IMG/VR virus record: IMGVR_UViG_3300049440_000308
Location: 62,309 to 126,308 of that record
Source of the DNA: a virus
Reading direction: 5' to 3' (one strand)
Length of the DNA: 64,000 bases
In this document: one piece after another, positions 1 through 64,000 of the stretch
Layout: each line of letters starts with the position of its first letter
How positions within the stretch are numbered: position 1 is the stretch's first letter
Notes under the pieces: generated by a model
Seen by the model: the letters and a program-made list of their open reading frames with translations, nothing else
The model's database searches: none
What the model was told of the DNA's origin: nothing
Program-made: the position numbers and the translations under genes

Positions 1-2
1 AC

Positions 3-242
3 GTGATCGACTACTACGTGGAGAAGGCTGCCGAGGACGCCCGCCGCTCGGCAACCCGCACCCTGGACCTGATCGAGGAAGACCCCCGCAAGGCCTACTG
101 CCAGTTCACCATGACCTTCGCCGAGGCCAACGCCACCAGCAAGCACTCCGGCGGCGAGGTACTTGACGGGCCGGTCGATGAGAAGGTGCTGGCCGAGCTG
201 GCAGCCGCATGGGGCGATACGGAGGATGACGACGATGACTGA
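3..242 (+). CDS. hypothetical protein (possibly 5'-truncated by the window)
   Basis: GC3-rich ORF with acidic tail; stop overlaps the next start. Confidence 0.55.
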   Translation: MIDYYVEKAAEDARRSATRTLDLIEEDPRKAYCQFTMTFAEANATSKHSGGEVLDGPVDEKVLAELAAAWGDTEDDDDD

Positions 243-681
243 CGCGTACGCGGTGATCACCCCGGCGGGGGAACTGTCCTGGTACCCGCTGAGCAAGACG
301 GCCGAGGTGGAGGCCCTGGTTGGCGGGACGGTCGCCCCGGGGGCACTGGACACGGTGACGGTGGCCCCTGCCCGTATCCCGGGGCGCGGCCCGCTGAAGT
401 GCCTCGCCTCCGACATCGGGGCGCTGTTCCCTGACGACTACCCGGCTAACCCGCTAGCGGGGTGGGTGCTCATGTACCTGTCCGGCGGCCGGTATGACCA
501 GGCATCGTGGCACGGCACGGTCGCCCTCACCGAGTATTCGGCCGACCCGGTTACCGGCGAGGTGCTGTGGCCGGGCGAGATGTCGCCCCGCTGGGCGGAT
601 GTCATCACCGTCGCGGTGGGCCGTGCCCGGGAAGCCCTGAGTACGAAGGGAGCCGATCATGGCGATACGCCGCGTGCCTGA
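235..681 (+). CDS. hypothetical protein
   Basis: GGAGG at 221-225, ATG at 235 overlapping the upstream stop, GC3-rich. Confidence 0.7.
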   Translation: MTDAYAVITPAGELSWYPLSKTAEVEALVGGTVAPGALDTVTVAPARIPGRGPLKCLASDIGALFPDDYPANPLAGWVLMYLSGGRYDQASWHGTVALTEYSADPVTGEVLWPGEMSPRWADVITVAVGRAREALSTKGADHGDTPRA

Positions 682-991
682 GATCACCGCCGAGCAGGAG
701 AACTTCCGGGTTGAGCCGGTCGACCTGGGGCCCCGCGTCCGCGCGGTCACCGTCCGCCGTGACCCGGTAGAGCCCGTCCCGGCCGGCACCTACGTGGCCA
801 TGGTGTTCCGGGTAACCGGGTACGACCGGGACTGCGACGGTCACCTGATGGCACGGGTGGAGAACGTGGGCGCGGACGGCGAGGCGACCGGCTGGGAGCA
901 GAACTGCCTCGGTCTGTCCCCGGGGAGCACCTGGGTTATTGACGGGCCGGGCGAACTGGACACGATGACGGAAGGCGGCGGCGAGCGGTGA
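659..991 (+). CDS. hypothetical protein
   Basis: GC3-rich ORF overlapping both neighbours. Confidence 0.65.
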   Translation: MAIRRVPEITAEQENFRVEPVDLGPRVRAVTVRRDPVEPVPAGTYVAMVFRVTGYDRDCDGHLMARVENVGADGEATGWEQNCLGLSPGSTWVIDGPGELDTMTEGGGER

Positions 992-1132
992 GCAGCGACT
1001 ACTACGGCTTCCTCGCCGGGGAGATAGCCGACGCGGGGCGACCCGGACTTCGAGGTCTTCGACCATGACCCGGATGACCCGGACTGCCCGTGTGACGAGT
1101 GCCAGGTTGACCGGGATGACGGCGATGCCTGA
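988..1132 (+). pseudogene. small acidic Cys-containing protein with a 1-nt frameshift in a G run at about 1035-1038
   Basis: MSSDYYGFLAGEIADA in one frame continues as GDPDFEVFDHDPDDPDCPCDECQ..* in the +1 frame; could be a sequencing error. Confidence 0.45.
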
Positions 1133-1466
1133 CGCCCGCGAGGTGAACGAGATGCTGCTGTCACTTGCCCTCCTGCGGCGCTACCCCGCCGCCTTGCAGT
1201 ACGCGGAGGACTTCGGGCGGGTGTGGCGCGCGACCGTGAACGACCCTGAGGGACGCGCGGCCCTCACCCTCACTTACCGGCAGGCGCAGGCTGACGGGGA
1301 GGCCCGCGGCGGCGTGCGGTGCTGCGGGACCACGGGCGAGGTCCACAACCCCTGGTGCAGGACGGGCCCGCGCCGCCGCCGGGCGGAGGACCGCGAGGAA
1401 TGGGACGCCGACCGGGACGAGAAGGACATGGACCCGCACTACTACGACGGAGCGGACGATGCCTGA
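1125..1466 (+). CDS. hypothetical protein with Cys/His motif
   Basis: GC3-rich ORF with CC..HNPWC motif; coupled stops and starts. Confidence 0.6.
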   Translation: MPDAREVNEMLLSLALLRRYPAALQYAEDFGRVWRATVNDPEGRAALTLTYRQAQADGEARGGVRCCGTTGEVHNPWCRTGPRRRRAEDREEWDADRDEKDMDPHYYDGADDA

Positions 1467-1656
1467 GGTCCTGACCCCCAACTGCCCGTTGTGCGGCCAT
1501 CCGCCCCTGTTCACGATCGGCACCACCCAGGCACTGTGCGGGAACCGGGACGGCTGCAACCTGATCATGTGGGACCCGACGCAGAGCCTTGACGCCAACC
1601 TGACAGACGCCGGGATGGTCCACTTCCCGGCAGAGGGAGCGGTGCACGATGAATGA
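1459..1656 (+). CDS. small Cys-rich (Zn-ribbon-like) protein
   Basis: CPLC...CGNRDGC; GGAG upstream. Confidence 0.65.
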   Translation: MPEVLTPNCPLCGHPPLFTIGTTQALCGNRDGCNLIMWDPTQSLDANLTDAGMVHFPAEGAVHDE

Positions 1657-1954
1657 CGAGGACGACCCGGGCCTGCAGCGCATCAGGGACCTGATCGAAG
1701 CCTCTTCCCTGGGCACCCCGTCCGCTAAGCGGCTCCGTGAGAGGACCGGCGACGACGTGATCGAGGACGTGCTGCGGCGGGTGAACGGCAGGCGGCCGGA
1801 CATGATCACCGGCACCACTTACCTTGAGCGCGGCAAGCCCGTCCGGGTGATCGCACGCTGGGGACCAGGCGGCGGCCCCAGGAACGTGCTGGTCGAGCGG
1901 GAGGACGGCAGCAGGGTGGTGCGCCCGTTCCGGGGGCTGAGGAGGCCACGATGA
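1649..1954 (+). CDS. hypothetical protein
   Basis: ATGAATGA overlap with upstream gene; C-terminal YLERGKPVRVIARWGPG...RNVLVEREDGSRVVRPFRGLR resembles motifs recurrent in actinophages. Confidence 0.7.
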   Translation: MNDEDDPGLQRIRDLIEASSLGTPSAKRLRERTGDDVIEDVLRRVNGRRPDMITGTTYLERGKPVRVIARWGPGGGPRNVLVEREDGSRVVRPFRGLRRPR

Positions 1955-2190
1955 CCGAGGATGACCCGCTGACGGGCTTCAGCCCGGACGAGGCGCTTGA
2001 GGAGATCCGCGAGCTGACCAGGGGATTCGGCACGCGCCTGGCGATCTTGGTGCGCCAGCTTGACAACTGCATCGTCCGCTCCGGGGGGACGGCCCTGCCG
2101 CAGGAGTGGCAGTACGAGCCTGCCGTCCACTTCGAGCGCCTGACGAGGAACCAGCCGAGGCGGACGTCAAGGAAGGAGCGGCGACGGTGA
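1951..2190 (+). CDS. hypothetical protein
   Basis: GGAGG SD, ATGA overlap. Confidence 0.65.
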   Translation: MTEDDPLTGFSPDEALEEIRELTRGFGTRLAILVRQLDNCIVRSGGTALPQEWQYEPAVHFERLTRNQPRRTSRKERRR

Positions 2191-2594
2191 GCGGCGACGG
2201 CCTGTTCGCGGGCATGCCCCTTGAGGTTGACCCGGAGATGCCGCCCGGCACGGTCGACCTGCGCTCAGGCAGGCACTGGCGCCGGATGGTGCTGCCTGAC
2301 GCGGTGCGCGTGAAGGCGGACGCCCTGCTGCAGCGCGCCGACGCCGACCCGGAGTTCGCCGCTGAGCTTGCCGAGGAACTCGCTTCCCTCGCTGAGTCAA
2401 GGGACCTCATCACCTACCCGGGGGAGATGACGGCGCCGGAGGCGTGCGGGGCGTGCGGCACGCCGGTCACGCTCGTGCCCGAGAGGCCAGTGAGCGCCCC
2501 GCGTGACAGCGACCTGGAGCTCGCGCGGTGGGAGACAGCGCAGTGGCGCAAGCACACCCCGCGACGGTGCGAGGCGATGCGGGAGGAAGCGTGA
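2187..2594 (+). CDS. hypothetical protein
   Basis: AAGGAG SD, GTGA overlap, CGAC motif. Confidence 0.65.
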   Translation: MSGDGLFAGMPLEVDPEMPPGTVDLRSGRHWRRMVLPDAVRVKADALLQRADADPEFAAELAEELASLAESRDLITYPGEMTAPEACGACGTPVTLVPERPVSAPRDSDLELARWETAQWRKHTPRRCEAMREEA

Positions 2595-2932
2595 TGACCC
2601 TCCGCGCACGGTTCGCCCGCAGGCTCCGCTTCGCCGCTGACCGTATTGACCCCGCCGGGGCGCCGAGGGCCATGAGCGCCTCGTTCACATTCGAGGAGCG
2701 GACTGGGATCGTGTTCCGGGATGACGGCCGGGGATGCCGCCTGTGGTACTACGCGGACTACGAGCGGGCGCACGACGAGGCCGGGCCGACAGCCAGCGGG
2801 AGCACGGAGGTGTGGCTGCCGCAGCGGGTCCCCGCGGGCACCGTGCTCACCGGACGGCACCGCGAGCCCGCGCCCCCCACGGCCGCTCCCGTGTTCACCA
2901 TGACGTTCAACGTCCCGAAGGAGCCCGGATGA
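2591..2932 (+). CDS. hypothetical protein
   Basis: GGAGG SD, GTGA overlap. Confidence 0.6.
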   Translation: MMTLRARFARRLRFAADRIDPAGAPRAMSASFTFEERTGIVFRDDGRGCRLWYYADYERAHDEAGPTASGSTEVWLPQRVPAGTVLTGRHREPAPPTAAPVFTMTFNVPKEPG

Positions 2933-3342
2933 TGAGCGACGACAACCCGCGCGATGCCTGGGAGCTGAGCCGTCACCGCTACGAGCAGGCGCTCGCCCGG
3001 GTGGAGGCCGCCGTGACCGCCGGCTGCCCGCCGGGGGACCCTGACCTGCTCAACGAGATGCGGATTATCCGGATGGTCGGGATCACCCGGGCACCGTGGT
3101 ACGGGATGATCATCGACCCGGAGGACAGCAGCGTCGACGTCGGCGTGATGATGCGCAACGCCTTCGAGGCGGTAGGCGACCACGTTGACTACCCGACGGA
3201 CAAGGGCCTGGAGACGCGGGCCCGGCACTACTTCACCCTGCGGTACCTGCCGTTGTGGCGGCGGGGCAAGCGCGAGTACCACCAGTGGCTGGACACCCTG
3301 AGCTTGCAGAGGCCGCCGGAACGGGAGGCACCCGGTGACTGA
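2929..3342 (+). CDS. hypothetical protein
   Basis: AAGGAG SD, ATGA overlap, GC3-rich. Confidence 0.65.
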   Translation: MMSDDNPRDAWELSRHRYEQALARVEAAVTAGCPPGDPDLLNEMRIIRMVGITRAPWYGMIIDPEDSSVDVGVMMRNAFEAVGDHVDYPTDKGLETRARHYFTLRYLPLWRRGKREYHQWLDTLSLQRPPEREAPGD

Positions 3343-3520
3343 GCCGCTGGGCCGGAAGATACGGATCGGCGTGAAGTCCGCGTGCGGTCACTCATGGACT
3401 GAGACGAGGCCGCCGAACGTGACCGCCCCGGTGAACGGCGAGATGCGCGCGTGCGGCCACCCGGACTGCTACCCGGCCCCTTACCCGGTCACCTACTCTG
3501 AGCCGGTCGAGGTGCCGTGA
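3335..3520 (+). CDS. small Cys/His protein
   Basis: GGAGG SD; two CGH motifs. Confidence 0.6.
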   Translation: MTEPLGRKIRIGVKSACGHSWTETRPPNVTAPVNGEMRACGHPDCYPAPYPVTYSEPVEVP

Positions 3521-3687
3521 GCAAGCTGAAGCGCCGCACTCGCCGCCTGCTCATCGGCGTCCTGGCAGGGGCCGGGGCGCTGTTCTCGTCCCTTGCCGCG
3601 ATCGCCCCCCAGTTCCCCGGCGGGATCTTCGGCGCGCTGAGTTCCCTGTCCTGGCTGGCGGCTGTCTGCCTGGCGGCGAGGCGGTGA
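3517..3687 (+). CDS. small two-helix membrane protein (not in the ORF track)
   Basis: GTGA overlap; MSKLKRRTRR followed by two hydrophobic stretches. Confidence 0.55.
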   Translation: MSKLKRRTRRLLIGVLAGAGALFSSLAAIAPQFPGGIFGALSSLSWLAAVCLAARR

Positions 3688-3690
3688 CCG

Positions 3691-3942
3691 TCAAGCTCTG
3701 CGCAAGACCTGCTGCCCGTACCGCACGCCCTTGACGTAGAGCTCGAAGCCTTCGGCAAACCCGTCCGGCACCGTGGCCAGAGGGCGCCAGTCCCCTTCCC
3801 CGTCGGTTGTCCCGATCTGGCCATGTTCGGCGAGGTACGCCATGACGGCCTCCCTGGCGGCGCTGCCGCTGGCGTATCCGGGCTCTTGCGGCATGCCGCC
3901 GTACGGCCACCAAATCCAAAGCTCTGGCGTCTGCTCTGTCAT
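3691..3942 (-). CDS. hypothetical protein
   Basis: GC3-rich minus-strand ORF convergent with 3687 and divergent from the late region. Confidence 0.6.
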   Translation of the reverse strand: MTEQTPELWIWWPYGGMPQEPGYASGSAAREAVMAYLAEHGQIGTTDGEGDWRPLATVPDGFAEGFELYVKGVRYGQQVLRRA

Positions 3943-3978
3943 GCGATTACCCTAGGGCACCTCATCGCGCTCGTGTGA

Positions 3979-4025
3979 CTGCACGTGCATCTGCACAGTG
4001 CACGCGGCTACGCTTTAGGTACTAT
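3979..4025 (+). promoter_or_regulatory. putative late promoter with TGCACGTGCATCTGCAC motif
   Basis: Motif at 3980-3996 is identical to 27077-27093; TACTAT at 4020-4025. Confidence 0.55.
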
Positions 4026-4192
4026 GACGACCGACCGCCCCGCCGACCGCGCTGACCTCACTGACGCGCCCCCCGGGGGCACCGCGTGAGGCTCCGCTGG
4101 CTGGCTGCCCTCGCCGCTGCCGCCGTCGCTGCCGTCATCGCCCGGGTACTGCGCCGCCGTGCCGCCGGGAACCCCCCGCCGGAGGGGCACCC

Positions 4193-4573
4193 GTGACCGG
4201 CGACATCACCGGGCCTGGCCTCACAGAGGCCCCCCGCACCGCCCTGGACAAGGCCCTCGGCTACGTGCCCCGCGCCCTGGCCAGTCACGCCCACGTCCTG
4301 GCCCTCGGTGTCCTCGGCCTCTACCTCGTCCTGCTGCCGCTGCTGTCCGTGAACGTGTCCGCGAAAGCCGAGCTGATCGGCGGCAACTACTGCAACGTCA
4401 CCAGCGACATCGGGGCGTGCATCGCCGCGGGCGGAACCGTGGCCCTGCTGCGGCACTCCCGCAGGCGGAACCGCATCGCGGAGGCCACCCACCGGATCAC
4501 CGCCGACCTGTACCGCTTCCACGCCGGCCAGGCCCACCCCGACGCCCCGCAGTCACCGGGAGGCGGCGCATGA
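4193..4573 (+). CDS. membrane protein, possible holin
   Basis: Hydrophobic segments (HVLALGVLGLYLVLLPLL; IGACIAAGGTVALL) followed by a basic stretch; GGAGG SD. Confidence 0.55.
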   Translation: MTGDITGPGLTEAPRTALDKALGYVPRALASHAHVLALGVLGLYLVLLPLLSVNVSAKAELIGGNYCNVTSDIGACIAAGGTVALLRHSRRRNRIAEATHRITADLYRFHAGQAHPDAPQSPGGGA

Positions 4574-4881
4574 CCCGCACCAGGGACCAGCTCGACCGGA
4601 TCGAGGCATCCCTCGCCCGCCTTGAGGAGGCCCTCAACGGCCACGCCGCCGTCCTGCGCGACCAGCTTGTCACCACCAGGATCGACGCCGCTGCCGCCCG
4701 CCGCTCCGCCGACTCCGCCCACGCCGGAGTCAGGGCACTCGCCGACATGCTCCCCCTCGACCCTTCCCCTAACCGGGCCCCGCAGCCGCCCTCTGCGGTG
4801 CCCACCGCGGCGGGCGGCGAACCAGGAGGGGAACCTGGCGCCGCCCGCCGCACCCCCACCGGGCCCACGGAGAAGATGTAG
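4570..4881 (+). CDS. coiled-coil hypothetical protein
   Basis: ATGA overlap; heptad-like LDRIEASLARLEEAL. Confidence 0.6.
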   Translation: MTRTRDQLDRIEASLARLEEALNGHAAVLRDQLVTTRIDAAAARRSADSAHAGVRALADMLPLDPSPNRAPQPPSAVPTAAGGEPGGEPGAARRTPTGPTEKM

Positions 4882-4904
4882 ATGACGGGCAGCCGGGCGA
4901 ACCC

Positions 4905-5492
4905 ATGACCGCGCGAACCCAGCGCGGCGGCAACGGCCGATTCACCCGCACCGCCGCTACCCGCAAACGCGACTGCCGCGCCGCGGAACTTCACGGGCAG
5001 GGCTGGTCATACCAGCGGATCGCCGACGAGCTCGGCTTCGCCTCCAAGGGCCACGCGCACGACGCCGTGATGCGCGCCTACGCCGACATGCCCACCGAGG
5101 AGGCGCGGCAGGCCCGCCAGACCGACCTTGACCGCATCGACCGGCTTATCGAGAAGAACTGGGAGGCCCTGGAACGGCAGCACATCGCCGTCTCCAACGG
5201 CCGGGTCGTCCGCCGCTTCGTCGGCATCGAACGCGATGAGGACGGCATCGAGCGCCTCGACCCGGACGGGAAGGTAATCCCCGTCTTCGAGGATGTCCTC
5301 GACGACGGGCCCGTCGCGGTCCACTCCACCGTCATCTTGCGGCTGATCGCGCAGCGAGAGAAGATCTTCGGTTACGGTGCCCCCGCCCAGTCCCGCATCG
5401 AGGTGATCACCGCCGACATGGTGGAGTCGCACATCGCCGAGCTTGAATCCCAGCTGGCCCGCAATGACCCTGCAGGTACAGGCCCCGCCTGA
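4905..5492 (+). CDS. terS: terminase small subunit
   Basis: N-terminal HTH (GWSYQRIADELGFASKGHAHDAV), helical body, position directly before terL. Confidence 0.75.
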   Translation: MTARTQRGGNGRFTRTAATRKRDCRAAELHGQGWSYQRIADELGFASKGHAHDAVMRAYADMPTEEARQARQTDLDRIDRLIEKNWEALERQHIAVSNGRVVRRFVGIERDEDGIERLDPDGKVIPVFEDVLDDGPVAVHSTVILRLIAQREKIFGYGAPAQSRIEVITADMVESHIAELESQLARNDPAGTGPA

Positions 5493-7153
5493 CCGGCTGC
5501 GCTACCTGCTGGAACTGCAGCGGCGCGCGGCGAGGATCAAACCGGGGGTCGCCCGCTACTACCATGACCCGCTGGCGTTCGCCGCCGACTGCATCGACTG
5601 GCGCGGTACTGACGGGCTGACCGGCTACCAGGAGGACATCATCGGGGGCCTGCCGCAGCGTAAGCGCACTGCGGTCCGCGGCCCCCATGGATTAAGGACT
5701 AGGCAAATCGGCTATCTCCGCGGTGACGGTCCTGTGGTTCGCGCTGACCAGGGACGCCGCCGGGGTCGACTGGAAGGTCGCGACGACCGCCGGCGGCTGG
5801 CACCAACTGACACAGTACTTGTGGCCGGAGATCCACAAGTGGTCCGGGCGACTGCGCTGGGACAAGGTCCGCGACGGCCGGCCGTTCACCCGGTCCGAGC
5901 TGCAGAACCTGAACCTGCGGCTCGCCCACGGGCATGCCTTCGCGGGGGCATCCGCTAACGCCGCCCTGATCGAGGGCGCGCACGCCGACTCGCTGCTGTT
6001 CGTGTTCGACGAGTCCAAGGCGATCCCCGCGGGCACCTTCGACGCCTGCGAGGGCGCGTTCTCCGGCGCCGGGGAGGGCGGTACCGAGGCGTTCGCCCTG
6101 GCCCTGTCGACCCCGGGGGCACCGCAGGGCCGCTTCTACGACATCCAGTCACGCCGCCCCGGTTACGAGGACTGGCACCCTGTCCACGTTACCCTCGCCG
6201 CCGCCATGGCCGCCGGGCGGATCACCGCCGAGTGGGCACGGCAGCGCCTGCGGCAGTGGGGCGAGCAGTCAGCGATCTACCAGAACCGTGTCCTCGGGGA
6301 GTTCCACGCCGAGGACGAGGATGCGGTCATCCCCCTCGCCTGGGCGGAGGCCGCAGTGGAACGCTGGCACCAGTGGGAGGCCGCGGGCAAGCCCGACACG
6401 GGCAGGCCTCGTACCGTCGGCGTGGACGTCGCCCGGTTCGGCGGAGACAAGACGGTCCTCGCGGTCCGCAACGGCCCGGTGATCACCGAACTGCGCCGGT
6501 ACACCAAGGAAGACACCATGGCCACCACCGGCCGCGTGAAGGGCATCCTGGCGGCGGACGACTCCCGCATCGCGGTGGTCGACGTGATCGGCATCGGCGC
6601 CGGGGTGGTCGACCGGCTCCGCGAGCAGCACGCCCGCGTCGTGGCGTTCAACGCCTCCCGTGGCTCCAAGGCCCGTGACAGCACGAGGGAGATGGGCTTC
6701 TACAACCGCAGGAGCGAAGCCTGGTGGACGCTCCGGGAAGCCCTCGACCCGTCCGCCGGCCCTGACATCTGCCTGCCCGATGACGAGATGCTCCTCGGTG
6801 ACCTGTCCACCCCTAAGTGGGAGGTCCGTTCCGGAGGCAAGATCCTGGTGGAAAGCACCGATGACATCCGGGAGCGCATCGGCCGTTCCCCCGACGACGG
6901 AACCGCGGTCGTGCAGGCGTTCGTCCCGCATCTCGGCGACGCCTCGCCGGCCACCGTCCGCCAGTGGGCCGGCGCTGCCGGCCTGGCTGACATGGGCGTG
7001 AACGAGGAAACGAAAGCGCACAGGCGGATGCGGGAGATTCAGGGGCGCGCGGCGGAGGGCCTTGAGGACGCGCCTTGGGATCTAGACGGTTTCGGCCCGC
7101 AGGACGAGGCGGAGGCGAGGCCTCGCGGCAACAACGTCAGGACATGGCGGTAG
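5464..7153 (+). CDS. terL: terminase large subunit, interrupted by a 7-nt insert in Walker A (joins 5464-5691 with 5699-7153)
   Basis: AVRGPHG / LGKS Walker A split across frames; Walker B LLFVFDE; RNase H-like nuclease motifs VGVDVARFGGDKT, DVIGIG and SPDDG. Confidence 0.9.
5689..5698 (+). other. candidate translational bypass element GGA-TTAA-GGA
   Basis: Matching GGA codons flank the rare TTA; skipping 7 nt restores GPHGLGKS. Confidence 0.7.
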
Positions 7154-7174
7154 GCGTCGGGAGGGAGGCGGCGC

Positions 7175-7249
7175 CCGGCACTGAAGTTTGTCTGCGCGCT
7201 CGCGTCTCAGTGCCGGATACCCGTCTATGAGAATGCGCAGCTAGACGGG
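7175..7249. other. two tandem hairpins downstream of terL
   Basis: CCGGCACTGA/TCAGTGCCGG (7175-7216) and CCCGTCTA/TAGACGGG (7220-7249). Confidence 0.5.
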
Positions 7250-7325
7250 CACGCGGAGCGCCGCCCCCTCGGCCGCCTAGCCTAGCGCAAGGGTAAACGT
7301 CAGGGCGTGGCGGTAGGGTGCCCCC

Positions 7326-7508
7326 GTGAGCCCGATCCTGACCTGGGAAGGCGCCGGAGAGGTGCCGAACTTCTGCCCGCAGGGCTGCGGCGGCATCAGC
7401 GAGGACGTCTACGGCGGCCCCTGCCAGGCCTGCTGGGCTGAGGTTGACCGGGAGGAACAGGCCCGGGACGAGGAGGACGAGCGGTGGCGTCAGGGGCGCG
7501 GCGGCTTA
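7326..7508 (+). CDS. small Cys-containing protein; true end uncertain (runs into a TTA at 7506 and the convergent gene)
   Basis: GC3-rich CPQGC..CQAC segment; weak SD. Confidence 0.35.
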
Positions 7509-7715
7509 GCCCACCACAACTGCCCGACCGCGACCTCACCGCCGGGGTTCTCCCGCAGGAACGCAAGCGCCTGGTCGACCCCGGCCCGGCAGGACGCGCA
7601 GTCGTGCATCAGCCCCAGCGTCCGCACCTGCCCGGGATCCCCGGTGACCGTCCAGTCGGCATGGTGCAGCCGCTCCCCGATGTTCGCCGCGAGCCGCTCC
7701 GACACCTTGCGCAGG
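7490..7715 (-). CDS. hypothetical protein (start uncertain)
   Basis: Minus frame reads as natural protein (HHADWTVTGDPGQVRTLGLMHDCASC) with high GC3. Confidence 0.5.
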
Positions 7716-7815
7716 TCACGCCCGGGACGGCACGCCAGTGCAAGACGTGCACGAAGGCGAAGGCGAAGGAGGCGACGGCCAGGCGCAAGGCTGCGTGACC
7801 TGACCGCTGCCACGG

Positions 7816-7848
7816 AAGGGCCGGGGGCGTTGCGCGTCCCCGGCCCTT
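7816..7848. terminator. GC-rich hairpin
   Basis: AAGGGCCGGGG/CCCCGGCCCTT 11-bp stem. Confidence 0.45.
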
Positions 7849-7891
7849 AGCTATGCCCGCTCCCGTCCCGCCTGTATCGTGGTGCGCAGCG

Positions 7892-7916
7892 TGCACGTGC
7901 ATCCGTTCCGTGCATC
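7892..7916. promoter_or_regulatory. TGCACGTGCATC motif upstream of portal
   Basis: Palindrome at 7892-7901 plus a second GTGCATC. Confidence 0.5.
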
Positions 7917-7976
7917 CGCAATTGCAGCAGGCGCCCGCGTGCGCCATGAGCAGCGGTGAGGAGGTGATGCCAGGTC

Positions 7977-9587
7977 ATGGTCGATACCCGCTCCGCGAAG
8001 ATCATCGAGTTCCCCGACCTCCCGCCGAAGGGCTCTCCCGGTAACGGCGGTAGAAGGTCCTTGCTAGGGCAAGAACTTGGAACCTCGTTCGATTACGGAC
8101 AGCGCTTGTTCGCCTACTATTTAGGGCGCCGGAGATGTGTTCGATTATGGCTTACCCACCTCGGCGAATTCAGCGCGCGGGACTACCGCCAGATGCTGAG
8201 CCGGAACGGGACTGCTAGCGCTCTCGAAATGGTGCTCACCCTGCCTATCCGTGAGGCCGATTTCAGCATTGAGCCGGGCAAGGGCGACACCGGCGAGTGC
8301 GACTTCGCCCGGTCTGTTCTGCTGACACCTGACTCGGAAGGTGGCATGGTCACGCCGTGGACCACGGTAATGGGCCAGATCACTGCCGGCCAGTTGTACA
8401 AAAAGTCCTTCTTCGAGAAGGTTTTCGGCATCCGTGACCTGGACGGCAAGATCATTTACCGGAAGGTCGCCTACCGTCCCCCGTCGACCTGCCAGGCCCG
8501 CTTCAACGACCGGTCGGGCGAGCCGAACGGGTTCCGGCAGCAGGTGTGGCTGTTCGGCGGCAACCTGGCCATTTCGAACAAGCAGAAGGTCCCCGGGTAC
8601 GTCGATGTCCCGCGTGTCCGCAGTTACGTTTACGTGCACGGCAAGCACCGCGAGCCGTTGAGTGGCGTCAGTGAGGTTGAGGTAACTTACTGGTGCCACC
8701 AGACATCCATGAAGCTGATGTTCCTCTGGATGCAATTTCTTGAGGGGATGGCACTACAGAGGCTGGTGGTGTACGGCAACGACCAGCCGGAGGCCACCCA
8801 GCGAGCCGACGACATCTCCCAGCTCCGCGGCTCCGGCGTCGTCGGCCTGGTGCACCCGATCGACGGCCAGAAGGCATTCGAGGCGATCCCGTCAGCGGGA
8901 GACGCGGGTCATTTCTTCACCGAGGCGCTGGCCTTCCTGCAGAGTTGGTCGATCAGCAGCGTCCTCGCCGGCTTCCTCGGCCTCGCCAGCGCGTCGACCG
9001 GCGGCCGCGGCGCCTACTCGCTGAGCCAGGACCAGAGCGATTTCTACTTGAAATCCCGTCAGGGCGTGGCGAAGGAGATCGCGGAGAGCATCTCCTGTGA
9101 CCTGATCCGCCCGCTGATCCTGCTGAACTTCGGCTCGGGCGCGGCGTTCCCCCAGGCGCGATTCGGCCCGCTGCAGGATGAGCAGGTCCAGATGCTGCTC
9201 ACCATGTTCAGCACCATGTCGGCGGCCCCCGTGCTGCACATTCCACTCGCGGTTTTTGACCTGATCACCGAGCGCATGGCGAGCATCCTGCAGCTTGACG
9301 TGGATCAGGTGCACGAGGCCCTGGTGAGCACCGCGAGCCAGCGGGCGGAGCAGCTGGCGGGTAATCCCCCGCCGGGCATGCCCCCGGAGGCTGCGGCGGG
9401 CCTGGGGCAGCTGCAGGGGCTGGCGACGGCGGGTACGGCGATCGCGCAGCAGGCGGCAGCGAAGCAGGCGGGGAGCACGCCCCCGTCAACCGCACCGCCG
9501 CCGAGGATGCGGATGCCCGCCGCGGGGGCGCCTAAGCCGCCGCAGAACAATCCCATGGCCGGCGGGCTTCCGGGGGCGGGGCAGTGA
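7977..9587 (+). CDS. portal protein (Mu gp29/DUF935-like), with candidate double bypass at 8118-8165
   Basis: Position after terL, size, and portal-like motifs (FFEKVF, YRKVAYRP, VHGKHREPLSG, SVLAGFLGLA..GAYSLSQDQSDF); Pro-rich tail. Confidence 0.85.
   Translation: MVDTRSAKIIEFPDLPPKGSPGNGGRRSLLGQELGTSFDYGQRLFAYYLGRRRCVRLWLTHLGEFSARDYRQMLSRNGTASALEMVLTLPIREADFSIEPGKGDTGECDFARSVLLTPDSEGGMVTPWTTVMGQITAGQLYKKSFFEKVFGIRDLDGKIIYRKVAYRPPSTCQARFNDRSGEPNGFRQQVWLFGGNLAISNKQKVPGYVDVPRVRSYVYVHGKHREPLSGVSEVEVTYWCHQTSMKLMFLWMQFLEGMALQRLVVYGNDQPEATQRADDISQLRGSGVVGLVHPIDGQKAFEAIPSAGDAGHFFTEALAFLQSWSISSVLAGFLGLASASTGGRGAYSLSQDQSDFYLKSRQGVAKEIAESISCDLIRPLILLNFGSGAAFPQARFGPLQDEQVQMLLTMFSTMSAAPVLHIPLAVFDLITERMASILQLDVDQVHEALVSTASQRAEQLAGNPPPGMPPEAAAGLGQLQGLATAGTAIAQQAAAKQAGSTPPSTAPPPRMRMPAAGAPKPPQNNPMAGGLPGAGQ
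8118..8165 (+). other. two candidate bypass elements: TAT-TTAG and GGC-TTACCCACCTC-GGC
   Basis: The +1 frame between them reads GAGDVFDYG; hops of 4 and 14 nt sum to 18 and restore the frame. Confidence 0.65.
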
Positions 9588-9967
9588 CGGGTTTCCGGCC
9601 GAAGCGCGCCCCGTTCAAGCTGGACTTCACCGGCGAGTACGAGGGCCTTGAGGTGACGGTCCGCCCGGTGCCGCTGGGGCTGCTGCGGGATGACGCGTCG
9701 GTCACGGAGGCGCTCGGACGGTCCCTGGTGTCGTGGAACGTCAAGGACGGTGACGGGCAGCCTGTCCCGGCGACCGCGGCCGGCCTGGCGGGCCGTGACC
9801 CGGAGTTGACCGCGGCCGTGTCGGGGGCGTACCTCAGGGCGGTGGGGAGGCTCGGGCTGGCGAAGCCGGTTCCGGTGCCGTCCTTCCGGCGGGCCGTGCC
9901 GCCCGTACGCAAGGCCAGGCCGCGGCGGGGCGCGGGACCGGGCGCGGAAGCGAAGGCGCCGCCGTGA
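9584..9967 (+). CDS. tail-assembly-chaperone-like protein
   Basis: FRPKR..KLDFTGEYEGLEVTVR...LVSWNVKDGDGQPVPAT resembles Streptomyces-phage chaperones as I recall them. Confidence 0.45.
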   Translation: MTGFRPKRAPFKLDFTGEYEGLEVTVRPVPLGLLRDDASVTEALGRSLVSWNVKDGDGQPVPATAAGLAGRDPELTAAVSGAYLRAVGRLGLAKPVPVPSFRRAVPPVRKARPRRGAGPGAEAKAPP

Positions 9968-10215
9968 CCCCGCCCAGGATCGCGAGGACGCTGCGGGTGG
10001 TGCGGGAGGGCACGGGCACCGCGGCCCGCCTGTTCATCGACGGGGAGCCGTTCGGTTACGCGGTCACGGGCGGGCTCGGGGTGAGCCTGAAGCGGGGCGA
10101 GATGCCGGGGGTTACCGTCACGATCGCCGGGTGGCGGGTTGAGGTCGTAGACGACACGGGCGCCGCGCCGGGCGAGCTGTCGCTAGGCGCCGAGGGCAGC
10201 AAGGGAGACGGATGA
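9964..10215 (+). CDS. hypothetical protein
   Basis: GTGA overlap; beta-rich sequence. Confidence 0.6.
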   Translation: MTPPRIARTLRVVREGTGTAARLFIDGEPFGYAVTGGLGVSLKRGEMPGVTVTIAGWRVEVVDDTGAAPGELSLGAEGSKGDG

Positions 10216-10508
10216 ACCCAACTGTTGGGCGAATAGTCCACTACGTATCTTTCGGCACGCCGGCCGGCGAGTACAAGAGCGAGTGCCGCGCGGCGGTCGT
10301 TACCGCCGGGCCGCACCTCGTCTCCGGCACGTTCCACGAGGCCGGCGGCGAGGCGGTCGGCTTGTGCGTGCTGAACCCGGAGGGCATGTTCTTCAACCAG
10401 CACGTCCTGTTCCACGAAGGCGACACCGGGCACGACCACGCGGGCGAGGAAGTCCCGGAGCGGTCCTACCGGGGCGGCTCCTGGCACTGGCCGGAGCGCG
10501 CAGGGTGA
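10212..10508 (+). CDS. conserved actinophage hypothetical protein (PTVGRIVHY type)
   Basis: MNPTVGRIVHYV...RAAVVT...GLCVLNP.GMFF. Confidence 0.75.
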   Translation: MNPTVGRIVHYVSFGTPAGEYKSECRAAVVTAGPHLVSGTFHEAGGEAVGLCVLNPEGMFFNQHVLFHEGDTGHDHAGEEVPERSYRGGSWHWPERAG

Positions 10509-11047
10509 CCGCCGATAACCGGGTGCTCGCGCTGCGGTTCGCGATCGACGCGATGGCGGTCGACGGGAACCTGAAGGCCGCGCAGGCCGGGGACGTCACC
10601 ACGACGGCGAACGTGTTCTACCGCTGGCTGGAGGGACCCGCCGTCATGGTCCTGGCCAGTGACTCGCTCACCTACCAGCAGGCAGCCCCGGACGGTCCGG
10701 GGATGCCGACTCTCAGGAAGGGATCAACAGTGCAGCTCACCGACCTTCAGCAGGTAACGATCTCAGTCGCCGAGTTCGACAGCAAGGGCCAGCCGGCCGC
10801 GGACGCGCTCACCTGGTCCGTTGATAACACCGCCGTGGTCTCCCTGGTGCCGTCCGCTGACACCCAGTCGTGCCTGTGCGTTGCGGGCACGGACGGGACG
10901 GCGACGGTCACCGTCACGGACGGCAGCGTGACCCCGCCGCTGACCGCGACCGACGTGCTCACGGTGGTTTCCTCGGTTGCGACGTCGCTGGTGATCAGCG
11001 AGGGCACCCCCGAGGACCAGCCGCCCGCCGCGCCGCCGTCCGCGTAG
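10505..11047 (+). CDS. protein with C-terminal Ig-like domain; possible internal start at 10730
   Basis: GTGA overlap; LTWSVDNTAVVSL...AGTDGTATVTVT is Ig-like. Confidence 0.65.
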   Translation: MTADNRVLALRFAIDAMAVDGNLKAAQAGDVTTTANVFYRWLEGPAVMVLASDSLTYQQAAPDGPGMPTLRKGSTVQLTDLQQVTISVAEFDSKGQPAADALTWSVDNTAVVSLVPSADTQSCLCVAGTDGTATVTVTDGSVTPPLTATDVLTVVSSVATSLVISEGTPEDQPPAAPPSA

Positions 11048-11122
11048 GCCGGGGAAGGCCCCGGGCGGCGCGCAGCGCGAGCGCGCCGCCCGGATAGAAC
11101 CGCAGGGAAGAAAGGGAACCGC

Positions 11123-11494
11123 GTGAGTCTGACCACTGACATTGACGAGACCGCACCGCAGGGTGCCCGCATCCGCCGCGCTGACGGGAGCGCCGTCGAG
11201 TGCGACCTGACGCGTTACCCTCGCGGCGACCGGAGAGGAGGAGGCGCGACGTGGAAGGCCGTCGCCCGCGAGAACGTCCGCCTCGACTATGACGGTGACC
11301 GTTTCGAGTGCGACTCGGTGCCGCCGGGGGCGGTCATCTCCTTCACCGTCTCCCCTAACGTGCCGCTGCTGCCAGACGGCGGCTGGGCCGCGCGCCCGGC
11401 GGGAGGAGTCGTGTACGAGAGCGACTTCGCGTGCCCGGAGGGCGGTGCCGGCATGAGTTGGCCGACGAGGCCGCGGGAAAGCGGCCCGCGATGA
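11123..11494 (+). CDS. hypothetical protein
   Basis: AAGGGA SD, GC3-rich. Confidence 0.55.
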   Translation: MSLTTDIDETAPQGARIRRADGSAVECDLTRYPRGDRRGGGATWKAVARENVRLDYDGDRFECDSVPPGAVISFTVSPNVPLLPDGGWAARPAGGVVYESDFACPEGGAGMSWPTRPRESGPR

Positions 11495-11497
11495 GCC

Positions 11498-12103
11498 GTG
11501 CCGGCGCCTAGCGCCCGTGAGGCCCTGCGGCCCGGTGACGTCCTGGTCGTCCGGACGGCCGGGCTGCCCGCGAGGCTGATCCGGGTCGGGGAGGAACTGT
11601 CCGGCAAGGTGGGGCTCGACAACCACGTCGCCTTGTTCAGCCACTGGACCGGCAGTGTCCCGTGGGGCCTGGAGGGAAAACCGGGCGGGGTCGGCTGGGC
11701 GGACCTGCGCCCCTACCTGGCCAGCCATTTCACGGTGAACAACTGCCTGCAGCCGGGCCGTGACGACGCGGGCCGGGCGGAGGTCTGCGCGCAGGCGGGG
11801 CGGATGCTGGGGACCGCCTACGACTGGGAGGCGATCGCGGATGACACGCTGCGGGCTTTTCACATGCCGGACCTGTTCGCGTCCACCTGGCACGGGGCGG
11901 TCCCCGGTCATGTTCTCTGCAGCTCCTACGTCTCGTTCTTGTACGCCCGGCAGGGGTGGGTGCGCCCGCGGGTGCCGGACCGGGACACGGAACCCGGTGA
12001 CTGGACGGCCTTCATCACAGATCACCAGTGGAGTGCGACGATAAGCGCGTTACGGCAGATTGCTGAAGAGAGCGGGGTGCCCCGTGGTAAACATCACCGA
12101 TGA
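11498..12103 (+). CDS. permuted papain-like NlpC/P60 (YiiX/YebB-type) hydrolase
   Basis: PGDVLVV, NHVAL, EG.PGGV, GTAYDW and C-terminal CSS motif order; TTA at 12050. Confidence 0.7.
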   Translation: MPAPSAREALRPGDVLVVRTAGLPARLIRVGEELSGKVGLDNHVALFSHWTGSVPWGLEGKPGGVGWADLRPYLASHFTVNNCLQPGRDDAGRAEVCAQAGRMLGTAYDWEAIADDTLRAFHMPDLFASTWHGAVPGHVLCSSYVSFLYARQGWVRPRVPDRDTEPGDWTAFITDHQWSATISALRQIAEESGVPRGKHHR

Positions 12104-12254
12104 GCTGATCTGGGACCTGATGGACCAGGTTCAGCGGGGCAACCAGATGCTCGCCGAGCTCTGCCGGAAGGCGGGCATCGACCCGGCGGCGGCGGGAAGG
12201 CTGCCCGGGGAGCCGCGCAAGGCGGAAACCGTCCAGCCGGGGCACGCGCTATGA
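12084..12254 (+). CDS. small hypothetical protein
   Basis: GC3-rich; ATGA coupling to next gene. Confidence 0.55.
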   Translation: MVNITDELIWDLMDQVQRGNQMLAELCRKAGIDPAAAGRLPGEPRKAETVQPGHAL

Positions 12255-12433
12255 CCGCCCGGGGCTTCACCGTGCGGTGCGCGGACCACGGGAACATGCT
12301 CCGCGACGAGGTGTTCGACGGGTGGGCGTGCCCGGACCCGGCGTGCGGGGCGTGGCTGCCGGACACCGAGGTGCACCGCCGGGTGACGTCCGCCCCGGAG
12401 TCGGCTGATCCCGTCCCCGTGGTGGCGAGGTGA
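12251..12433 (+). CDS. small Cys-rich protein
   Basis: CADHG...CPDPAC; overlaps neighbours. Confidence 0.6.
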   Translation: MTARGFTVRCADHGNMLRDEVFDGWACPDPACGAWLPDTEVHRRVTSAPESADPVPVVAR

Positions 12434-12684
12434 GCGGCCTCGGGCACGTCATGTTCGGCGGGGACCGCTTTCCGGTGACCGCCGTGCGGCTCGACGGCGG
12501 GGCGGTCAACATCACGTGGGAGGTGGAGGGGCCTTACGACGGGCGCGTCTCCCCGGTGACGATCTTCGGGCGGGACGGCCGGGGCATCGCGCAGGCCGGG
12601 GAAACCAGGGTGCCGCCATTGCCCGATAACACGGTGATCGCCCTCACCAACATCTGGACGATCGGCACGGTGACCGACCTGTGA
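12430..12684 (+). CDS. hypothetical protein
   Basis: GTGA overlaps at both ends. Confidence 0.6.
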   Translation: MSGLGHVMFGGDRFPVTAVRLDGGAVNITWEVEGPYDGRVSPVTIFGRDGRGIAQAGETRVPPLPDNTVIALTNIWTIGTVTDL

Positions 12685-12833
12685 AGGCGCGCGTCTGGAA
12701 GGACCGGGCGAGCGGCCTGTGGTTCTTCAACGTCCGCAACGCCGACGGGAGCGTGTCCTGGTACGGCAAGCGGCGGAAGTGGGAGCTTGCCCTGCGCGAG
12801 GTGCTCCTGTTCACTGACGCGCGCCGCCGGTGA
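12681..12833 (+). CDS. small Trp-rich protein (not in the ORF track)
   Basis: GTGA overlaps at both ends; MKARVWKDRASGLWFFNVR. Confidence 0.5.
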   Translation: MKARVWKDRASGLWFFNVRNADGSVSWYGKRRKWELALREVLLFTDARRR

Positions 12834-14542
12834 CAGCCGTGACCACGTCCGCCCCTCCGCCGCAGCAAGGCCAGCCGCCGCCTCCGCCGCCGTCCGGCCT
12901 TGACGACCCGGCTCTTGCCGTCGCGGTCGCCGCGATCCTCGCGGGCATCCTCGGCCCCGCCATTACCGCCGCTGCCCTCGCCGCGGCGCTGAAGCGGTTC
13001 GCCCTGACTGCCGCCGCCCTCGGTGCCCTCGCCGCGGTACTCGGCCTGGTGCTCGACCACCCCCCGGCGGTCACCGGCACCATAGGGGCCGCCTCGGAGC
13101 AGGTAATGCGGATGAACGCGGCGCGACGGGCCCAGTACGCGACAGCGGCGGCCCGGCGGGTGCTGGCAGCCGAGCGGGAGGCGCGGGCGAAAGGCGAGCC
13201 CGTGGAGGCGGCGCGGACGGCCGCGCTCGAGCGGGAACGGCGCTATTACGAAGCCCATCAGGCAGCCATGTGGAACAGGGCGGTGGCCGCGGGCAGGACG
13301 GACATGACGGCGGCGGAGCTCGGCGATTTGCTTGGGTGGAACGCGATTCTGGACCGTCGCGTCTCGGCGGAATGCAGGGCGGCGGACGGTAAGAACTACT
13401 ATGCGTCATCAATGCCTGACGTGGGGTACCCGGGCGCCGTTCACCCGCACTGCTTCCCGGCGGGCACGACGGTGGCGTCACCGTCCCTTCGCGCCGCCGC
13501 GGTGCGCTGGTACCGTGGCGAACTCATCGAGTTGACGACCTTCCGTGGGCACCACCTCGCCGTCACCCCAAACCACCCGGTACTGACCTCGCAGGGATGG
13601 GTCGCGGCGGGCCTGCTCCGCGAGGGCGCCGATGTAGTCAGCACTCGCCTCGGACAGGCGCTTCTTAGCCTGGTCGACCCACACGACTACCAGCAGCCAG
13701 CCTTGATCGAGGACGTACTGGGCGCGTTCAGCGAACATCCCGGCGTGCTTCCCCGAGCCGTGCCAGTTGCCCCCGAAGATTTCCACGGCGACGCCGGCGG
13801 CCGGGATGGTGAGGTCGCAGTTGTATGGGCCGACCGCATGCTGGTGGACGACCTCGTGGCCGCGCATGCGCAGCCACGCCGCGTACAGCAGTTCAGTCGC
13901 GAGAGCGGGCACGGTGCCGTGCCGCCGCTTGGCGAGTTCGCACCGCTGCTCCCACGACCTGACCGAGCCCCGTGCGGCGTCATGGGCCGCCTGGGAATTG
14001 CGCGCGTTCTCCTCGGGGGTGCGGCCGGTCATCATGAGCCGGTTGGCGTCGGCGTTGCCGCGGCGCGGAATCCCGTGGCGCTCCAAGATCCTCTTGATGA
14101 CGACCCGGCTGCAGTCGTGCATCTTCGCCAACTCGTTCTCACTGGCGCCGTCGGTGTAGGCAGCGCAGATGAAGTCCTCGGGGAAGTCGCGCGCGGCGAG
14201 GCGCGTACCTTGCCCGCGTTCCATGGCAAGGTTGTTGGCAGTCTTCTGGTCACGGAAGGTGCCGCGCTCGGTGAGGCGCGCGATCAGCAGCCGCCTGGGG
14301 ACGTTCAGGTCATCGGCGATGCACTGGTATCCGAGGTCGCTGCTCTCGTAGAGTTCGACCGCCTTGTCGATGTTCGCCGTAGGACGGCCTGGTCTGGGCA
14401 TGTGTTTAACCTCGAATCATCGGTTGGCTGGCTGATCACCGACAATATTATCACACATAACTGCCGCTGCTTTCCCGGACCACCACACCCTGGCGGGAAG
14501 CTCCTGCCGGGCAGCAGGCCGCCGCGTGCGAGGGCCGCGTGA
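12830..14542 (+). CDS. MuF-like head morphogenesis protein with intein
   Basis: LLGWNAILDRRVSAECRAADG...PGAVHPH|CRC is the MuF C-terminal HPxCRC motif, interrupted by an intein. Confidence 0.85.
   Translation: MTAVTTSAPPPQQGQPPPPPPSGLDDPALAVAVAAILAGILGPAITAAALAAALKRFALTAAALGALAAVLGLVLDHPPAVTGTIGAASEQVMRMNAARRAQYATAAARRVLAAEREARAKGEPVEAARTAALERERRYYEAHQAAMWNRAVAAGRTDMTAAELGDLLGWNAILDRRVSAECRAADGKNYYASSMPDVGYPGAVHPHCFPAGTTVASPSLRAAAVRWYRGELIELTTFRGHHLAVTPNHPVLTSQGWVAAGLLREGADVVSTRLGQALLSLVDPHDYQQPALIEDVLGAFSEHPGVLPRAVPVAPEDFHGDAGGRDGEVAVVWADRMLVDDLVAAHAQPRRVQQFSRESGHGAVPPLGEFAPLLPRPDRAPCGVMGRLGIARVLLGGAAGHHEPVGVGVAAARNPVALQDPLDDDPAAVVHLRQLVLTGAVGVGSADEVLGEVARGEARTLPAFHGKVVGSLLVTEGAALGEARDQQPPGDVQVIGDALVSEVAALVEFDRLVDVRRRTAWSGHVFNLESSVGWLITDNIITHNCRCFPGPPHPGGKLLPGSRPPRARAA
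13451..14461 (+). mobile_element. intein (Hint domain), 337 codons
   Basis: Starts CFPAGT; block B TPNHPVLTSQGW; ends VFNLE...IITHN followed by Cys +1. Confidence 0.9.
13478..14401 (-). CDS. HTH plus DUF559/Vsr-like PD-(D/E)xK endonuclease, antisense inside the intein
   Basis: Two HTH-like repeats, then VGPYNCDL...VAVEIFGGNWHG...QGWLLVVVW; GAGG SD upstream. Confidence 0.8.
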   Translation of the reverse strand: MPRPGRPTANIDKAVELYESSDLGYQCIADDLNVPRRLLIARLTERGTFRDQKTANNLAMERGQGTRLAARDFPEDFICAAYTDGASENELAKMHDCSRVVIKRILERHGIPRRGNADANRLMMTGRTPEENARNSQAAHDAARGSVRSWEQRCELAKRRHGTVPALATELLYAAWLRMRGHEVVHQHAVGPYNCDLTIPAAGVAVEIFGGNWHGSGKHAGMFAERAQYVLDQGWLLVVVWVDQAKKRLSEASADYIGALAEQARRDPSLRGQYRVVWGDGEVVPTEGRQLDEFATVPAHRGGAKGR

Positions 14543-14549
14543 GGGCCGC

Positions 14550-15140
14550 GTGAGGGCCCCGTCCGCCCTGGACCAGGAGGCGCTGCGGTTCCTGGAGGGA
14601 ATCCGGGTGCACATCACCGTCCAGCTCGAGCGGATCACCGCGGAAGGGGAGATCCGGGCGAGGCTGCTGCAGGAGGAGATCGACCGGCGGTTCGCCGAGC
14701 TCGACAAGCTGAGCCTGCAGCGGCACGGGGACCTGAAGGAACTGATGCTGACCGGGCAGGTCTCCGCCCGGGACGCGGTGCAGTCGGCGCTGGCCGCCGC
14801 GGAGAAGGCCACCACCAAGGCCGAGACGGCGGCGGACAGGCGGTTCGACAGCGTGAACGAGTTCCGTAGGGCGCTAACCGACCAGACGGCGACGTTCCTG
14901 CCCCGCACCGAGTACGACCAGGCGCACACTTCCCTCGCTGACCGGATCACCGTGAACGGCGAGCGGGTCGCGGCCCTAGAACTGCGGCTGACAAGGCGGC
15001 TGGACCTGGGCGAGGGTCATGCCGCCGGGGAGCGGGGGCAGCGCACCGAGGCGAGGCTGAACACGGGCACGGTCATCTCGGCGGCGCTGCTCGTGATCGC
15101 CCTGGTGTCGTTCGTGATCGTTTACGTAGCAAAGAAATAG
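14550..15140 (+). CDS. coiled-coil protein with C-terminal TM helix (possibly lysis-associated)
   Basis: AEKATTKAETAADRRFDSVNEFR motif and a hydrophobic C-terminus; start uncertain. Confidence 0.7.
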   Translation: MRAPSALDQEALRFLEGIRVHITVQLERITAEGEIRARLLQEEIDRRFAELDKLSLQRHGDLKELMLTGQVSARDAVQSALAAAEKATTKAETAADRRFDSVNEFRRALTDQTATFLPRTEYDQAHTSLADRITVNGERVAALELRLTRRLDLGEGHAAGERGQRTEARLNTGTVISAALLVIALVSFVIVYVAKK

Positions 15141-15148
15141 AGGACCGG

Positions 15149-15355
15149 ATGAGCTGGCACCCGACGCTGAGCAGCATCGAGCGCAGGAGCGACCTGGTGC
15201 AGGACCGGCCCCGGCCGCTCACGGACACGGCCTGGCGCGAGGCTGCGCTGAAGGTCATTGACACAGGGGGCTGCTGGTGCGGTGAGCAGTGGCCTCACGA
15301 CTGGCCCGGCAAGGACGACGGGAAACCGCACCCGAGGCGGGAGGTGCGGTCATGA
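15149..15355 (+). CDS. small Cys/His protein
   Basis: GAGG SD; CWCGEQWPHDW. Confidence 0.6.
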   Translation: MSWHPTLSSIERRSDLVQDRPRPLTDTAWREAALKVIDTGGCWCGEQWPHDWPGKDDGKPHPRREVRS

Positions 15356-15555
15356 CAGGGCCCTGCTGGCAGGCCGGCTATGTCTACCTGCTGCCGGAGC
15401 GCACGCCGGTCGCGCGCACCGTGACAGTCAGCGACGACGTGATGGTGGACGTGGACGCCGAGGGCCGACCGATAGGCGTGGAGATGCTTGACGGCGGGGA
15501 CTGGACGGGCGCCCTGGCGACGCTCGCCATGCGCGGAAGGCTGAGGATCACGTGA
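15352..15555 (+). CDS. DUF2283-like protein
   Basis: YVYL...VMVDVDAEGRPIGVEMLD. Confidence 0.65.
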   Translation: MTGPCWQAGYVYLLPERTPVARTVTVSDDVMVDVDAEGRPIGVEMLDGGDWTGALATLAMRGRLRIT

Positions 15556-15788
15556 GCGCTCAGATCATCGCCGCATTGCGCAGGCGGGCAGACCTGCTGG
15601 AAGACGACGCGAAGGTCTTCCGCGCCGACCATGAGGTCGCCCTCGGCTACGCGCCCACCGTCGGGGACGCGGCGGTGGTGAATCCTGGCCTGCTGCGGTT
15701 CCTCGCCTCCCAGTTCCTCGCCCTGGCTGACGAGGCCGAGGGACGCGGGGCACTGGAGCCCGACAAGCGCGCCGGGGACGGGCAGTGA
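15552..15788 (+). CDS. hypothetical protein
   Basis: GTGA overlaps. Confidence 0.6.
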   Translation: MSAQIIAALRRRADLLEDDAKVFRADHEVALGYAPTVGDAAVVNPGLLRFLASQFLALADEAEGRGALEPDKRAGDGQ

Positions 15789-16135
15789 GCCGGGCGAAGC
15801 CGCTCGACTACGCAGGCCGCTGCGCCCGGTACCTGCCCCGGCGCGGCATCACCTACGACCCTGAGCGCCTCTCGGTTGACCGGCTGACCTCGCGCCAGCG
15901 CAGGCGGGCGCTCAAGAAGGAACGCCACGCCCCGGCCTTCCCGCTGCTGCCTGACATTGACGGCGACCCGTACGACGGTGATGACGAGGACCCCCGCTGC
16001 ACTCACTGCGACGGTGATGTCTGGGTTGAGTGCGACGATCCGATTCAGTGCTGTGACCCTCGCTGTGACGGTGAACTGCACCCCGACCCGGCATGCGGCG
16101 GCACCGGCCTCTACAAGCACCAGGTGATCTTCTAG
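15785..16135 (+). CDS. Cys-rich (DnaJ-zinc-finger-like) protein
   Basis: CTHCDG...CCDPRC...ACGGTG. Confidence 0.55.
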   Translation: MSRAKPLDYAGRCARYLPRRGITYDPERLSVDRLTSRQRRRALKKERHAPAFPLLPDIDGDPYDGDDEDPRCTHCDGDVWVECDDPIQCCDPRCDGELHPDPACGGTGLYKHQVIF

Positions 16136-16143
16136 GAGGAACC

Positions 16144-19100
16144 GTGACCGTTACCACCTCGTACGACTGGGACGACCTGTGCGCCGTCATCGCCCTGACC
16201 GGGGACGCGAACCACATTCACATACCAGGCTCTCCGATGGAGTGGCGGCATGATTACGTCCCGATCGCCGAGTCTGCGGCCAGGTCCCACGGTCACGGGA
16301 AGGTACCGAAGGGCTGGAAGGCGCCGTCAGGGGGAGCCCGCGCGGGCAAGGCGGTAACGGCGGAGACTGGCAGCAGCGCGAAGGCACCGTCGGGCGGCCT
16401 GCGTGGCCTTGCCGCCAAGCACGGCATGAGGACCATGACGGGGAACGGCGAGACGCTGATCCTGCCAAAGGGCGGGGGGATCGTCTCCCCGGTGCTGCGC
16501 GTCCGGGACGGACACTACAGGACGGTGAACGGCGAGGATGTCGACCCCGGCGAGGTTGAGGCGTACCTGTCCGCGTACAGCCAGCACCCGAAGGCGCTGT
16601 CGGGTGGGCTGCTAGACCACATTCGCGGCGGCCCTGCGTCGCCCCCCGACGCCGACGCCGAGTGGAAGCGGACCATGGACGCGATGGCTGCCAGGGAGAA
16701 GGCGGCCGGCATAGCGAACGCGCGGGGCATGGACCGCATGCAGGCGCACCACGACGCGGCCCGGCAGCACCTGCGGGAGTCGGCCGGCATCACCATCCCG
16801 TTCGCGCAGGAGTTCAGCCTCGGGCTGGGGCACAGCGATTACAGCCAAGCGGAGAACCACCTGCTGAACGGCCGGTACGGGGAAGCCGCAGCCGCGCTGG
16901 ACCGGGCGCTCGCCGCTGAGCGCTCACGCCCCGGCCTGATGTCGAAGGCGCAGACGGCCCGGCTGGCCAAGCTGGAGAAGTTCCGCGACCAGGTGACGCA
17001 GGCCGCCGCGCACCCGAAGGCGACGCTTCCCGCCCTGGCCAAGCTGAACGGCACGCGGCAGCCGGACGGGTCGTTCACCGCCCTCGACCAGAACGGCGCC
17101 GAGCACACGGTCAAGCTGGAAGGCACACCGAAGTCGGGCACGGTCACCGTGTCGACGGCCAAGGGCACCCGGTCCATGCCGGCACTCGGCGACCCGACCT
17201 ATGCCGCCCGGATCCTGGCGGGGAACCTGGCGGGCACCAACCCGGTGTACGGGGCCAGCAAGCGAGGTAAGCCGGTCATGCAGGGTGACACCGTGGTCGT
17301 CCCGTACAAGTCCGCCGGGAAGTGGTCGGAGACGGACGTGAAGGGCGGCAAGGGCGTGGTGTACGGGGCCACCGGAGGTGACCGGGTGCTGGTCGCCACC
17401 GGGGACAGCCGGGGTTACATCTCCGCGTCGCCCGCCGAGGTGACGCACGCTCACGCGGCCGGGACGGTACAGGCCGCCAACCCCGCCCTCGCTGCTGTCG
17501 AGTTGTCTTCCCGTACCCGTAAGGATGGTCCTGTGTCAGTTACGGCGGTTAAACCGAAGACAGGGCAGGGGATGGCCCGCTCCGGGCTCGCGCCCGGTTT
17601 CAGTCCGGTTGCCCGGGGGGCCGCGCCGGCGGGCCAGCGGCAGGCACCGGCCAGTCTAGCCAAGGCCCCGCCGTCCCGTCGCCCCAAGGTGACTCCGCTG
17701 TCCCCGATGCGCCGTGATACCGCGAAGTCGATGCGTAAGCTTGCCGCTCACGTGCAGGGCACTCATCCCGACATGACGGTCCACGAGCACCTGCGGGACG
17801 CGGCGAGGACCCTGGAGAAAGGCAACGAGGAAGGGGCGCAACGGCACCTGCGGGCGGCGATGTTCGCCCTCACCCCCCAGTCACTCATGCGGAACGGGCT
17901 GCACACCGACGAGCACCATCAGGCGGCACGGGAGGCGATGCACGGCGTTCACCGGCACATGCTGCTGACGAAGGACATCGCGGACGTGGCGGCAAGGAAC
18001 CAGCAGGCCCTTGCGAGGACCGGGACGGGGGACGACACGGCAGCCCCGCCGAGAGCAGACCCGAACGCCGGGTACGGGCCGGGTGCCCTCGCCCAGAAGC
18101 CGGCAGCACGGCAGCCCCCGGGAGACCAGGCGCTCAACGCGCCGGCCAAGGCGGACGGCGGGGGGTCTGATCCTGCGGTGGCGGACCCGAACGGGCCGCA
18201 GCGACCAGGAAGCAAGCAGTTCAGCACCTGGGACGAGGTGTCCGCCGGGGTGCTCGACATGGCCGGGCCGGGCGGGTTCCTGCATGGCTGGAAGCCGAGC
18301 GGGCCGACAGCGGCACTCCACGACAAGGCGGCGAGGCTGCACACGCAGGCAGCAGAGAAGGCGAAGGACCCGGCAGTGAAGGCAAGGCACCTGCGGAGGG
18401 CGAGGGTCCACGCGCAGGTCGCCCGGAAGCTCCGGTCACTGACCCCGCCGTCTCCTGCTGCTCCCGCCGGGGGCGCGCTGCTGGCGTACGACTGGGATGA
18501 CGTGCTGAACGTCGCCGAGTTCTCCGCGAGGACGGCCATGCTGGAGGCAACCCCGGCACCGATCGGCAAGCCGGGAGGGCCGGGACTGTACGGGATCGCA
18601 GGGCTCGGCCACAGCAGTTATTTTGAGCAGGTCAGGAACGGCCTGATGAAGCGGGGCGTCCCTGAGGGCAGGGCGCACGCGATGACGTGGGGCATCCTGC
18701 GACGGTGGGCGGCCGGAGGCGGAAAAGTGCATCCGGAGGTGAGGGCTGCGGCCGCGAAGGCGCTCGCCGAGGAGGCAGCGAAGAGAGCGCAGGCGAAAGC
18801 ACAGGGGCACGCGGTCACGGGAGATGACATCAGCGCGGTGATCACGCTGACCGGGGACGCGCGGCACCATCACATCCCGGGCTCTCCGATGGAGTACGAG
18901 CACGGTTACAACCCTCTGACCCCGGCTGCGGCGAAGTCGCACTTCGGTAAGGTCCCGAAGGGCTGGAGTCCCTCATCGGGCGGCGGCGGCAAGGCTTCCG
19001 GCCCGGCGCACCTCAAGTTCACCGACGCGTCTGGCCGGGTGTCGTATCACACCATCCACGACCCGGAGACGGCCGGCAAGATCCGCGACCAGGCGAAGCA

Positions 19101-20391
19101 GCGGGGCATGACCGCCGAGGAAGGCGGCGCGGCCCGTGACCCCGGTATCGAGAAGATGCCGAAGAACGCCCGCGCCCTGCACGAGGCGGCGCGGCAGGCG
19201 GGCTGGAACGTCTCCCACTACCCCGGTGAGGCGACCGACGTGAAGTTCGATGCCGCCGGGCACCCCATCCCCGGCACCGCCACTCCGCTGCACGCGGTGT
19301 CCGCGCACAACCCGGTCACGGGGCAGACGGTCCGCCAGTCCTGGAACGGCAACAAGGTCAGCGCGCACCCGCAGGGCGAGTCGCTGTCGGCGTCGATTGC
19401 CGCGGTCAAGGCTCACCCGGTCACGCCGGAGCAACTGAAGGCACTCACCACGCCCGCAGGGAAGCAGGCCAGGATCGCCAGCCGGATCGGTGGTGACGCC
19501 ACGGAGTTCAGCGCCCGCGGCCTGGGGACTAACGCGCAGAAAGTCGGGTACCTGATGGGCCAGGCTGCGGACGCGCTCAGCGCCGGAGACAAGAAGACCG
19601 CGATCAGCCACCTCCTGGCGGCGCAGTCAGCCAGCGTCACCGGCCACGAGGTTTTCGCCAAGGGAACCGGGTACGCGCAGGCCGTTATCGCCAAGCACCT
19701 GAAGTCGCTCGGCGCCGACGGGAACCCGCAGTTCGCCTACTCCTGGCGCGATCTTGACACCGTGATCGAGATGGCCGCTGCCCAGCCCGCCGCTGGCGGG
19801 GGTCCTCCTCCCGCGCCTCCTGCTGCTTCCCAGTCCGGGGGGTCCGGGTCTCCTCAGGCGAGGGTCCCGTCGGGTCAGGCGGGAGGCGGGCAGTTCGGCT
19901 CCGGCGGCGGGCAGGCGGCCGCACCCAAGCCGGACGCCCACCAGCAGCACGTCGCCCACCTGGCTCACCTCGCGCAGGTCGCCACCCAGAAGGCCGCCCT
20001 GCTAGCTACCGCCGCCGATGACCGGAACAAGGCCGCGGCGCTAGTCCAGCAGCGGGCCGTCCTGGTGAAGGCACTGGCGAGCGCCGGGGGGAAGGTGAGC
20101 GCCGGGCAGGCGGGGGCGAAGACCGCGACGACGGCGAAGACCAAGACAACCGCGCCCGCCACGACTGGCACCGCCGCGCCCGCAGCCGCGAGCACCGCCA
20201 CTGCCGCCGCCAAGGCCCCGGCTAAGGCCGCCAGCACCACCGCTAAGGCCGCCACGGCGGCACCCGGGACCGCCGCGGCGAAGGCAACCGCGGCTCAGCT
20301 CACCACCCAGATCGGCGCCCTCAGCACCCAGATCAGCCAGCTCCTCGCGGCAGCTAACCAGGCGACGGCGCAGGCCACCGCGCTGAAGTGA
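16144..20391 (+). CDS. large modular head-associated polyprotein (about 1415 aa)
   Basis: AGGAGGA SD before GTG 16144; duplicated HIPGSPME module; repeated W-D-D/E..V-I/L-E/D-M/F/L linkers. Confidence 0.8.
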   Translation: MTVTTSYDWDDLCAVIALTGDANHIHIPGSPMEWRHDYVPIAESAARSHGHGKVPKGWKAPSGGARAGKAVTAETGSSAKAPSGGLRGLAAKHGMRTMTGNGETLILPKGGGIVSPVLRVRDGHYRTVNGEDVDPGEVEAYLSAYSQHPKALSGGLLDHIRGGPASPPDADAEWKRTMDAMAAREKAAGIANARGMDRMQAHHDAARQHLRESAGITIPFAQEFSLGLGHSDYSQAENHLLNGRYGEAAAALDRALAAERSRPGLMSKAQTARLAKLEKFRDQVTQAAAHPKATLPALAKLNGTRQPDGSFTALDQNGAEHTVKLEGTPKSGTVTVSTAKGTRSMPALGDPTYAARILAGNLAGTNPVYGASKRGKPVMQGDTVVVPYKSAGKWSETDVKGGKGVVYGATGGDRVLVATGDSRGYISASPAEVTHAHAAGTVQAANPALAAVELSSRTRKDGPVSVTAVKPKTGQGMARSGLAPGFSPVARGAAPAGQRQAPASLAKAPPSRRPKVTPLSPMRRDTAKSMRKLAAHVQGTHPDMTVHEHLRDAARTLEKGNEEGAQRHLRAAMFALTPQSLMRNGLHTDEHHQAAREAMHGVHRHMLLTKDIADVAARNQQALARTGTGDDTAAPPRADPNAGYGPGALAQKPAARQPPGDQALNAPAKADGGGSDPAVADPNGPQRPGSKQFSTWDEVSAGVLDMAGPGGFLHGWKPSGPTAALHDKAARLHTQAAEKAKDPAVKARHLRRARVHAQVARKLRSLTPPSPAAPAGGALLAYDWDDVLNVAEFSARTAMLEATPAPIGKPGGPGLYGIAGLGHSSYFEQVRNGLMKRGVPEGRAHAMTWGILRRWAAGGGKVHPEVRAAAAKALAEEAAKRAQAKAQGHAVTGDDISAVITLTGDARHHHIPGSPMEYEHGYNPLTPAAAKSHFGKVPKGWSPSSGGGGKASGPAHLKFTDASGRVSYHTIHDPETAGKIRDQAKQRGMTAEEGGAARDPGIEKMPKNARALHEAARQAGWNVSHYPGEATDVKFDAAGHPIPGTATPLHAVSAHNPVTGQTVRQSWNGNKVSAHPQGESLSASIAAVKAHPVTPEQLKALTTPAGKQARIASRIGGDATEFSARGLGTNAQKVGYLMGQAADALSAGDKKTAISHLLAAQSASVTGHEVFAKGTGYAQAVIAKHLKSLGADGNPQFAYSWRDLDTVIEMAAAQPAAGGGPPPAPPAASQSGGSGSPQARVPSGQAGGGQFGSGGGQAAAPKPDAHQQHVAHLAHLAQVATQKAALLATAADDRNKAAALVQQRAVLVKALASAGGKVSAGQAGAKTATTAKTKTTAPATTGTAAPAAASTATAAAKAPAKAASTTAKAATAAPGTAAAKATAAQLTTQIGALSTQISQLLAAANQATAQATALK

Positions 20392-20410
20392 CCGCCGGTA
20401 TTCTCGGGTA

Positions 20411-20632
20411 ATGGCCGGAATTGAGGTAAACGACAGCGAGGGGCCGTACCCGTACGCCTGGATCAGGTTCCGCGACGACCCCGCCGCGCCGTTCGCGTCC
20501 ATGTTCGGCGACGGCAAGACGTTCACGCCGAACGTGGACCTGACCGACGAGGAAGAGGCGGAGCTGAAGGACCTGCGCGCCCGCTGGAAGGCGTGGCAGG
20601 ACAGGCTGCTGGCGGCGGCCGGGGCCGGCTGA
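20411..20632 (+). CDS. hypothetical protein
   Basis: GC3-rich ORF. Confidence 0.6.
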   Translation: MAGIEVNDSEGPYPYAWIRFRDDPAAPFASMFGDGKTFTPNVDLTDEEEAELKDLRARWKAWQDRLLAAAGAG

Positions 20633-20634
20633 CG

Positions 20635-21084
20635 ATGAGCCCCGAGGAGAAGGTCCGGGAGGCCAGGCTCCGGCGCGTCGCCAGCCGAAGAGGCTTGCGG
20701 CTGGTCAGGTCCCGCCGTCGCGATACCGGCGCGCTCACCTACGGGCGCTACTTCGTGGAGACGCAGGACGGGCAGGTTCCGGATGGCTACCAGACCGTCC
20801 GGGGGTTCACCCTTGACGAGGCAGAGGAACGGCTAGCGGCTGTTAGGGTGCGGCGCATGATCAACTCCATGGCTGAGCGCACCGACGCGGAGAAGCTGAG
20901 GTCCGCCGAGATCACGCTGGCGACGCTCCGGGAGCACGCCGAGCGGTCCGTGTCGCTGCCTGCCGATGTGCTCCGCAACGAGCATGCCCGCGGCTTCCAG
21001 AGCGCGATGCGGGACGTGCTGGCGATCCTTGACGCCCGCTGGCTGCCCGAGGGCGCCCCGGTCAGCCTCCCGGCGACGTCATGA
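20635..21084 (+). CDS. hypothetical protein
   Basis: EARLRRVASRRGLRLVRSRRRD...YGRY motif; ATGA coupling. Confidence 0.6.
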   Translation: MSPEEKVREARLRRVASRRGLRLVRSRRRDTGALTYGRYFVETQDGQVPDGYQTVRGFTLDEAEERLAAVRVRRMINSMAERTDAEKLRSAEITLATLREHAERSVSLPADVLRNEHARGFQSAMRDVLAILDARWLPEGAPVSLPATS

Positions 21085-21470
21085 GCGGCGAGATTGAACG
21101 GCGGGGCGGGCAGGCGCCGGACCGCCCCGCGGAGGGCACGGGCGGCGGGCGGCCGCGCGACCGCGCCTACCCTTCCGGGCGGCAGGCCGGGTCACTGGAC
21201 CCCGAGTGGGTCATGGTCGGCGTCGACGTTCCCGCCGGGAAGCGCCTGTACGCGTCCCGGGACCTGAAGGGCTCGGCGTTCGACCTCGCAGTCGACGCCT
21301 ACGGCAACGGGCAGGGCTGGCAACTCGGCACCATGATGCAGCGGATGCTGGTGATCACCAGGCCCACCTACACCGAGTGCCTCGCTGAGCTGATGACCAT
21401 CTGGAGGAACTGGGACGTCGCCGGGCGTGAACTGCCCGCCGCGACAGGGAACGGGAGGGCGGTCTCGTGA
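21081..21470 (+). CDS. hypothetical protein
   Basis: ATGA/GTGA overlaps. Confidence 0.6.
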   Translation: MSGEIERRGGQAPDRPAEGTGGGRPRDRAYPSGRQAGSLDPEWVMVGVDVPAGKRLYASRDLKGSAFDLAVDAYGNGQGWQLGTMMQRMLVITRPTYTECLAELMTIWRNWDVAGRELPAATGNGRAVS

Positions 21471-21688
21471 GCGCCGATGACATCCGCATCGCCTGGAACG
21501 TGGTGTCGGAGCGGCTAACCGCGGTCCACCCGGATGACGGCACGTACGCGGTCAAGGAGATCGCGTTCACGGAGACCGGCCGCACGGAACTTCCCGGCGG
21601 CCCCCGGCTGATCCTCGGCCCGACACTCGGAGAGATCGCCCTCATGTTCGGGGAACCGCCCGCCGTGACAGGAGGGCCGCTGCCGTGA
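21467..21688 (+). CDS. hypothetical protein
   Basis: GTGA overlaps. Confidence 0.55.
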   Translation: MSADDIRIAWNVVSERLTAVHPDDGTYAVKEIAFTETGRTELPGGPRLILGPTLGEIALMFGEPPAVTGGPLP

Positions 21689-21975
21689 GCGCGATGAGGC
21701 CCGTCTACGTCGACGGCCCGCTCGAAGGCGGGGACCTCAGCATGCCGGACGACCTGGCCGTGGTCTACGACCTGCCCGGCGCGAGGGCCCCTGAACCGCA
21801 GGGCACCTACCGGTTCTTCCCGTACCGGTTCGCGGGGGGAGGCAAGGTGGTCACGGTCACGATCGGGTACTGCGGTGCCGAGCCGGACGCGGAGGCGGTC
21901 GCCCGGGCGCTGCTGAAGCCTGAGATATTCGAGCGCGCGGAGGTATGCGACATGACCGGGGACCTGGCGCGATGA
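21685..21975 (+). CDS. hypothetical protein
   Basis: VYVDGPLEG motif; overlaps. Confidence 0.6.
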   Translation: MSAMRPVYVDGPLEGGDLSMPDDLAVVYDLPGARAPEPQGTYRFFPYRFAGGGKVVTVTIGYCGAEPDAEAVARALLKPEIFERAEVCDMTGDLAR

Positions 21976-23057
21976 GCATCACCGGGCAGGCCCTTGACCT
22001 AGCATTCAACCCGCTAGAGCCTCGCGACAAAGAGGGCCGGTTCTTCCACGGCACCACCGACAAGTACCAGCCTGGCGATGTCATCGACCCCGCTAAGCCG
22101 CACCGTGCCAACTTCGACCCGGAGCACAGCGAGCCGAAGTCGGTTTACTTCGCGGCGAAGGCAAGGCAGGCGATGCACTACGCGGAACGGGACAAGGGCG
22201 GCCTGGGTGACCCTCACGTCTACGAGGTCGAGCCGACAGGCGAGCACTGGCCCATCGCCCCGGGCGTCACCCAGTACCAGACGAAACACCCGCTGCGGGT
22301 CATCAGGGAGGTAGACCCCGCTACCGAGATGGCGGCCGCGACGATCACCGGGCAGGCGCTTGACCTTGCACCCGCCGGCATCACCGCCCAGGCTGCCGGA
22401 AGCGCCCCGGACGTCACCCTCGCCAGGGGGTACGAGCTGAATCCCCGTTCCGGCATGATCTCCCTTGACCTGCCGCCGGGAACCATCCCGGCAGTACCGG
22501 GCGGGGTGACCGACTTTCACGTGACAGTTGTTTACCTCGGCCCGGACGTGGATGATGAGGCGCTCGCGGAGGCGTGCGAGAGGGCACAGGCCGCCGCGAC
22601 GGCAATACCCGGGCCGCTACTCGGGACGGTCGGCGGGATCGGCACCTTCCCCCCGTCCGGCGGCAGCGACGGGAAGGTCCCCGCATGGGCAGGGGTGCTG
22701 CTGCCCGGCGCGGAGCGGCTCCGCTCAGCCCTGGAAGACCTCTCGGCGAGCGAGCACAAGAACTGGCATCCGCATGTCACCCTCGCGTACGTGGACCCCA
22801 GCGAGGCCCTGCCCCCTCCGGTGCCCGCAACGCAGGTCATGTTCGCTTACCTGTCAGTGCACCGGGGCGACGATGAGGTGAGGCGGTTCCCGCTCGGCGG
22901 AGGGACGGAACTAGCCGGGGAGACGATCAGCGGGCAGGCGGGCCCGGCATCCCCGGGTACAGGGGACGGGGGAGCAGTCAGCGGGCAGATGGCGGGCACC
23001 CCGCTAGCGGAGCGGCTTGACCTGGCAGGCCGCCCAAAAGCATCAGCGGCCAGCTAG
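21972..23057 (+). CDS. Arr-like ADP-ribosyltransferase domain plus 2H phosphoesterase domain protein
   Basis: FFHGT, SVYF, VYEVEPTG and PLRVIREV (Arr/ART fold); FHVTVVY and PHVTLAY (two HxT motifs). Confidence 0.8.
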   Translation: MSITGQALDLAFNPLEPRDKEGRFFHGTTDKYQPGDVIDPAKPHRANFDPEHSEPKSVYFAAKARQAMHYAERDKGGLGDPHVYEVEPTGEHWPIAPGVTQYQTKHPLRVIREVDPATEMAAATITGQALDLAPAGITAQAAGSAPDVTLARGYELNPRSGMISLDLPPGTIPAVPGGVTDFHVTVVYLGPDVDDEALAEACERAQAAATAIPGPLLGTVGGIGTFPPSGGSDGKVPAWAGVLLPGAERLRSALEDLSASEHKNWHPHVTLAYVDPSEALPPPVPATQVMFAYLSVHRGDDEVRRFPLGGGTELAGETISGQAGPASPGTGDGGAVSGQMAGTPLAERLDLAGRPKASAAS

Positions 23058-23061
23058 CCGC
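23033..23061 (+). other. programmed -1 frameshift signal C_CCA_AAA plus hairpin
   Basis: Heptamer 23033-23039; GCGGC/GCCGC stem 23046-23061; ISGQ repeats continue in the -1 frame. Confidence 0.75.
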
Positions 23062-24841
23062 GGGCACGATAAGCGGCCAGTTCGACATGGCCGGCGGATG
23101 GGCGGCCGCGTGGCTGCATGAGCGGCGGGACTCCCGCGGCAAGTGGACGCGGAACCCCGGCCCTGCGGACGCTACCGGGGCCGATGACGCCGCGCAGCGG
23201 GGCGGCAGGAAGCCGGCCACGAGCAAGGACATCATCGGCGAGTCGCGCAAGTCCAAGGACGACCTAGTCCGCAAGCACCTCAAGGCGGCCGCCGCGCACC
23301 TGGACAGCGGCGATCACGCCGCGGCGGCGGATGAACTGAAGCAGGCCTCGAACATGGCCGGGATGCACGGCGACACCGAGACTAGCGACCGCCTGTTCGA
23401 GATGGGCCAGTCGCTGTCCGAGGAGTCCCGCACCAATGCCGCCGTGGCAGGCTTCGCCGGGAAAGCCGCCGTCGTCGTCCCGGGGCTGCTCGGCGGCGGA
23501 CGGTCGGACTGGAACGGCAAGGTCGACCTGTTCAACGCGAAGGACAACCCGGCCGTCGCCGCGTACATGGGCTGGGACGGGACCATGGGGTTCCAGCGGG
23601 AGCTCGCCGGGCAGCTCGCCGGGGACACCGGGGGCGGGAAGGTGACCGACCCGGTTACCGCCTTCACGCCGCACATCGACGTCCTGCACGAGCTGATCCA
23701 CAGCACCGTCCCCGCCGGCGGGGAGGCACCGGAGTGGAAGGCCCTCCCGCAAGGGCACAAGGCGGCGCTGTCCGCGTTCGCCGCCATGGACAAGGACAAC
23801 CCGAGCGGCGGGGCGTACCCGACGGAGCACACCCTCGCCGGCGCCCGCGAGCGGGACGGCGGCATCACGCAGGCGACGGTGGATGACCTCACCGGGCGCG
23901 GCCTCCTCACCCGCTCGTCAACCACGAGCAGCACCTGGAACCCGACGACAGGGCAGTCCACCCCGTCCGTGCACTCATGGCGGCTGGCCGCCAAGGGGAG
24001 CGCCATCCTCCCCGTCGCGCCGCAAACCCACGACATGCACAAGGACGCCTACCGTGACCCGCGCAACGCCGCAATCGAGGAGGGATTCACCGAGCTCGGC
24101 ACCGTGCACCACGCGCCGGAGTTCCTGACGCGCATGGGCTTCGGGAGCCAGGAGACCGGCATGATCTCCGTCACCTCCGCCGGGAAGCCGCGGGAGGAGT
24201 TCGACAAGGCGGACCTGGCGGCCCGGAAAGACGAGATCGCGAAGCTCGTCGCGGAGGCGAACGAGACGACCAGCTTCTCCGCCGAGCTTCACCTGCGGGG
24301 GGCCGCGAGGGAGATGGGCAAGGCGTCACCTGACGTCGGCTCCGTGATCGACCAGTTGTCCAGGGCGCAGTTCGAGGCGAAGGGCGAGGCCCTCAAGGCG
24401 GAGATCTGGGAGGCGATGAGCGCGCTGAACCTCGCGCCGAGCACGCTTAAGCGGGCCACTGTGACCGAGTACGCGAAGCGGCTGCGCGAGCCGGACAGGA
24501 TCGCCAGCGGCAACGCCTGGGGTCATTACGCCTGGCAGACCGCCGCCGCGCAGGCGTGGGTGCTCGCCGCGGCGAAGGCCGAAGGAAAGGGGAAGACGTC
24601 ACCGCGGGTCCGCGCCCTCGCCGACGAGATCAACCGGGAAGGCGTCGGCGGGAAGGTGCCCGCGATGGCCAGGCAGGTGATCCGGGCGGCCGGGGCGGAC
24701 CCGGACAAGTTCCAGGGGGCACCGCTCGCGGCACTGGAGACCCGGATCCGGAGCCAGTGGGCGCAGGACCCGTCCGGGGCGGGGTCCTCGCCGTGGGCGT
24801 CGGCCATGGCGGTAGTGAGACAATACGACCGTGAGCACTGA
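23033..24841 (+). CDS. -1 frame C-terminal extension with HExxH metallopeptidase-like domain
   Basis: VLHELIH at 23687 and IEEGFTE at 24077; no clear SD before ATG 23087. Confidence 0.7.
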   Translation, partial: PKSISGQLAAGTISGQFDMAGGWAAAWLHERRDSRGKWTRNPGPADATGADDAAQRGGRKPATSKDIIGESRKSKDDLVRKHLKAAAAHLDSGDHAAAADELKQASNMAGMHGDTETSDRLFEMGQSLSEESRTNAAVAGFAGKAAVVVPGLLGGGRSDWNGKVDLFNAKDNPAVAAYMGWDGTMGFQRELAGQLAGDTGGGKVTDPVTAFTPHIDVLHELIHSTVPAGGEAPEWKALPQGHKAALSAFAAMDKDNPSGGAYPTEHTLAGARERDGGITQATVDDLTGRGLLTRSSTTSSTWNPTTGQSTPSVHSWRLAAKGSAILPVAPQTHDMHKDAYRDPRNAAIEEGFTELGTVHHAPEFLTRMGFGSQETGMISVTSAGKPREEFDKADLAARKDEIAKLVAEANETTSFSAELHLRGAAREMGKASPDVGSVIDQLSRAQFEAKGEALKAEIWEAMSALNLAPSTLKRATVTEYAKRLREPDRIASGNAWGHYAWQTAAAQAWVLAAAKAEGKGKTSPRVRALADEINREGVGGKVPAMARQVIRAAGADPDKFQGAPLAALETRIRSQWAQDPSGAGSSPWASAMAVVRQYDREH

Positions 24842-25037
24842 CCTGACCCCGGAGGGGAAGCGCGCCTACGAGATCCTGCGGCAGGCGCAGGATGACCCCG
24901 TGAACCGGGCGGAAGCCGCGCAGGCGCAGGTGAGCGACCTGGCCCGGCCGCTGCTCGGCAACCCGGGGAAGGCGCAGGCGCTACGCGAGGTGCAGGACGC
25001 GGGCACGATGCTGGCCCGGCTGGCGGGCGCCCTGTAG
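24831..25037 (+). CDS. small helical protein
   Basis: Overlaps the upstream stop; GC3-rich. Confidence 0.55.
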   Translation: MSTDLTPEGKRAYEILRQAQDDPVNRAEAAQAQVSDLARPLLGNPGKAQALREVQDAGTMLARLAGAL

Positions 25038-25039
25038 CG

Positions 25040-25393
25040 TCACCGGCTGGCCGCCCGCAGCGCTTCCCGTGCTTCCCGGGCCCGCCTGTGGCACAGTGCC
25101 ATGGCGGAGTCCCGTACCTTCTCCGGGACGTCCGCGCCGCCGTCGATCCCGGCGACGTCGCTCTTCCACACTGACGACGCCCAGGTTTTCCCGTCTGGGT
25201 CCACGTCCGCCCAGATGTCGACTCGCAGGCCCTGGACCTCATGGCCGTCGTAGCGGACGTGCGCGCTTCCGGGGCGGCACCCGCCGGGGCGGAAGTCGGC
25301 CTGCCCGCCGTCAGCGAACCCGACCGTGATCACGGGGCCGTCCTGCAGTCCGTGCGGGACGTAAGCGCCGTCCGGGTACGTGGCACTAGTCAT
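25040..25393 (-). CDS. hypothetical protein
   Basis: ATG overlaps the stop of 25386-25637. Confidence 0.6.
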   Translation of the reverse strand: MTSATYPDGAYVPHGLQDGPVITVGFADGGQADFRPGGCRPGSAHVRYDGHEVQGLRVDIWADVDPDGKTWASSVWKSDVAGIDGGADVPEKVRDSAMALCHRRAREAREALRAASR

Positions 25394-25637
25394 CGTCTTC
25401 CCCTGCCTCGAACTCGTCGGCGAACCGCTGCGCGAAGTCCCGGAACCCCTTCTTCGTCGCCGGCCGCTTGAAGCCGAACCGCTCCGGGTTGCGGACCTCG
25501 GCGGGGAAGCCGTGCCGGAACGCCAGCGGGTTAGCCAGTCCCTCGCCCCACTGGACTTCCATGCGGGCACCGTCTCCGCCTGTCCACGAGTAGCGGTAGG
25601 TGGCGAGTGCGGACTCGTTGGCTAGCTTGACGGTCAT
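25386..25637 (-). CDS. hypothetical protein
   Basis: GGAAG upstream; natural composition. Confidence 0.6.
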   Translation of the reverse strand: MTVKLANESALATYRYSWTGGDGARMEVQWGEGLANPLAFRHGFPAEVRNPERFGFKRPATKKGFRDFAQRFADEFEAGEDDD

Positions 25638-25730
25638 CTCGCCACTTCCCTCCGGGGGAACCTCTCCCCGTCGCCGCCAGTGTATACACCTACTGATATA
25701 GATACAACGGCCGGTGTACGCTTTGCAGTT

Positions 25731-25949
25731 ATGAGTGAATCGGAGATCGAGCGCGAGCTAACCGAGGCGCAGGCCGACGTGATCAGGGTCCGCGAGGCCA
25801 GCAGCCGGCGCCGCAGGGCCGTCATGGCCGCACTCGCGGCAGATCCCCCCTGGACTAAGTACAAGATCGCGGCCGTGCTCGGCGTCGGAGGCCCGACCGT
25901 AGACGCGATCGTCAAGGCTGCGCAGCGCGAGGCGGGCACCGCGGGCTAA
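25731..25949 (+). CDS. small HTH DNA-binding protein
   Basis: WTKYKIAAVLGVGGPTVDAIV; divergent from 25637 across an AT-rich gap. Confidence 0.65.
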   Translation: MSESEIERELTEAQADVIRVREASSRRRRAVMAALAADPPWTKYKIAAVLGVGGPTVDAIVKAAQREAGTAG

Positions 25950-26102
25950 GTTACCCCCGGGGCCGTCCCTTCGGCCTGCACGGGCGCGAACCGGGGTCAT
26001 GGCCATGGCCTTGCAGTCCGTGCCGCCGGTTCCGGAGGTCCTAGCCGGCTCGCCAGCGCTAGCTCACCGACCCGCTTGCGCGCCCCGGGGGTACCGTCAA
26101 GC

Positions 26103-26327
26103 CTACCCGCGGCGGTTCGCGGGCGCGCTCGCCTCAAGCAGCGGCTGCCATCCGAGCCAGTCGACACCCTGGTAGCAGTAGGCGCACGGGGCGCACATCC
26201 CGCCGATGTCCGTAGCCTTCTCGGCCTTCTGGTGGCAGGCACCGGACACGGCGTGAGACTCCGGGCACGAGCAGGGGCGGCCGAGCAGGATGTCAAGGGC
26301 CGCGATCGCCTGCGCGGGATCGGTCAT
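26103..26327 (-). CDS. small Cys-rich protein
   Basis: CSC, CHQ and CAPCAYC motifs. Confidence 0.5.
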   Translation of the reverse strand: MTDPAQAIAALDILLGRPCSCPESHAVSGACHQKAEKATDIGGMCAPCAYCYQGVDWLGWQPLLEASAPANRRG

Positions 26328-26331
26328 GCCG

Positions 26332-26976
26332 TTACACCCGCCGCAGGGTGAACCCGGCGTCGGCGAGGCCGCCGATCAGGTCATCGCGGGTGAACGTGAC
26401 CGCGTTGCCGTCGCGGGTGCCGACCTCGACCCGGAACGCCGCCGGGTCGACGGGGATCATGATGAACTCGCAGTTCGCCCACCGGCAGACGTCGGCCGCC
26501 TTCGGCCCGTACTGGACGTACCAGGCGTGGTCGGTGGTCCGCTCGCAGGCTGCCGGGTCGAACGGGCCGTCGCCGGGATGGCTGTAAGGGCCGCGGAGGA
26601 ACTCCTCGTAGGCGGCGCGCTCCTGCTCGATCTCGGCCGCCCATTCCTCGTCGGTCTGCCACCACTCGGTCCGGTGGGCGACCAGGATGCCCATCGCCTT
26701 GATGCGGTCGTCCTCGTCGCGGCGGTAGAAGGTGCTGGTCTCGATCACGAGGTCGCCGGGCTGCGGGTCTTTCATCCGCTCCCACATCCGCTTGACGACG
26801 GGTGCCTGGTTGCCGACGAGCACCGCGTCGCGGAGACACTTCGCCGTGCCGCCCATCATCATCCTGCGGGGAATGGCCGCTTCTTCGAGGGACAGCAGGT
26901 CGTCGTCGCGGTCGGTGCCGGTGATGCCCTCGCGTGGCTGGGGGTAGGTTTGCGCGCCGTTGTTCATGCCGTCCAT
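26332..26976 (-). CDS. hypothetical protein
   Basis: GC3-rich, 214 codons; GATAAT immediately upstream. Confidence 0.65.
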   Translation of the reverse strand: MDGMNNGAQTYPQPREGITGTDRDDDLLSLEEAAIPRRMMMGGTAKCLRDAVLVGNQAPVVKRMWERMKDPQPGDLVIETSTFYRRDEDDRIKAMGILVAHRTEWWQTDEEWAAEIEQERAAYEEFLRGPYSHPGDGPFDPAACERTTDHAWYVQYGPKAADVCRWANCEFIMIPVDPAAFRVEVGTRDGNAVTFTRDDLIGGLADAGFTLRRV

Positions 26977-27075
26977 TATCCGGCACGGGCGCGTGAGAGG
27001 CCGGGCACGTGAAAGCGGCGCGCTAGCAGTGCCCGGCCCCCCTGTTCGTAGAGCGTAACGGGAAGACGCGACCGC

Positions 27076-27123
27076 CTGCACGTGCATCTGCACTGTGCAT
27101 CAGCGCGTGCATGAGGCTATGAT
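27076..27123 (+). promoter_or_regulatory. putative late promoter with TGCACGTGCATCTGCAC motif and TATGAT -10
   Basis: Motif 27077-27093; TATGAT 27118-27123, spacing like the site at 3980. Confidence 0.6.
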
Positions 27124-27162
27124 GCGGAATCAAAGGCGGCGGCGCGCTGGGGGAAGGAACCA

Positions 27163-28134
27163 GTGCCGGCGTCCCTTGACCTTGCCGCGCCGAAGCTCGG
27201 CAGCGGTGCCCGGTTCAAGAAGCTGTCCTCAACGCTCGCCGCCCGCGGTGCCAGCAACCCGGACGCCCTCGCCGCCTACATCGGCCGCAAGAAGTTCGGC
27301 GCCAAGGGCATGGGCCGCCTGTCCGCCGGCAAGTCCCTCGCGAACCCTGACCTCGGCATCTACCTGTCCGAGACAACGAAGGACAGCCAGGGCTTCACCC
27401 TCACGTGCCCCGAGTGCGGCCATGTTGCCCCCTCCGGCGACTTCGGCGCCTCCGGCACGAGCACCGACTCCAGGCCCGCCGACCTGCGTACTCCCGCCCC
27501 CAGCACAGGCGGAGTGCGTGACGGGGTGCCCCTCACCGTGAAGACCGGCGCCGCCCACGCCCTGTCCAGCACCCGCGCGGCGGTTGAGCTTGCCACCGGA
27601 ACCGTCCGCCGCCCCATCCACGGCCCCATGGACGTCCTGGTAAAGCGGGAACCGGATGGTACTGCCCTGCTGAGGCACCGCAACGGGGGAGCGGAGATCG
27701 CCCGCCTGCGCCGCACCGACGAGGGCAAGTGGGTCGCGTCCGTCAACGGCAGGGACCTCGCCCCCCGTGACCACCAGCGGACCGCCCTCATGGAAGCGGT
27801 CGGCCAGTGGAACGGGGCCGTCACCGCGGCCACCAGGCGGCAGGAAGCACCGTTGCAGCCGCCCCCGCAGCAGACGGAGCTGATGGCCGAGTACGGCATC
27901 CCCGCGATGCGCTCCGCCGGGTTCGCCACCCCCACCGCCGGGGTGGGCGACGGGCCGCGCGTGACCACCTCGGCCGCGGCGGGTGACAGTGACGGCGACA
28001 AGGACGCTCCCGGCGGGCTGAGCCCGAAGGCACTGGCGATCTACAAGAAGCTCCTCGCCAAGGGCTTCCCCGCCGCGCGGGCCCTCGCGTTCGCAAAGAA
28101 CAGCCAGAAGTTCGGCAAGCCGGCGGCCGCCTGA
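27163..28134 (+). CDS. modular head-associated protein
   Basis: SLDLAAPKLGSGARF...AAYIGRKKFG module, Zn-ribbon CPECG and C-terminal basic module. Confidence 0.75.
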   Translation: MPASLDLAAPKLGSGARFKKLSSTLAARGASNPDALAAYIGRKKFGAKGMGRLSAGKSLANPDLGIYLSETTKDSQGFTLTCPECGHVAPSGDFGASGTSTDSRPADLRTPAPSTGGVRDGVPLTVKTGAAHALSSTRAAVELATGTVRRPIHGPMDVLVKREPDGTALLRHRNGGAEIARLRRTDEGKWVASVNGRDLAPRDHQRTALMEAVGQWNGAVTAATRRQEAPLQPPPQQTELMAEYGIPAMRSAGFATPTAGVGDGPRVTTSAAAGDSDGDKDAPGGLSPKALAIYKKLLAKGFPAARALAFAKNSQKFGKPAAA

Positions 28135-28406
28135 TGGCCACGCTCACGCACACCTTCACGCGGGTCCACCTCACCGTCACGCCTGCCAACCCGTTCCTCG
28201 CCTGCCGGACGTGCCGTAAGCGCGTTGAGGCGTTCCACGACGACGAGTGCGGCTGCGACGAGAGCGGCGGCCCGCTGCTCCTGATGCCGTGCTTCCACCG
28301 CAGCGACTACGACGACCTGTGCCCGTCATGGGGCCCGGTCGACGGCTGCCGGTGCCTGGAGCACCTCGGCCACGTCCCGCACCCGGCAGAACTGCCGACC
28401 GCCTGA
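28134..28406 (+). CDS. Cys-rich hypothetical protein
   Basis: TGATG overlaps at both ends; CRTC, CGC and CRC. Confidence 0.6.
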   Translation: MATLTHTFTRVHLTVTPANPFLACRTCRKRVEAFHDDECGCDESGGPLLLMPCFHRSDYDDLCPSWGPVDGCRCLEHLGHVPHPAELPTA

Positions 28407-29758
28407 TGACCGCCGCGGTCCTCACCCCGTTCACCGCCGCGCAGGCGGTGGAGCTCGGCAACCGCCTGTGGCGCAAGAAGGTCCTGCCCATCGGCGACGT
28501 CGAATATAAGGGCCGCACCCTGCACTTCACCAGGGATTACCTCGGCCGCCTCGCCACGGCGTTCCAGAACCGCGCCTACGACCAGGTGCCGTTCCAGCTA
28601 GCCGACAAGGACAACAGCCACAGCAACGACCCGGAGCGGACCCGCGGCGAGGTGACCGCGATGGAGCTCGGCGACGACGGCCTTTACATCACCGCGCAGC
28701 TCACCGAGGACGGGGAGAAGGTCCTGGCGGCCAACCCGAAGCTCGGCGTCAGCGCCCGGATCGTGGAGGGCTACCAGCGGTCCGACGGCAAGTTCTTCGG
28801 CGAGGCCGTCCAGCACGTCCTCGGCACCCTCGACCCGAGGATTCCCGGGCTGGGCGCATGGCAGGCGATCGAGGCGGCGTCACCGGAGCCGGAGAGCGTC
28901 CTTGACCTGTCCGCGGAGTCGTTCACGGACCTCGCAGTCAAGCCCGGGGACAAGGCGTCACGGAAGGCCGCGAAGGCCGAGCGGAAGGCCGCCGCGAAGG
29001 CAGCGGAACAGCAGACAGAACCCGCTGGCAGTCCCGCCGGCGCCGACCCGGAAGGGGGCGCCGACATGGCGGACCTCACCCAAGAGCAGCGGGCACGGCT
29101 GGACAAGCTCCTCGCCCTGCCCGACGACGTACTTGACCGCCTCGCCGCAGGCGGAACCGTGGTCACCCCCGCCGAACTGGAGGCCCTCACCGCCCCCGGC
29201 AGCGAGGACGAGGACGACGACGCGGACGGCATCGCGGAGGAGATCGCCGCCATGTCGGACGAGGACCTCGCCGCGCTCGAGGCCGAGTTCAACGCCGAGA
29301 TCGCGGACACGGGCACCCCCGCGCCCGCCCGTGAGAGGGAGCCCGTGGCAGCTGGAATGAGCGCCGAAGCCCAGTTCGCCATCGACCTGGCGAACGCGAA
29401 GGCCGACGAGACCGCCCGCGAGCTCGCCGTCGTCACCGCGCGCCTCCGCGAGGAGGACTTCCAGGGGGAGAAGCGGCGCCTCGCCGACTCCGGGGTCCCC
29501 CCCTACATCACCGAGCTGGCCCGGCCGCTCCTCGAAGGCGCAGGCCACGCGGTGGAACTGAGCAACGGCAAGACAGTCGACGCGGGGGCGATCATGCGCC
29601 GGGTCCTGTCCGAGTACGCCCGCCAGGCCCGCCTCCTCGACCTCGGCGCCGAGCTCGGCAGCCCGATGGACGAGCCGGAGGACGCCGCCTACGAGCAGCA
29701 GGCCACCTCCCGGGAGGCCGTCGTGGCGAAGTTCAAGAGCATGACGGGCCTGCGGTAA
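28406..29758 (+). CDS. Mu-like prohead protease fused to scaffold
   Basis: N-terminal LWRKKVLPIG...SHSNDP...GLY...GVSARI...TLDPRIPGL, then acidic coiled-coil scaffold. Confidence 0.8.
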   Translation: MTAAVLTPFTAAQAVELGNRLWRKKVLPIGDVEYKGRTLHFTRDYLGRLATAFQNRAYDQVPFQLADKDNSHSNDPERTRGEVTAMELGDDGLYITAQLTEDGEKVLAANPKLGVSARIVEGYQRSDGKFFGEAVQHVLGTLDPRIPGLGAWQAIEAASPEPESVLDLSAESFTDLAVKPGDKASRKAAKAERKAAAKAAEQQTEPAGSPAGADPEGGADMADLTQEQRARLDKLLALPDDVLDRLAAGGTVVTPAELEALTAPGSEDEDDDADGIAEEIAAMSDEDLAALEAEFNAEIADTGTPAPAREREPVAAGMSAEAQFAIDLANAKADETARELAVVTARLREEDFQGEKRRLADSGVPPYITELARPLLEGAGHAVELSNGKTVDAGAIMRRVLSEYARQARLLDLGAELGSPMDEPEDAAYEQQATSREAVVAKFKSMTGLR

Positions 29759-29798
29759 TGGCCCGCCCTAGCAACCGAGACCAGGAGGGGGCCCGCAC

Positions 29799-30296
29799 GT
29801 GACCGCGGTCCTAGCGCACTACACCAAAGGCCCGGCCAGCTACCAGGTCTCCACCCTCATCTACGGCGGCCAGTGGGTCATGCCGACCACCCTGACCGCC
29901 GGAACCACCGACCTGACCGTGAAGGTCGCCACGAGCGCGACCGTGAACGCCCTCGGGGTCGCGGGCACTGACGCGAACGTGGTCGCCGCCCAGACGGGCG
30001 CCGTCAACAGCTACGGGCAGCCGCTGATCGACATCTCGGTGCTGACCGACTACGCGAGCGTCTACGCGGGCGGCTGGGACATCTGGTGCTGGTACGTGGG
30101 GGCGGCGATCCTCGGCCAGCGGCTGATCATCGGCGCGACCGGCGGCGCCGTCACCGGGGCCGGCGCCGGGCCTGCCGCGGACCAGGTGGTGGGCGTCTGC
30201 TCCCACCCGGGCGGCGTCTCAACCGGGATGCTCACCCAGCAGATCGGGGGCTCGGGAAGCGCCGTCTACTTCCTGGGCCGGGCCCGGGTCCTTTAG
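29799..30296 (+). CDS. capsid decoration/cement protein
   Basis: Position between scaffold and capsid; Ala/Gly-rich beta-tulip-like composition; GGAGG SD. Confidence 0.7.
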   Translation: MTAVLAHYTKGPASYQVSTLIYGGQWVMPTTLTAGTTDLTVKVATSATVNALGVAGTDANVVAAQTGAVNSYGQPLIDISVLTDYASVYAGGWDIWCWYVGAAILGQRLIIGATGGAVTGAGAGPAADQVVGVCSHPGGVSTGMLTQQIGGSGSAVYFLGRARVL

Positions 30297-30308
30297 GAGG
30301 AACGGCAG

Positions 30309-31220
30309 ATGCCCACTGGCGCAAGAGGTTACAGCGACTCACCGCGGCTTACCGTCTCCGAGCTGCTGAAGGACCCGCTGGTCATCCCGGCCTTGATCCT
30401 GGATATCACCGCCAACGAGTTCATCATGGACAGCGTGTTGCGGATGGGCGGGGCGGCCCCGTCCGGCGCGGTCCGCTACTCGGAGAGCACCCCGCTGTAC
30501 GCGGACGACTTCCCAGAGATCCGGGCCGAGTTCGCCGAGGTGCCCGTCGTGCCGACGTCCATCGGCGTGCCCCGCGTCGTGTTCTCCCACGAGCGGGCCA
30601 TGGCGATCATGGTCAGCGACGAGATGCGGCGCCGTCAGGCCATCGATCCTGTAACCAGGCAGCTACTCCAAGTCAAAAACACGATGGTCTATAGCTGGAA
30701 TACGGCATTTTATTCGGCTGTCGTGGCCAATGCCAGTATCCAGACGCTCGCAGTAGCGAATGCGTGGGCCTCAGCTTCGGCGACGATCCGCAGCGACATC
30801 GCCCAGGCCGTGTACCTGGTCGAGAACAGCAACATCGTCAGCCCGTCCGGCGTCACCCAGTGGCTCGGCTTCGAGGCCGACACGATGATCATCAACCACG
30901 GGACGAAGAACACGCTCCTGCAGTCGAGCACGTTCGCCGCGCCCTACATCGGCGACATCGCCAGCGAGAACCTGCAGTACACGGGCGTGCTGCCGAACAA
31001 GGTGTTCAACCTTGACGTGCTGGTCTCGCGTCAGGTGCCCGCGGGCAACGCGATCATCATGCAGCGGCACCGGGCCGGCTTCTACGCCGATGAACTGCCC
31101 TTCATCGCCGGGCCGCTTTATCGGAGCGAGGAAAGAAAGGTCTGGAGGAGCGACACCCAGAGGTCATCGGCAATCGGGCTTGACCAGCCGTTGGCCGTTG
31201 CCCTCCTGAGCGGCGTCTAG
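30309..31220 (+). CDS. major capsid protein (HK97 fold)
   Basis: AGGAGG SD; RAEFAEVP, ADTMIINHG and LVSRQVPAGNAIIM; size and position. Confidence 0.85.
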   Translation: MPTGARGYSDSPRLTVSELLKDPLVIPALILDITANEFIMDSVLRMGGAAPSGAVRYSESTPLYADDFPEIRAEFAEVPVVPTSIGVPRVVFSHERAMAIMVSDEMRRRQAIDPVTRQLLQVKNTMVYSWNTAFYSAVVANASIQTLAVANAWASASATIRSDIAQAVYLVENSNIVSPSGVTQWLGFEADTMIINHGTKNTLLQSSTFAAPYIGDIASENLQYTGVLPNKVFNLDVLVSRQVPAGNAIIMQRHRAGFYADELPFIAGPLYRSEERKVWRSDTQRSSAIGLDQPLAVALLSGV

Positions 31221-31223
31221 CTG

Positions 31224-31781
31224 ATGACGGAGACTGCCGAGCAGGCCCGTCCGCTCACCGAGGACGAGAAGAAGGTCCTCCGCGACCTGATGACCCGGGA
31301 GAACGCCTGGTCCACCCCTGCGACCAGGGTCGGCACCCCGCATGAGGCGCTGGTCAACCTGTCGGTGCCGCGCCGTGGCGACAGGGACCGCAACTGCGAC
31401 CTGGTGATGGCCGGGGAGACGGTCTACCTCACCGACGAGGAGGCCCGCCAGTTCAACCGGCGCGGCTCCCGTGACGGCCGGCAGGTCGACGTGGTCCGGA
31501 AGCTGTCCGGGCCGGACGGCTCCCGTGAGCCGCTGCCGCGGGTGCTGCCCCGTCATGTCTCCGGCCGGCTGTTCCGCCCCCCGCCCCCGCCGCCGGGCTC
31601 GGAGATGGCCCGCCCCGACCCCGAGGGCTCCTCCCAGGTTCAGGTCATCGAGGACGGCCGCGCCCCCGAAACCGAGGGCGCGATGAGCGCGAGCCCCTCG
31701 GAGATGGCCGACAACCTCAGTTCCGCCCCCGCGGTCGACGCCCTTGACCTGCCCCCGCGCGGCCGGGCGAGAGGCAGGTAA
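31224..31781 (+). CDS. hypothetical virion-associated protein
   Basis: Directly follows capsid; GC3-rich. Confidence 0.65.
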   Translation: MTETAEQARPLTEDEKKVLRDLMTRENAWSTPATRVGTPHEALVNLSVPRRGDRDRNCDLVMAGETVYLTDEEARQFNRRGSRDGRQVDVVRKLSGPDGSREPLPRVLPRHVSGRLFRPPPPPPGSEMARPDPEGSSQVQVIEDGRAPETEGAMSASPSEMADNLSSAPAVDALDLPPRGRARGR

Positions 31782-31784
31782 CCG

Positions 31785-32414
31785 ATGCCTGTCACCGGCG
31801 CCCAGGTCATGCCGGCGGAGATACCGCAACTGCGGTGCCCCCGCTGCTGGGCCGTGCGCCCGTTCATCCCGTCCGCGTCGCTGACATGGCGCTGCACCGG
31901 GTGCGAGTGGCCGTGGTCCCTCGCTGCCCCCACCGTTGCCGCCCCCGCGATCCCGACGTCGGGAACCGCGACCACCAACCTGGTCGCGAACTCCACGGGC
32001 ACGGTGGTGGACGTCAACGTGATCGCCGGGACCGTCACCAAGGTTTACGTCAACGGCGCCGACACCGGGCAGACGTCCGGTCACGTGTACGTCCCCGTCG
32101 GGGGGACGGTCAGCATCACCTACTCGGTTGCGCCGACGTGGACGTGGGCGCTGCCGGTCACCAACGCGGGGGTCACCGCGGGGGGGACGGCGCTGCCGTT
32201 CGCCGCCTGGGGGACCGCGTTCACCCGCGGCCAGGTCCTCATCGCCGACCCCGCCGGGGCCTCCGACGTGGTGACCGTCTCCGGTACCCCGACGGGGACG
32301 AGCGTGCCGGTGAACAGCCTGGGGGCGGCGCACAACTCCGGCGTGAGCGTCACCGTCGCGGTCCTGGCCCCGTACCTGTCCTCCGTTGAGGCCGTGCCTG
32401 TTACCGCTTACTGA
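31785..32414 (+). CDS. Zn-ribbon plus beta-rich hypothetical protein
   Basis: CPRC..CTGC then a Thr/Val-rich domain. Confidence 0.7.
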   Translation: MPVTGAQVMPAEIPQLRCPRCWAVRPFIPSASLTWRCTGCEWPWSLAAPTVAAPAIPTSGTATTNLVANSTGTVVDVNVIAGTVTKVYVNGADTGQTSGHVYVPVGGTVSITYSVAPTWTWALPVTNAGVTAGGTALPFAAWGTAFTRGQVLIADPAGASDVVTVSGTPTGTSVPVNSLGAAHNSGVSVTVAVLAPYLSSVEAVPVTAY

Positions 32415-32438
32415 CCCCGGAAGGAGGCGACCCGCAGC

Positions 32439-33119
32439 ATGGAACCGTACTTCGCCGATGACCTCGTGACGTTGTTTCTCGGTGACTGCCGTGAGGTCGC
32501 CGAGTGGCTTGAAGCGGACGTGCTGGTCACCGACCCGCCGTACGGTCGCGGGTGGGGTCAGCACGGAACAGCAGTACGCCGGGGCTGGCGTGACGACTCT
32601 CATCCCGGAATCGCCAACGACACTGACACGTCTGCCCGCGACGGCGCGCTGGCGGCATGGGGCAGTGACAGGCCGGGGCTGGTGTTCGGCGACCTCCTGT
32701 CGGTGCCGCCCGGCGCAAAGCAGGCGCTCGTCTACGACAAGGGCGTGCAAGCGGCGTTTATGGGAGCGCTCGCCGGCTTCCGACGCAACGCCGAGGCTGT
32801 CTACATCATCGGGCGCGGATGGCCGACAGGACTTGGCGGCAGGTCGTGCGTCATCACCACCAGCGGCCCGGTCGGCGGCAACCTGACGCGCCGCTACGGC
32901 CACCCCCATGTCAAGCCGGTCGACGTGATGGAGACGCTGATCGCCGCGTGCCCGCCGGGCGTGATCGCCGACCCGTTCGCTGGCTCAGGGTCAACGCTGG
33001 TCGCCGCCCGGAACCTCGGGCGCCGCGCGATCGGCGTGGAGGTTGACGAGCGGTACTGCGAGCGTGCCGCTAACCGCCTGTCTCAGGGTGTCCTTGACCT
33101 TGCGGGGGCGATCGCATGA
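32439..33119 (+). CDS. DNA methyltransferase (N4/N6, beta class)
   Basis: VTDPPY, HPHVKP, DPFAGSGSTL and GVEVDERYC. Confidence 0.9.
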   Translation: MEPYFADDLVTLFLGDCREVAEWLEADVLVTDPPYGRGWGQHGTAVRRGWRDDSHPGIANDTDTSARDGALAAWGSDRPGLVFGDLLSVPPGAKQALVYDKGVQAAFMGALAGFRRNAEAVYIIGRGWPTGLGGRSCVITTSGPVGGNLTRRYGHPHVKPVDVMETLIAACPPGVIADPFAGSGSTLVAARNLGRRAIGVEVDERYCERAANRLSQGVLDLAGAIA

Positions 33120-33736
33120 CGTTCGGCCGCTACGTGCTGACCGCCAATGTCACCGTCCCCGCGGGCACCGCCGGGTTCTCCGCGGGGGGCCCGGGGGTCA
33201 CCACGACCGCGGTCACCTCCGCGGCACCTGCAGGGGGAACGACGGTCACCTCGCAGGCCGCGGGCCCCGGCTCGGTCCTCCTGTCGTGGACGGTCGCCCT
33301 GCAGACCGCCGCCGCCGCGGGCGACGTGAACAACTTCGGCCTCTACAACGGGGCGGTCCTGCTCGCCACGTCGGTGAACACGGGCACGGTCGCCAGTTTC
33401 CCGCAGGCCGCCGCCGTCACCTACCTGGAGGCCGCCGCCACGGTGGTGAGCGTCAAGAACATCGGCAACGGCACCGCCGGGAGCGTCTACTCGGCCACCC
33501 TCACCCTCACCCCGGCAACGACCGGGGGCGCCAACGGGACCGCCGGGTGGACCGGGGCGGGATCGCCCGCGGCATGGTCGGCGGGCCCGTTCCCCGTGAC
33601 GTTCCTCGCCGGGACGCCGCTGTACCTGGACACCGCCGGGGCCCTGTACGCGGCTCTCGGGGCCGCGAGCCTCCGGGCGTGGATAGACGGAACCGACGGC
33701 CAGCCCCACGGCAAGTGGGGGGCGCTGAGCAACTTA
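33116..33736 (+). CDS. beta-rich structural protein; probable functional end at ...GALSN-TTA (formal ORF runs to 34051)
   Basis: ATGA overlap; C-terminus matches the xSN*/xTN* ends of the next two genes. Confidence 0.6.
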
Positions 33737-33749
33737 TGGGAGCGATACC

Positions 33750-34379
33750 GTGATCATCCAGCCGGCAGTACCCGCGACCAGCGCGGCCGGGACCACGAAC
33801 TTTGTGGCAAATCCCACCTCGAACACCGCCTACGTGACGGTGGGCGCGAACGGCGCCACCATGGCCAACTACTGGGTGTCGGCCGTCTCCGTGGCCACGT
33901 CGGCGACCGGGTTCATGATGACGGTCCCTCCTGGCGGCACCGCGGCGCTGCAGTACACGGTCGCGACCCCCGTCTGGTACTGGAGCGAGTGCACCCCCGC
34001 CCTGCCCGCCAGCACCGTCGCAGCGGTCAACACGACCGGCCGGGACCTTGACGTGATCTTCACCGGCGGCGGGTCCGTCTCCGCGGTCACCATCAACGGG
34101 CTGACCACCAACATCACCCAGGCCCCCACCATGAACACGGGGGCCGTCCCGCTGACCTCCGGGGCCACCATCGCCGTCACCTACACCGGCACCGTCTGCT
34201 GGGCGTGGCTCGACCCGATCTGCATGGTGTCGGTGGGGCACTCCGACGCCAGCAACTACGCGGCGTCCAACACGGTCGCGCCCACCGGGGCCAACGGGTT
34301 CAGCCCCCTCAACACCCTCCCCTACGCGGTGCACGCGGCCACCGGGGCGACCGGCTTCGCGGTGGGCGTGAGCAACTAG
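33750..34379 (+). CDS. Thr/Ala-rich structural protein with an internal repeat
   Basis: GGGAG SD; two ...GxTxAxxYTxxxxxW repeats; ends GVSN*. Confidence 0.7.
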   Translation: MIIQPAVPATSAAGTTNFVANPTSNTAYVTVGANGATMANYWVSAVSVATSATGFMMTVPPGGTAALQYTVATPVWYWSECTPALPASTVAAVNTTGRDLDVIFTGGGSVSAVTINGLTTNITQAPTMNTGAVPLTSGATIAVTYTGTVCWAWLDPICMVSVGHSDASNYAASNTVAPTGANGFSPLNTLPYAVHAATGATGFAVGVSN

Positions 34380-34381
34380 CC

Positions 34382-34609
34382 ATGAGCCAGTTCCCGCAGC
34401 GGATCCTCTCCGACGTGAGCGTCACCTGGGACAAGCACGCCTCCGGCGTCCCGCTGACCACGTTCGTCCGCCGCGGGACCGTCGCCGACCTCATCCCCGG
34501 CTCTGCCCTGTCGCTGGCTTACGGGGGACCGGGGAACCTCTCCGGGGTCATCCCAGTCAGCCAGCGGGGCAACGAGCAGTGCTGCTCGAAAGCGTGCGTG
34601 ACGAATTGA
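34382..34609 (+). CDS. small hypothetical protein
   Basis: RILSDVSVTWD...RRGTVADL; ends VTN*. Confidence 0.6.
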   Translation: MSQFPQRILSDVSVTWDKHASGVPLTTFVRRGTVADLIPGSALSLAYGGPGNLSGVIPVSQRGNEQCCSKACVTN

Positions 34610-34788
34610 GCGCCCCGAAGACGGTCACGGTCATCGACCTCACCGGGATGCCCCGCACCTTCCGGGCGGACGTATTCGACGTCGACGAGAACGGCTACCT
34701 GATCCTGCGCGAGGGCGGGACGGTGGTCGCCCGGTTCTCCCCGGCGGCCTGGCACGGGGTTTACGGCGCCGAGGCGGTGACCGCCTGA
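34606..34788 (+). CDS. small hypothetical protein
   Basis: TTGA overlap; DVDENGYLILR..VARFSP..W.GV. Confidence 0.55.
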   Translation: MSAPKTVTVIDLTGMPRTFRADVFDVDENGYLILREGGTVVARFSPAAWHGVYGAEAVTA

Positions 34789-35141
34789 TGAGCGCTCGCA
34801 TCGTGACGGAAACCCGGCACATCCTGTGGGACGGGGTTACCCAGCGCCTCCGCAAGGGCCAGGTGATCGACGTGCCCCCGGGCGGCGCGCTCGAGCGGGA
34901 GATCGGCGCTGAGTACCTGGTGCCGATGCCCGGGACGGTGCAGCCGGCGGCGGAAGAGGCGGCGGTAGCGGAAGAGACCGCCCCGCCAGCGGAGGAAACG
35001 GCGGTACGCGGCGGAGGCGGAGGCGAGTACGCGGGCACCGCCGCGTCCAGCGGGCCGCAGGTAACCAGGATCGTGCCGTCCCGGTCCCGCACTGTCGGGA
35101 AAAAGCAGGACGACGGCAAGAAGCAGGACGGCAAGCCGTGA
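34788..35141 (+). CDS. hypothetical protein
   Basis: TGATG overlap; RKGQVIDVP is similar to 34382. Confidence 0.6.
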   Translation: MSARIVTETRHILWDGVTQRLRKGQVIDVPPGGALEREIGAEYLVPMPGTVQPAAEEAAVAEETAPPAEETAVRGGGGGEYAGTAASSGPQVTRIVPSRSRTVGKKQDDGKKQDGKP

Positions 35142-35332
35142 CCGCCCCCGGCCAGCCGCAGGCCGTCGTCGTAGCCCCGTACTCGCTGCGCCGCATCCTC
35201 CTCGTGACCGGGACCGGGCTGTTCGTCCTCGCGTCGCTCGCGGCCGGGGGAGACACCATCGGGAGCATCCCCGCGTGGACGTGGGGGTTCGGCGGGTTCG
35301 CTGCCTGGGTGCTATCGGGGGCGGTGCCGTGA
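35138..35332 (+). CDS. small two-TM membrane protein (holin-like)
   Basis: Two hydrophobic stretches. Confidence 0.55.
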   Translation: MTAPGQPQAVVVAPYSLRRILLVTGTGLFVLASLAAGGDTIGSIPAWTWGFGGFAAWVLSGAVP

Positions 35333-35532
35333 CCACGCCCATGACGCCGACATGGCCCTGTAGCCGGCCGTGCGCGAGAGCCGGCGAGACGTGCGACCGC
35401 AGCAGCCCGGACGGGACGTGCAGGCCGGCGGCCCTCCGCTTCTTCGGTGCGCACTCCCTCGGACTGTCCGTTGAGCAGTGGGATGAGCGGCTGGCTCTCC
35501 TTCGCGGAGCGGCGGGGGCGGTGACCGCATGA
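35329..35532 (+). CDS. small Cys-containing protein
   Basis: GTGA/ATGA overlaps. Confidence 0.45.
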   Translation: MTTPMTPTWPCSRPCARAGETCDRSSPDGTCRPAALRFFGAHSLGLSVEQWDERLALLRGAAGAVTA

Positions 35533-36080
35533 CGACCCCGACCGCCTCCGGGACCCTGTACGCGAGCGTCGCCGACCTCCGCAACGGCATGGGCGGCACC
35601 GACGCGGGCACCGGCACCGCCGCGCAGCTCACCGACGCGCAGCTTGAACTCGCCCTGTACTCCGCGAGCAACCGCGTGTCGGTCTTCGCGGGCAATATCT
35701 ACGACAGCTCAACTCCGCAGGCCGTGCCCCCGCCGATCCTGCACGATCTCACCCTTGACCTTGCCGCGTTCTGGGCCTGGAAGACGTATCTCAAGGGAAA
35801 GGCGATGCCGGCGGACCACCCGGTGATGATCGCCTACACCAACGCCATGCAGATGCTCGGCGACGTGCGCGACGGCAAGATCCAACTCGGCGTCAACCCG
35901 GCCCCCGGCGTCGGGGATGAGATCGGGACGGTGATAAATCGCATTCCCCCGGTGTTCACCGGCAGGGACTCGAATACCCGTATCGATGTGACCACCGGGA
36001 CGCTTGAGGCCGATTCGCCCTTTTACACGCCTCGTACCAGCGGCCTCTTCGACGGGGGGCCAGTCTATGGCGGGGGCTAG
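35529..36080 (+). CDS. head-tail adaptor (Mu gp36/DUF1320-like)
   Basis: YASVADLR...ILHDLTLDLAAFW...YTNAMQML.DVRDGKIQL. Confidence 0.75.
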   Translation: MTTPTASGTLYASVADLRNGMGGTDAGTGTAAQLTDAQLELALYSASNRVSVFAGNIYDSSTPQAVPPPILHDLTLDLAAFWAWKTYLKGKAMPADHPVMIAYTNAMQMLGDVRDGKIQLGVNPAPGVGDEIGTVINRIPPVFTGRDSNTRIDVTTGTLEADSPFYTPRTSGLFDGGPVYGGG

Positions 36081-36603
36081 CGGGACCTTCAGCGAGCGGA
36101 TCGCCGAACTACGGCACCGGGTGGGCGGCGGATCGCGCTTGGTCGGCTCGGTCGCGTGCGACCAGCGGTACGCCATGGCACAGCACGAACATGGCGAATG
36201 GCATCATCCACGCGGCGGCCACGCCTTCTACCTGCGCGAACCGCTGTTCGGCAACTACCGCGACTACCTCGCCGACTACGCGCGGACGGTCCTGCACGAC
36301 GGCGGCCAGCCCGCGATGCGCCGGTCCATGGAGCACCTGTCCGATCAGGTCGAGATCACCGCTCCCCGGGAGTGGGGAGACCTTCGCTCCAGCGGGCACC
36401 CGAAGGTCACCCTCGGCGAACGAGTGGTCTACGACCGGCCGCCGAAGGCCGCGAGGCTCACCGCCGAGGAACTGAAGGCCAAGAGCCGCGCCACGATGCG
36501 GATGCGGCTCGCCGAGGGCTTGACGGTCTACTTCATGCGCGGTGGCAAGGTCATGGTCATACCGGGCCGGAACGAGCCGCACGGGCTGCGGGGGCGGCTA
36601 TGA
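36067..36603 (+). CDS. neck/tail completion protein (HK97 gp10-like)
   Basis: YAMAQHE...HPRGGHAFYLREPL...APREWGDLRSSG. Confidence 0.65.
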   Translation: MAGASGTFSERIAELRHRVGGGSRLVGSVACDQRYAMAQHEHGEWHHPRGGHAFYLREPLFGNYRDYLADYARTVLHDGGQPAMRRSMEHLSDQVEITAPREWGDLRSSGHPKVTLGERVVYDRPPKAARLTAEELKAKSRATMRMRLAEGLTVYFMRGGKVMVIPGRNEPHGLRGRL

Positions 36604-37808
36604 CGCCCTACTACAGCGATGACCTCGTGCGCCTGTACCAGGGTAATGCCGCGCACCTGCCGCTGGCGGACGGGTCGGTGGATCTCGTCGTGACCAGCCC
36701 GCCGTACTGGGCTCTGCGGTCGTATTCCGATGACGGCGAGCACTACGCCGGGCAGGTCGGCAGCGAGGCAACGCCTGCGGAGTACGTCGCCGCCCTGCTC
36801 GATTGCACCCGCGAGTGGATGCGGGTCCTCAAGCCGCAGGGCAGCCTGTTCGTCAACCTCGGTGACAAGTACGCAGGCGGAGACCTGGGCGGATGCCAGG
36901 CCAAGTCTTTGCACGGCCTCCCGTGGCGGTACGCGATCGGCTGCATTGACGACCTCGGCCTGATCCTGCGCGCGGAGATCGTCTGGAGCAAGCCGAACGG
37001 CCTGCCGGAAAGCGTCACCGACCGGGTGCGGCGCTCCCATGAGCAGGTGTTCCACTTCACGAAGTCGCCCCGGTACTTCTCGGCGGTTGATGAGGTGCGG
37101 GAGCAGTACGGCGCGAACACGCACGCCGGGCGCAAGGACGGTCACCCGAGCCCGGCGACTAGCGCCGTGCAGGGCGCGCGTCCGATGAACGCAGGGCCTA
37201 CGCAGCTAAACGGCGACCTGTCAAGGCGCAATTCCCTCGGTAAGCTGCCCGGCTCCGTCTGGGAGATCCCCTCCCAGCCGCTCACCGTCCCCGCGAGCCT
37301 CGGCGTCGACCACTTCGCCGCGTTCCCGATGGAACTGCCGCGCCGCTGCATCCTCGGCTGGTCGCCGCCCGGGATCTGCACCGCGTGCGGCGAGGGACGG
37401 CGGCCGGTGACCGTGGCTGAGGCTGCGAACACGCCAGGGTGGGCGCTAAGCCAGCGCGCCGGCCGGTCGTGGCACGGAGACGGGGAAGATCCCAAGCGCG
37501 CCCTCGGCGTGGCCGCAGTGGACCGCTCGCGGCGCATCACCGGCTACGCCTGCGCCTGCCCGGACGCCACCGCGCCGACGCGCCCGAGCGTGGTGCTCGA
37601 CCCGTTCGGCGGCACCGGCACCACTGCCCTCGTCGCCGCCATGCACGGCCGCGCGGGCATCAGCGTCGACCGCAGCGCCGACTACTGCCGCCTCGCCCGC
37701 TGGCGCGTCAGCGACCCCGCCGAGCGCGCCAGGGCCATGCAGGTACCCAAGCCGCCGCCCGTGCCCGAAGGACAGGACTCGCTGTTCGACATGGCGGTGA
37801 CCGCATGA
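36600..37808 (+). CDS. DNA methyltransferase (N4/N6, beta class)
   Basis: VTSPPY, WSKPNGLPES, HFAAFP and DPFGGTGTT. Confidence 0.9.
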   Translation: MTPYYSDDLVRLYQGNAAHLPLADGSVDLVVTSPPYWALRSYSDDGEHYAGQVGSEATPAEYVAALLDCTREWMRVLKPQGSLFVNLGDKYAGGDLGGCQAKSLHGLPWRYAIGCIDDLGLILRAEIVWSKPNGLPESVTDRVRRSHEQVFHFTKSPRYFSAVDEVREQYGANTHAGRKDGHPSPATSAVQGARPMNAGPTQLNGDLSRRNSLGKLPGSVWEIPSQPLTVPASLGVDHFAAFPMELPRRCILGWSPPGICTACGEGRRPVTVAEAANTPGWALSQRAGRSWHGDGEDPKRALGVAAVDRSRRITGYACACPDATAPTRPSVVLDPFGGTGTTALVAAMHGRAGISVDRSADYCRLARWRVSDPAERARAMQVPKPPPVPEGQDSLFDMAVTA

Positions 37809-38239
37809 CCACGCCCCTCGTCATCACGACACCCCGGGTCACGATCATCATCGACTGGCTGACACTGGCCGGCTGGGACACCTCGCAGGAGGTCGGGTAC
37901 CCGCTGCTCCCCGGCTCGGAGATCCTCACGATGCCCGACAAGGCGGTGTTCATCACCCCTTCCGGCGGGCCGGGGTTCGTGACGGAGGAAGCCGGGACGG
38001 ACGCCTGGTCGTTCCAGGTGCGCCTGCGGGGCCCGGCCGATGACCCGCTGGCGGCGGACGCGGCGGCGCAGCTCCTCGACTACACGGTCCTGCACGGGCC
38101 TCACCCGGTGCTGGTGGACGGCGTGTGGGTGCTGAACGTGCAGCGCCTCGGCAGCCCGCCATCGCCGCTTCCCCTTGACCCGTCGGACCGCCGGTTCGAG
38201 TACGTCACCAACTACATCCTCACGACCGGAGGCGGCTAG
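37805..38239 (+). CDS. tail terminator-like protein
   Basis: FITPSGGPG..E...D..SFQVRLRG...RRFEYVTNY; position. Confidence 0.7.
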   Translation: MTTPLVITTPRVTIIIDWLTLAGWDTSQEVGYPLLPGSEILTMPDKAVFITPSGGPGFVTEEAGTDAWSFQVRLRGPADDPLAADAAAQLLDYTVLHGPHPVLVDGVWVLNVQRLGSPPSPLPLDPSDRRFEYVTNYILTTGGG

Positions 38240-38706
38240 TGGCCACAGGAGCACGGGTAACCCTCAACCCCATCCCGCTCAGCCAGGCGAGCACCGGGGC
38301 GCTGTGGCTCACCTCGGGGACCGCGGGCTACGACACGGGCACCGGCACCATTACCGCCTGGTCGGGGCAGCTCGGGGTGATGATCCCGCTGACGGCGAAG
38401 AACGTGATCCTCGCGTTCGCGTGCGGGGCGACCCTCGCCGGGGCGACGCAGGTGCTGGTCGGGCAGACGGTCGGCAGCACCGGGGTTGTCGTCCCGGCGA
38501 CCACGGAGGCGTACACGATCGCGGCGACCACCTCCGGGTGGCTGGGCCCCTGGGACGTGGCCACCTACGCGCAGGTCAACCCGACCGGGGTGACGTACGC
38601 GGGGGCGATCAACACCACGGCGCTGACCTCGGCGGCGCAGGGCTGCGTCGTCATCGACTTCACGACGACGACGACCCTGGCGCTGCGCGCCTACGGGCTG
38701 TACTAG
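38239..38706 (+). CDS. hypothetical structural protein
   Basis: TAGTG overlap; GGAGG SD. Confidence 0.65.
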   Translation: MATGARVTLNPIPLSQASTGALWLTSGTAGYDTGTGTITAWSGQLGVMIPLTAKNVILAFACGATLAGATQVLVGQTVGSTGVVVPATTEAYTIAATTSGWLGPWDVATYAQVNPTGVTYAGAINTTALTSAAQGCVVIDFTTTTTLALRAYGLY

Positions 38707-38717
38707 GAGGCCGGGCC

Positions 38718-39011
38718 ATGACAGAGCAGCCGTCCGCCGTGCCGCCCGCGGGCAAGCAGGCGCCCTCAGCGCAGGACGCCGCGCGGGACCGCGTGGGCAA
38801 GCTCCGCGCGCAGCTCGCCGACGCGGAGGCCGCCCTTCCCGCCCCGCCCGGCACCGTCCGGCTGCGGGTCACCGGGCCGCACGACTCGTTCGCGTACGGC
38901 GGCCTGAGCGTAGGCCGTGATCCCGTCCCCGTTCCCGCGGGCGCCGTTCCGCAGCTGATGACCGCGGCGGGCGACGCGGGCGTCACCCTCGAGGAGGCCC
39001 CAGGTGCCTAG
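38718..39011 (+). CDS. hypothetical protein
   Basis: AGGAGG SD. Confidence 0.6.
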   Translation: MTEQPSAVPPAGKQAPSAQDAARDRVGKLRAQLADAEAALPAPPGTVRLRVTGPHDSFAYGGLSVGRDPVPVPAGAVPQLMTAAGDAGVTLEEAPGA

Positions 39012-39621
39012 CCTGACTTACACCCCGCCGACGTACGGGACCAGCGACGTCCTGTTCGGGACCGGGATCCTGTTCACCAACGCCAACCCGTCGCCGGGGG
39101 TGGGGGCGACGCTGCCGAGCGACGCGAACCTGGGCGTCGGGTCGTCCTGGCTCGGCCTCGGCTGGTCGTACGTGGGGGCCACAGAAGCCGGTGTAACTCA
39201 AACATATAACCCCACAACTCAGAACATAAACATCGAAGAACAACCAACACCCGTCGGCGTCGCGGTCAACACGGCCGATTTGACCTTCACGTGCAACCTC
39301 TCGGAAGAGACGTTGAACAACATCAACCTCGCCTACGGCAACTCGGGCTCGATCGCCACCACCCCCGCCGGGGCCGGGCAGCCCGGCAAGAGCGTGCTCA
39401 CCCTCTCGACCACCTTCGCGACCCTGTCCGCCTGCCTCGTCGCGAAGAACAGCTACGGGTTCGCCACCGTCCTTTCCATCCCCGTCGTCGTGTCCGCCGG
39501 GCAGGTGCAGACCGCGTTCCGCCGGGCCGCCCAGCAGCGCCTCTACCCGCTCACGCTGAGCGCGATCTGCCCGTTCAGCTCAATCAGCTTCATCCAGTTG
39601 ACCGCAGTCGCGACCAGCTAA
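39004..39621 (+). CDS. major tail protein
   Basis: WSYVGATEAGVTQTYNPT..I.IEEQ..PV pattern; precedes chaperone and tape measure. Confidence 0.8.
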   Translation: MPSLTYTPPTYGTSDVLFGTGILFTNANPSPGVGATLPSDANLGVGSSWLGLGWSYVGATEAGVTQTYNPTTQNINIEEQPTPVGVAVNTADLTFTCNLSEETLNNINLAYGNSGSIATTPAGAGQPGKSVLTLSTTFATLSACLVAKNSYGFATVLSIPVVVSAGQVQTAFRRAAQQRLYPLTLSAICPFSSISFIQLTAVATS

Positions 39622-39655
39622 ATCCGGACACGCACACCGAAGGGAGGTGGGCTGA

Positions 39656-40129
39656 TTGGCGAAGTTCAACGCCGCAACCGTCGTCGAGGCCCTGGAGTGG
39701 ACGTTCGAGCCGATGCTCAAGGCGAAGGGCGTCATCGCCGAGCCGACCGACGACCAGATCGTCAAGTTCCTCACCGACGTCAAGGCCCTCGTCGCGCGGC
39801 TGCAGGAGAAGGCACGGCAGCGGGCGGCAGGCGGGGCCGCCGAGCCCGGCACGGACCTGGCCGTTCCCGCCGGCCGTGACCCCGCCGACCTGGTTGACGC
39901 GATCGAGGAGCTTGACCCGTCGGTGGTCGGGGAGTTCCATCAGGAGCTCGCCGGGATCTTCGCGGAACTGTGCTCCGGTGACCCGGGCAAGGAGACGCTG
40001 CTGAAGCTCCCCATGCGGATCCGCGTCGTCTTTTACGGGTGGCTGCGGGAGCAGGTGATGAACCCGGAAGCCGCGCCCGGCGGTGGGAACGCGCAGGTGA
40101 CGACCCTGCGGTCCGCAGCCGCCGGGTAA
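39656..40129 (+). CDS. tail assembly chaperone
   Basis: GGAGG SD; position; helical composition. Confidence 0.75.
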   Translation: MAKFNAATVVEALEWTFEPMLKAKGVIAEPTDDQIVKFLTDVKALVARLQEKARQRAAGGAAEPGTDLAVPAGRDPADLVDAIEELDPSVVGEFHQELAGIFAELCSGDPGKETLLKLPMRIRVVFYGWLREQVMNPEAAPGGGNAQVTTLRSAAAG

Positions 40130-40380
40130 TCCTCTATGCCGTCCGCCGCTGGCTGCACTTCACCGCGGGCGAGTGGGACGCCCTGTCCTGGGACCTGCGG
40201 GAGGCCTACCTGGAGGGGCTGAGCGCGGAGGAGGGCATCCCGTTCCAGGTGCAGCAGGGGGCGCCCTCGGGAGGGGACCTGCCGGTGACGAGGCGGGCCG
40301 CGGCGGGGACCTCGGTGATCGACCTGGACGCGATGCGGGCGGAGCTGGAGGCGAACCCGGCGGCAAGACGGCGGATCTGA
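40039..40380 (+). CDS. tail chaperone C-terminal extension in the -1 frame (G/GT type)
   Basis: Overlapping -1 frame, RWLHFTAGEWDALSW; exact shift site not determined. Confidence 0.6.
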   Translation: MAAGAGDEPGSRARRWERAGDDPAVRSRRVILYAVRRWLHFTAGEWDALSWDLREAYLEGLSAEEGIPFQVQQGAPSGGDLPVTRRAAAGTSVIDLDAMRAELEANPAARRRI

Positions 40381-40397
40381 GAGGGAGGTGACGGAGA

Positions 40398-43300
40398 GTG
40401 TTCGATGCCGGCGCGATCGAGAGCCGGCTCACCGTTGACCTCTCCCAGTTCGACCGGGACCTGAGCGCGGCGGAAGCGCGGGTCAAGAAGTTTGAGTCAC
40501 AGAAGCACGAGGTTAAGCTCACCGCCGCCTTTGACTCCAGTTCGATGTCCCGGGCGAGGCAGCAATTCGCCCAGTTGGACAACCAGATCAGCAAGGACGC
40601 GATGTCCCGCCTGCGGTCCTCCCCGCAGGGCAGCATCCTCGGCGCCCTCAACGCCTTGTTCAGCCCCCATCCGGTGACGGGCGCCCCGTCGGCGCAGCAG
40701 GCGGCCACCCAGGGGCTGCTCGGCAAGATGGTGTCCGCCCCGGGCGGCGGGGGCCCGTCCGCCGCCCCGGCTGCCGGGAGCGGGAACGTGGTCCGTGACG
40801 TCCTGAGCCAGGCGGCGACCGCGGCCTCACCTCAGGCGCGCATCCCCGCCGGGCAGCCGGGCGCCGGGCAGTTCACCAGCACCGACACGATCACCCAGAA
40901 GGTGGTCGGGACCGGACCGGGCGACGTCACCACCACCGACACGGTGAAGGAAAGGCTTGACCCGGCGTCCGCGGCGAAAACCGAGGGGGACGCGAAGGCC
41001 AGCGGGGACCGCTCCGGCCGGGGGTGGATGTCCTCGTTCGCCTCCTGGGTGAAGGACCTGCTGCCCGCCCCGGTGACGGGCAAGGCGGAGAAGGACGCGA
41101 AGTCGTCCGGGGACCGCTCCGGGACCAGTTTCTTCGCCGGGATGAGCGCGCACGCCGGCCCGTTCTTCGCCGGGTTCGTCAAGTCGTCGGGGAAGGCGGG
41201 CAGTGACGGCGGCAGCGCCCTCGACAAGGGGCTGATCGGCGGGATCGGGCCCAGCATCCTCGGTATCGGCACCCTAGTCGCCACCAAGTGGGTCGGGGGC
41301 ATCAGCCTCGGCCTGAGCGCCCTGCCGGCCCTGGCCGGGGTGGCCGGGACCGGGGCGGGCGTCGCGCTGATCGGCGGGATCGTCGGGGTCGTGGCGAAGG
41401 GCGCGGTCGCCGCGGTGCAGCCCGCCGTGCAGGCGTTCCAGAAGCTGCAGGACGCGGCGCCCGGGCCGGCGCAGGTCGCCGCCCTGAAGGCCTACCAGGC
41501 TCAGCTCGCCCAGCTGACCCCCGCCCAGCAGGGCCTCGCGAAGTCCCTGGAGGGCATGCAGGCTGCCTGGCAGAACTTCGTTAAGTCGAACACCGCCGGG
41601 GTCGCGACGATCGTCAGCGGCGGCCTCGGGCTGCTGCCCGGGATCCTCTCCCAGATGTCCGGCGTGTTCCAGGCGGTCGTCCCGCAGGTGGCGTCGGTCA
41701 CGGCGAGCCTCGGCGGCCTCGTCCAGGGGCTGCTGTCCGTCGCGAAGACCGCCGTCCCCGCGTTCGCCCCGTTCGTGAACGGCGTCCTCAGCCTGGTCAC
41801 GAACATCCTGCCCGGCATCAACGTGGCCATCAAGGCGACCCTGCCGTACGTGTCCCAGTTCGCGGGGATCCTCGGCACCCTCGGCAAGGGCCTGGGGGGC
41901 CTGTTCGCCGCGGCGGCGCCCGCCATCGGCGCGAGCATGCAGGTACTGTCCAGCCTCCTGGGGCTCCTGGACGCCCTGCTGCCCGCCGTGACGCAGATCG
42001 CCGGGGTCTTCGCGAAGTCCCTCGCTCCCGTCTTCGGCGCGTTCACCGGGGTCATCAAGACGCTTATCCCGCCGCTGGTGCAGGTCAGCGGCGTCATCGC
42101 GTCGTTCGCCGGGGCGGTCATCGGTGACCTGACGTCCGCGTTCGGCGCCATCGTCACCCTCGTTCACAGCCTCGCCCCCAGCCTCACCATCCTCGCGTCC
42201 ACCCTGTCATCGGTGTTCGTCGTCCTGGAGAACACGGGCGTGTTCGCGATCTTCGGCGACGCCCTGGAGAAGGTCGCCGTCCCCCTCGCGACCCTGATCA
42301 ACGCGCTGGTCACCGGCCTGGCGCCTATCCTGCCGGTCCTCGTCGGCGCCGCCGCCCAGCTGTCCGCGGCCCTGGTCGCCGGCCTGTCAGCCGCCCTCAC
42401 CGCCGTGCTGACCGCCCTCGTGCCGGTAGTCACGTTCCTCGCCCAGGCGGCCGTCGCCGTCACCGGGTTCCTGCAGAGCACCGGCCTGCTGATGCCGGTG
42501 ATGGCCGGGCTGGGCATCGCGTTCGGCCCGGTCGCGTCCGGCCTCAAGGCGATGGCGGTCGGCCTGTCCCTGTTCGCCGGGTCCTCGTTCATCAGCGGGA
42601 TCGCCGGCATGGCGAACGCGGTCAAGGGCTTCATGATCGTCACCGAGGGCGCCACCGCGGCGGAGAAGGGCCTGCTGCTCGGCGAGATCGCCCTCAACGC
42701 GATCAGCCCCCTCGGGTGGGCGGTCATCGGGGCGGTCGCCGTCACCGGCCTCGTCATCGCGTTCAGCAAGCTGCGGGGCGGGTCACAGGACCTGCTGAGC
42801 GTCCTGACCGCCCAGGACCACGCCGTCGGCTACAACATCAGCGGCTACGAGAAGCTCGCCGGGCAGCTGACCACGGTCGCCGACGGGTACGCGAAGATGA
42901 CGACGGCGCAGTCCAGCAACCTGCGCGGCCTCGGCACCACGGCCGCCAAGGCGGCCACCGACCAGCTCAACGCCCAGTCGCAGGCCTTCACCCAATTGGC
43001 CCTGAACATGCAGGACCGCCTCACCGCCCTGAGCGGCACCTTCGGGGTGTCGAAAACCCAGATCGAGCAGTGGGCGTCAGCGGCCGGGATCAGCGCGGAG
43101 CAGTTCGCCGGCGCCGGGGAAAGCGTCGGGTCACTCACCACGAAGATCACCGATTACGTCAACAAGAACGCGGCGGCCATCACCGCCACCTCGTCGCTGG
43201 CGCAGAACATCGCCCTGTTCGGCACCGACGTCTTCAATACGAACACGCAGCTCGACGCGTTCAACCAGATCTGGAACATCCTCGTCGGCAACCTCCTCAC

Positions 43301-44819
43301 CAAGCAGGAGGCGGTCACCGCGGGGCAGACCGCCTTCGACAACCTCAAGCAGTCGATCGCCCAGTCCGGTACCGCCTCCGACACCTCCAAGCAGTCATTC
43401 CAGGCGTACATCGACCAGATCCGGTCGAGCCTCGACGCGCTGGAGAAGGGCGGGGCGTCCGTCGGCGACCTCAACTCCTACCTGCAAACCCAGATCGACC
43501 ACCTCTCCTCGCTGCACAACCTGACCCCGGGCGAACTGCAGGACCTCGGCAACCTCAAGCAGTTCCAGGATGCCCTCGCCAACTCAACCCACGGCCTCAC
43601 CGGCGCGCAGCAGACCCTGATCACCCAGTGGGAGAACTCCCTCATCCCCGACCTGGACAAAATGGGCGCCGACACCCCCAAGGTCACCACCGACATCAGT
43701 AACCTGGCCAACTCCATCATCCAGACGGGGAACAACTCGGCTAGCACCGCCGCGGACCGGGCGAAGCTCATCGCCGACCTGGCGGACGTGGGGATCAAGG
43801 GGCAGGCGTCGAAGACGTTCATCGACAGCCTCCAGACATCGATCGACAACCTCAAGGGCAAGGTCGTCAGCGTCGCCGTCCAGGCCACCGCCCAGGGCAC
43901 CCTCAACGCGATCAGCCACCTCGCCGGGCAGAACCCCTCCACGTCCATCCTCACGTTCGGCGCCGCCGGGATGCTCGTCTCCGGGGGGACCCCCGGCAAG
44001 GACAGCGTCCTGGCGATGCTCATGCCCGGTGAGGTCGTCGTACCGAAGGGGATGGTGCAGGCGGGCGCCGTCGACCACCTGAAAGGCAGCATCCCCGGGT
44101 TCGCCGCCGGGGGCATGGTCAACCTCGACGGGCCCGCTTCATGGGCGGCCGCCAACGAGGGCACCTGGGGGACGGCGGTCGCGAGCATGTGGGCGCAGGC
44201 CTCCAAGAAGGCGTTCGACGCCGCGATGGCAGCGGCTGCGGCAGCGGTGCCGAGCGTCGCGACGGCGGGAGCGGCCGGCGGCATCATCGCCACGATGATG
44301 AAGAACATGGCCGCCGCCCGCGGCTGGACCGGCGCGGAGTGGAACGCCCTGTACGCCCTGGAAATGGCGGAGGCGGGCTTCTCGCTTACAGCAACCAACC
44401 CGAGCAGCGGCGCCTACGGGCTCGCGCAGTTCATCAACGGGCCGTCCGAGTACGCGTCCTACGGCGGCAACTCGACCACCGCGACCGGCCAGATCACCGG
44501 GATGCTCAACTACATCGCCCAGCGCTACGGCGACCCGGTCAACGCCGAGGCGCACGAGGTCGCCTACCACTGGTATGACCGCGGCGGGTCCCTGCAGCCC
44601 GGCTACACCCTCGCCTACAACGGCACCGGGCAGCCTGAGCACGTCATGACCGGCAAGTCGGTGGACGACCTCGCCGCCCGCCTCGACCAGCTCCACGCCG
44701 ACATGCGGGAGATGGTCAGCGCCACCCGCGCGGTCCCGGCAGGGGTAGGGGCGCACGTGGGCGGAGCACTCAACGGGGCGGCGTCTGCAGCGTCATTTCG
44801 CGGGAGGTACCCGCGATGA
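40398..44819 (+). CDS. tape measure protein with C-terminal lytic-transglycosylase-like domain
   Basis: 1473 aa Ala/Gly/Leu helical repeats; EAG...NPSSGAYGLAQ...YIAQRYG near the C-terminus. Confidence 0.9.
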   Translation: MFDAGAIESRLTVDLSQFDRDLSAAEARVKKFESQKHEVKLTAAFDSSSMSRARQQFAQLDNQISKDAMSRLRSSPQGSILGALNALFSPHPVTGAPSAQQAATQGLLGKMVSAPGGGGPSAAPAAGSGNVVRDVLSQAATAASPQARIPAGQPGAGQFTSTDTITQKVVGTGPGDVTTTDTVKERLDPASAAKTEGDAKASGDRSGRGWMSSFASWVKDLLPAPVTGKAEKDAKSSGDRSGTSFFAGMSAHAGPFFAGFVKSSGKAGSDGGSALDKGLIGGIGPSILGIGTLVATKWVGGISLGLSALPALAGVAGTGAGVALIGGIVGVVAKGAVAAVQPAVQAFQKLQDAAPGPAQVAALKAYQAQLAQLTPAQQGLAKSLEGMQAAWQNFVKSNTAGVATIVSGGLGLLPGILSQMSGVFQAVVPQVASVTASLGGLVQGLLSVAKTAVPAFAPFVNGVLSLVTNILPGINVAIKATLPYVSQFAGILGTLGKGLGGLFAAAAPAIGASMQVLSSLLGLLDALLPAVTQIAGVFAKSLAPVFGAFTGVIKTLIPPLVQVSGVIASFAGAVIGDLTSAFGAIVTLVHSLAPSLTILASTLSSVFVVLENTGVFAIFGDALEKVAVPLATLINALVTGLAPILPVLVGAAAQLSAALVAGLSAALTAVLTALVPVVTFLAQAAVAVTGFLQSTGLLMPVMAGLGIAFGPVASGLKAMAVGLSLFAGSSFISGIAGMANAVKGFMIVTEGATAAEKGLLLGEIALNAISPLGWAVIGAVAVTGLVIAFSKLRGGSQDLLSVLTAQDHAVGYNISGYEKLAGQLTTVADGYAKMTTAQSSNLRGLGTTAAKAATDQLNAQSQAFTQLALNMQDRLTALSGTFGVSKTQIEQWASAAGISAEQFAGAGESVGSLTTKITDYVNKNAAAITATSSLAQNIALFGTDVFNTNTQLDAFNQIWNILVGNLLTKQEAVTAGQTAFDNLKQSIAQSGTASDTSKQSFQAYIDQIRSSLDALEKGGASVGDLNSYLQTQIDHLSSLHNLTPGELQDLGNLKQFQDALANSTHGLTGAQQTLITQWENSLIPDLDKMGADTPKVTTDISNLANSIIQTGNNSASTAADRAKLIADLADVGIKGQASKTFIDSLQTSIDNLKGKVVSVAVQATAQGTLNAISHLAGQNPSTSILTFGAAGMLVSGGTPGKDSVLAMLMPGEVVVPKGMVQAGAVDHLKGSIPGFAAGGMVNLDGPASWAAANEGTWGTAVASMWAQASKKAFDAAMAAAAAAVPSVATAGAAGGIIATMMKNMAAARGWTGAEWNALYALEMAEAGFSLTATNPSSGAYGLAQFINGPSEYASYGGNSTTATGQITGMLNYIAQRYGDPVNAEAHEVAYHWYDRGGSLQPGYTLAYNGTGQPEHVMTGKSVDDLAARLDQLHADMREMVSATRAVPAGVGAHVGGALNGAASAASFRGRYPR

Positions 44820-44836
44820 CGCTAAACGTCCGCCGA

Positions 44837-45556
44837 TCAGCGGCGAGCAGTCATCCACAGCGTGGCTCGCGTCACTCCGTATTCAGCAGCCAGGGCAGTC
44901 CGCGATTCCCCGGCAGCGTAGCGCCTGCGGGCCTCCTCTGCGATTTCCGGCGCGAGCCTTGCGCTACGGCCGCGATGTCGCGGATGAGATGGTGCGGCGT
45001 TAGGGAGCCACGTCCACGTGAGTCCTCTCATTGCGAGGCTCATGCAAGCCCGGGAGACGCCGTATTCATCGGCGAGAGCCGTCTGCGTCTCTCCGGCGGC
45101 ATAGCGGCGGCGGCACTCAAGGACGGTCGTCTCCGTCAGCCGGGCGCCTTGATGCGAGTCGCCGCGGATAAGCGTCCCGTCCCGCAGCCTGTCCTCGCCG
45201 GAGTTCTTGACACGCGAGCCGTGGGAAAGGTTGGACAATCGGTTGTCCTGCGCCCCTCCAGGGCCGTGGCATACAACGAGGCCCTTTGGGCACGGCCCGG
45301 CAAAAGCCTCCATGACCAGTTGGTGCACAAGCATGGTCTTCGGCCTGCCGTTCACGGACGGGGCGACGCTCAGGTGCCCGCTTTTGTCCGTGGCTGCCGG
45401 GCGAAGCACCTTCCCCCGGTAGGAATAGCGTCGTCCGTCGCTGTAGACCACTACCCGGTCGACACTCCGCACGCGACCCTGGTCACTGACCTCGTACGAG
45501 CCTTCCAGCCCCTGGGCCGGCAACCATCGCTCGGGCGTAGCATCACCTGTAGCCAC
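44837..45556 (-). CDS. NUMOD4-HNH homing endonuclease with C-terminal HTH
   Basis: W....GLEGSYEVSDQGRVRS, VHQLVMEAF, VVCHGPGG..DNRLSNL; AAGGAGG SD. Confidence 0.9.
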   Translation of the reverse strand: MATGDATPERWLPAQGLEGSYEVSDQGRVRSVDRVVVYSDGRRYSYRGKVLRPAATDKSGHLSVAPSVNGRPKTMLVHQLVMEAFAGPCPKGLVVCHGPGGAQDNRLSNLSHGSRVKNSGEDRLRDGTLIRGDSHQGARLTETTVLECRRRYAAGETQTALADEYGVSRACMSLAMRGLTWTWLPNAAPSHPRHRGRSARLAPEIAEEARRRYAAGESRTALAAEYGVTRATLWMTARR

Positions 45557-45693
45557 TGCGGCCTCCTTGTTAGGTCGTGGCGGTCAGGCCCGGATCACGG
45601 TGCTCGTAACACCGTCCGGGCCGCTATTAAGTTCCTGCTCATTATAGCGGATTCGTCCGCAATTTCGGCTGCCATCGGCGCGGGTGGCGGCTA

Positions 45694-48600
45694 ATGGGCG
45701 CAGATTCCCTAGTTCTAGCCAACGCTTTGGAGCTGCTGAACGGCAGCCCGCCGTCGGCCAACCCCATGTGCGCCGGCGCCCGGTTCTATCTCGGCCAGAA
45801 CGCCGATCCCGGCGCACCCCAGCCGACGACCGATTTCGTGGCGTCCCTGCTGCTAGACGGGGAAAGGCCGTTCGGCCGGAGGGCCGGCAACCGGACAATC
45901 AAGTTGCCGGTAGTTATCGAGGCACCGAACCGCCAGCTACTGGCCGCTGCTCGCGAGGTCCTTGAACAGGCAATAGACCAGGATTACTGGACGCTCGTGT
46001 GGACGAGGGACGCGACGGCGGGCAACCCCGGTAACACGCCGCTACCGCTGGTGTTCGACTGCTTCCGGGCCCAGGCGACGACGGTCACGTGGAACACGCG
46101 GCTCGAGAAGCAGCTCACCATGATGGAACTGGAACTCACCATCCCGGCGCTCCCCTACGGCCGGTCCGACACGCAGGTGCAGGTGAGTTTCGCGAGCCCG
46201 GCGCCGACGTCCCCCTCCGTTCCCCCGCCGCCGACGCCGGTAGTGCTGGACACGTTCGCGGCGATCTCCTCGACGCAGTTCTCCCAGTCGTCGCAGTGCG
46301 TGGTGGGCCCGTCAACAGCCTGCTGGGACCCGGACGCGTTCGGGGACTTCGGGGGGCAGGCGACGACGCTGAACTACGGGAGCTCGTTCACGTCCCCGGT
46401 GAACCTGGCGGGGATGGCGAGCCTTCAGTTCTGGTTCGGCCTCGGGTCCCGCTATTACAGCAACCTGGAGTACCACGGCAAGACGCACGGGGTGTCGTTC
46501 TCCTTCACCCTGACGGACACCGGCGGGAGCACGCTGTCGTTCTCGCGGGGGAACATGCGGCTGCCGGTGTCGGCCTCCGCGCAGTCCCCGGTGTTCACCT
46601 CGGTGACCGTCCCCATCCCGCAGGGGGATCCCTCGTTCAACTACGCGGGGGTTGAGTCGTGGAGCCTGTCGGTGCTGAACCGGCAGGACCGTATCCGGCG
46701 CCTGTCGTGGGTGACCGCGTACCTGGACAACCTGACGGCCCTGCCCGGCTCCCAGCAGGTGAGCCCGGTGACCCGCGGCACGGTTTACACGGTGTACGGG
46801 GTGCAGGGGACCGCCAGGGCGCCGGTCAGCATGAGCTTCCAGCAGCCTCCCGCACCGGGCACGGTCACCACGATCACCGCGACGGGGCCGGGCTCGTACA
46901 CGGTGCCGGCGAACACCACCTGGCTGCGGGTGGAGGCGATCGGCGGCGGCGGGGCCGGCGCGGGCCTCACCGCGGCCGGGGTCGGGCCGGGCGGCGGCGG
47001 GGCGGAGTACGCGGCGGAGCTCGTGTTCCCGGCGACCCCGGCGCAGGTGATCCCCTACGTGGTGGGGGCGGGGGACACGGCGGGAGCGTCCCCGGCGGGG
47101 GGGCAGGCGACCGTGTTCGGGCCCGCCCCGGGCGGGACGCTGCAGCTCATCGCGAACGGCGGCGGCTCCGTGGCCACGGGCGGGACGACGGCGGGCACGG
47201 GGGGGACAGGGTCGGCGAACAGCGTCCACTACGACGGCGGGCCGGGGCGGGCCAACCCGGCGGGGACGTTCGGCGGCGGCGGCGGCAGCAGCGGCGGGGA
47301 CCTGTCCGCCGGTAACACGCCGATGGGCTCCGGGAGCGTGCTGTTCACCACGGCGGGGACGTTCTCCGGCGGGTCCGGGTGGCTGTGCCCGGCGGGCGTC
47401 ACCAGCGTGCTGGCGGAGTGCTGGGGCAGCGGCGGGGGCGGCGGCTCCGCCGGGGTCAGCGTGGGGAACGGGGCGGGCGGCGGCGGCGGGGAGTACCGCA
47501 GCGCCCTGGTCGCCGTCACCCCCGGGACGCATTACGCGTTCACCGTCGGGGCGGGGGGCGCCGGGGGGGTCAGCTCAGGTAACGGGTCGGCGGGCGGGCA
47601 GTCGTCGTTCGCCGGGGACGCCTACACGGTTGTCGCCCATGCCGGCGGGGGCGGGCAGAACACGACCAGCTCGCACAGCGGCTGGGGCCTGGGCGGGTCG
47701 GGGGGCACGGGGAGCAGGGCCGGGTTCAGCGGGGGGAACGGCGGCAGCGCCTACCCGTACACGGGCGGCGGCGGGAGCTCGGCGGGCCCGGCGGCGCAGG
47801 GCAACAGCGGCAGCAGCCCCGGGGGGGCGCCGGCCCCGAACCCGGGCGGCGCCGGCGGGCCCGGGTCGGGGGCGGGCAACGGCGCCGGGACGGCGGGGTC
47901 GGCTCCCGGCGGCGGGGGCGGCGGGTCGTACTTCTCCTCCTACGCGGGCGGGGCAGGCGCACCCGGGCAGGTGCGGCTCACCTACCCGGCGAGCACCGGG
48001 GCGCCCACCTCGGCCGGGGCGACGGCGGTTGACGGGGGCGGGGCGGGCGGCAACGGCGGCGCCACCGCGGGCTCCGCGGGATCGGCGGGCGGGGCACCGG
48101 GCGGGGCGGGGGGCGGGGCGTTCTCCTCCGGCAGCACCCTGGCGGGCGGCGCGGGGGCCCACGGGCAACTGAAGATCACCTCGTACGCGCCGGCGGCGGC
48201 CAAGACCCTGATCGTGCACCGGCCGCCACTGGGGGCGAGCAAGACGTTCCAGCCCCTGGTCTCAGTGGGGGCGGGGGCGGACCCGCCGGACGGCACCCAC
48301 CAGTACACGATGCCGCAGCCGGTCACCGGGGTGAACGCGGACTTCTCCGGCACGTACACCGTCTACCTCATCAATTCCTCGTGGTCGGGCAGCACCTCGA
48401 CCGCGCGGGCCGTGCTCGTCACCGTCACCCAGTACGAGTACCCGGGCGGGCCCGGTTACCCCGTCAGCACCCTGCCGGTCATCGTCGCCCCCAACCAGGT
48501 CGCAAACGGGATCCTGACGGCGGGCGTCCTGACACTGCCCGTGAAGGCCGTGGCGCCGGACAACGTCGGCGGCTACTACACGGTCTCGGTCACCGACTCT

Positions 48601-48921
48601 CAGACCTCGGACCGATTTTTCGAATGCATTTTCCTCGACACCCAGGGGCAGACCGTCGTCATCAACGAGCCGTCGAACGGTTATCTGAATTATTACATTG
48701 ATGCGCCTGATCCCAACGTGTCACTCGGCCGGATCATGGGCTCGCAGGGCGGGCGGCCCAACGCGATCTCGGTGATGGACAACACCCCGTACATCTCCGG
48801 CGGGCCCCTGTTCGTGGAGCCCGCCGACAGTGACAACCAGGTTTTCTGTTACTGCGCGGACGGAAGTGCACCTAACGTCTCTTTGTCCTATTTTGCCTCT
48901 TACTTTTTCGACAGAATCTGA
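45694..48921 (+). CDS. distal-tail/minor tail protein with glycine-rich domains
   Basis: First gene after TMP/HNH; RTIKLPVVI; two VPA/PAGVTSV..E..GGGGGG glycine-rich blocks. Confidence 0.8.
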   Translation: MGADSLVLANALELLNGSPPSANPMCAGARFYLGQNADPGAPQPTTDFVASLLLDGERPFGRRAGNRTIKLPVVIEAPNRQLLAAAREVLEQAIDQDYWTLVWTRDATAGNPGNTPLPLVFDCFRAQATTVTWNTRLEKQLTMMELELTIPALPYGRSDTQVQVSFASPAPTSPSVPPPPTPVVLDTFAAISSTQFSQSSQCVVGPSTACWDPDAFGDFGGQATTLNYGSSFTSPVNLAGMASLQFWFGLGSRYYSNLEYHGKTHGVSFSFTLTDTGGSTLSFSRGNMRLPVSASAQSPVFTSVTVPIPQGDPSFNYAGVESWSLSVLNRQDRIRRLSWVTAYLDNLTALPGSQQVSPVTRGTVYTVYGVQGTARAPVSMSFQQPPAPGTVTTITATGPGSYTVPANTTWLRVEAIGGGGAGAGLTAAGVGPGGGGAEYAAELVFPATPAQVIPYVVGAGDTAGASPAGGQATVFGPAPGGTLQLIANGGGSVATGGTTAGTGGTGSANSVHYDGGPGRANPAGTFGGGGGSSGGDLSAGNTPMGSGSVLFTTAGTFSGGSGWLCPAGVTSVLAECWGSGGGGGSAGVSVGNGAGGGGGEYRSALVAVTPGTHYAFTVGAGGAGGVSSGNGSAGGQSSFAGDAYTVVAHAGGGGQNTTSSHSGWGLGGSGGTGSRAGFSGGNGGSAYPYTGGGGSSAGPAAQGNSGSSPGGAPAPNPGGAGGPGSGAGNGAGTAGSAPGGGGGGSYFSSYAGGAGAPGQVRLTYPASTGAPTSAGATAVDGGGAGGNGGATAGSAGSAGGAPGGAGGGAFSSGSTLAGGAGAHGQLKITSYAPAAAKTLIVHRPPLGASKTFQPLVSVGAGADPPDGTHQYTMPQPVTGVNADFSGTYTVYLINSSWSGSTSTARAVLVTVTQYEYPGGPGYPVSTLPVIVAPNQVANGILTAGVLTLPVKAVAPDNVGGYYTVSVTDSQTSDRFFECIFLDTQGQTVVINEPSNGYLNYYIDAPDPNVSLGRIMGSQGGRPNAISVMDNTPYISGGPLFVEPADSDNQVFCYCADGSAPNVSLSYFASYFFDRI

Positions 48922-48939
48922 GCGATAGGGAGACGGGTT

Positions 48940-49530
48940 ATGCGGTACGCGGCGGTCCTGGGCACGACGGCGCTGGTCGAGCTCATGGCGCACTTCCTCA
49001 GTCTCGGCTGGGGGATCATGACCCTGCTCGCCGCGTTCGCCTGGGTGGCCCTCACGGGGGCGTCGACCGCCGCGAAGGCCCGCAGCACCGAGGACCGCCT
49101 CACCGCCCTGGTCCCCGTGGTCGGCACCGCCTACACGACGGCGGCCACGGCGAACGCGACCGCGAACACCGCTCACACCACGGCGACCGCCGCCCAGTCC
49201 GCCGCCAGCACCGCGCAGAGCACCGCGAACAGCGCCAGCAGCACCGCCAGCAGCGCCCTGTCCACCGCCAACGGCTGCCTGCCGCTGTCCGGCGGCACCA
49301 TCTCCGGGGCCCTCACCGTCAACGGGGACGTCAAGTCCCACAGCAACCTGCTCGCCGACGGCACCCTGTACGTGAACAGCAGTGGCCACCAGCTCAACAT
49401 CCCGGTGACGCGCCCCTACGGGCTGACCGGCTGCCCGAACCCGCCCACCAAGGCCTGGGGTGACACCGTCGTCAACGCCATCCTGGGCAGCATCGGCGCC
49501 AACAAGTCCGCCGGGGTCTGGGTCGACTGA
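48940..49530 (+). CDS. membrane-anchored protein with Ala/Thr/Ser coiled coil and fibre-like segment
   Basis: Two N-terminal hydrophobic helices; heptad ASTAQST repeats; LPLSGGTISGALTV. Confidence 0.65.
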   Translation: MRYAAVLGTTALVELMAHFLSLGWGIMTLLAAFAWVALTGASTAAKARSTEDRLTALVPVVGTAYTTAATANATANTAHTTATAAQSAASTAQSTANSASSTASSALSTANGCLPLSGGTISGALTVNGDVKSHSNLLADGTLYVNSSGHQLNIPVTRPYGLTGCPNPPTKAWGDTVVNAILGSIGANKSAGVWVD

Positions 49531-49570
49531 CCCCTGACAGCATCGAGCGCGGAGCGGAGGTGACGCGGGC

Positions 49571-51859
49571 ATGACGGTGACCAGGGACCAGACGGCCACC
49601 GGGCAGGCGTCCGCCAGCGTCAGCACCCTCACCATCACCTGGCCGACGCTGCCCGCAGCGGGCAGCAAGGCGCTCATCGGCCTGACCATGGGCGGCGGGC
49701 AGACAGCCTCCGTGACCAGTGCCGTCGACAACGGCACCACCCCGAGGACCTTCACCGCGGACATAGGCGTCGCGGAGGGCGCCTCCAACGCGGGCAAGTA
49801 CATCCTGCGGGCCGACAACATCACCCTGCCGTCATCCGGCAACTACCACGTCACCATCACCCTGTCCGCGACGGTCAGCTGGGTGACCGGCTGCGGGCGC
49901 ACCTACCTGGGGGTGGCCTCCGGCGGGCCCACCTCGGCGCCGGCCGCGGCCACCGGCACCAGCAGTTCCCCCGCCACCCCGAACGTCACCCCCGCCGTCA
50001 CCGGGGCGCTGCTGTTCGGCGTGTTCGATGACACCTCCGCCGTCAACCCCGAGTCGATCACGCTGACGACCAGCGGCGCGACCACCGTCTACGCGCAGGT
50101 CAACGGGGCCAGCTTCCTCGCCGGGGCCGTCGCCGACAAGATCGCCACCACGACCAGCTCCCAGGGGCTCGCCTGGACGCTGGGCGACAGCCCCGACTGG
50201 GGCGCGTGGATCGCCGTCTACTCCCCGGGCGCCACCGCGCACCCGGCCGCCGCCGCCCTCACGGGCACCGGCACCCTGACGGCGGGCGCTGGGGTGGGCG
50301 TTCCCCGCGGCGTCACCCTCACCGGGACGGGCGCCCTCACGACGGCGCCCGTGATCGCGATCCCGGAGGCCGCCGCCCTGGCCGGGGACGGGACGCTGAC
50401 GGCGGGCGCGGACGCCCTCGCCCCCGGGCAGGTGTCCGCCGCCCTGACGGGCACCGGGACACTGGCGATCGCGGGCGGCCTCGGCTGGTCGGCCTCCGCC
50501 TCCCTCGCGGGCCTGGGAACGCTCACCGCGGGTTACACGGGCCTCATGCTGCAGTCCGCCGCCCTGTCCGGGGACGGGCTGCTCACCGTCGCGGGGACGG
50601 CGGCGCTGAAGTTCACCGCAGGCCTGTTCGGCGCCGGGTTCCTGAGCATCCCCCAGGTCGCCGGGGGCCTCGTCAGCGGGGTCGGCGGGGCGGGCTCCCC
50701 GATGGCGCTGCCTGGCTCCAGCCAGGTCGCCGTAGCGCCCCCCGGGTCCAGTAACTGGCAGTGGCTCGGCACTCTCGGGCACGTCACCGCCCTCACCTAC
50801 TCCTACGTGTGCCCCGGCGGGGCCGACAAGCTCACCATGACGATCCTGGTGCCGCCCGCCTACCGCACCCAGCTGTTCAACCCGGGATGGCAGGTCAAGG
50901 TCACCCGCGGCGGCCACCAGGTATGGGCAGGGAAACTCGACGAGCCGCAGCCCTCCCCGCAGGGCTGGACCCTCACCGCCGTCGGCAACGGCAACCGGGG
51001 CACCGACTACCTCGCCGTCTACAGCGGCACCTGGCCGGCCGGGCAGCCCGACAACGCCGTCAACGCCGCCATCACCCGCGGCCTGCCCTGGGGCAACCCC
51101 GGCATCGGGTCGCCCGCCGGGATCTGGCTCGGGCAGTCCGTTGACAGCGGCGCGCAGACCATCACCGGGCTGCTCAACCTCGTCACGAGCAGGGGCGGGC
51201 TCACCTGGTACGTGAACTCGCAGCCGGGCGGGCTGTACGGCTCCGACGACCTGTCCGTGTTCCCGCTGCCGACGACGCCGAACCGGCTGCTGGTGGTCAC
51301 GACGCCTGTAGCCCGCACGCTCGGTGGCGACGTCAACACCATTTACATCCGCTACCAGAGCGGATCGGAGAGCGCGACCACCGGCACGACGGCGACGTAC
51401 TCGACGGTCACGGCGGTCAACGCGCAGTCGGTGGCAGCACACGGCACCCTCGAGCAGTTCATCGATATCAGCGACGCCGGCCTGCTGACCAGCGCAGCAG
51501 CGCAAGCTGTGGGGACGAACGCGCTGCTGTTGTTCCAGAGGGCGAGTTTCGCGGGACCGTTCCAGGCATCGTACGGGCAGCTGCTCAACATTGGCGGGGC
51601 GCCGATCGACCCTGGCACGGACCAGAGCGCCACCATGGTCCGGGTGCTCCTGTATGACTACGGGCTGGGCGGCGAGGTAGTGCCCGGACCCATCACCTGG
51701 ATCACCGGGGCCTACGAATGGGATGACTTCAAGATGGTTGCCACCCTCACGCCCATGCAGGTACTGGACCAGTCGCTAAGTTCACTTCTGAGCGCGGGCC
51801 ACGCCTCGATCATGCCCGTCGCGGTCGCGGCCAGCTTAGGTCTCGACAAAGACCGGTAA
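49571..51859 (+). CDS. minor tail protein (N-terminal beta domain, LTGTGTL repeats, C-terminal hub-like domain)
   Basis: GGAGG SD; repeats at about 50230-50630; TTA at 51836. Confidence 0.75.
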   Translation: MTVTRDQTATGQASASVSTLTITWPTLPAAGSKALIGLTMGGGQTASVTSAVDNGTTPRTFTADIGVAEGASNAGKYILRADNITLPSSGNYHVTITLSATVSWVTGCGRTYLGVASGGPTSAPAAATGTSSSPATPNVTPAVTGALLFGVFDDTSAVNPESITLTTSGATTVYAQVNGASFLAGAVADKIATTTSSQGLAWTLGDSPDWGAWIAVYSPGATAHPAAAALTGTGTLTAGAGVGVPRGVTLTGTGALTTAPVIAIPEAAALAGDGTLTAGADALAPGQVSAALTGTGTLAIAGGLGWSASASLAGLGTLTAGYTGLMLQSAALSGDGLLTVAGTAALKFTAGLFGAGFLSIPQVAGGLVSGVGGAGSPMALPGSSQVAVAPPGSSNWQWLGTLGHVTALTYSYVCPGGADKLTMTILVPPAYRTQLFNPGWQVKVTRGGHQVWAGKLDEPQPSPQGWTLTAVGNGNRGTDYLAVYSGTWPAGQPDNAVNAAITRGLPWGNPGIGSPAGIWLGQSVDSGAQTITGLLNLVTSRGGLTWYVNSQPGGLYGSDDLSVFPLPTTPNRLLVVTTPVARTLGGDVNTIYIRYQSGSESATTGTTATYSTVTAVNAQSVAAHGTLEQFIDISDAGLLTSAAAQAVGTNALLLFQRASFAGPFQASYGQLLNIGGAPIDPGTDQSATMVRVLLYDYGLGGEVVPGPITWITGAYEWDDFKMVATLTPMQVLDQSLSSLLSAGHASIMPVAVAASLGLDKDR

Positions 51860-51960
51860 CGATGAGTACGCTAACGGACGCGGGCAGTAAACGCTGTCCG
51901 TAAAGTCAGAGTCCGGTAGTTCTACGCACTCGGCGGCTGGTTACAAGAGGCGGTACACGG

Positions 51961-51985
51961 GAGGCGGCCCCCCGGGTGCCGCCTC
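51961..51985. terminator. hairpin between convergent genes
   Basis: GAGGCGGC/GCCGCCTC stem. Confidence 0.4.
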
Positions 51986-52421
51986 AGTCGTCAGCACTCC
52001 ACGTCACCTCGTACACGCAGCCCTTTTCCGGCTCCGCGTAGTCTCCCGGCCCGTACACGTCGACCCGCTTAGGCCGGCCATCCCGGTCGACGCTGACGTT
52101 GACGGTCACCCCCGCGAAGTTGCACCACCACCTGCCGGTATCCATCTGCTCCAGGTGGATCCACTTGCCGATGACCAACTCATCGAACTCGGTTCCGGCT
52201 AGCACGGTGCACTCTACGGTGTCGGGAACGTCTGGCATGTCAGGGCGTATCGCGTTGAGTGCGCGCATCGTCTCGGCGTGCTTCGCAGGCTTGCCGGAGT
52301 CGTTGCTCACGTCGTAGGAGCGGTACTGCGCGGGGTCGGGCGAGCGCCTGTGCACGAGGATGCGCCACGGGGAGCCGGCGCGGCGCAGAGGCTTGCCGGG
52401 GACATCGGGCATGCCGCTCAT
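51984..52421 (-). CDS. hypothetical protein
   Basis: FDELVIGKWIHLEQMDTGRWW; GC3-rich; GAGG upstream. Confidence 0.65.
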   Translation of the reverse strand: MSGMPDVPGKPLRRAGSPWRILVHRRSPDPAQYRSYDVSNDSGKPAKHAETMRALNAIRPDMPDVPDTVECTVLAGTEFDELVIGKWIHLEQMDTGRWWCNFAGVTVNVSVDRDGRPKRVDVYGPGDYAEPEKGCVYEVTWSADD

Positions 52422-52463
52422 CCTCGCACCTGCCCGCGAGGCGCAGCAGGCAAGACTCGCTGC

Positions 52464-52511
52464 TGCACGTGCTAACGTCGCGTGCAGATGCACGTGCAGT
52501 AAGCGTAGGCT
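52464..52511. promoter_or_regulatory. divergent promoter region with two TGCACGTGC motifs and TAGGCT -10
   Basis: Reverse-complement CTGCACGTGCATCTGCAC at 52482-52499; TAGGCT 52506-52511 ends 6 nt before ATG 52518. Confidence 0.55.
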
Positions 52512-52517
52512 GTGCTC

Positions 52518-52793
52518 ATGCGCGTGGGCTGTAAGCAATGTGGCGCGGCGGTTGACCTGCCGCCCGGCGCTGACCCGCACGCGACCACCTGGTGCGGCTG
52601 CTGCACCCGCCCCCACCACCACGGCGCGGAAGCAGCCGCCTGCGGCCCGGACAGCCACGAGGGCGGCTGCTGGAACCCTCCCGCCGCCGGCATACCGCTT
52701 GAGCTTCAGCCCGGCGTAGTGGCCGAGCGCCCGCCCGGCTGCGGCGTCTGCCGTCCCGTCGCGCACTACCCGGTCGCCGGGAGTCCGTTTTGA
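52518..52793 (+). CDS. Cys/His-rich hypothetical protein (possibly leaderless)
   Basis: CKQC, WCGCC..HHH and CGVC. Confidence 0.6.
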   Translation: MRVGCKQCGAAVDLPPGADPHATTWCGCCTRPHHHGAEAAACGPDSHEGGCWNPPAAGIPLELQPGVVAERPPGCGVCRPVAHYPVAGSPF

Positions 52794-53257
52794 CCACTTA
52801 CGGCATGACCGATTCCGCACGTGTCGCGGCTCTGCTCCAGGCGCTGTTCACCGCGACGGCCACGGGCGGCAGCCTCACCCCGGGCACCGGGGGAGGGGCA
52901 GGGTTCGCGATCTCGCCCCCGTACCACCTGCGGCTGATGACGACGGCAGGGTCGAACACGGTCAACGGCACCGAGGCGAGCGGCGTCAACTGCCCCGGTT
53001 ACACGGCGGGCGGCTCGACGCTCGGCTCCCAGTTCTGCGCGGCCCCCGTCGCCGGGGTGCAGTCCAACGCCAACCCGGTCACCTGGAACGCTACCGGCAC
53101 CTGGACGACGGTCCCCGGCATCGAGGTGTGGGACACCGCCGCAACCCCGCTGCGGTGGCTGCAGGGCCTGGTGAGTACCCCGATCAGCGGGGTTGTCAAC
53201 GGTGACAGCGTGATCTTCGCGGCGGCGGCCGTCACGAGCAACGCTCAGTCGTGGTGA
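52790..53257 (+). CDS. tail-fibre-associated small structural protein
   Basis: Paralogous to 53503 (PGTGGG..F.I.PP..L.L; TWxAxGTWT; EVWD). Confidence 0.7.
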   Translation: MTTYGMTDSARVAALLQALFTATATGGSLTPGTGGGAGFAISPPYHLRLMTTAGSNTVNGTEASGVNCPGYTAGGSTLGSQFCAAPVAGVQSNANPVTWNATGTWTTVPGIEVWDTAATPLRWLQGLVSTPISGVVNGDSVIFAAAAVTSNAQSW

Positions 53258-53270
53258 CATAAGGGGGAAC

Positions 53271-53501
53271 ATGGCGATTCATGTGGCTTGTACCAACTGC
53301 GGGACCTTCGACATCGCGGGCCCCGGGCACCCGGCGGTCACTTTCGACGAGGAGCAGCAGCGGCACGTGCTGACCGACCGGACGGCGCTGCGGCACTCGC
53401 ACGCGGACGACTGCGAGCCGCACCCGGAGACCGGCCACTACCCGCTGCACTTCACGTTCTTCGCCGCGGTCGGCCCGGCCGAGACAGGCCCGGTTACCTG
53501 A
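53271..53501 (+). CDS. small Cys/His protein
   Basis: AAGGGGG SD; CTNC. Confidence 0.6.
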   Translation: MAIHVACTNCGTFDIAGPGHPAVTFDEEQQRHVLTDRTALRHSHADDCEPHPETGHYPLHFTFFAAVGPAETGPVT

Positions 53502-53502
53502 C

Positions 53503-53979
53503 ATGGCGATGACGGACCAGACGCTGGTAAACAAGCTCCTCTCCGCCCTGCTCACCAGCAGCACCACGTTCACGATCACCCCGGGGACCGGCGGCGGGTC
53601 CGCGTTCACTATCACCCCCCCGATGCGCCTGCACCTGTTCTCCACCACGGGCACCTCGACGGCGACCGGAACCGAGTGCGTGGCGGGCACCAGCCCCGGC
53701 TACACCAGCGGCTACCCATCCGGGGGGCTGTCGCTCGGCTCGAGCGCGTTCGGGACGTTCTCCGCCGGCGCGAGCACCAACGGCAGCGCGGTCACCTGGA
53801 CGGCGTCGGGCACCTGGACGCTGGGGGTCGCCGGGGTTGAGATCTGGGACTCGGCGGGGACCGCGGTCCGCTACCTGTGGGGGCCGCTGTCCACCGGGAT
53901 CGGGGCCAGCGTCGTGGTCAGCTCAGACACGGTCTCCTTCGCCATAGGCGCCATTTCCGCGTCCGGGGCCGGCTGGTGA
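53503..53979 (+). CDS. tail-fibre-associated small structural protein (paralog of 52790)
   Basis: Shared motifs with 52790. Confidence 0.7.
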   Translation: MAMTDQTLVNKLLSALLTSSTTFTITPGTGGGSAFTITPPMRLHLFSTTGTSTATGTECVAGTSPGYTSGYPSGGLSLGSSAFGTFSAGASTNGSAVTWTASGTWTLGVAGVEIWDSAGTAVRYLWGPLSTGIGASVVVSSDTVSFAIGAISASGAGW

Positions 53980-54135
53980 CCCGATGACCCGGGTGCGCCG
54001 CGCCCGGCGCGGCACCCGGGGCCGGCTCTGCGTTCCCCTGCCGCGATCGGCAACAGCACCGCCGCGTCCTGGCCCGGCGACCAGCACCTAGACGACGAAC
54101 GTCGTCGCCATTCCGGCAAGAGAGGGAGATCAGTT

Positions 54136-54801
54136 ATGGCAGAGGAATCCGGGTCCGGCAGTGACGGCTTCGGCGCGGGGGTGCTGCTAGGGAACCGGGA
54201 GCACGGCCGTCACTGGACCAACTTCCAGGTGGAGAAGTGGGACGCCGGCCAGATCGCGTGGACGCTCACCCGCGACTACGATGACCTGCGGCTGATCAGC
54301 CAGGGCGCGGAGCCGCTGGCGGCTGACTTCGCCCGGCTGCGGTGCTGCCCGTTCGAGGTGTACCTGAAGGAAGACGCCAACCTGATCACGAACGCGGGCT
54401 GGGTCAACATCATGGGCGGCATCGCGGGCACGACGCCCACGAAGTTCGTCAACGCGACCACTGGGCGTATCGGGCTCGGCGTCTCAGCAACAGCCGTTAC
54501 AGCGGCTGACACCGCACTAGGCTCCGTCGCCGGCCTTAGCGCCAACAACTGGAAGGTCATCAACGCGGTCCCCACGGTCGGCTCAGGCACCGGGGCCGGT
54601 AACGGGCTGATCCTCTCAGCGCAGTTCATCACCACCGACGCCAACGGCGCGGCTATCGCGGAGTTCGCGGCAGACATGGGCACGACGAACACGAACGTCG
54701 TCACCGCGCAGGGAACGTTCTTCAGCCACGGCAACGCGACGCCGGGCACCAAGACTTCCGCGCAGACGTGGAACGCCACGATCAGCTACCAGTGGACGTA
54801 G
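54136..54801 (+). CDS. structural protein
   Basis: GGAG SD; NLITNAGW...RIGLG..ATA....DTAL...AQF...DANG..I.EF...KTSAQTW. Confidence 0.7.
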   Translation: MAEESGSGSDGFGAGVLLGNREHGRHWTNFQVEKWDAGQIAWTLTRDYDDLRLISQGAEPLAADFARLRCCPFEVYLKEDANLITNAGWVNIMGGIAGTTPTKFVNATTGRIGLGVSATAVTAADTALGSVAGLSANNWKVINAVPTVGSGTGAGNGLILSAQFITTDANGAAIAEFAADMGTTNTNVVTAQGTFFSHGNATPGTKTSAQTWNATISYQWT

Positions 54802-54807
54802 GCCGTC

Positions 54808-55401
54808 ATGTCGGGATACACGGGCACGATGTTCGAGGAACTGTACTCGCTCCCGGTCGCGGTCACGAAGAACACCTACACGACGATCGCCCCGGTCTCC
54901 GCCGCCGCCGCCACGTCAGTACCGCGCTGCGTCATCCCGGCGGGGTACTTCAGCGCGGCCGGCAAGTCGATTAGCTACCGGGCCAGGGGCACGCTCCAGT
55001 CCGCGGCGGGCACGGCGACGTTCTCTTTCACCGGGGGGCTCGACTCAACGGCGGCGACGCTCGGCAAGACGCTGTTCGCGACGGCGAACCTGACCCCGGC
55101 CACCGGCACGGCCGTGTTCGACATCGAGGGCGACATCGTTGCCCAGGCAGTCGGGCAGGCCGGGACGACGCTTCAGTCGAACGGCTCAGTGCGGGTGGCG
55201 GGCACCACCGCGAACGCGTGGCTCACGTCGCTGGCCGCCACGGGCGGCGCGGCGGCAGGCGCCCAGGTGCTGTTCTCGAACAGCGTCACCGCGCTGGACA
55301 ACGAGGTGAGCCAGTACCTTGAGCTGTTCGGCACGTGGTCCGCGTCGTCGGCGACCAACTCGACTGTCCTTCAGGTGTTCAAGGTGTACGGCGAGAACTA
55401 G
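54808..55401 (+). CDS. beta-rich hypothetical structural protein
   Basis: GC3-rich ORF in the operon. Confidence 0.65.
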   Translation: MSGYTGTMFEELYSLPVAVTKNTYTTIAPVSAAAATSVPRCVIPAGYFSAAGKSISYRARGTLQSAAGTATFSFTGGLDSTAATLGKTLFATANLTPATGTAVFDIEGDIVAQAVGQAGTTLQSNGSVRVAGTTANAWLTSLAATGGAAAGAQVLFSNSVTALDNEVSQYLELFGTWSASSATNSTVLQVFKVYGEN

Positions 55402-55439
55402 CCGGAGCGGCCAGGGGCCAAGGTAAGGGAGGTGCCGCC

Positions 55440-58400
55440 GTGGCCGTGACCGTTGACGCCGTAGGCCCGTCTTCCTCCGGCCAGGCATCCGCCAGCGCCA
55501 CCGCCCTTACCTGGACGCACACCGCCGGGGCCGGCGGCACCGCCGTGCTGGCGTGGGTCGGCTGCGTCGCCTCTGACGGGGTTGCCCTTTCCTCCATCAC
55601 GGTGACCGTCACGTACGGCGGCACGCCGATGACGCTGCTGGCGCCCGGCGTCCCGGCCGGCGGCCCGGCGGCCACCACCGCCGGCGGCATCTTCGTCTTC
55701 GGCCTCACCGGGGCGCCGGCCGGGGCCAGCACGGTCTCGGTAACCGTCAGCGGGGACAGCGGCAACGCCGGCGGCAACGAGGGCGGCTCGGTCTCCTATA
55801 ACGGCGCGGGCGGCTTCGGGACGCCGGGCACCGCGGGAAGCAACGGCGCGGCCGTCGCGTCCGGGACGGTCAGCGCCGCCGGCACCGCCTCCGGCAACCT
55901 GGTCGCCGCCGGCGTCGTCTGCGGGTCAGGCCCCGGGGTCACGTTCACCGCCCCGGCCGCCGGCGACGTCTCCTGCGCGAACAACAGCCTCTCCGGCGCC
56001 GGGTACCTGGGCATCTCGCACACGGCCTCGTCGTCCGGCACGGTCAGCACCGCCTGGACGCAGACCTCCGACTACTACGGCGCCGTGGCCGTCGAGGTCG
56101 TCGCGGCGGGCGCCGCCCCCGCGGTCGCGCCGCAGCCGCAGCCGCAGCCCGGAGGGCGCGCTTACCGCCGCCGCTGGCGGCGTGCCCAGCAGCGGGTGCT
56201 CACTACCGCGCCGGCTGCGGCTCCCGCCCAGTTCACCGAGGCGGGGGCCGCCGCGGACTCCCTGGGCGTCTCCTCCGCGGTGACACTCACGGAATCCGGC
56301 GCCGGCGCCGACCGGGGGCCGCTGGGGCCTCCCTATATTGCCGGGCTAGGGGGCGGCACCGGGACCGCCGGGTACTTCACGGACCAGTACGGGAACCCGC
56401 GCATCCTGTGGCTCGAGATGGCATGGGGCCTGCCGGGCAACGCGGGCCGGTGGAACAGCGGCAACTGGCAGTCCGACATGGACGCCTACTTCGCCGCCCG
56501 GGCAAGCCAGGGCTACACGGGCTGGTGGGGCGTCCCGTGGATCAACACCATCATCGACCCGGGCGCCGTCCACGCGGACGGCCGCACCTGGGACGGCATC
56601 TACCCGCTGACAGTCAACGGCACCCCCGGGAGCATCGCGACCGGCAGCGAGACGCTAGGGCTCAACGGCAGCTTCTGGGCGCGGACCGACTACATGGTCT
56701 CGTCGGCGCTCCGCAACGGGATCACGGTCTTCCTGAACCTGGGCATGGGCTACGACTTCTCGCAGTCCGGGTTCATCTGGCAGCACCTGAGTACTACGCA
56801 GGCGCAGGCGTTCGGCGCGCTGGTCGCCGCCCGGTACCCGCAGGGCACCTACCCGAACCTGCAGTGGGTGTTCGGCGACGACACGCTGGCCGGCGCGTAC
56901 GATACCTACTTCTCCGCGATGCTGACCGGGGTCCGGGGCACGGGGGACACGCGCAACGCGGTTGCCGTGGAGCAGCTGCTGGAGACCAACTGCCACATCG
57001 AGTTCGACACCGGGGCCGTGTACGTGCCCGGCGGGTTCGGCGTCACGAGCGCCCAGTGGAACCACGTCTACACCTACTGCCCTCCGTACCTGGCCGTTGA
57101 GGACTCCTACACCGAGTCGGGGACCACGCTGATCCCGGTCGTGTGGGGTGACGGCGCCTGGCACGGGGACACTGACAACGGCACGCCGGAGTACACCATC
57201 CGCCGGCAGACCTGGTGGGCGCTGGCCTCGGGGGCGCGCGGCGTCAACCAGACGGCCGGGCCCTCGAATGCCGCCACCGCCACGATCTGGACCTGGCAGT
57301 CCGGCGCGGCAGCGGGACTGGCATCCGACCCCGCCGGGCCGTGGTGCACGACCACCGGGCCGGCGGTCAGCGCGTACTTCACCAGCCTGCCGGGCTGGCA
57401 CAAGCTCGTCCCGGACACGGGAAGCGCGCTGGTGACCAGCGGCCGGGGTTCGAAGTCCACTAGTGCCGCGCCCGGTTTCACCCCGGCCAACTCGTACGGC
57501 GACACCGACAACTACGTTGCCGCCAGCCGGGTCAGCGACGGGTCCCTGGCGGTCATCTACTGCGGGCAGCACTTCAGCATCACCATCGACCAGGCCAAGA
57601 TGGCAGCCGGGTACACGGCCACCTGGGTTGACCCGTCGTCACTGGCCGTGACCGCGGCCACGGCCGGCTCCTCCTACAACTCGACTCCGCAGGGTAACAA
57701 CAGCGCGGGCAACCCGGACTGGGTACTGGTACTCCAGGCATCTGTCACGGCTGCGTCACTGCCTGAAGCCGGCTCCGGTACCGACGCCCTGGCGGTCTCG
57801 CAGCCGGCCGGCCTCAGTGAGCCCGGCACGGCAAGTGACGCCCTCGCACTGGCGGGGCCGGCTCCGCTGGCAGAGACGGGTGCCGCGGCCGCCGCCCTGG
57901 CGGTCGTGCAGCCGGCGCCCTTCACTGAGGCGGGCGCCGGCGCGGATGCCCCCGGGATCATGCCGGGCCTTGCTGACACCGGGCAGGCCGCCGACACGCT
58001 CGCTGTCACGCTGGCCTCACTGACCGGGCTGACGGACGCCGGGGCCGGCACGGACAGCCTGGCGGTCGCACAGCCGGCCCCGCTGACGGAAACAGGCGCG
58101 GGGTCTGATGCCCTGGCGCTGGCGCAGCCCGCAGGGCTCCCCGAGGCGGGCGCCGGGGCGGACGCGCTCGCCATCGCGGAACCCGCCAGCCTCACGGAGA
58201 GCGGCACCGGCACTGACCTTCTCGGGACCGTGCCGGGGCTGGCCGAGTCCGCCGGCGGCGCTGACGCGCTCGCGGTCTCGCAGCCGGCCCCGCTGAGCGA
58301 AGCGGGCACCGGGACCGACGCGATCGCGGTCTCGCAGCCGGCCGCGTTCCCGGAGTCCGGCACGGGCGACGGCCTGCCGGCGGTGACGCAGCCCACGGGG

Positions 58401-59507
58401 CTGGCCGGCAGCGGCACCGGGTCGGAGGCACTGTCGGTTACGCTCGTCACGCTCGCCGGCCTGACTGAGGGCGGCTCGGGAGCCGATGCCCTTGCGGCCG
58501 TCCCGGTCGCGCCCCTGAGTGAGTCCGGTACCGGGGCGGACGCCCTCGGGGCCATGCCAGGGCTCACCGGGACGGGCGCCGGCGCTGACGCGCTCGCGCT
58601 AGCCCAGCCGGCCGCGCTCACGGAGGGGGGCACGGGCGACGGCCTGCTCACGCTGGCGCAGTTCACGGGCCTCGCCGAACCTGGCGCGGTCACGGACACG
58701 CTGGGGATATCGCAGGCCGCCGCCGTCGCCCTGGCCGAGTCCGGGGCGGGGGGTCCTGAGCAGCTTGGCGTGATGCCGGGGCTCGCCGACACGGGCACGG
58801 GCTCCGGCTCGCTGGCGCTGGCGCAGCCCGCGGGGCTCACGGAGGCCGGCGCCGGGGATGAAACCCTGGCGCTAGCCCAGTCGGCCAGCCTGGCGGAGGC
58901 CGGCGCCGGGGCGGACTCCCTGGGTATCCCCAGCCTCAGCGTGATCAGCCTCGGCGAGGCCGGCGCAGGCAGTGACACGCTCGCCGTCACCGCCGGCACG
59001 GTTCCGCTCACGGACGCCGGGGCCGGCACAGACAGCCTGGCGGTGATGCAGCCCGGCACGGGCAGCACCGGCACCGTCACCTGGACGGCTCATCCTGCCC
59101 CGCCCCGCTGGCGGGCCTCGCCTGCCCCGCCCCGCTGGAGGATCATCATGGCACTGTTCGAGCCGATCGCCGCGATCAGCCTGGAAGAGGTCAACGTCAC
59201 CTGGCTGTCCCGGCTCGCCGGGACGACGGTTGACCCGACGGGCGTGAGCGAGGGGTCCACGCTGCTGCCGGTTCAGATGGCCTTCCCGGTATCATCCGGG
59301 AACCCTGCGCTTCCCGCGGAGCCTGTTACGTGGTTCGCGGCGTCATGGCTGCTCGGCGGGACCAGCATCGGCTACATAGCGCAGGCGCTAGTCGGCCCTG
59401 GCGGGACAGTGACGCTGACCGCCGGCATGACCTATGACTGCTGGTCAAAGATAAGCGGGGCGCCTGAGAGTCCAGCGAAATTCGCCGGCTCGATCGAGGT
59501 GTACTAG
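55440..59507 (+). CDS. large multidomain tail/fibre protein: beta domain, DUF4038/apiosidase-like TIM barrel, collagen-binding-like domain, LxExGxGxD repeats, C-terminal domain
   Basis: AGGGAGG SD; YFTDQYGNP..W, YFAARASQGY, WVFGDD, WGDGAW, IRRQTWWALASGA, WVDP and PDWVLVL. Confidence 0.75.
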   Translation: MAVTVDAVGPSSSGQASASATALTWTHTAGAGGTAVLAWVGCVASDGVALSSITVTVTYGGTPMTLLAPGVPAGGPAATTAGGIFVFGLTGAPAGASTVSVTVSGDSGNAGGNEGGSVSYNGAGGFGTPGTAGSNGAAVASGTVSAAGTASGNLVAAGVVCGSGPGVTFTAPAAGDVSCANNSLSGAGYLGISHTASSSGTVSTAWTQTSDYYGAVAVEVVAAGAAPAVAPQPQPQPGGRAYRRRWRRAQQRVLTTAPAAAPAQFTEAGAAADSLGVSSAVTLTESGAGADRGPLGPPYIAGLGGGTGTAGYFTDQYGNPRILWLEMAWGLPGNAGRWNSGNWQSDMDAYFAARASQGYTGWWGVPWINTIIDPGAVHADGRTWDGIYPLTVNGTPGSIATGSETLGLNGSFWARTDYMVSSALRNGITVFLNLGMGYDFSQSGFIWQHLSTTQAQAFGALVAARYPQGTYPNLQWVFGDDTLAGAYDTYFSAMLTGVRGTGDTRNAVAVEQLLETNCHIEFDTGAVYVPGGFGVTSAQWNHVYTYCPPYLAVEDSYTESGTTLIPVVWGDGAWHGDTDNGTPEYTIRRQTWWALASGARGVNQTAGPSNAATATIWTWQSGAAAGLASDPAGPWCTTTGPAVSAYFTSLPGWHKLVPDTGSALVTSGRGSKSTSAAPGFTPANSYGDTDNYVAASRVSDGSLAVIYCGQHFSITIDQAKMAAGYTATWVDPSSLAVTAATAGSSYNSTPQGNNSAGNPDWVLVLQASVTAASLPEAGSGTDALAVSQPAGLSEPGTASDALALAGPAPLAETGAAAAALAVVQPAPFTEAGAGADAPGIMPGLADTGQAADTLAVTLASLTGLTDAGAGTDSLAVAQPAPLTETGAGSDALALAQPAGLPEAGAGADALAIAEPASLTESGTGTDLLGTVPGLAESAGGADALAVSQPAPLSEAGTGTDAIAVSQPAAFPESGTGDGLPAVTQPTGLAGSGTGSEALSVTLVTLAGLTEGGSGADALAAVPVAPLSESGTGADALGAMPGLTGTGAGADALALAQPAALTEGGTGDGLLTLAQFTGLAEPGAVTDTLGISQAAAVALAESGAGGPEQLGVMPGLADTGTGSGSLALAQPAGLTEAGAGDETLALAQSASLAEAGAGADSLGIPSLSVISLGEAGAGSDTLAVTAGTVPLTDAGAGTDSLAVMQPGTGSTGTVTWTAHPAPPRWRASPAPPRWRIIMALFEPIAAISLEEVNVTWLSRLAGTTVDPTGVSEGSTLLPVQMAFPVSSGNPALPAEPVTWFAASWLLGGTSIGYIAQALVGPGGTVTLTAGMTYDCWSKISGAPESPAKFAGSIEVY
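57760..59060 (+). repeat. imperfect coding tandem repeats, units of about 17-21 aa (L-T/A-E-x-G-x-G-x-D-x-L)
   Basis: Repeats visible in the translation. Confidence 0.85.
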
Positions 59508-59511
59508 ACAG

Positions 59512-59546
59512 CGGCACCCCCCGGCGGGAAGTACCGGGGGGTGCCG
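59512..59546. terminator. bidirectional terminator hairpin between late and leftward genes
   Basis: 13-bp stem CGGCACCCCCCGG/CCGGGGGGTGCCG. Confidence 0.7.
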
Positions 59547-59576
59547 TAATGCTGTGCGCCTGGCCTAGCTCAAACG

Positions 59577-60608
59577 CTACGCGGTCACGAAGAACACGTA
59601 GCCGAAGTGAGATCCCGGCCACGGCGTGGTGCTGTGGGTGGAGCAGTCAGCCGGCCCGCTCACCGGCTGGTAGTACACGGTGTAGCCGTGGTGCTGCTCC
59701 AGCCCGCCGTACACCGCCACGTTCAGCCCGACCACGCCCGGCACCCAGCCCTGGTGGCCGTTGATCGCGCCGGGGCCGACGATGGTGAAGTGGTCGCACG
59801 AGGCCACGTTGCTCTGGATGAACGACACGTTCTCACGAGACGGGTTGATCCCCTCGGTGGCGCGCCCGCCGCTCAGCTTCGGCACTCCCTCGAAGAACGG
59901 CCCGACGACCGCGATGATCCCCTCGGTGGCCACGGAGCCGGCCGGGTCGGCGGCGCGAACGACGAACAGCGGGTACTTGCCGTTGACGGCGGTGCCGACC
60001 GACAGCGTCTGCGCGGTCCCGTCGAACACCACCCCGGCGGGCAGGTTGGACGCCGTCTCCGGCACGCTGCCCGGCACGGTCGAGAAGGTAACCGCCCCGT
60101 TGGCGTTGGTCGGCGCGTTCAGGGTGACGGTGTCCGTCGTGATGGTCACGCTGTCATGCGCGGTGTCGTCGCCAGGGGTGACAACCACGGTCGCAACGCC
60201 CCGCGCGAGACCGGGCGAAAGCTCCGACGCGTCCACCTTGAACGTGTCCGTGTGCCCGGCCGGGAAGACGCCCGGCTGGAGCGTAACCTGCCCGACGCCG
60301 ATCGTCGGGTCGGTGATCCCGTCAACGGGCAGGCCTGAATCACTCCAGTGGATGCCGGGGAAGGCGTTCAGGGTGCTGGTCGCGGCGAACTGGATGACCG
60401 ACCCGACGGGCACCTGGGTGGCAGGGCTGTTGACCGGGATGGCGAACGAGCCGAACATCGCGGTGATGCTGCTGATGCTGTCGGAGTACGCCTCGGCGGC
60501 GGTGACGCCGTTGGGGGTCGCGGCGTGCGCGGTCCCTCCCGCGGCAAGGGCCGCTCCCGCAATCAGCGCGGGTACCGCCAGGGCGGCGGCAAGCCTGCGG
60601 ATCTTCAT
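59577..60608 (-). CDS. secreted protein with putative Ig-like domains
   Basis: Sec signal MKIRRLAAALAVPALIAGAALAAGGTAHA; WSDSGLP and SNLPAGV repeats; GAGG SD. Confidence 0.75.
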   Translation of the reverse strand: MKIRRLAAALAVPALIAGAALAAGGTAHAATPNGVTAAEAYSDSISSITAMFGSFAIPVNSPATQVPVGSVIQFAATSTLNAFPGIHWSDSGLPVDGITDPTIGVGQVTLQPGVFPAGHTDTFKVDASELSPGLARGVATVVVTPGDDTAHDSVTITTDTVTLNAPTNANGAVTFSTVPGSVPETASNLPAGVVFDGTAQTLSVGTAVNGKYPLFVVRAADPAGSVATEGIIAVVGPFFEGVPKLSGGRATEGINPSRENVSFIQSNVASCDHFTIVGPGAINGHQGWVPGVVGLNVAVYGGLEQHHGYTVYYQPVSGPADCSTHSTTPWPGSHFGYVFFVTA

Positions 60609-60700
60609 ATGACCTCATTCTCTCTTAACGTGCCCCCTCGCGACTGTCGCGGGGGAAGCACCTGATTCTGCACCGCACCAGAGGGGAATGCGGCGGTATA

Positions 60701-60748
60701 GGGGCAACCTGGGGGCAACCTGTTACCTGCACTGCCCCAGGTTGCCCC
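60701..60748. promoter_or_regulatory. GGGGCAACCT direct repeats (11-bp period) plus inverted copy
   Basis: 60701-60710, 60712-60721 and inverted 60739-60748. Confidence 0.55.
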
Positions 60749-60773
60749 GGTTTACCGGGAAAAGACCCGGGTG

Positions 60774-60974
60774 CTACTCCGGCTGCACCGGGATGCCCGC
60801 GAGCAGCGCCCGGACTTCGGTTTCCCGGTAGCGGCGGTGGTTGCCGAGGGTGCGGATCGACGTGAGCTTCCCCGCCTTCGCCCACCGGGTGACGGTCTTC
60901 GGGTCGACGCGGAACATCGTGGCGACCTCCGCCGGGGTCAGCAGCGGCTCGGCCTCCGGGTGCCTTGTGCTCAT
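60774..60974 (-). CDS. bldC: BldC-family MerR-like HTH regulator
   Basis: EPLLTPAEVATMFRVDPKTVTRWAKAGKLTSIRTLG.HRRYRE.EVRALLAGIP matches Streptomyces BldC as I recall it. Confidence 0.9.
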   Translation of the reverse strand: MSTRHPEAEPLLTPAEVATMFRVDPKTVTRWAKAGKLTSIRTLGNHRRYRETEVRALLAGIPVQPE

Positions 60975-61084
60975 CTCTCGGTATTCCTCTCCCTTTAACG
61001 CGATATGGTTTCAGTCGTCGCAATACGGGGTGATCTTCCCTGTCCTGTCCCCGGCCGGAGTGCGATCCGGCCGGGAACGGGGAA

Positions 61085-61732
61085 TCACGGGGTATCCGGG
61101 CCGACCGGCTCGGCGTCCCGGAACTGCTCGATGACCTCGGCAAGTTCGCGGGCGTCAGCGAACGCGAGCCCGGCGCGCATCGCCCGCGTCATGTCCGGGT
61201 ACGCCTTCAGGTGCCGCCGGAGCCAGTGCTCGCGGGGGCTCACGTCCTCAATGTCGCCGCCGGTCACCAGCAGGCTCATCCCGTCGCCCTGCCGCATCAC
61301 CCGGGAGAACACCGGGTGCGCCCGGTAGCAGGTGAAGGTTGCCGCCACCTTCCCGCCCCCCGCCAGGCGCGCGTCATTGGCCTCACGGAGCAGGCCCTCG
61401 TCCATCACCATCAGCGCCCGCTCCCGCATCCCCGCGACCCGCCTGCGGTCCGGCGTGAACAGCACGCCCGCGTCCCGGTGCAGCCACGTGGCCGCGCCGG
61501 AGCCCGCCCTCTCATCGACCAGCCGGGCAAGCTCAGCGCGCAGCGCCTTCTCCCCGGACGCCGACCAGCGGACCCGCGAGCGGATCGCGGTCACGCCGAC
61601 CATGGCGGCGATGAGCCCGCAGCAAGCCGCCGGGAGGACATCGCCGACGACGGCCGCCCCCGCTGCCGTGAGAGCGGCCCATGCCGCCAGCACGTACCAG
61701 ATCCCGTAAGGGAACAGCCAGTTCCTCATCAT
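61085..61732 (-). CDS. membrane protein
   Basis: Two N-terminal TM helices; GGAG SD. Confidence 0.7.
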   Translation of the reverse strand: MMRNWLFPYGIWYVLAAWAALTAAGAAVVGDVLPAACCGLIAAMVGVTAIRSRVRWSASGEKALRAELARLVDERAGSGAATWLHRDAGVLFTPDRRRVAGMRERALMVMDEGLLREANDARLAGGGKVAATFTCYRAHPVFSRVMRQGDGMSLLVTGGDIEDVSPREHWLRRHLKAYPDMTRAMRAGLAFADARELAEVIEQFRDAEPVGPDTP

Positions 61733-61772
61733 CCCGTCCTCACTCCCTGTTCCTTTTCATCTTGTCGCCGGC

Positions 61773-62244
61773 TCAGATCCGGATCACCTTCACGCCGTCC
61801 GGCGACGGGTCGCCCAGCCCGGCGGTGACCTGGTCCATCATCGCTACCTCGGCGGGGCGAACCTCCCCGCGGGCGACCCGGGCGATCGCCTCCTGCCAGC
61901 GGGCGTCCGCGTCAACCGGGTCAACGGCAATTGCGGCGAGGGCCTCCCGCATCTCCGCCATGGGCGGGGCGGCAAACCAGAAGCTGCAGTAGGTGGCATC
62001 GAAGCTGTCGTCGGCGTCCCGCAGGTACAGCGGGTGCGCCTGCAGCGCCTCGTTGCAGGCGGCGAAGGCCTCCCGGTTCGGGCCGCCCTGCCGCGTGTAA
62101 AGGTGGATCTCCGGGCCGTCCTCGTCATTCATCGTGCACCGCGTCGCGAAACCGGCTTATCACCGGGTTGCCGAGCACGGCCAGCAGGACCGCGCCCCGC
62201 ACGTGCTGGCGGCCGTCCGCTACCGCTACCTCGTACATGGACAT
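61773..62244 (-). CDS. conserved phage hypothetical protein, apparently split (62125-62244 and 61773-62132)
   Basis: MSMY...LLAVLG...RFRDA then IHLYTRQGG.NRE...HPLYLRD.DDSFDATY resemble one protein family as I recall it. Confidence 0.5.
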
Positions 62245-62429
62245 CAGGCGTTCCCCTCTCGCAGCGCCTTTACCTCTTCCTGCCGGTACTTCCGGTGCCT
62301 GCCCGAACCGGGGACCGGGGTGATCTTCCCTGCTTTAGCCCAGCGGGTGACCGTCTTGACGTCCACGCCGAACTCCGCGGCGACCTGCTCCTCAGTCAGC
62401 AGCGGCGCCTCCGGCGGTGATGCGGTCAT
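62244..62429 (-). CDS. BldC/excisionase-like HTH protein (diverged paralog)
   Basis: PLLTEEQVAAEFGVDVKTVTRWAKAGKI...RHRKYRQEEV; GGAGG SD. Confidence 0.8.
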   Translation of the reverse strand: MTASPPEAPLLTEEQVAAEFGVDVKTVTRWAKAGKITPVPGSGRHRKYRQEEVKALREGNA

Positions 62430-62537
62430 GCTGTTCCTCCTCGTGCTAGCAGCGGTCTGCGGGGGGCGCGGCCCGGGGGCACCGGGCCACGGGACCGTAG
62501 GCGTGGGGGGCATCTCAGGCCTCCTGCCTGTACGCGG

Positions 62538-63365
62538 TCACGCCGAGGCCTCCGGTACCGTGATCCCCTGCTGCGCGCAGGCGTCCATGCAGCGCAGGCA
62601 GCCCCGGACGTACGCGGCGCTGGCCCTGTGGTTCCAGAAGCCCGCGTGGCCCACCCCGGCACCAGGGCAGAACGGGTCCTCGGTGCACTCCGGGCCGTCG
62701 AAGTGCACGATCAGGCGCCCCGGGCAGCAGAGCCGCGGGTGCCTGCCCGGGTCCGCCGCCACCCACCTCTTCTCGTACCTGATCGCCGCGGACAGGCAGT
62801 AGGGCTTCCCGGACCGCCGGTGGAAGATGACGGGCGGGCCGCCGGGGAGCAGCAGGTTCTCGCCCTCGAAGGCGACCGACTTCTGCCTGCTCGTCACCGG
62901 CTCCCCGCATGACCAGCAGCAGCCCGGCATGATCGCGGCGAGCCGTTCCATCTCCGCCGACTGCCTGCGGACCTCGTGCGTGATGTCGAGTTCCCGGCAA
63001 GGCCACGGCTCCCCGCACTCGGTGCAGACCGGGTAGTGCGGGTGCAGGACATAGGCCCGCGCCCGCAGCCCGGCGTACGGCCTGACCTCCAGGTGCTCCC
63101 GCCCGCCGCCCCTGGCCGGCTCCGCGATCAGGGCCAGCGGACGGAACCGCCACTCCTCCCCGGTGACGCCCTTGCGCCTGAACGGCTCGAAGTGCTCCCG
63201 GTCATCCTCGCCCCAGTCGATGACCGGGACCGGGCGGCTCTCGATGACCCGCCAGACCTCCCGGCCGAGCGCCAGCAGGTCACCGGGCCCCACGTCGCGC
63301 CAGTCGCGCCGCTCCCCGCCTTCCGGCTCCCACGTGCCGCCGTAACTGCCCCAGTACAGGCTCAT
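62538..63365 (-). CDS. Cys-rich hypothetical protein
   Basis: CTECGEPWPC, CCWSC and CLRC. Confidence 0.65.
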   Translation of the reverse strand: MSLYWGSYGGTWEPEGGERRDWRDVGPGDLLALGREVWRVIESRPVPVIDWGEDDREHFEPFRRKGVTGEEWRFRPLALIAEPARGGGREHLEVRPYAGLRARAYVLHPHYPVCTECGEPWPCRELDITHEVRRQSAEMERLAAIMPGCCWSCGEPVTSRQKSVAFEGENLLLPGGPPVIFHRRSGKPYCLSAAIRYEKRWVAADPGRHPRLCCPGRLIVHFDGPECTEDPFCPGAGVGHAGFWNHRASAAYVRGCLRCMDACAQQGITVPEASA

Positions 63366-63601
63366 GCCCGGCTCCCCCCGAGTGCCCTGAACACGGCGGC
63401 CACGGTACCCCGCAGTACCATCCCCGGGCCTCTCCTGGCGGGAAACTCATCATCCGCCCAGGCCTGGATCTCCTCTGTTATCGCCTCCGGGGCCCGCCCT
63501 TCCTCCTGCCTTGCCGCTATGACCGTGAGCAGTTCCAGGGCATCAGCGGGGTCCCCTGCCCTGGCGAGGGGGACACAGGGGAAGGGGACGGTCCGGCTCA
63601 C
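63362..63601 (-). CDS. hypothetical protein
   Basis: GTGA/ATGA overlaps. Confidence 0.5.
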   Translation of the reverse strand: MSRTVPFPCVPLARAGDPADALELLTVIAARQEEGRAPEAITEEIQAWADDEFPARRGPGMVLRGTVAAVFRALGGSRA

Positions 63602-63930
63602 GCGGCGGTCCGCTTTCCGCCGGCCTTGCCCCGCTGCTTCGGCGGGGTCCCCTGCGAGCGGGGCGCCGCGGTAGTGCCCCTCGGCCTGCCCGGCCTGTTC
63701 AGGAGGCGGGCGATCTCCGCGAGGTTCGCCGGGGAGAACACCTTCGACCGGCCCACCTGCGTACAGGGGAACTCGCCGCTGCGGGCCCGCTTCAGCAGCC
63801 AGTAGCCGGTCGTCCGCCCGGAGGGGTCAAGGATCAGCGCGGCCTCGTCGGCCGGGTAAAGGATCGGGGCGCCCGCCGCGGCGAGTTCTTCCGGTGAGCG
63901 CCGTTCCGGTGACGGGCGTTCCATCAGCAT
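63598..63930 (-). CDS. HTH (excisionase-like) DNA-binding protein
   Basis: LYPADEAALIL...WLLKRARSGEFPCTQVGRSKVFS; GGAAGG SD. Confidence 0.7.
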   Translation of the reverse strand: MLMERPSPERRSPEELAAAGAPILYPADEAALILDPSGRTTGYWLLKRARSGEFPCTQVGRSKVFSPANLAEIARLLNRPGRPRGTTAAPRSQGTPPKQRGKAGGKRTAA

Positions 63931-64000
63931 TCCTTCCCTGCCTGCTCGAGCCGTGCCAGCAGGTCCGCGTACCGGGCGGCCCGGTCGCCGTGCGGCTTCC

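Follow-up and report, generated by a model that had tools for sequence, protein, structure and literature searches.

Phage polyvalent proteins join unrelated enzyme domains in one polypeptide that is encoded in a virion-gene setting, and ADP-ribosyltransferases (ARTs), 2H phosphoesterases and zincin peptidases are typical parts of those that are predicted to be packaged (Iyer 2017, PMC5512222; Iyer 2022, PMC9503650). Their HExxH...E peptidases have a variable insert between the catalytic helices, and fusions to the portal or to MuF occur. The ART families that have been named as MuF-fused or as parts of polyvalent proteins are Alt/VIP2 and N4-ART (PMC9503650), and a text search of PMC5512222 for 'Arr-like' found no occurrence. 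MuF toxins with immunity genes are known in temperate phages (Jamet et al. 2017, PMC5576092), and MuF-VIP2 fusions have been described in Microbacterium phages (PMC7302621). In MuF polymorphic toxins, a head-associated carrier bears exchangeable enzyme modules and is followed by a small coupled gene.

The cassette discussed here lies in a window of 64,000 nucleotides, which is the whole stretch of DNA that was analysed; positions refer to this window, and all features of the cassette are on the + strand. The host record is an uncultured high-GC soil actinophage, a 131-kb virus record that is estimated to be complete. As in polyvalent proteins, an ART and a 2H domain (both in ORF1) and an HExxH...E peptidase with an insert between its catalytic helices (in the frameshift product) are encoded among virion genes, and portal or MuF fusions are found in relatives. 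The cassette differs from the described polyvalent proteins in that its ART belongs to the Arr family, its peptidase has no Pfam model, a conserved 68-aa partner follows, and a conserved -1 frameshift divides the chain into a short and a long form. The MuF polymorphic toxin class of Jamet et al. (2017) shares the exchangeable modules and the small coupled gene; however, the proteins of the present phage have no MuF domain, their conserved part is C-terminal and their variable modules are N-terminal, and the small partner is a conserved protein, not a polymorphic one, which places the cassette outside that class. The reading that we favor, with a probability of roughly 0.6, is that of a head-module cargo of the polyvalent-protein type in an uncultured 131-kb actinophage, consisting of an ART/2H protein, a peptidase joined to it by frameshifting and a 68-aa plug.

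The ART and 2H Domains of ORF1

ORF1 (21972..23057) starts at the ATG at 21972, which forms an ATGA overlap with the upstream stop. According to the ORF list and Pfam, its 361-aa short product consists of a tag, an Arr-like ART, a second tag, a 2H phosphoesterase and further tags. An identical 361-aa protein is present in the protein database (P0034). A preliminary description of this DNA had proposed an Arr-like ART fold and a 2H domain with two HxT motifs, and all of the motifs that it quoted were found in place, with FNPLEPRDKEGRF immediately before the ART blocks, which follow in the order FFHGT...SVYF...VYEVEPTG.

The ART domain (22041..22313) is matched by the Pfam model Arr-ms (PF12120) over residues 33-123 of the ORF as read from 21945, with an E value of 1.4e-9 and 38.5 bits against a cut-off of 25. 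In addition, a six-domain profile of these ARTs matches ARR-2 (9iba) at 3.4e-13 and Arr-ms (2hw2) at 5.2e-11, and the FxHGT, xVYF and VEPTG blocks as well as the C-terminal PLRV block of Arr are kept. The NCBIfam model rifampin_ARR (NF033144) has a cut-off of 130 bits, and the domain reaches 31.7, far short of the level of rifampin-Arr equivalogs. The catalytic H-Y-D motif of Mycobacterium smegmatis Arr is formed by His19, Tyr49 and Asp84 (10.1101/2025.02.20.639278). The His (in FFHGT) and the Tyr (in SVYF) align in the phage domain, but Asp84 is without an aligned equivalent; the loop is two residues shorter (EPTG-EHWP versus EPEGAIEDDP), and a Glu is located nearby. Because Asp84 is unaligned and the AlphaFold model of this part is poor (pLDDT <50), the ART domain may be inactive or may work in a different manner. 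Unlike Arr, the phage domain is embedded in a head polyprotein, and nothing suggests rifamycin as its substrate.

The LigT-like 2H phosphoesterase (22419..22931) is supported by Pfam, AlphaFold and Foldseek. The 2_5_RNA_ligase2/LigT match (PF13563; 31.9 bits, cut-off 27) spans FHVTVVY and HPHVTLAY; H268 and T270 do not vary among 39 homologues, and H183 and T185 hardly do. The AlphaFold model of this part has a pLDDT of 94-98, and Foldseek gives a probability of 1.0 versus LigT, with drCPDase (5h7e) as the best match at 3e-7, followed by TT0787 and E. coli LigT (1iuh, 5ldm). The preliminary description had compared the domain with the phage enzyme Acb1. This holds for the fold and the two HxT motifs, which are shared with LigT/ThpR-type 2H enzymes and Acb1 alike, but other proteins appear to be closer: in BFVD, a viral fold library, Acb1 of phage PaBG comes in 33rd place (E 1.5e-4, TM 0.42 by target), behind 2H modules from large proteins of Gordonia, Microbacterium and Mycobacterium phages, and the 50 best PDB matches listed by Foldseek include no Acb1 entry. 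Nearest in these comparisons are bacterial LigT/CPDase and the 2H modules within large head proteins of actinophages. In contrast to LigT/ThpR-type enzymes and Acb1, the present 2H domain is a module within a head polyprotein. It is 70-83% identical across about 90 metagenome proteins with differing N-terminal partners, being Arr, a VIP2-type ART, NUDIX, cupin, hydrolase or HNH domains.

Short tags mark every module boundary of the cassette. The N-terminal tag (21972..22043), ITGQALDLA plus the segment before the ART blocks, recurs in related loci. A second tag (22335..22394), identified in the translation and by motif scan, contains ITGQALDLA and ITAQA and lies at the ART-2H boundary, and a linker with ISGQ, VSGQ and RLDLAG tags (22935..23032) runs into the slip site. 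Two more ISGQ tags are encoded in the -1 frame upstream of the ORF2 ATG. The motif I[ST]xQxLxL...PxExRDxxG[RK][WF] heads modules in many related loci and is repeated 3-4 times within multi-module relatives. These tags may serve as cleavage sites.

The Predicted Peptidase Module of ORF2

ORF2 contains the motifs HERRDSRGKW, HELIH (residues 201-205) and EEG (331-333), from which a zincin-like domain with an inserted winged-helix-like segment had been proposed; both parts of this proposal are supported. No variation is seen among 26 homologues at H201, E202, H205, E331 and E332, or at G333, T335, L337 and G338 of EEGFTELG. In the AlphaFold model of ORF2 (pLDDT 81.8), an N-terminal helical bundle (23222..23488; m8bd44e34d8e0, helices 46-134, pLDDT 85-97) is followed by the first part of the zincin core (23489..23719), which is delimited by conservation and the model and comprises a three-stranded sheet (strands 146-149, 159-161 and 167-170) and, behind it, the helix 194-206 with the HExxH motif (HELIH at 23687-23701). 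The winged-helix insert (23720..24022), assigned with VIA-align, separates the two catalytic helices; its residues 212-312 match the winged helices of MarR, Rio2 and TubR with Z 9-10. It is missing from the homologues P0012, P0019-21, P0025, P0028, P0031 and P0033. The second part of the core (24023..24166), recognized by conservation, contains the EEGFTELG helix (24077-24100) with the putative third zinc ligand, for which the candidate Glu residues lie on model helix 325-349. EEGFTELG resembles the xNEGF motif of M1 peptidases, and VIA-align matches the LTA4H/M1 aminopeptidase catalytic domain with Z 8.9 over 195 aligned residues at an rmsd of 4.3, which is a middling score.

Within the module, conservation reaches furthest in the C-terminal helical domain (24206..24838). 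Matches to residues 313-584, chiefly 455-580, occur in 152 representatives of 50%-identity clusters; these proteins are as long as 2966 aa, and in most of them the match lies close to the C-terminus. Foldseek searches of the PDB and AFDB gave no match to the peptidase module at E <1e-3, no Pfam, PHROG or NCBIfam model matched it, and it was found in none of the isolated phages searched. ORF2 is thus far best described as a predicted gluzincin-type metallopeptidase module of an undescribed and unnamed family.

Position Among the Head Genes and Packaging

The window encodes a large terminase (5723-7153), a Mu-type portal (7977-9587) and a major capsid protein (30309-31220). Upstream of the cassette are the Mu-type portal and MuF, and downstream of it a scaffold-like gene and the major capsid gene; the MuF homologue is encoded separately, by an intein-split gene some 8 kb before the cassette, and searches of ORF1 and ORF2 with Pfam and a further domain search found no MuF match. 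The same gene order, with portal, MuF, 2H, HExxH and the 68-aa gene, is present in L003. In other relatives, the HExxH module is fused to Portal_Mu (L041), to Phage_Mu_F and NUDIX (L021), or to Portal_Mu, Abhydrolase_8 and the partner in one protein (L013). Because relatives fuse the same peptidase module to a Mu-type portal or MuF, packaging in the head is supported, if not proven; from gene position and these fusions, we infer that the cassette proteins are probably carried in the virion.

The cassette could instead encode late cytoplasmic enzymes that are never packaged, acting for example in RNA-end repair or an NAD/ADP-ribose pathway within a late operon, an explanation that we consider unlikely. 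It would fit the fact that the cassette proteins of the present phage have no direct portal or MuF fusion, but relatives carry the peptidase module as a cis fusion with Portal_Mu or Phage_Mu_F, and the synteny from portal/MuF to the capsid gene is conserved. RNA repair has a logic of its own, in which 2H would open 2',3'-cyclic phosphates and an Arr/KptA-like ART would handle the 2'-phosphate, and the combination of 2H with an ART of the KptA type is known from RNA repair (PMC9503650); however, a linkage to RNA ligase or kinase is absent. The resemblance of the 2H domain to LigT/CPDase points in the same direction, but its best viral structure matches are modules within large actinophage head proteins. 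Similarly, the NAD/ADP-ribose network is frequently represented among the partners of the 2H module (by Arr, VIP2-type ART and NUDIX), but hydrolase, cupin and HNH domains occur as well.

The Frame Change Between ORF1 and ORF2

ORF1 is in frame 0 and ORF2 is in frame 2. A frameshift between them had been noted in the preliminary description, and the change of frame is real; its reading is amended here to a conserved programmed -1 site. The slippery heptamer C_CCA_AAA (23033..23039) has the X_XXY_YYZ form and is in phase with ORF1, as given by the codons CGC CCA AAA, in a two-frame overlap window of 12 codons. From it, the -1 frame continues for 600 aa (23039..24841) and includes the annotated ORF2 (23087-24841), which is supported by the ISGQ tags and by single-ORF relatives. 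The heptamer and the two-frame layout are identical in four independent contigs from different samples (the window, L003, L043 and L044), with the 0-frame stop 5-8 codons past the heptamer in each and the -1 continuation thereafter. The flanks of these contigs have diverged, and the proteins encoded downstream are about 53% identical. The junction is fused in frame in L059 and L005, and Arr and HExxH are joined in single ORFs in P0026 (998 aa) and L037 (1358 aa).

That the frame change stems from misassembly or gene decay, with ORF1 and ORF2 being one plain gene or two unrelated ones, is very improbable. The run of four A within the slip site is a typical spot for sequencing indels, but the same heptamer, stop spacing and -1 continuation recur in the four contigs at this level of downstream identity. 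ORF2 could also use the ATG at 23087 in the present genome, but this ATG is not conserved and lacks a ribosome-binding site, and among relatives no ORF2 start codon with a Shine-Dalgarno sequence was found. Judged by these sequences, a conserved programmed -1 site, and not faulty assembly, accounts for the change of frame. The site probably yields two products, a short form of 361 aa and a long one of 956 aa, and the three enzymes would therefore partly be made as one 956-aa chain.

The site resembles those of the tail chaperone G/GT and of retroviral Gag-Pol in that an X_XXY_YYZ heptamer lies a few codons ahead of the 0-frame stop, the long form gains an enzyme (here the peptidase) over an abundant short form, and some relatives have an in-frame fusion instead. 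It differs in being located in a cargo or effector gene and in that a search for a stimulatory RNA structure found none that was significant. Downstream of the slip site, stable folds form at the four loci, with energies of -23.6 to -34.9 kcal/mol (-33.6 in the window), but none was better than shuffled sequences (z between +0.3 and -1.3), and a single covarying pair was found in the four sequences.

The 68-aa Partner Protein

The 68-aa ORF noted in the preliminary description (24831..25037) starts with GTG, overlaps the end of ORF2 by 11 nt and is translationally coupled to it. A homologue follows the HExxH module in 31 of the 40 distinct loci that could be judged, and in L013 it is fused in frame to the peptidase. 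It follows the peptidase module whatever the upstream enzyme, e.g., a Zeta toxin or another ART; the upstream modules are swapped between loci, and the peptidase module and the 68-aa ORF form a conserved cassette. T6, G9, A12, A38 and D56 are invariant in the alignment of the partner (A5), in which identity is 42-76%; by tblastn, it is as low as 33%.

Structure prediction places the 68-aa protein in the cleft of the peptidase, with an interface formed by the sheet edge (residues 151-163) and E332. The predicted complex has an ipSAE of 0.81, compared to 0.01 for the best control; among 80 solved complexes, 58 attained that mark, versus 2 of 110 mismatched pairs. The partner has a pLDDT of at least 90, and at least 91% of contacts agree between runs. 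Because the protein is predicted to occupy the cleft, a role as peptidase inhibitor is plausible. An inhibitor had been suggested before, and what changes is the target, which would be the peptidase, since the protein is tied to the peptidase module and not to the ART or 2H domains. Small proteins or propeptides that plug metallopeptidase clefts are known from the emfourin-protealysin operon and from the 'aspartate switch' of astacin. The present pair is alike in having a small co-transcribed protein predicted in the cleft and an invariant Asp beside the zinc-ligand Glu, but it has no sequence kinship with these systems, and its binding and inhibition are predictions.

That the cassette is a polymorphic toxin-immunity system for bacterial competition, with the 68-aa protein as the immunity protein of the ART or another toxin module, is the least probable of the alternatives: swapped enzyme modules, a small coupled downstream ORF and the MuF toxin/immunity precedent (PMC5576092) recall such systems, but the small ORF is conserved and tracks the peptidase module even under a Zeta toxin, its homologue in L013 is fused to the peptidase, it is a predicted binder of the peptidase cleft, the variable modules are N-terminal rather than C-terminal, and the 131-kb virus record is estimated to represent a complete genome.

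Proposed Mechanism and Significance

As a head-module cargo, the cassette would work as follows. The majority of ribosomes would produce the 361-aa protein with its tags, ART and 2H domain, and some would slip one base back at C_CCA_AAA and add the peptidase module with its winged-helix insert, giving the 956-aa chain. The coupled 68-aa protein would bind the cleft of the peptidase and hold it in check. The cassette proteins would be incorporated into the prohead beside the portal and MuF, and either the prohead protease or the peptidase module would cleave the chains at the repeated tags. The freed enzymes would exit the capsid along with the DNA and act on NAD-dependent or nucleotide/RNA-end targets of the host at the very start of infection.

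More tentatively, the HExxH module and the 68-aa plug may together form a self-contained cargo-release device. In such a device, the peptidase would be dosed in a Gag-Pol-like manner by the -1 frameshift, silenced by the plug, and would cut polyvalent chains at the ITGQxLDLA / PxExRDxxGRW tags in the capsid or after ejection, with the tags also serving as capsid-loading signals; this is a possibility to which we give less than even odds.

To our knowledge, rifamycins are the only known substrates of the Arr family, and an Arr-family ADP-ribosyltransferase in a phage head module hints at natural targets beyond rifamycins. The conserved frameshift would fix the ratio of enzyme-only to enzyme-plus-peptidase chains. 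Enzymes delivered from the capsid work ahead of all phage gene expression, and their loading, dosing and release are known for very few phages. If the release device is true, it would represent a general load-and-release system for swappable enzymes across an uncultured actinophage lineage.

Genomic setting of the cassette

The 131,159-bp IMG/VR virus record, of which the window takes up bases 62309-126308, is rated complete by CheckV, and the GC content is about 70%. The large terminase (5723-7153), the Mu-type portal (7977-9587) and the major capsid protein (30309-31220) were identified by PHROG and Pfam searches. A MuF homologue (approximately 13061-13459 and 14318-14539) is interrupted by an insert of about 860 bp; it shares 63% identity with the Phage_Mu_F gene of contig L003, which carries relatives of the cassette. 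The capsid protein shares about 35% identity with its counterparts in Gordonia, Mycobacterium and Streptomyces phages. These positions and the kinship of the capsid protein place the cassette inside the head-assembly block of an uncultured actinophage.

Several further genes of this region have no family match. A 1432-aa head-block protein (16093-20391) ends in an Ala/Thr-rich C-terminal tail, contains the motif TGDAxHxHIPGSPMEW/YxHxYxP twice and several YDWDD/YSWRD segments, and has in L003 a 565-aa homologue of its middle part; in another contig, L002, ITGQ tags are also followed by the HxHIPGxP motif. Leftward genes of 176, 83, 74 and 253 aa (25040-27093) break the rightward head operon right after the 68-aa ORF. 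The product of the 503-aa gene directly before the capsid gene (28247-29758) starts with a globular N-terminal domain, continues as an acidic, coiled-coil-like region and may be a protease-scaffold fusion.

Arr-like and 2H domains of ORF1

ORF1 (21972-23057, + strand) starts at an ATG that shares ATGA with the stop of the upstream gene, and all motifs quoted for the cassette in the preliminary description are found in the window. Pfam reports Arr-ms in ORF1 with an E-value of 1.4e-9, exceeding the gathering score, and a profile built from six such ART domains matches solved Arr enzymes (9iba, 3.4e-13; 2hw2, 5e-11). The catalytic motif of Arr is H-Y-D (10.1101/2025.02.20.639278). In the profile alignment, the His and Tyr of this motif are retained, but the position of Asp84 lies in a loop that is shorter by two residues. 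The NCBI rifampin-Arr model gives 31.7 bits on ORF1 against a cut-off of 130. As judged from these profile comparisons, the domain is a putative ADP-ribosyltransferase with an Arr-family fold and not an equivalent of rifampin-Arr. In the AlphaFold model of ORF1, the Arr domain is unusable (pLDDT < 50) because the alignment consists mostly of 2H-only proteins, and a phmmer search of PDB sequences with the whole of ORF1 returned nothing useful.

The 2H assignment is solid. Pfam finds a 2_5_RNA_ligase2/LigT match, both HxT motifs show little or no variation among 39 homologues, and the domain is modeled by AlphaFold with a pLDDT of 94-98. Foldseek retrieves the Deinococcus radiodurans CPDase (3e-7), Thermus thermophilus TT0787 and Escherichia coli LigT, while phmmer with the 2H part alone gave nothing useful among PDB sequences. 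The top-ranking structures in a viral fold library belong to 2H modules within large proteins of Gordonia, Microbacterium, Mycobacterium and Rhodococcus phages, and Acb1 ranks 33rd. The 2H module is 70-83% identical across about 90 metagenome proteins, in which its N-terminal partners are Arr, a VIP2-type ART, NUDIX, cupin, alpha/beta hydrolase or HNH domains. Among 50,697 genomes of isolated phages, only weak matches to the domain were found, to gene 18 of Arthrobacter Laroyevirus phages. This distant homologue adjoins MuF in Arthrobacter phage Edmundo (gene 18, locus L074) and related Laroyevirus records, and its annotation is inconsistent in sister genomes (RNA ligase, aldolase class I, capsid maturation protease).

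The putative peptidase module of ORF2

ORF2 (23087-24841, + strand) has no match among the Pfam, PHROG and NCBIfam models. In 26 homologues, H201, E202, H205, E331 and E332 are invariant (HELIH...EEGFTELG). The AlphaFold model (pLDDT 81.8, pTM 0.74) consists of a helical bundle, a three-stranded sheet, the HExxH helix, an insert (residues 212-312), the Glu helix and a helical C-terminal domain. The core matches the catalytic domains of LTA4 hydrolase and M1 aminopeptidases with a middling score (Z 8.9 over 195 residues, rmsd 4.3), and the insert matches the winged helices of MarR, Rio2 and TubR (Z 9-10). Both matches are visible only with the slower all-against-all structure aligner; Foldseek with the whole model yielded nothing at E < 1e-3 in the PDB and AFDB clusters, and a profile of the homologues gave only chance matches to PDB sequences. 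The ESM Atlas yielded only weak leads (Phage_min_cap2, TM 0.32; Peptidase_M78, score 0.78), which were left aside. In polyvalent proteins, the stretch between the two catalytic helices of the zincin peptidases has been described as holding variable inserts (PMC5512222), and a winged-helix insert that is missing from several homologues agrees with this description.

The module has 152 matches among 50%-identity cluster representatives, where it mostly occupies the C-terminal end of proteins of up to 2966 aa. Searches of the 50,697 isolated phage genomes found neither a nucleotide match to the cassette nor, by tblastn, any match to ORF2.

A conserved slip site and probable frameshift between ORF1 and ORF2

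ORF1 lies in frame 0 and ORF2 in frame 2. A -1 slip heptamer, C_CCA_AAA (23033-23039; frame-0 codons CGC CCA AAA), lies six codons ahead of the ORF1 stop. Frame 2, open from 23021, encodes upstream of the ORF2 ATG two further ISGQ tags that resemble the four of ORF1. An assembly error as the cause of the frame change is rejected, since the same heptamer, the close 0-frame stop and the same -1 continuation recur in contigs L003, L043 and L044, whose downstream proteins share only about 53% identity with that of the window. In these relatives, no start codon with a ribosome-binding site precedes the conserved tag in the -1 frame. The junction is in frame in loci L059 and L005, and Arr and HExxH domains occur in single-ORF proteins of 998 aa (P0026) and 1358 aa (L037). 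Taken together, the conserved layout, the in-frame relatives, the missing start and the single-ORF relatives indicate a programmed -1 frameshift with predicted products of 361 and 956 aa. Compared with shuffled sequence, the RNA 3' of the slip site forms no better fold, and it has almost no covariation.

The L005 junction (876-1500) has features of its own. An HNH endonuclease gene stands directly upstream of the peptidase gene, a relic of the 2H protein tail is fused in frame, and the heptamer has become CCCAGAA with 7 nt added. Such an arrangement resembles a natural repair of the frameshift following gene insertion. The same contig also has a split peptidase gene, and assembly errors are possible there.

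The 68-aa partner

Of 40 distinct loci that could be judged, 31 carry a homologue of the 68-aa ORF (24831-25037, + strand) behind the peptidase module, including one in which the upstream enzyme is a Zeta toxin, and in L013 the homologue is joined in frame behind the module. T6, G9, A12, A38 and D56 are invariant in the alignment of these small proteins. A predicted complex with the peptidase reached an ipSAE of 0.81, compared with 0.01 for the best control; that mark is attained by 58 of 80 solved complexes and by 2 of 110 mismatched pairs. The pLDDT of the partner is 90 or higher, and the contacts agree between runs to 91% or more. The predicted interface comprises the sheet edge (residues 151-163), residues 319-332 including E332, which is contacted by D56 of the partner, and parts of the C-terminal domain. 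The model supports a putative binding of the 68-aa protein in the substrate cleft of the peptidase.

The pairing in most loci, the L013 fusion and the predicted complex argue that the partner goes with the peptidase and not with the ART or 2H domain. The earlier suggestion of an inhibitor is plausible for the peptidase, in whose cleft the protein is predicted to sit. A toxin-immunity reading of the cassette was considered and rejected, as the small ORF is conserved and accompanies the peptidase module whichever enzyme stands upstream, and as the variable modules are N-terminal. The most economical reading is that the 68-aa protein would act as a plug or regulator of the peptidase.

Tags around the enzyme modules

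The head of ORF1 carries I[ST]xQxLxL followed by PxExRDxxG[RK][WF], and a weaker copy, GGWAAAWLHERRDSRGKW, stands at the head of ORF2. Within multi-module relatives, the tag recurs three to four times, one per module. A short core of the tag (hydrophobic, D, L/M, A/S) occurs 10 times in the 3979 aa encoded by + strand genes of the head block (16000-29800) against 12 times in the 31,534 aa of the remaining genome, a 6.6-fold enrichment. Its positions include module boundaries and the N-terminus of a 323-aa protein (27163-28134), and the tag-like VLDLSAES stands at the boundary after the N-terminal domain of the 503-aa gene preceding the capsid gene. Protease sites, loading signals and recombination joints are candidate roles for the tags. 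In L013, a single 3023-aa ORF (24-9092) encodes, in this order, a Mu-type portal, an alpha/beta hydrolase, the peptidase module, the in-frame 68-aa partner, another tag and an R-S-E-type ART-like module.

Relation to known virion proteins and location in the capsid

Comparative genomics has already described multidomain proteins that are encoded among virion genes, contain ART, 2H and zincin domains and are fused to MuF or portal (PMC5512222, PMC9503650, PMC7302621, PMC5576092). As far as was found, this literature does not include a conserved -1 frameshift within such a protein, the present peptidase family with its winged-helix insert and dedicated small partner, an Arr-family ART in such a setting, or the recurring tags.

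The gene order in L003 is that of the window: portal, MuF, 2H, frameshift, peptidase and 68-aa ORF. The peptidase module is also fused to head proteins directly, with Portal_Mu and Abhydrolase_8 in one chain in L013, with Portal_Mu in L041, and with Phage_Mu_F, NUDIX and a kinase-like domain in L021; other fusions involve DUF7178 or ParB_N. Portal and MuF are the two classical head-interior anchors. Fusion in cis to these proteins is the best available argument that the peptidase module and the domains attached to it would reside in the capsid.

Follow-up and report, generated by a model that had tools for sequence, protein, structure and literature searches.

A probable programmed −1 frameshift joins an ADP-ribosyltransferase and phosphoesterase protein to a predicted peptidase module in a soil phage

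The window analysed here is a stretch of 64,000 nucleotides from an uncultured high-GC soil phage (IMG/VR record IMGVR_UViG_3300049440_000308). The gene of interest sits between a MuF-like gene and the capsid genes, and its start codon, ATG 21972, overlaps the stop codon of the upstream gene (ATGA). The features of its upstream part and of the junction between the two reading frames are listed below, with coordinates given as positions in the window.

21972..23057, + strand: 0-frame gene encoding the short form of 361 aa (gene caller P0024), with leader motif, Arr-like ADP-ribosyltransferase, 2H phosphoesterase and linker
21975..22043, + strand: N-terminal leader motif SITGQALDLAFNPLEPRDKEGRF, right after the initiator Met; common in the family after Met or between domains
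22041..22313, + strand: Arr-like ADP-ribosyltransferase domain (Pfam PF12120 Arr-ms, E 1.4e-09, 38.5 bits, cut-off 25)
22344..22400, + strand: inter-domain leader motifs TITGQALDLA and ITAQAAGSA
22512..22811, + strand: 2H (LigT-like) phosphoesterase domain with two HxT motifs (Pfam PF13563, E 1.6e-07, 31.9 bits, cut-off 27)
22926..23032, + strand: linker with ISGQ and VSGQ motifs, ending ...RLDLAGR at the slip site
23033..23039, + strand: slippery heptamer C_CCA_AAA; the next base, G, is invariant in six aligned loci
23039..24841, + strand: −1-frame extension of the predicted long form, 600 codons, with two leader motifs, a helical bundle and a zincin-like peptidase core with inserts
23042..23086, + strand: −1-frame leader motifs SISGQLAAGTISGQFD, located before any start codon and aligning with in-frame motifs of P0003, P0006 and P0008
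23046..23061, + strand: small GCGGC/GCCGC hairpin (5-bp stem, 6-nt loop, 6 nt downstream of the heptamer), seen in the sequence; a role is unsupported
23055..23057, + strand: TAG stop of the 0-frame, which the −1 frame reads through as CAG CTA GCC (Q L A)

The 2H domain is ~80% identical to that of many phage homologues. Leader motifs of the form T-I-[ST]-x-Q...[DE]-[LM]-[AG]...W...RD..G[RK]W precede every module of the protein. The TITxQ leader motifs mark the module boundaries, and the slip site falls within a linker cassette just upstream of the peptidase module. We found no description of the TITxQ leader motifs in the searched passages of the polyvalent-protein paper (PMC5512222). The idea that [IV][ST]xQ is a general tag of head proteins was rejected, as the motif is confined to the slip-site gene both in the window genome and in the syntenic relative L021.

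Around the slip site the 0-frame reads CGC CCA AAA GCA TCA GCG GCC AGC TAG. The heptamer is in phase at 23033-23039 and lies within a 36-nt overlap of the 0 and −1 frames (23021-23057). After AAA there are five sense codons in the 0-frame and then the TAG, so the CCCAAAA and the nearby stop are present as the preliminary description had reported them. The −1 frame opens at 23021, just behind a TGA (23018-23020), and stays open to 24841. The same description had noted (I/V)SGQ repeats that continue into the −1 frame. These are real: two copies are located upstream in the 0-frame (22926 and 22977) and two in the −1 frame (23042 and 23069), and the second pair precedes the first start codon of its frame. 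ATG, GTG and TTG are absent from the −1 frame between 23021 and ATG 23087, and the first start is therefore found 16 codons past the slip site. The predicted products are a short form of 361 aa from ATG 21972 and a long form of 956 aa, whose junction would read ...LDLAGRPK followed by SISGQLAAG.... The R-P-K at this position could be kept for protein reasons, which would leave the use of rare codons unexplained.

Gene callers treat the locus differently and annotate a 584-aa ORF from ATG 23087, which is only 30 nt past the 0-frame stop. On this account there would be two separate genes, the second translated from ATG 23087 or by termination-reinitiation after TAG 23057, and the heptamer would be coincidental. 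Free-standing modules with their own start do exist in L008, L014, L023 and L024. However, these relatives begin directly with the leader motif (MTITxQ...), whereas the window has two leader copies upstream of the ATG in a stretch without any start. The relatives with the same layout as the window also speak against a separate start: the first start codon occurs 43 (L002), 38 (L003) and 106 (L010) codons past the slip site and beyond conserved sequence, with 38-106 conserved codons lacking any start. A Shine-Dalgarno-like sequence was not found before ATG 23087. As the startless −1 stretch still encodes leader motifs, the starts come late in three relatives and no Shine-Dalgarno-like sequence precedes 23087, the sequence argues that recoding is required to reach the downstream frame. 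We consider two separate genes very unlikely.

The heptamer occurs in phase at the same module junction in eight distinct loci, namely the window, L002, L003, L010, L004, L005, L026 and the distant L007 (L019 is the same phage as L005 and both were counted once). This rare-codon element, conserved in phase, also speaks against two genes with a coincidental heptamer. Conservation of the heptamer had been proposed in the preliminary description as a check on the frameshift, and here it is borne out across loci whose downstream module, in the seven others, shows 32-77% protein identity. In the six-locus alignment of the junction CCCAAAAG is the sole invariant block amid flanks that vary. These loci, all eight of them, are homologues and not independent inventions, and the conservation of the heptamer could be partly inherited. 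Searches of a GenBank phage collection with DNA and protein gave no matches, and pattern scans of IMG/VR for the junction returned no contig beyond the one already in the analysis.

The heptamer is also unusual for the genome that carries it. CCCAAAA has a count of 1 in the 131,159-bp genome, and heptamers of the type XXXYYYZ (Y = A or T) occur in phase just 3 times in the 10,330 codons of confident genes. Both codons are rare, with CCA accounting for 4.1% of the Pro codons and AAA for 8.3% of the Lys codons, and a phage tRNA able to read CCA or AAA was not found in the window genome. The in-phase occurrence in eight loci, the invariance within the junction, the rare codons and the single genomic copy together indicate that the heptamer is selected at the nucleotide level.

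Four of the loci (the window, L002, L003 and L010) show a layout in which a slip extends the protein, and they have the stop context CAGCTAGCC in common. A split of this kind could also result from an assembly or sequencing indel in the A-run, or from a recent inactivating frameshift mutation, in what would otherwise be a single 956-aa gene. The shift does fall at a short homopolymer, and both parts are fused in-frame in the homologue P0003 as well as in L004, L005 and L026. Nevertheless, the four loci were assembled independently and have diverged to 51-55% protein identity downstream, yet they are split identically and with the same TAG context, which disfavours an assembly error. A pseudogene would moreover not keep 600 open and conserved codons in four lineages, and we regard the indel or mutation as extremely improbable. 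A different objection is that the −1 frame could be reached by another recoding mechanism, either transcriptional slippage on the A-run or a hop at a TTA-type site, with an identical outcome. Against this, TTA is absent from the overlap, and what is conserved is precisely an X_XXY_YYZ in the correct phase, as tandem tRNA slippage would leave it as its signature. In addition, the runs known for productive polymerase slippage are longer than the four A's found here. Such a mechanism is highly unlikely to be at work here.

In the remaining four loci the 0-frame reads through the junction and the −1 frame is closed soon after AAA, by a stop 1 (L004), 2 (L005), 1 (L007) or 8 (L026) codons further on. 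A slip would truncate the protein in these loci. In the window genome the next −1-frame stop comes at a median distance of 44 codons, and the probability of a stop within 3 codons is 0.047. Two topologies are thus seen at one and the same site.

The explanation that we favour, with a probability of roughly 80%, is one gene that is decoded in two ways by a real programmed −1 frameshift at C_CCA_AAA. We infer the slip mechanism from the sequence and from the comparison with the relatives. Most ribosomes would translate the 0-frame from ATG 21972 to the TAG at 23055-23057 and produce the 361-aa protein with the Arr-like ADP-ribosyltransferase and the 2H phosphoesterase. A fraction would slip back by one base on the heptamer, with the P-site tRNA-Pro exchanging CCA for CCC and the A-site tRNA-Lys pairing with AAA before and after the slip, and would then read 600 more codons to give the 956-aa protein with the peptidase-like module. 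Short and long forms made by a −1 slip (361 and about 950 aa) had already been put forward in the preliminary description. This is the best-supported reading, given the startless but conserved N-terminus of the downstream part, the heptamer in phase in eight loci and the homologues that are fused in-frame. The slip would presumably set the ratio between free effector and effector tethered to the peptidase. The peptidase would either cut the multidomain protein at the leader motifs or itself act as an effector.

The preliminary description had also pointed to a GCGGC-loop-GCCGC stem 6 nt downstream of the heptamer. The stem does exist, but the stimulatory role implied for it is not supported. 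The 5-bp hairpin is found in the window only, and the sole hairpin common to the relatives lies ~40 nt downstream of the heptamer and shows no covariation. At the distance expected of a stimulator (5-9 nt) no conserved RNA structure was found among the relatives, and the folding of the downstream sequence does not surpass that of shuffles (z −0.5 to −1.4). We therefore set aside a stimulatory hairpin or pseudoknot as unsupported, and the efficiency of the slip may be low, as there is neither a conserved stimulatory structure nor folding beyond that of the shuffles. In E. coli C_CC.A_AA.A is frameshift-prone without a stimulator, and C_CC.A_AA.G was the most efficient motif tested (PMC4066793).

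The main features of the downstream module are as follows.

23687..23701, + strand: HELIH (HExxH) motif of the peptidase-like core; H201, E202 and H205 are invariant in 44 sequences
23720..24022, + strand: winged-helix (MarR-like) insert between the two active-site helices
24077..24094, + strand: EEGFTE helix, candidate for the third zinc ligand; E331, E332 and G333 are invariant (helix 325-349 of the model)

The module further has a bundle of helices at its N-terminus, a helical insert, and a helical domain at its C-terminus that is conserved. With 12 sequences as input, AF2 gave a poor first model (pLDDT 58), and the structure searches with it were uninformative. The AF2 model used here has a pLDDT of 88.6 and its topology runs from a helix through three strands and the HExxH helix to the insert and the Glu helix. 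This matches the topology published for polyvalent proteins and their zincin-like MPTase core (PMC5512222), of which we find the N-terminal helix, the three-stranded sheet, the HExxH helix and the second helix with a candidate Glu ligand. From these motifs and the moderate fold match we predict that the module is a zincin-like metallopeptidase. Sequence comparison of the module with Pfam (including the MPTase models, at E up to 5), PHROG and the PDB sequences gave no match. Foldseek of the good AF2 model against the PDB and the AFDB clusters returned nothing significant, all matches being above E 0.01, and ESM Atlas returned low-TM rows only (MuF/minor-capsid clusters with a TM of 0.28 and an M48/YgjP-like row), to which we gave no weight. 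The module is present in 171 representative clusters, and its typical place is at the C-terminal end of long phage proteins with several domains. ParB_N, a PI3/PI4-kinase-like domain and DUF7178 were found in the six longest module proteins that were scanned. Together with the leader motif, the peptidase-like module defines a sizeable unannotated family for which there is no Pfam model.

Frameshifting by −1 on X_XXY_YYZ is known from tailed phages, where it produces the G/GT tail chaperone of lambda and the capsid extensions of T3 and Lactobacillus phage A2. In structural genes of phage A2 the slip heptamer is reportedly CCCAAAA. Like these cases the window has a heptamer that lies in phase where two frames briefly overlap, and its two predicted products have the N-terminus in common. 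It differs from lambda, T3 and A2 in that the gene product is a multi-enzyme effector instead of a tail chaperone or capsid protein, in that the extension is a 600-aa peptidase-like module and not a short tail or an Ig-like domain, and in that no conserved stimulatory structure was found. The −1 frameshifts of phage A2 are cited in PMC5009743. The loci L004, L005, L007 and L026 resemble E. coli dnaX (tau/gamma), as a slip there would lead to a −1 stop 1-8 codons past AAA and to a short form. The slip in the window would extend the protein and thus has the reverse topology; the dnaX heptamer is A_AAA_AAG, and neither of the stimulators known from dnaX, a Shine-Dalgarno-like sequence upstream and a hairpin downstream, was found in the window. 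Retroviral gag-pol, in which a −1 frameshift governs how much structural polyprotein is made relative to a fusion that carries the protease, offers a further parallel, since the predicted minority product carries a protease-like domain fused to the main product and candidate processing motifs are repeated between the modules. This is an analogy of logic and not a homology: the enzyme predicted here is a zincin-like metallopeptidase and not an aspartic protease, and some relatives of the window gene use in-frame fusion or separate genes instead.

There is also a likeness in domain content to the polyvalent proteins, such as P1 DdrB and the N4 virion RNA polymerase (Iyer et al. 2017, PMC5512222). 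As in these, enzymatic domains that are unrelated to each other (ADP-ribosyltransferase and 2H) are joined with an HExxH metallopeptidase-like domain, the gene lies among virion structural genes and there is a variable insert between the two active-site helices. Unlike them, the polypeptide of the window would be completed only by a frameshift, and the word 'frameshift' is absent from PMC5512222. MuF-fused polymorphic toxins of temperate phages likewise have variable enzymatic or toxin domains in the head-morphogenesis region beside a MuF-like gene, but the window protein has the opposite order, with the conserved module C-terminal and the variable enzymes N-terminal. A MuF domain gave no match in either frame and the MuF-like gene is a separate gene upstream; a MuF-fused toxin was ruled out, as the window protein has no N-terminal MuF domain.

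The locus is very probably a new, well-supported instance of an established decoding trick, one not previously described in the family of this gene. Annotation pipelines split the gene in two and truncate its second part, which hides the predicted 956-aa multidomain protein, and in the relatives the callers start the downstream part 38-106 codons too late. The position between the MuF-like and the capsid genes suggests that the products are carried in the virion as cargo and delivered together with the DNA; we treat the labels 'fixed ratio' and 'head-associated', which the preliminary description attached to the product, as inferences. A more tentative proposal, which we consider possible but rather doubtful, is that the slip site is part of a mobile linker cassette, bordering a processing peptidase module on its 5' side, and acts as a gag-pol-like ratio device. 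Effectors (ADP-ribosyltransferase, 2H and others) would then be made in bulk, with a set fraction tethered to a zincin peptidase that cuts, within the capsid or once injected, at TITxQ...(D/E)L-A leader motifs. Indels just downstream of the unchanged heptamer would switch lineages between slip-to-extend and slip-to-truncate. If the frameshift itself is confirmed, programmed frameshifting in phages would no longer be confined to chaperones and capsid decorations but would include counter-defence or effector cargo, one family would provide a natural example of a single slip site used both to extend and to truncate, and there would be a testable handle on the dosing and processing of polyvalent phage proteins.

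The end of the long form is overlapped by one further gene.

24831..25037, + strand: conserved 68-aa gene

It has no Pfam, PHROG or PDB-sequence family match, and a gene of 68-71 aa follows the homologous module in L002, L003, L004 and L020 as well.

The 131,159-bp IMG/VR virus record, of which the window covers bases 62309-126308, is complete according to CheckV. The G+C content is 70.6%, and ARAGORN detected no tRNA or tmRNA genes in the whole 131-kb genome. The proposed frameshift locus lies in a + strand block with the MuF-like gene on one side and the capsid genes on the other:

5723-7153, terminase
7977-9587, portal
12830-14542, MuF-like head protein
30309-31220, major capsid protein
40398-44819, tape measure

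A programmed -1 frameshift at C_CCA_AAA (23033-23039) is, on the sequence, the best explanation for this locus, with a probability of about 0.8. ATG 21972, the start of the 0-frame gene, overlaps the upstream stop as ATGA. The heptamer is in phase because the 0-frame reads CGC CCA AAA GCA, and five sense codons (GCA TCA GCG GCC AGC) separate AAA from the TAG stop. From its opening at 23021, the -1 frame extends without a stop to 24841, 600 codons past the slip site. The predicted products are a short form of 361 aa and a trans-frame product of 956 aa, in which ...LDLAGRPK would be joined to SISGQLAAG.... The preliminary description had proposed this in-phase heptamer with a stop five codons on, and (I/V)SGQ repeats continuing in the -1 frame; the reading-frame check bore out both, with repeat copies at 23042 and 23069. 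Independent initiation of the -1 frame is one of three rivals that together are unlikely and are each contradicted by several observations. We found no ATG, GTG or TTG in the -1 frame between 23021 and 23087, and both [IV]SGQ copies precede any start codon.

The slip site is also unusual for this genome. CCCAAAA occurs only once in the whole genome, and the 10,330 codons of the confident genes contain only three in-phase XXXYYYZ heptamers with Y = A or T. In the same genes CCA accounts for 4.1% of Pro codons and AAA for 8.3% of Lys codons, and CCA AAA encodes one of 20 Pro-Lys dipeptides, namely the slip-site pair.

A search with the downstream protein returned homologues with 27-78% identity. 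Three of the relatives' loci (L002, L003 and L010) share the window's layout: the upstream gene ends ...IS.QA....RPKA.....* at a TAG within CAGCTAGCC, and the -1 frame runs ...KSGSIS.QLA.STI[ST]GQVDL... into the conserved module. The first -1-frame start codon follows the slip site by 43, 38 and 106 codons, respectively, and the peptide in between is conserved and stands in frame in other family members; therefore recoding is required in these loci. The second rival, an assembly indel or a pseudogene, has to be weighed against this recurrence. For the third, a different recoding mechanism, we note that the heptamer is the sole slippery element in the overlap of these loci and that CCCAAAAG is the sole invariant block in the six-locus junction alignment.

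In four further loci (L004, L005, L026 and L007) C_CCA_AAA is likewise in phase, and the 0-frame itself continues into the module. L004 encodes a 1059-aa fusion (P0003); L005 matches L019, a contig from a Mycobacterium sp. MAG bin, at 99.3% identity; and L007 is a distant locus (32% identity) with the heptamer within a 3023-codon open frame. The -1-frame stop lies 1, 2, 8 and 1 codons after AAA in L004, L005, L026 and L007, respectively, compared to a background median of 44 codons in the window genome's genes, where the probability of a stop within 3 codons is 0.047. A slip in these loci would thus give a truncated form, resembling dnaX in this respect. The frame in L007, a 73.7-kb IMG/VR contig, represents a giant multidomain protein; the -1 frame continues with AGG TGA after the heptamer (L007:4374), which lies ∼30 codons ahead of an FDPREARDTAGRW leader.

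The preliminary description had also placed a GCGGC-loop-GCCGC stem 6 nt downstream of the slip site. The 5-bp stem is present at 23046-23061 but the region folds no better than shuffles. In none of six loci did the 78-80 nt that start at the heptamer fold better than dinucleotide shuffles (z −0.5 to −1.4). The sole hairpin common to the four extend-type loci begins ∼40 nt downstream of the heptamer, inside the conserved TGQVDLS codons, with a covariation term of 0.06. Folding in six loci and the shared-hairpin comparison in four thus demonstrated no stimulatory structure downstream of the heptamer. In E. coli C_CC.A_AA.A shifts at >0.1% without stimulators and C_CC.A_AA.G was the most efficient motif tested (PMC4066793).

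The short form contains an Arr-like ADP-ribosyltransferase (PF12120, E 1.4e-09) and a 2H phosphoesterase (PF13563, E 1.6e-07). The 2H domain is ∼80% identical in many phage homologues, where its N-terminal partners include NUDIX, ADP-ribosylating exotoxin-like and alpha/beta hydrolase domains. The downstream module had no Pfam, PHROG or PDB sequence match. It was present in 171 clusters in a profile search against 1.84 billion representatives, mostly C-terminal and in proteins of up to 2966 aa; six scanned proteins among the longest carry ParB_N, a PI3/PI4-kinase-like domain and DUF7178. Invariant residues in the 44-sequence alignment include H201, E202, H205, Y322, E331, E332, G333 and H342. 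The AF2 model built on this alignment was confident (pLDDT 88.6, pTM 0.86). In it a four-helix bundle is followed by a long helix (H112-134) and then by three short strands. The HExxH helix comes next, separated from the EEG helix (325-349) by a winged-helix insert (212-312); a helical insert and a C-terminal helical domain complete the model. Both inserts are absent from the compact homologues P0017 and P0022. Published work on polyvalent proteins describes a zincin-like MPTase core of N-terminal helix, three-stranded sheet, HExxH helix, variable insert and Glu helix, and suggests for such domains a role in processing the multidomain protein or as effectors (PMC5512222). The modelled topology fits that description, and a peptidase-like nature of the module is moderately supported.

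The modules are bounded by a leader motif with the family-wide form (M)T-I-[ST]-x-Q-[VLA]-x-[DE]-L-[AG]-(G)W...NP.E.RD..G[RK]W, which is enriched three-fold over shuffled sequences across the family (93 vs 30). Copies are found immediately behind the initiator Met, in between domains and at the C-termini of 2H proteins (examples: window 21975-23086, P0026-P0064, P0119-P0183 and L021:7010-8240). In the window genome it is limited to the frameshift gene, which has seven copies of [IV][ST][GA]Q; the rest of the window's + strand has four scattered matches in other genes. Possible roles for the motif are cleavage site, packaging tag and recombination joint. The slip site always falls within a linker that separates an upstream motif copy from the copies opening the peptidase module. 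The upstream module differs: the window and L004 have a 2H domain there, and L002, L003, L005, L010 and L026 a helical DNYP..A.FL.GL module. The heptamer therefore moves together with the peptidase cassette, at its 5' edge.

Other layouts were also observed. In L012, L013 and L015 the module is fused in frame and the heptamer is absent. In L008, L014, L023 and L024 it is free-standing, and a GTG or TTG start of its own immediately precedes the leader motif. These starts (L008:1853, L014:∼488, L023:616, L024:∼2426) overlap the upstream stop as GTGA or TTGA, and gene callers often place them too far downstream. The syntenic relative L021 (124.8 kb) lacks the module at the matching position, and its 2H protein (7001-8248) ends just behind a motif pair, at ...ETISGQALRL*, with no peptidase module after it; the module thus resembles a cassette whose gain or loss occurs precisely at motif boundaries.

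The mechanism is canonical, an already known type of decoding. What appears to be new is the gene context of the slip, the use of one site both to extend and to truncate within one family and, by analogy, a gag-pol-like pairing of effectors with a peptidase-like module. The word 'frameshift' is absent from the polyvalent-protein paper (PMC5512222), and a literature search on frameshifting in phage MuF or polymorphic toxin genes found nothing relevant.

Upstream of the frameshift gene, in the same block, a 1432-aa ORF (16093-20391) without Pfam or PHROG match has a single chance-like [IV][ST]xQ match and is possibly a further large cargo protein. The end of the long form overlaps by 11 nt a 68-aa gene (24831-25037) without family matches; a 68-71-aa gene follows the homologous module in all relatives with enough sequence. 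Neither frame of 39656-40380 had a PHROG match; this stretch is flanked by the major tail protein (39004-39621) and the tape measure (from 40398). The sole XXXYYYZ heptamer there is C_CCG_GGC at 39982, which is reported to shift poorly in E. coli. An open 0-frame spans 39656-40129, and the -1 frame begins exactly at 39982 and closes at 40380. The site is a candidate for a G/GT tail-chaperone frameshift.

Follow-up and report, generated by a model that had tools for sequence, protein, structure and literature searches.

Introduction

In antibiotic-producing actinobacteria, decoding of UUA by the bldA tRNA is the classic case of a developmental switch that works through a codon. Slow codons in the ribosomal A site also act as pause elements of recoding sites, such as GGA-UAG in T4 gene 60, CUU-UGA in prfB and CUU-AGG in Ty1, and in the mitochondria of Thraustochytrium (NCBI table 23) and of some green algae UUA is a stop codon.

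The bldA tRNA is the sole reader of UUA in Streptomyces, and during vegetative growth it is functionally scarce (PMC10732093). Ribosome profiling revealed pausing at UUA codons, including one in the adpA leader ORF that is located at its 3′ end and 5-6 nt upstream of the main start, and the paused ribosome was proposed to delay initiation on the main ORF (Antonov et al. 2023, PMC10732093). Tagging by tmRNA at UUA in Streptomyces has been proposed, not shown (PMC2635970). In phage phiHau3 and some prophages, terminase genes carry inserts composed of UUA plus a gap, and a bypass of the insert when UUA is undecoded was proposed, as summarized in a later report (Smith et al. 2013, cited in PMC10732093). 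UUA is, in addition, a near-cognate of the stop codons UAA and UGA, and in human cells eRF1 binds UUA without terminating (bioRxiv 10.1101/2024.09.01.610654). Thus far the use of UUA by phages has been known only as the proposed trigger of a hop in terminase genes, and our literature searches gave no bacterial or phage example of TTA in place of a stop codon. Here, we analyze a gene junction of an uncultured virus at which TTA stands at the position of the stop codon, and compare it with these systems.

Results

Origin of the sequence and probable host

The sequence analyzed (the window) is a stretch of 64,000 nt, positions 62,309 to 126,308 of IMG/VR record IMGVR_UViG_3300049440_000308, which is an uncultured virus of 131 kb, judged complete, with a base composition of 71% G+C. 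No tRNA genes were found in the phage genome. The junction is located in the head gene region, between two genes that we call A and B and upstream of a third, gene C. Its surroundings, and one distant gene that bears on the host, are as follows (all positions are those of the window):

30309-31220: major capsid protein (Pfam Phage_capsid_4)
between the capsid protein gene and the DNA methylase gene: two small genes
32439-33119: DNA methylase, lying between the head genes and gene A and overlapping the gene A start (ATGA)
3′ of gene C: several small genes
35529-36080: Mu gp36-like protein, after these small genes
60774..60974, minus strand: phage-borne BldC-family regulator (NF033787, 102.6 bits against a cut-off of 77)

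Among cultured phages, the closest relatives of the capsid protein are in those that infect Mycobacterium, Gordonia, Streptomyces and further actinobacteria, Actinomycetota MAGs contain distant relatives of gene A, and the BldC-family gene is a pointer to an actinobacterial host with complex development. Because of these three lines of evidence, the host is very probably a high-GC, developmentally complex actinobacterium.

The DNA methylase gene is missing from this place in two relatives (L094 and L101), in which a gene for a 212-aa protein directly precedes gene A; this marks the methylase as a mobile gene that inserted among the head genes. Its DNA is ~72% identical to that of methylases of Mycobacterium and Gordonia phages.

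A survey of tRNA genes covered three MAGs with distant relatives; being incomplete, it was left out of the evidence. The class-II tRNAs of one 9-Mb MAG included tRNA-Leu with anticodons CAG, GAG, UAG and CAA and none with UAA, in a set that was clearly incomplete. A separate observation in a 9-Mb Actinomycetota MAG is a tRNA array with 24 genes in a span of 3 kb (L138, G006:C18:888100-891300), among them a tRNA-Leu(CAA) of unusually short length and one tRNA whose anticodon is ATA. None of the public sequencing runs holds the window stretch (best share 0.11, from contigs of relatives only), and no holder of it was listed among RNA data.

The junction between genes A and B

The junction consists of the following elements:

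33116..33733, plus strand: gene A proper, 206 codons, the last one being the invariant Asn (N206)
33734..33736, plus strand: TTA at the position where homologues have their stop (TGA, TAG or TAA)
33736..33753, plus strand: mini-ORF of five codons, ATG GGA GCG ATA CCG TGA, bridging genes A and B
33737..34051, plus strand: formal continuation of 105 codons, Arg-rich, without coding signal and not kept among relatives
33738..33742, plus strand: Shine-Dalgarno-like GGGAG of gene B, 1 nt past TTA and 7 nt ahead of GTG
33750..34379, plus strand: gene B, start GTG, 209 aa, end ..GVSN TAG
34382..34609, plus strand: gene C, 75 aa, end ..CVTN TGA

Reading of the codons bore out the layout described in a first-pass annotation of this DNA. 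The gene A frame reads G-A-L-S-N up to 33733 and then TTA at 33734-33736; the GGGAG (33738-33742) and the GTG (33750) of the next gene follow immediately; the next two genes end with GVSN TAG and CVTN TGA. The formal ORF, 33116..34051 or 311 aa, which the annotation had followed for roughly 100 further codons, extends 105 codons past the Asn and overlies gene B in another frame. Third-position GC in the gene A frame is 0.87-1.00 to about 33740 and ~0.6 thereafter, and in the gene B frame it climbs to 0.9-1.0 past about the same point. Since third-position GC switches frame near 33740, coding in the gene A frame ends at the TTA, and we judged that the 33737..34051 continuation is not a real part of the protein. 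A -1 reading into the frame ending ..LMGAIP was also considered and rejected, there being no slippery site and no conservation.

The ATG of the mini-ORF overlaps the TTA and its TGA overlaps the GTG of gene B. This relay, T[G/A/T]ATG .. [A/G]TGA, recurs in L062, L083, L002, L016, L101 and G003, and it is found also in relatives that have TGA or TAA in place of TTA. In one locus (L098) the relay's own stop is replaced as well, which creates a second TTATG at the gene B start.

Codons following the terminal Asn in gene A homologues

Database search yielded ~100 relatives of gene A, nearly all of them 202-209 aa long and ending with the same Asn (..SN, ..GN or ..AN); when 23 diverse members were aligned, this Asn was invariant. 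About a dozen entries run beyond the Asn, and the next residue is Leu in each. DNA was taken for 92 loci from viral and metagenome collections; when the region was listed without any filter, the Asn was followed only by a stop or by Leu. In 38 distinct junctions the codon was TGA (17), TAG (10), TAA (2) or TTA (9). Two extra TTA junctions, one of them in the complete relative G003, had been missed by the search pattern, which brings TTA to 11/40 and stops to 29/40. These 40 junctions were sampled regardless of their ends. Targeted look-ups, counted apart, gave TTA in nine cases out of nine (seven proteins running beyond Asn and two A-B fusion entries). No other sense codon followed the Asn in the 40 sampled junctions and the 9 targeted cases. 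The position of the TTA is thus that of a stop in 29/40 homologous junctions, which was the comparison that the first-pass annotation had suggested making. Homologues with a long tail, which it had regarded as evidence against its stop-like TTA, do formally exist, but the tail always lies behind a TTA.

The TTA is found in a variety of contexts past the Asn (TTA TGG GAG.., TTA TGT TC.., TTA TGA.., TTA GGA GG.., TTA CAG GAG.. and TTA CGA..), several of which have sister sequences with TGA, TAA or TAG instead. The base that follows TTA is T in 10 cases, G in 6 and C in 2 (n=18). An error of sequencing or assembly that turned TAA or TGA into TTA, an option named in the first-pass annotation, would need a single base, but the same TTA is present in ~20 distinct assemblies (JGI, ENA, NCBI and Logan) within different sequence contexts, and this explanation can practically be dismissed.

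On a maximum-likelihood tree of 39 gene A proteins the distribution of TTA versus stop takes 13 changes, at least 7 of which are forced by well-supported branches, and the labels are no more clustered than shuffled ones (mean 12.2). Recombination may inflate the apparent number of independent changes. On this tree a single origin of TTA at the gene A end is excluded. Thus, the turnover of TTA with TGA, TAG and TAA resembles the turnover of stops among themselves.

If UUA were read as Leu, protein A would be extended by 1 residue (TTA TGA), by 3-9 residues, by 15-120 residues of Arg-rich out-of-frame sequence, or by the whole of gene B, the latter at four junctions where gene B is in frame by chance. 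The would-be extensions, of 1 to >200 codons overall, are unrelated to each other and no conservation was detected among them. Database entries P0004, P0029, P0038, P0051, P0057, P0093, P0101 and P0102 are called as 221-427 aa for what is most likely a ~205-aa protein, because gene callers read through the TTA. Two database entries are A-B fusions (416 and 427 aa), both joined by TTA; they were judged artificial.

Features of protein A

No Pfam match was obtained for genes A, B and C. A tblastn search against cultured phages revealed no gene A homologue and, for gene B, only weak tailspike-like matches; there is, therefore, no tractable model phage. The AlphaFold model of protein A is a beta-sandwich (jelly-roll-like) with a mean pLDDT of 74, for which Foldseek returned weak matches to TNF/C1q/BclA-like jelly-rolls and one cyanophage capsid-associated chain. 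The last 15 residues are highly conserved but are modelled with low confidence. Since this conserved free tail ends in an invariant residue, it argues that the exact C-terminus of protein A matters.

Spacing downstream of TTA and the possibility of recoding

Gene B starts 11-16 nt past the TTA in 11/11 junctions (13 nt in the window), whereas the distance is <11 nt in 7/16 junctions with true stops (p=0.02, uncorrected for relatedness). This spacing is consistent with a positional role of the TTA. The distance to the next back-up stop tends to be shorter behind TTA than behind a true stop (p=0.07), suggesting that a degree of read-through does matter.

Programmed recoding would join A to B by a +1 shift at AAC-UUA or by a hop of peptidyl-tRNA-Asn to an AAC in gene B. 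In the window the +1 frame is open into gene B, and the first-pass annotation had proposed a fusion by a +1 move into the 33750 frame. This part of its interpretation was not supported by the TTA-bearing relatives: counted from gene A, gene B takes frame 0, +1 or +2, and TTA followed by G gives TAG in the +1 frame; moreover, AAC re-pairs poorly on ACU. A hop, which is independent of the relative frame of the two genes, would escape the first of these objections. The nearest AAC after the terminal one, 61 nt further on in the window, is the conserved AAC at gene B codon 16-17, and the first downstream AAC/AAT is an in-frame Asn codon of gene B in 9/11 TTA junctions; however, it is so in 7/16 stop junctions too, a difference that is not significant (p=0.11), and the candidate landing Asn is not invariant in gene B. 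TTA also occurs where other genes follow gene A (L009, L049 and L057) or gene B, gene B has a ribosome-binding site and a start of its own in all cases, and the fused ORFs in databases are all joined by TTA. The putative TTA-triggered hop elsewhere in this phage, described below, speaks in favour of recoding. On balance, we regard recoding of A into B as improbable.

Two classes of known recoding sites can be compared with the junction. As at T4 gene 60, prfB and Ty1, a rare sense codon and a stop are interchangeable as slow A-site codons. There, pausing promotes a frameshift or hop, and the downstream frame that is entered is conserved; the end of gene A has no such continuation and, in contrast to +1 sites of the prfB/Ty1 type, it combines poor re-pairing of AAC on ACU with the lack of a fixed gene B frame. 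The other class is represented in the phage itself:

5692..5698, plus strand: TTAAGGA insert in the terminase gene (GGA-TTAA-GGA), from frames read

Skipping these 7 nt restores the Walker A loop (GPHG-LGKS) which, judging from the reading frames, shows that the phage relies on UUA not being decoded normally at this site. The features of the phiHau3 type (gap, take-off and landing sites, conserved flanks) are all present at 5692 and are not found at the gene A end. The two situations are alike in that they concern late genes of actinophages with an undecoded UUA as the presumed trigger. In the phiHau3 terminase, however, UUA is inside the ORF and coding resumes after a gap of 7-10 nt, while gene A needs no resumption. 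What sets the gene A site apart from a phiHau3-type bypass is that in every homologue the UUA comes after the end of the complete protein.

TTA at the end of gene B and of other genes

The end of gene B was tallied with a pattern that left the next codon unconditioned. In 39 distinct junctions it was TGA (22), TAG (8) or TTA (9), and no other codon was seen. All nine TTA ends read aacTTATG, the ATG of the next gene overlapping the TTA. There was no link between TTA at the gene A end and at the gene B end (2, 9, 7, 16; p=0.68), and 18/34 operons have TTA at one of the two ends or at both. At the gene B/C junction of G002, L007, L012, L013, L015, L062, L083 and L150 the sequence is ..AAC TGA GCC AG.. 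and gene C is without ATG; its sole in-frame start is a CTG that overlaps AAC TGA (aaCTGAgcc), which suggests a CTG start or some other coupling.

Other genes end in the same way. The small gene two beyond gene B (before a gene for a 117-aa protein) ends with TTATG in L094 and L097, and an A-like gene of 80-kb relatives (L029) ends with N-TTA. In an 82-kb relative (G004, L123-L127) a 584-aa gene on the minus strand, at position 28097, ends ..RRDWR TTA g ATG; the next gene is read in the +1 frame, with a formal overhang of 31 codons, so that an unrelated gene has an architecture like that of genes A and B. Two further cases are located in the window:

12050..12052, plus strand: in-frame TTA near a gene end (..TISA TTA), then 16 low-GC3 codons
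51836..51838, plus strand: TTA at the stop position of a 762-aa gene, where the G003 and G001 homologues stop exactly

The next gene has its ribosome-binding site and GTG within the 16 low-GC3 codons after the first TTA. A back-up TAA lies 6 codons past the second.

TTA is the rarest codon in the phage: of the 38,609 codons called, 2 are TTA. Genes were also called, with self-training, in four complete relatives that share 86-95% capsid protein identity with the window. Within called genes of the five related genomes (~175,000 codons) there are 10 in-frame TTAs, 6 of them in the last 20 codons and 9 in the last 31. For CTA, used as a control, 42/331 (~13%) fall in the last 20 codons; the binomial p for the TTA excess is 0.0006. 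In cellular Actinomycetota, UUA is enriched at the 5′ end of genes instead (PMC13072593). Apparent internal TTAs in G001 turned out to be in antisense frames or to be reverse complements of TAA stops; the weak internal candidates left in G001 are at 113601, 114174 and 126728.

The pooled ends of genes A and B give TTA in 29/88 by a rough count in which targeted cases are included. TTA occupies about a quarter to a third of the ends of these two genes versus ~1% of all gene ends, and at the gene A end it exceeds TAA (9 versus 2 of 38), though TAA makes up 7% of stops genome-wide. Therefore, TTA is favoured at the gene A and gene B junctions rather than just tolerated, and its recurrence at the gene A end is far beyond chance.

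These counts bear on plain stop loss, according to which a G-to-T change in TGA or an A-to-T change in TAA created a TTA that is read as Leu, with the resulting junk tail, of 105 residues in the window, tolerated or trimmed. A single change does turn TGA or TAA into TTA, and mutations from G to T are common in genomes of high GC content. The modelled flexibility of the C-terminal 15 residues of protein A and the nearer back-up stops of TTA cases would agree with a tolerated tail. Yet other one-step neighbours of stops (TGG, CGA, TCA, TAT, CAG etc.) account for 0/88 gene A and gene B junctions, and the preponderance of TTA over TAA is the opposite of what is expected, as the commoner transition leads to TAA. 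Neither the invariance of the terminal Asn nor tails that range from 1 to >200 residues and include whole-gene fusions fit a tail that is merely put up with. We consider plain stop loss rather unlikely.

A true code change, in which UUA lost its tRNA in the host lineage and came to be recognized as a termination signal, would make it a fourth stop codon. It would account for the interchange of TTA with the three stops on the gene A tree and for the finding of 0 in-frame TTA inside confidently called conserved genes in ~175,000 codons, and mitochondria with NCBI table 23 show that UUA can mean stop. As in that code, TTA is absent from conserved interiors and present at the stops of relatives; in organelles, however, the codon ends many genes. 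In the phages it ends ~1% of genes, fewer than TAA (7%), and is concentrated in few junctions, which argues that in most genes TTA does not have the value of a stop. A further hint, of leakiness, comes from the nearer back-up stops. A code change is thus doubtful.

Discussion

We favour the reading, with a probability of roughly 0.55, that the actinobacterial host hardly decodes UUA and that the codon serves as a pseudo-terminator or pause where one cistron meets the next, protein A being the 206-residue form. The pseudo-terminator or stall that the first-pass annotation had put forward as one outcome fits the comparative evidence: TTA occupies the stop position, it is the sole alternative to stops, and the tails behind it are not conserved.

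In such a scheme UUA would probably be read only by a scarce bldA-type tRNA in the high-GC host. Scarcity of the UUA-reading tRNA is assumed here from the actinobacterial precedent and the BldC gene of the phage. A ribosome finishing protein A would meet UUA with an empty A site and pause with the chain on tRNA-Asn, and the finished chain would be let go without addition of Leu. We infer that release could proceed through a slow near-cognate release factor, through drop-off followed by peptidyl-tRNA hydrolysis, or through ribosome rescue. While paused, the ribosome would cover the ribosome-binding site of gene B, whose start is 13 nt downstream, and in this way the TTA could hold back or time gene B translation according to the capacity of the host to decode UUA. 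A stall would normally lead to tmRNA tagging and degradation, an outcome that does not sit easily with a structural gene. The strong enrichment of TTA at genes A and B is not accounted for by a role of UUA as a stop surrogate.

Among the described systems, the adpA upstream ORF is similar in having a rare UUA at the end of an upstream frame, near the next start and a G-rich ribosome-binding site. In adpA, however, the upstream frame is a short leader, a real stop that overlaps the main start follows two codons after UUA, and UUA, usually followed by G, is 5-6 nt from the start. At the phage junction the upstream ORF is not a leader peptide but a full-length structural gene, UUA replaces the stop, the next start is 11-16 nt away or overlaps in TTATG, and there is often no nearby stop. 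Control of the bldA type is similar in that UUA is by far the rarest codon of the phage genome. It differs in that the UUA of bldA-regulated genes is located inside the coding sequence near the 5′ end, while the phage TTA is at the stop position. We conclude that use of UUA as a stop substitute and pause at head-region cistron junctions in a clade of uncultured high-GC soil actinophages is most likely a new variant of UUA-based translational control.

A more radical possibility, which we view as an unlikely one, is that a lineage of soil Actinomycetota, together with its phages, has UUA as a genuine fourth termination signal, either by a sense-to-stop change or by a route that is free of release factors. 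In the latter, the invariant C-terminal Asn of A and B may cleave its own peptidyl-tRNA ester via a succinimide during the wait at UUA. If true, this would be the first such case outside organelles, and current gene calls of these phages would have wrong protein ends.

With UUA as a stop surrogate and pause, the reading that we favour, gene callers would likewise mis-annotate such genes as long overlapping or fused ORFs. UUA standing in for stops would add a new decoding outcome, termination-like release or a pause at the junction, to those known for this codon, and would bear on what ribosomes do at hungry or unassigned codons.

Follow-up and report, generated by a model that had tools for sequence, protein, structure and literature searches.

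BldC of Streptomyces (SCO4091; PDB 6AMA and 6AMK; family model NF033787) is a single winged HTH protein of 67–68 residues, monomeric when not bound to DNA, and one of few known "brakes" on actinomycete development. It keeps growth vegetative and represses, among other genes, whiI, whiD, sigF and smeA-sffA, and its own gene is monocistronic (PMC6428758). The head-to-tail interface of the protein is formed by F21, V23 and W31 against L11', I40', T42', L43' and G44', together with a contact between R22 and E16'; residues A15, D24, T27, T29, W31 and K33 contact phosphates, while R30, K36 and H46, with the wing residues R47 and R48, provide base and shape readout (Schumacher et al. 2018, PMC5859096). 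H46 is inserted into the minor groove, the substitution G44E abolishes DNA binding, and the structure as a whole is Xis-like (PMC5859096).

Two other groups of described proteins are relevant here. According to the abstract of the survey by Sharma et al. 2021 (PMC8612146), actinobacteriophages encode host regulators of the WhiB and Lsr2 types, that is, small global or developmental regulators of actinobacteria that phages have acquired and kept. They are presumed either to reprogram the host or to take part in regulatory circuits of the phage, and neither the title nor the abstract of that survey names BldC as one of them. HTH_17 excisionases and MerR-like regulators, such as the Xis proteins of lambda and Pukovnik and the D29 protein gp36 (PMC12266134), resemble the phage BldC described below in fold, small size and the position of their genes in the early or lysogeny region; they bind direct repeats cooperatively and act on phage DNA.

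Here we describe a bldC gene carried by a phage. The analysed stretch of 64,000 nucleotides (the window) comprises bases 62309–126308 of a 131,159-bp IMG/VR virus record, and positions below refer to the window unless the record or another contig is named. The encoded protein has 66 residues, is 92–95% identical to BldC with all published contact and interface residues unchanged, and like its Streptomyces counterpart is apparently encoded by a monocistronic gene. It differs from the latter in having no host synteny and unrelated flanking DNA, in the substitutions G45N and T5H and a C-terminal tail ending in ..VQPE, in a more relaxed selection regime, and in that its role is a predicted one. 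Belonging to the MerR-like winged HTH proteins, it represents another family than the phage WhiB and Lsr2 proteins. Phage copies of WhiB and Lsr2 are not known to be nearly as close to their host proteins as the phage BldC copy is. From the HTH_17 excisionases and regulators, to which it is about 40–60% identical or less, the phage protein differs in sequence; their cooperative binding to direct repeats is predicted for it as well.

A BldC protein with a substituted wing turn

The bldC open reading frame (60774–60974, minus strand) consists of 66 codons with an ATG start and an upstream GGGAGAGG ribosome-binding site. Its GC3 of 0.95 is typical of real genes in the surrounding 70% GC sequence, so the minus-strand frame is the real one and the overlapping plus-strand ORF is a shadow. 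The product matches S. coelicolor BldC (6AMA) with an E-value of 1.1e-33 (phmmer) and 92% identity, residues 9–62 being the same except for G45N and A52T, and scores 102.6 bits against the NCBIfam model NF033787 (HTH_BldC; cut-off 77). Pfam HTH_17/MerR covers residues 11–59, and we found no further domain, neither a MerR coiled coil nor an effector domain. The 66-aa protein with a near-exact BldC core that had been predicted from the DNA letters is thereby confirmed, and the wing sequence given for it, TLGNHRRYRETE, is exact. Matches to TIGR01764 "excise" (34 bits; cut-off 28.8) and to phrog_66 "excisionase and transcriptional regulator" (1.9e-10) are of the fold level and are common to BldC itself. 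The PADLOC model mad1 (mads_1) also matches (E-value 1.9e-13), probably through generic HTH_17 resemblance; small BldC-like winged HTH proteins are also counted among the parts of a candidate defence system.

Over residues 1–64 the phage protein is 94–95% identical to BldC of Streptosporangiales (Nocardiopsis, Nonomuraea, Microbispora, Streptosporangium and others). We compared it with 80 chromosomal BldC genes from species-representative genomes; in its core, G45N is the one residue that sets it apart from every one of them. The pair GG occupies residues 44–45 in all 80 of these host genes and, among 80 BldC-like genes from IMG/VR contigs, in 76, whereas the phage protein has G44-N45 and hence does not keep the invariant Gly-Gly wing turn of the cellular proteins. 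Each of the four phage DNAs examined has AAC as codon 45 where the examined hosts have GGN, so the substitution needs two nucleotide changes. Outside the core, the phage protein differs from its nearest hosts by T5H and by its C-terminus, ..VQPE against ..QQRSE. Threonine at position 52 ("RETE") was observed in 94 of the 120 best database matches, in all Streptosporangiaceae and Nocardiopsis sequences recovered and in most of the nearest-host Streptosporangiales BldC genes; as T52 is the usual state of most BldC proteins outside Streptomyces, A52T is lineage background and not a phage change. Of the two core differences from S. coelicolor BldC, only G45N is specific to the phage.

In the alignment with 6AMA, the interface residues L11, E16, F21, R22, V23, W31, I40, T42, L43 and G44 are all identical in the phage protein, and so are the DNA-contact residues A15, D24, T27, T29, R30, K33, K36, H46, R47 and R48. 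N45 itself sits in the wing turn, between the interface residue G44 and the minor-groove residue H46. Gly-Asn is a favoured two-residue beta-turn pair, and the wing can therefore be expected to be kept, perhaps in a stiffened form. G45N probably tunes the rigidity of the wing or the cooperativity of binding and does not abolish function; given the invariance of G45 in hosts, N45 might also change or even invert the activity.

One database protein (P0001, 79 aa) is a BldC with a 12-residue internal duplication of the recognition helix, in which VDPKTVTRWAKA occurs twice; the duplication may be an assembly artefact.

Predicted action on the host BldC regulon

Since all residues that read DNA and that stack neighbouring subunits are kept, the phage protein should bind the operators of host BldC and co-assemble with it. 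The host family has its own BldC in 396 of the 401 genomes searched, and thus an infected cell or a lysogen would contain the two proteins together. We consider it fairly probable that the phage gene is a captured BldC xenolog, kept under selection and controlled by the phage, whose product keeps the host in vegetative growth by way of the host's BldC regulon. A bare bldC ORF would have been taken from a Streptosporangiales-type host by a phage from which a small clade of large temperate actinophages descends, and the gene would now be carried as a hairpin-insulated single-gene cassette with the phage's own regulatory DNA, where the early/lysogeny arm ends and beside a gene for a secreted protein. 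Its product would bind the host operators, which are direct repeats of AATTNNNN(C), and would assemble head-to-tail with host BldC, adding "brake" activity on the schedule of the phage. As a result, whiI, whiD, sigF and smeA-sffA would be repressed and the mycelium would be held in a vegetative, phage-permissive state. The DNA targets, the co-assembly, the timing of expression and the effect on development are predicted here from sequence, and it is the conservation of residues that suggests a mimic or dominant modifier of development, as had originally been proposed.

Streptomyces becomes transiently resistant to phages as it develops, and at an early stage of infection its developmental genes are repressed (PMC10117723). 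The function of BldC is known from Streptomyces only, and the host lineage here is likely Streptosporangiales. A search of the whole record for tandem AATTNNNNC sites gave no strict and six loose matches against nine expected; that the phage genome shows no enrichment of BldC sites weakly favours host targets.

The substitution in the wing could also mean the opposite, namely that N45 BldC enters the host BldC polymer and then poisons or caps the head-to-tail filament, or that it competes for sites and fails to regulate, which would lower BldC function and lead to premature development or a rewired regulon. The phage clade has N45 throughout, by a change of two nucleotides, in place of the G45 of 80 of 80 hosts; the position adjoins the residue at which G44E abolishes DNA binding, and the C-terminal tail is unlike that of all hosts. 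Such an antagonist nevertheless seems unlikely to us, because the mapped interface and DNA-contact residues are all intact and the wing should still form with a favoured turn pair. A 94% identical copy on another viral contig (L012, see below) keeps G45, which suggests an ancestral phage function without need for N45. In addition, premature sporulation would cut the phage-permissive biomass (PMC10117723).

The phage cassette and its neighbourhood

The bldC gene has the tail-fibre genes on one side and the cro/repressor/integrase switch on the other. Upstream of it on the plus strand are genes for the large terminase, the portal, the major head protein, the tape measure and tail proteins; the last gene of this rightward virion operon encodes a 1390-aa tail-fibre-like glycosidase (55335–59507, plus strand; Pfam Apiosidase, 2.3e-10), which converges on the bldC cassette and has partial 66–72% matches to large converging genes in two metagenomic phage contigs, L010 and L011. 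The bldC gene itself belongs to a minus-strand block that extends from a Cro-like HTH gene down to the gene of a 343-aa secreted protein. The Cro-like gene, which is the first of the leftward operon and matches PHROG families of transcriptional regulators, runs off the end of the window (63924–64000; record 126232–126495, minus strand). Facing it on the plus strand (record 126558–128752) are a divergent gene for a repressor-like HTH protein and then that of a 560-aa tyrosine integrase (phrog_1, 3.5e-22; Phage_int_SAM_3).

Several minus-strand ORFs are located between the Cro-like gene and bldC. The first is a 110-aa ORF of the early leftward operon (63598–63930), which was taken from the ORF list, had no match in family searches and by eye looks like an HTH protein or excisionase. 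It is followed by a 275-aa phage protein (62538–63365; phrog_26381, PHROG E-value 2e-29; 77% identical to an L011 gene) and by a second HTH_17 winged HTH protein, 89 aa as the longest ORF (62244–62513; Pfam HTH_17, 1.6e-10). A 119-aa protein of the same leftward operon (61773–62132) is 77% identical to the product of a 155-aa gene in L010, and the 215-aa upstream neighbour of BldC (61085–61732), for which family searches gave no match, is conserved, a 212-aa gene with 68% identity occupying the corresponding position in L010.

Directly downstream of bldC is the gene of the 343-aa protein (59577–60608, minus strand), which has a signal peptide and a candidate Ig-like fold (an Atlas Ig-domain match of 0.88 that serves as a lead only); searches of Pfam, PHROG and PADLOC gave zero matches for it. 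Its partners, likewise directly downstream of BldC, are 85–92% identical in L010 and L011, and there is a 339-aa gene in a third contig, L184. The cassette of BldC-N45 and a secreted protein of about 340 aa is thus found in all three metagenomic phage contigs, in the order small early genes, BldC-N45, secreted protein and converging fibre genes. A PADLOC scan of the bldC neighbours identified no defence system.

Both intergenic regions around bldC are structured and conserved. The upstream one (60975–61084, 110 nt, minus strand) is 81% conserved among three phages and folds with −46.2 kcal/mol (z −3.25); a strong hairpin lies at about 61047–61081, directly after the 215-aa gene, and between it and the ribosome-binding site are a conserved CCCGTATTGC element and then a stretch richer in A and T. 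The downstream one (60609–60773, 165 nt, minus strand) contains four hairpins, is 85% conserved among the three phages and folds with −78.6 kcal/mol (z −3.93). Within it, between bldC and the secreted-protein gene, a hairpin-flanked block of 29 nt, GGTGCGGTGCAGAATCAGGTGCTTCCCCC (60651–60679, minus strand), is invariant among the three phages and could be a promoter or an operator or belong to a small RNA. The bldC flanks gave nothing meaningful when scanned against Rfam, and a scan of 59400–64000 for consensus promoters found none and a single terminator-like site, within the 3' end of the 343-aa gene. With flanks of this kind, phage bldC looks like an insulated single-gene cassette.

The position of bldC in an operon that starts at the cro/repressor switch beside the integrase invites a further reading, in which the protein is an architectural protein of the phage itself, an Xis/RDF or an early/late regulator acting on phage DNA, and its likeness to BldC reflects shared fold ancestry. 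The matches to TIGR01764 and phrog_66 fit this reading, as do the Xis-like structure of BldC (PMC5859096) and the case of D29 gp36, a phage regulator with the same fold (PMC12266134). We regard it as quite improbable, since the protein is 94–95% identical to host BldC, against about 40–60% for generic phage HTH_17 proteins. The same comparison disposes of the concern, raised with the original prediction, that the likeness might be no higher than to generic Xis-like HTH proteins, as the best matches among GenBank phages remain below 60% apart from one at 73%. Excisionases are generally expected to match their cognate integrase, and the phage bldC gene does not track it: the integrase and repressor of L010 have no BLASTP match (1e-5) to our record, but the BldC copies are 91% identical. 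This absence of co-variation, with BldC kept despite unrelated integrases, counts against a role as excisionase. A separate and variable HTH_17 gene is available as RDF, and the tandem sites mentioned above show no enrichment in the phage genome.

That separate gene is the one at 62244–62513. Its 89-aa product is 57–58% identical to phage BldC and reaches 63.5 bits with NF033787, below the cut-off of 77; HTH_17 genes near the switch of related phages give 50–66% matches, against 91% for the BldC copies. By these comparisons the 89-aa protein is a better candidate than the BldC copy for the phage excisionase (RDF) or regulator. In all, the phage has three BldC/Xis-like winged HTH domains besides BldC itself and so uses the fold for purposes of its own, which counts against a host-directed reading of the BldC copy.

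Two observations concern tandem arrangements of this fold. Outside the window (record 15190–15591, minus strand, in L005), a 133-aa protein, P0121, has two tandem BldC-like winged HTH domains that are 57–63% identical to phage BldC, with an NF033787 score of 143 bits over two stretches; its sequence suggests that it is in effect a covalent head-to-tail dimer. L076, on another viral contig, likewise has two matches in one ORF.

More elaborate than action on the host regulon, and in our opinion improbable, is a scheme in which N45 BldC is one component of a two-part phage circuit for setting as well as reading the developmental clock of the host: it would co-assemble with host BldC so that the developmental state is held or shifted, virion production would be tied to a developmentally controlled bldA-type tRNA, and G45N would be an adaptive change of cooperativity or site choice relative to host BldC.

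Several genes of other types were noted elsewhere in the record. The early arm contains a TnpB / IS605 OrfB-type gene (L006:5437–6861, minus strand; record 25437–26861) with OrfB_IS605 and Cas12f1-like TNB domains. Two further minus-strand genes (L006:10858–13002 and L006:16454–18475) encode a 714-aa protein with LAGLIDADG and intein-splicing signatures and a 673-aa protein in which an HNH endonuclease is fused to a ResIII/DEAD helicase, respectively. A CCA-adding-enzyme-like gene (L005:4252–5676, minus strand) with a PolyA_pol head and an HD domain is 80% conserved in L010.

The record is linear and has no terminal repeats, and its right end (L009:11140–11159) is a run of about 15 G, probably an assembly break, which would account for an undetected terminal repeat. 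In the independent 116.5-kb metagenome contig L010, homologues of the left and right ends of the record are contiguous, with the left-end CCA-adding enzyme-like and HTH genes beside the right-end 326-aa gene that neighbours the integrase; hence the record represents a complete phage genome, linearized at an arbitrary position. The right end of the record did not align with the integrase-distal gap of L010. Scans inside each end region separately revealed no convincing end repeats, attP was not located, and ARAGORN detected no tRNA genes in the window, L005 and L009.

The surroundings of host bldC genes are different. In tblastx comparisons, the 4-kb upstream flank of a host bldC matches 75–79 of 79 other host loci, whereas the 4-kb flanks in the window gave zero matches to the host bldC loci and the flanks of L010, L011 and 80 IMG/VR loci gave at most a few weak ones. 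At the nucleotide level, no similarity of the phage bldC flanks to host bldC flanks was found, including the upstream and promoter DNA. From the dissimilar flanks it follows that the captured part was the ORF only, and from the absence of the host neighbourhood that the gene is a phage xenolog and not a host orthologue. That the gene is instead the bldC of a host chromosome, on flanking DNA that a prophage call took in by mistake, a possibility already considered with the original prediction, or an assembly chimera, is effectively refuted: in spite of a linear record that lacks terminal repeats and ends in poly-G about 8 kb from the gene, phage genes lie on both sides of bldC with the integrase distal, the cassette recurs with the same neighbours in three independent contigs, the upstream flank shared by host loci is missing, and copies matching N45 or residues 65–66 are absent from the genomes searched.

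Origin, distribution and significance

In the maximum-likelihood tree, the BldC of the window and four metagenomic 66-aa proteins (P0002, P0003, P0004 and P0082) form a clade characterized by N45 with support 98/86. Within the Streptosporangiales sequences this clade falls, with moderate support, among the BldC proteins of Nocardiopsidaceae; the alignment has 68 columns only, and the deeper placement is weak. A search of 5.8 billion proteins with a profile of the clade added two members, P0122 and P0125, followed by a score gap to host BldC, and the 132-kb IMG/VR contig L025 is a further carrier of N45. The gene is located inside a bona fide phage genome and its product is nested in the cellular BldC family, as in other cases of phage-borne host regulators. 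Together with the virus record, the phage flanks and the recurring cassette, this bears out the idea of a captured host regulator.

By synonymous divergence the nearest host is Microbispora (dS 0.52), Nocardiopsis being at 1.5. Within Streptosporangiales, the tree points to Nocardiopsidaceae and dS to the lineage of Microbispora as candidate donors, and the capture was not recent. Judging from the sequences, the donor and the host lineage are likely Streptosporangiales; Streptomyces, with which the protein had been compared in the original prediction, is not favoured as the source, since the nearest copies by identity, tree and dS all belong to Streptosporangiales. The dN/dS ratios are 0.15–0.22 among the phage copies, 0.04–0.15 between phage and host copies and 0.01–0.035 among hosts. 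Phage bldC is under purifying selection, which is 5–10 times more relaxed than that on host copies.

Among 50,697 GenBank phages the best BldC match reaches 73% identity, and none of the remaining 73 matching records attains 60%; a megablast search of these phages with 24 kb of the window gave no match. On IMG/VR contigs, at least 118 carry BldC-like genes, and identities form a continuum from 94% down to 58%, so that some members clearly serve phage-internal roles, a point against the host-directed reading. One 94% copy, from a second phage lineage, is encoded at L012:10001–10201 (plus strand) of a 58-kb IMG/VR contig. It keeps G45, has a C-terminus ending in ..LARP and is part of a phage early region, where a cro-like gene precedes it and a gene for a TROVE/Ro-like RNA-binding protein (phrog_850) is close by. 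A TROVE gene is also present near the BldC copy in L010.

A second BldC-like gene, 68–70% identical to the query, was observed in all four Streptosporangiales genomes examined for it (G001–G004; for example, G001:C1:507175–507342). It looks like a conserved cellular paralogue, whose product could interact with the phage protein.

A full-text literature search found no report of a phage-encoded BldC. As far as this search shows, a phage copy of BldC has not been described previously, while the borrowing of other host regulators (WhiB, Lsr2) by phages is already known. Given the IMG/VR contigs with BldC-like genes and the 94% copy in L012, capture of BldC may be recurrent and ecologically common in soil, in contrast to the cultured phages in GenBank, none of which exceeds 73% identity. 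The carrier described here, a large temperate phage from soil that infects filamentous actinobacteria of high GC content, can probably alter the developmental timing of its host. G45N offers a natural variant for probing how the wing controls cooperative DNA binding by BldC. If the proposed role is true, the gene would provide direct genomic evidence that phages manipulate the developmental barrier against phages that is known in Streptomyces (PMC10117723).
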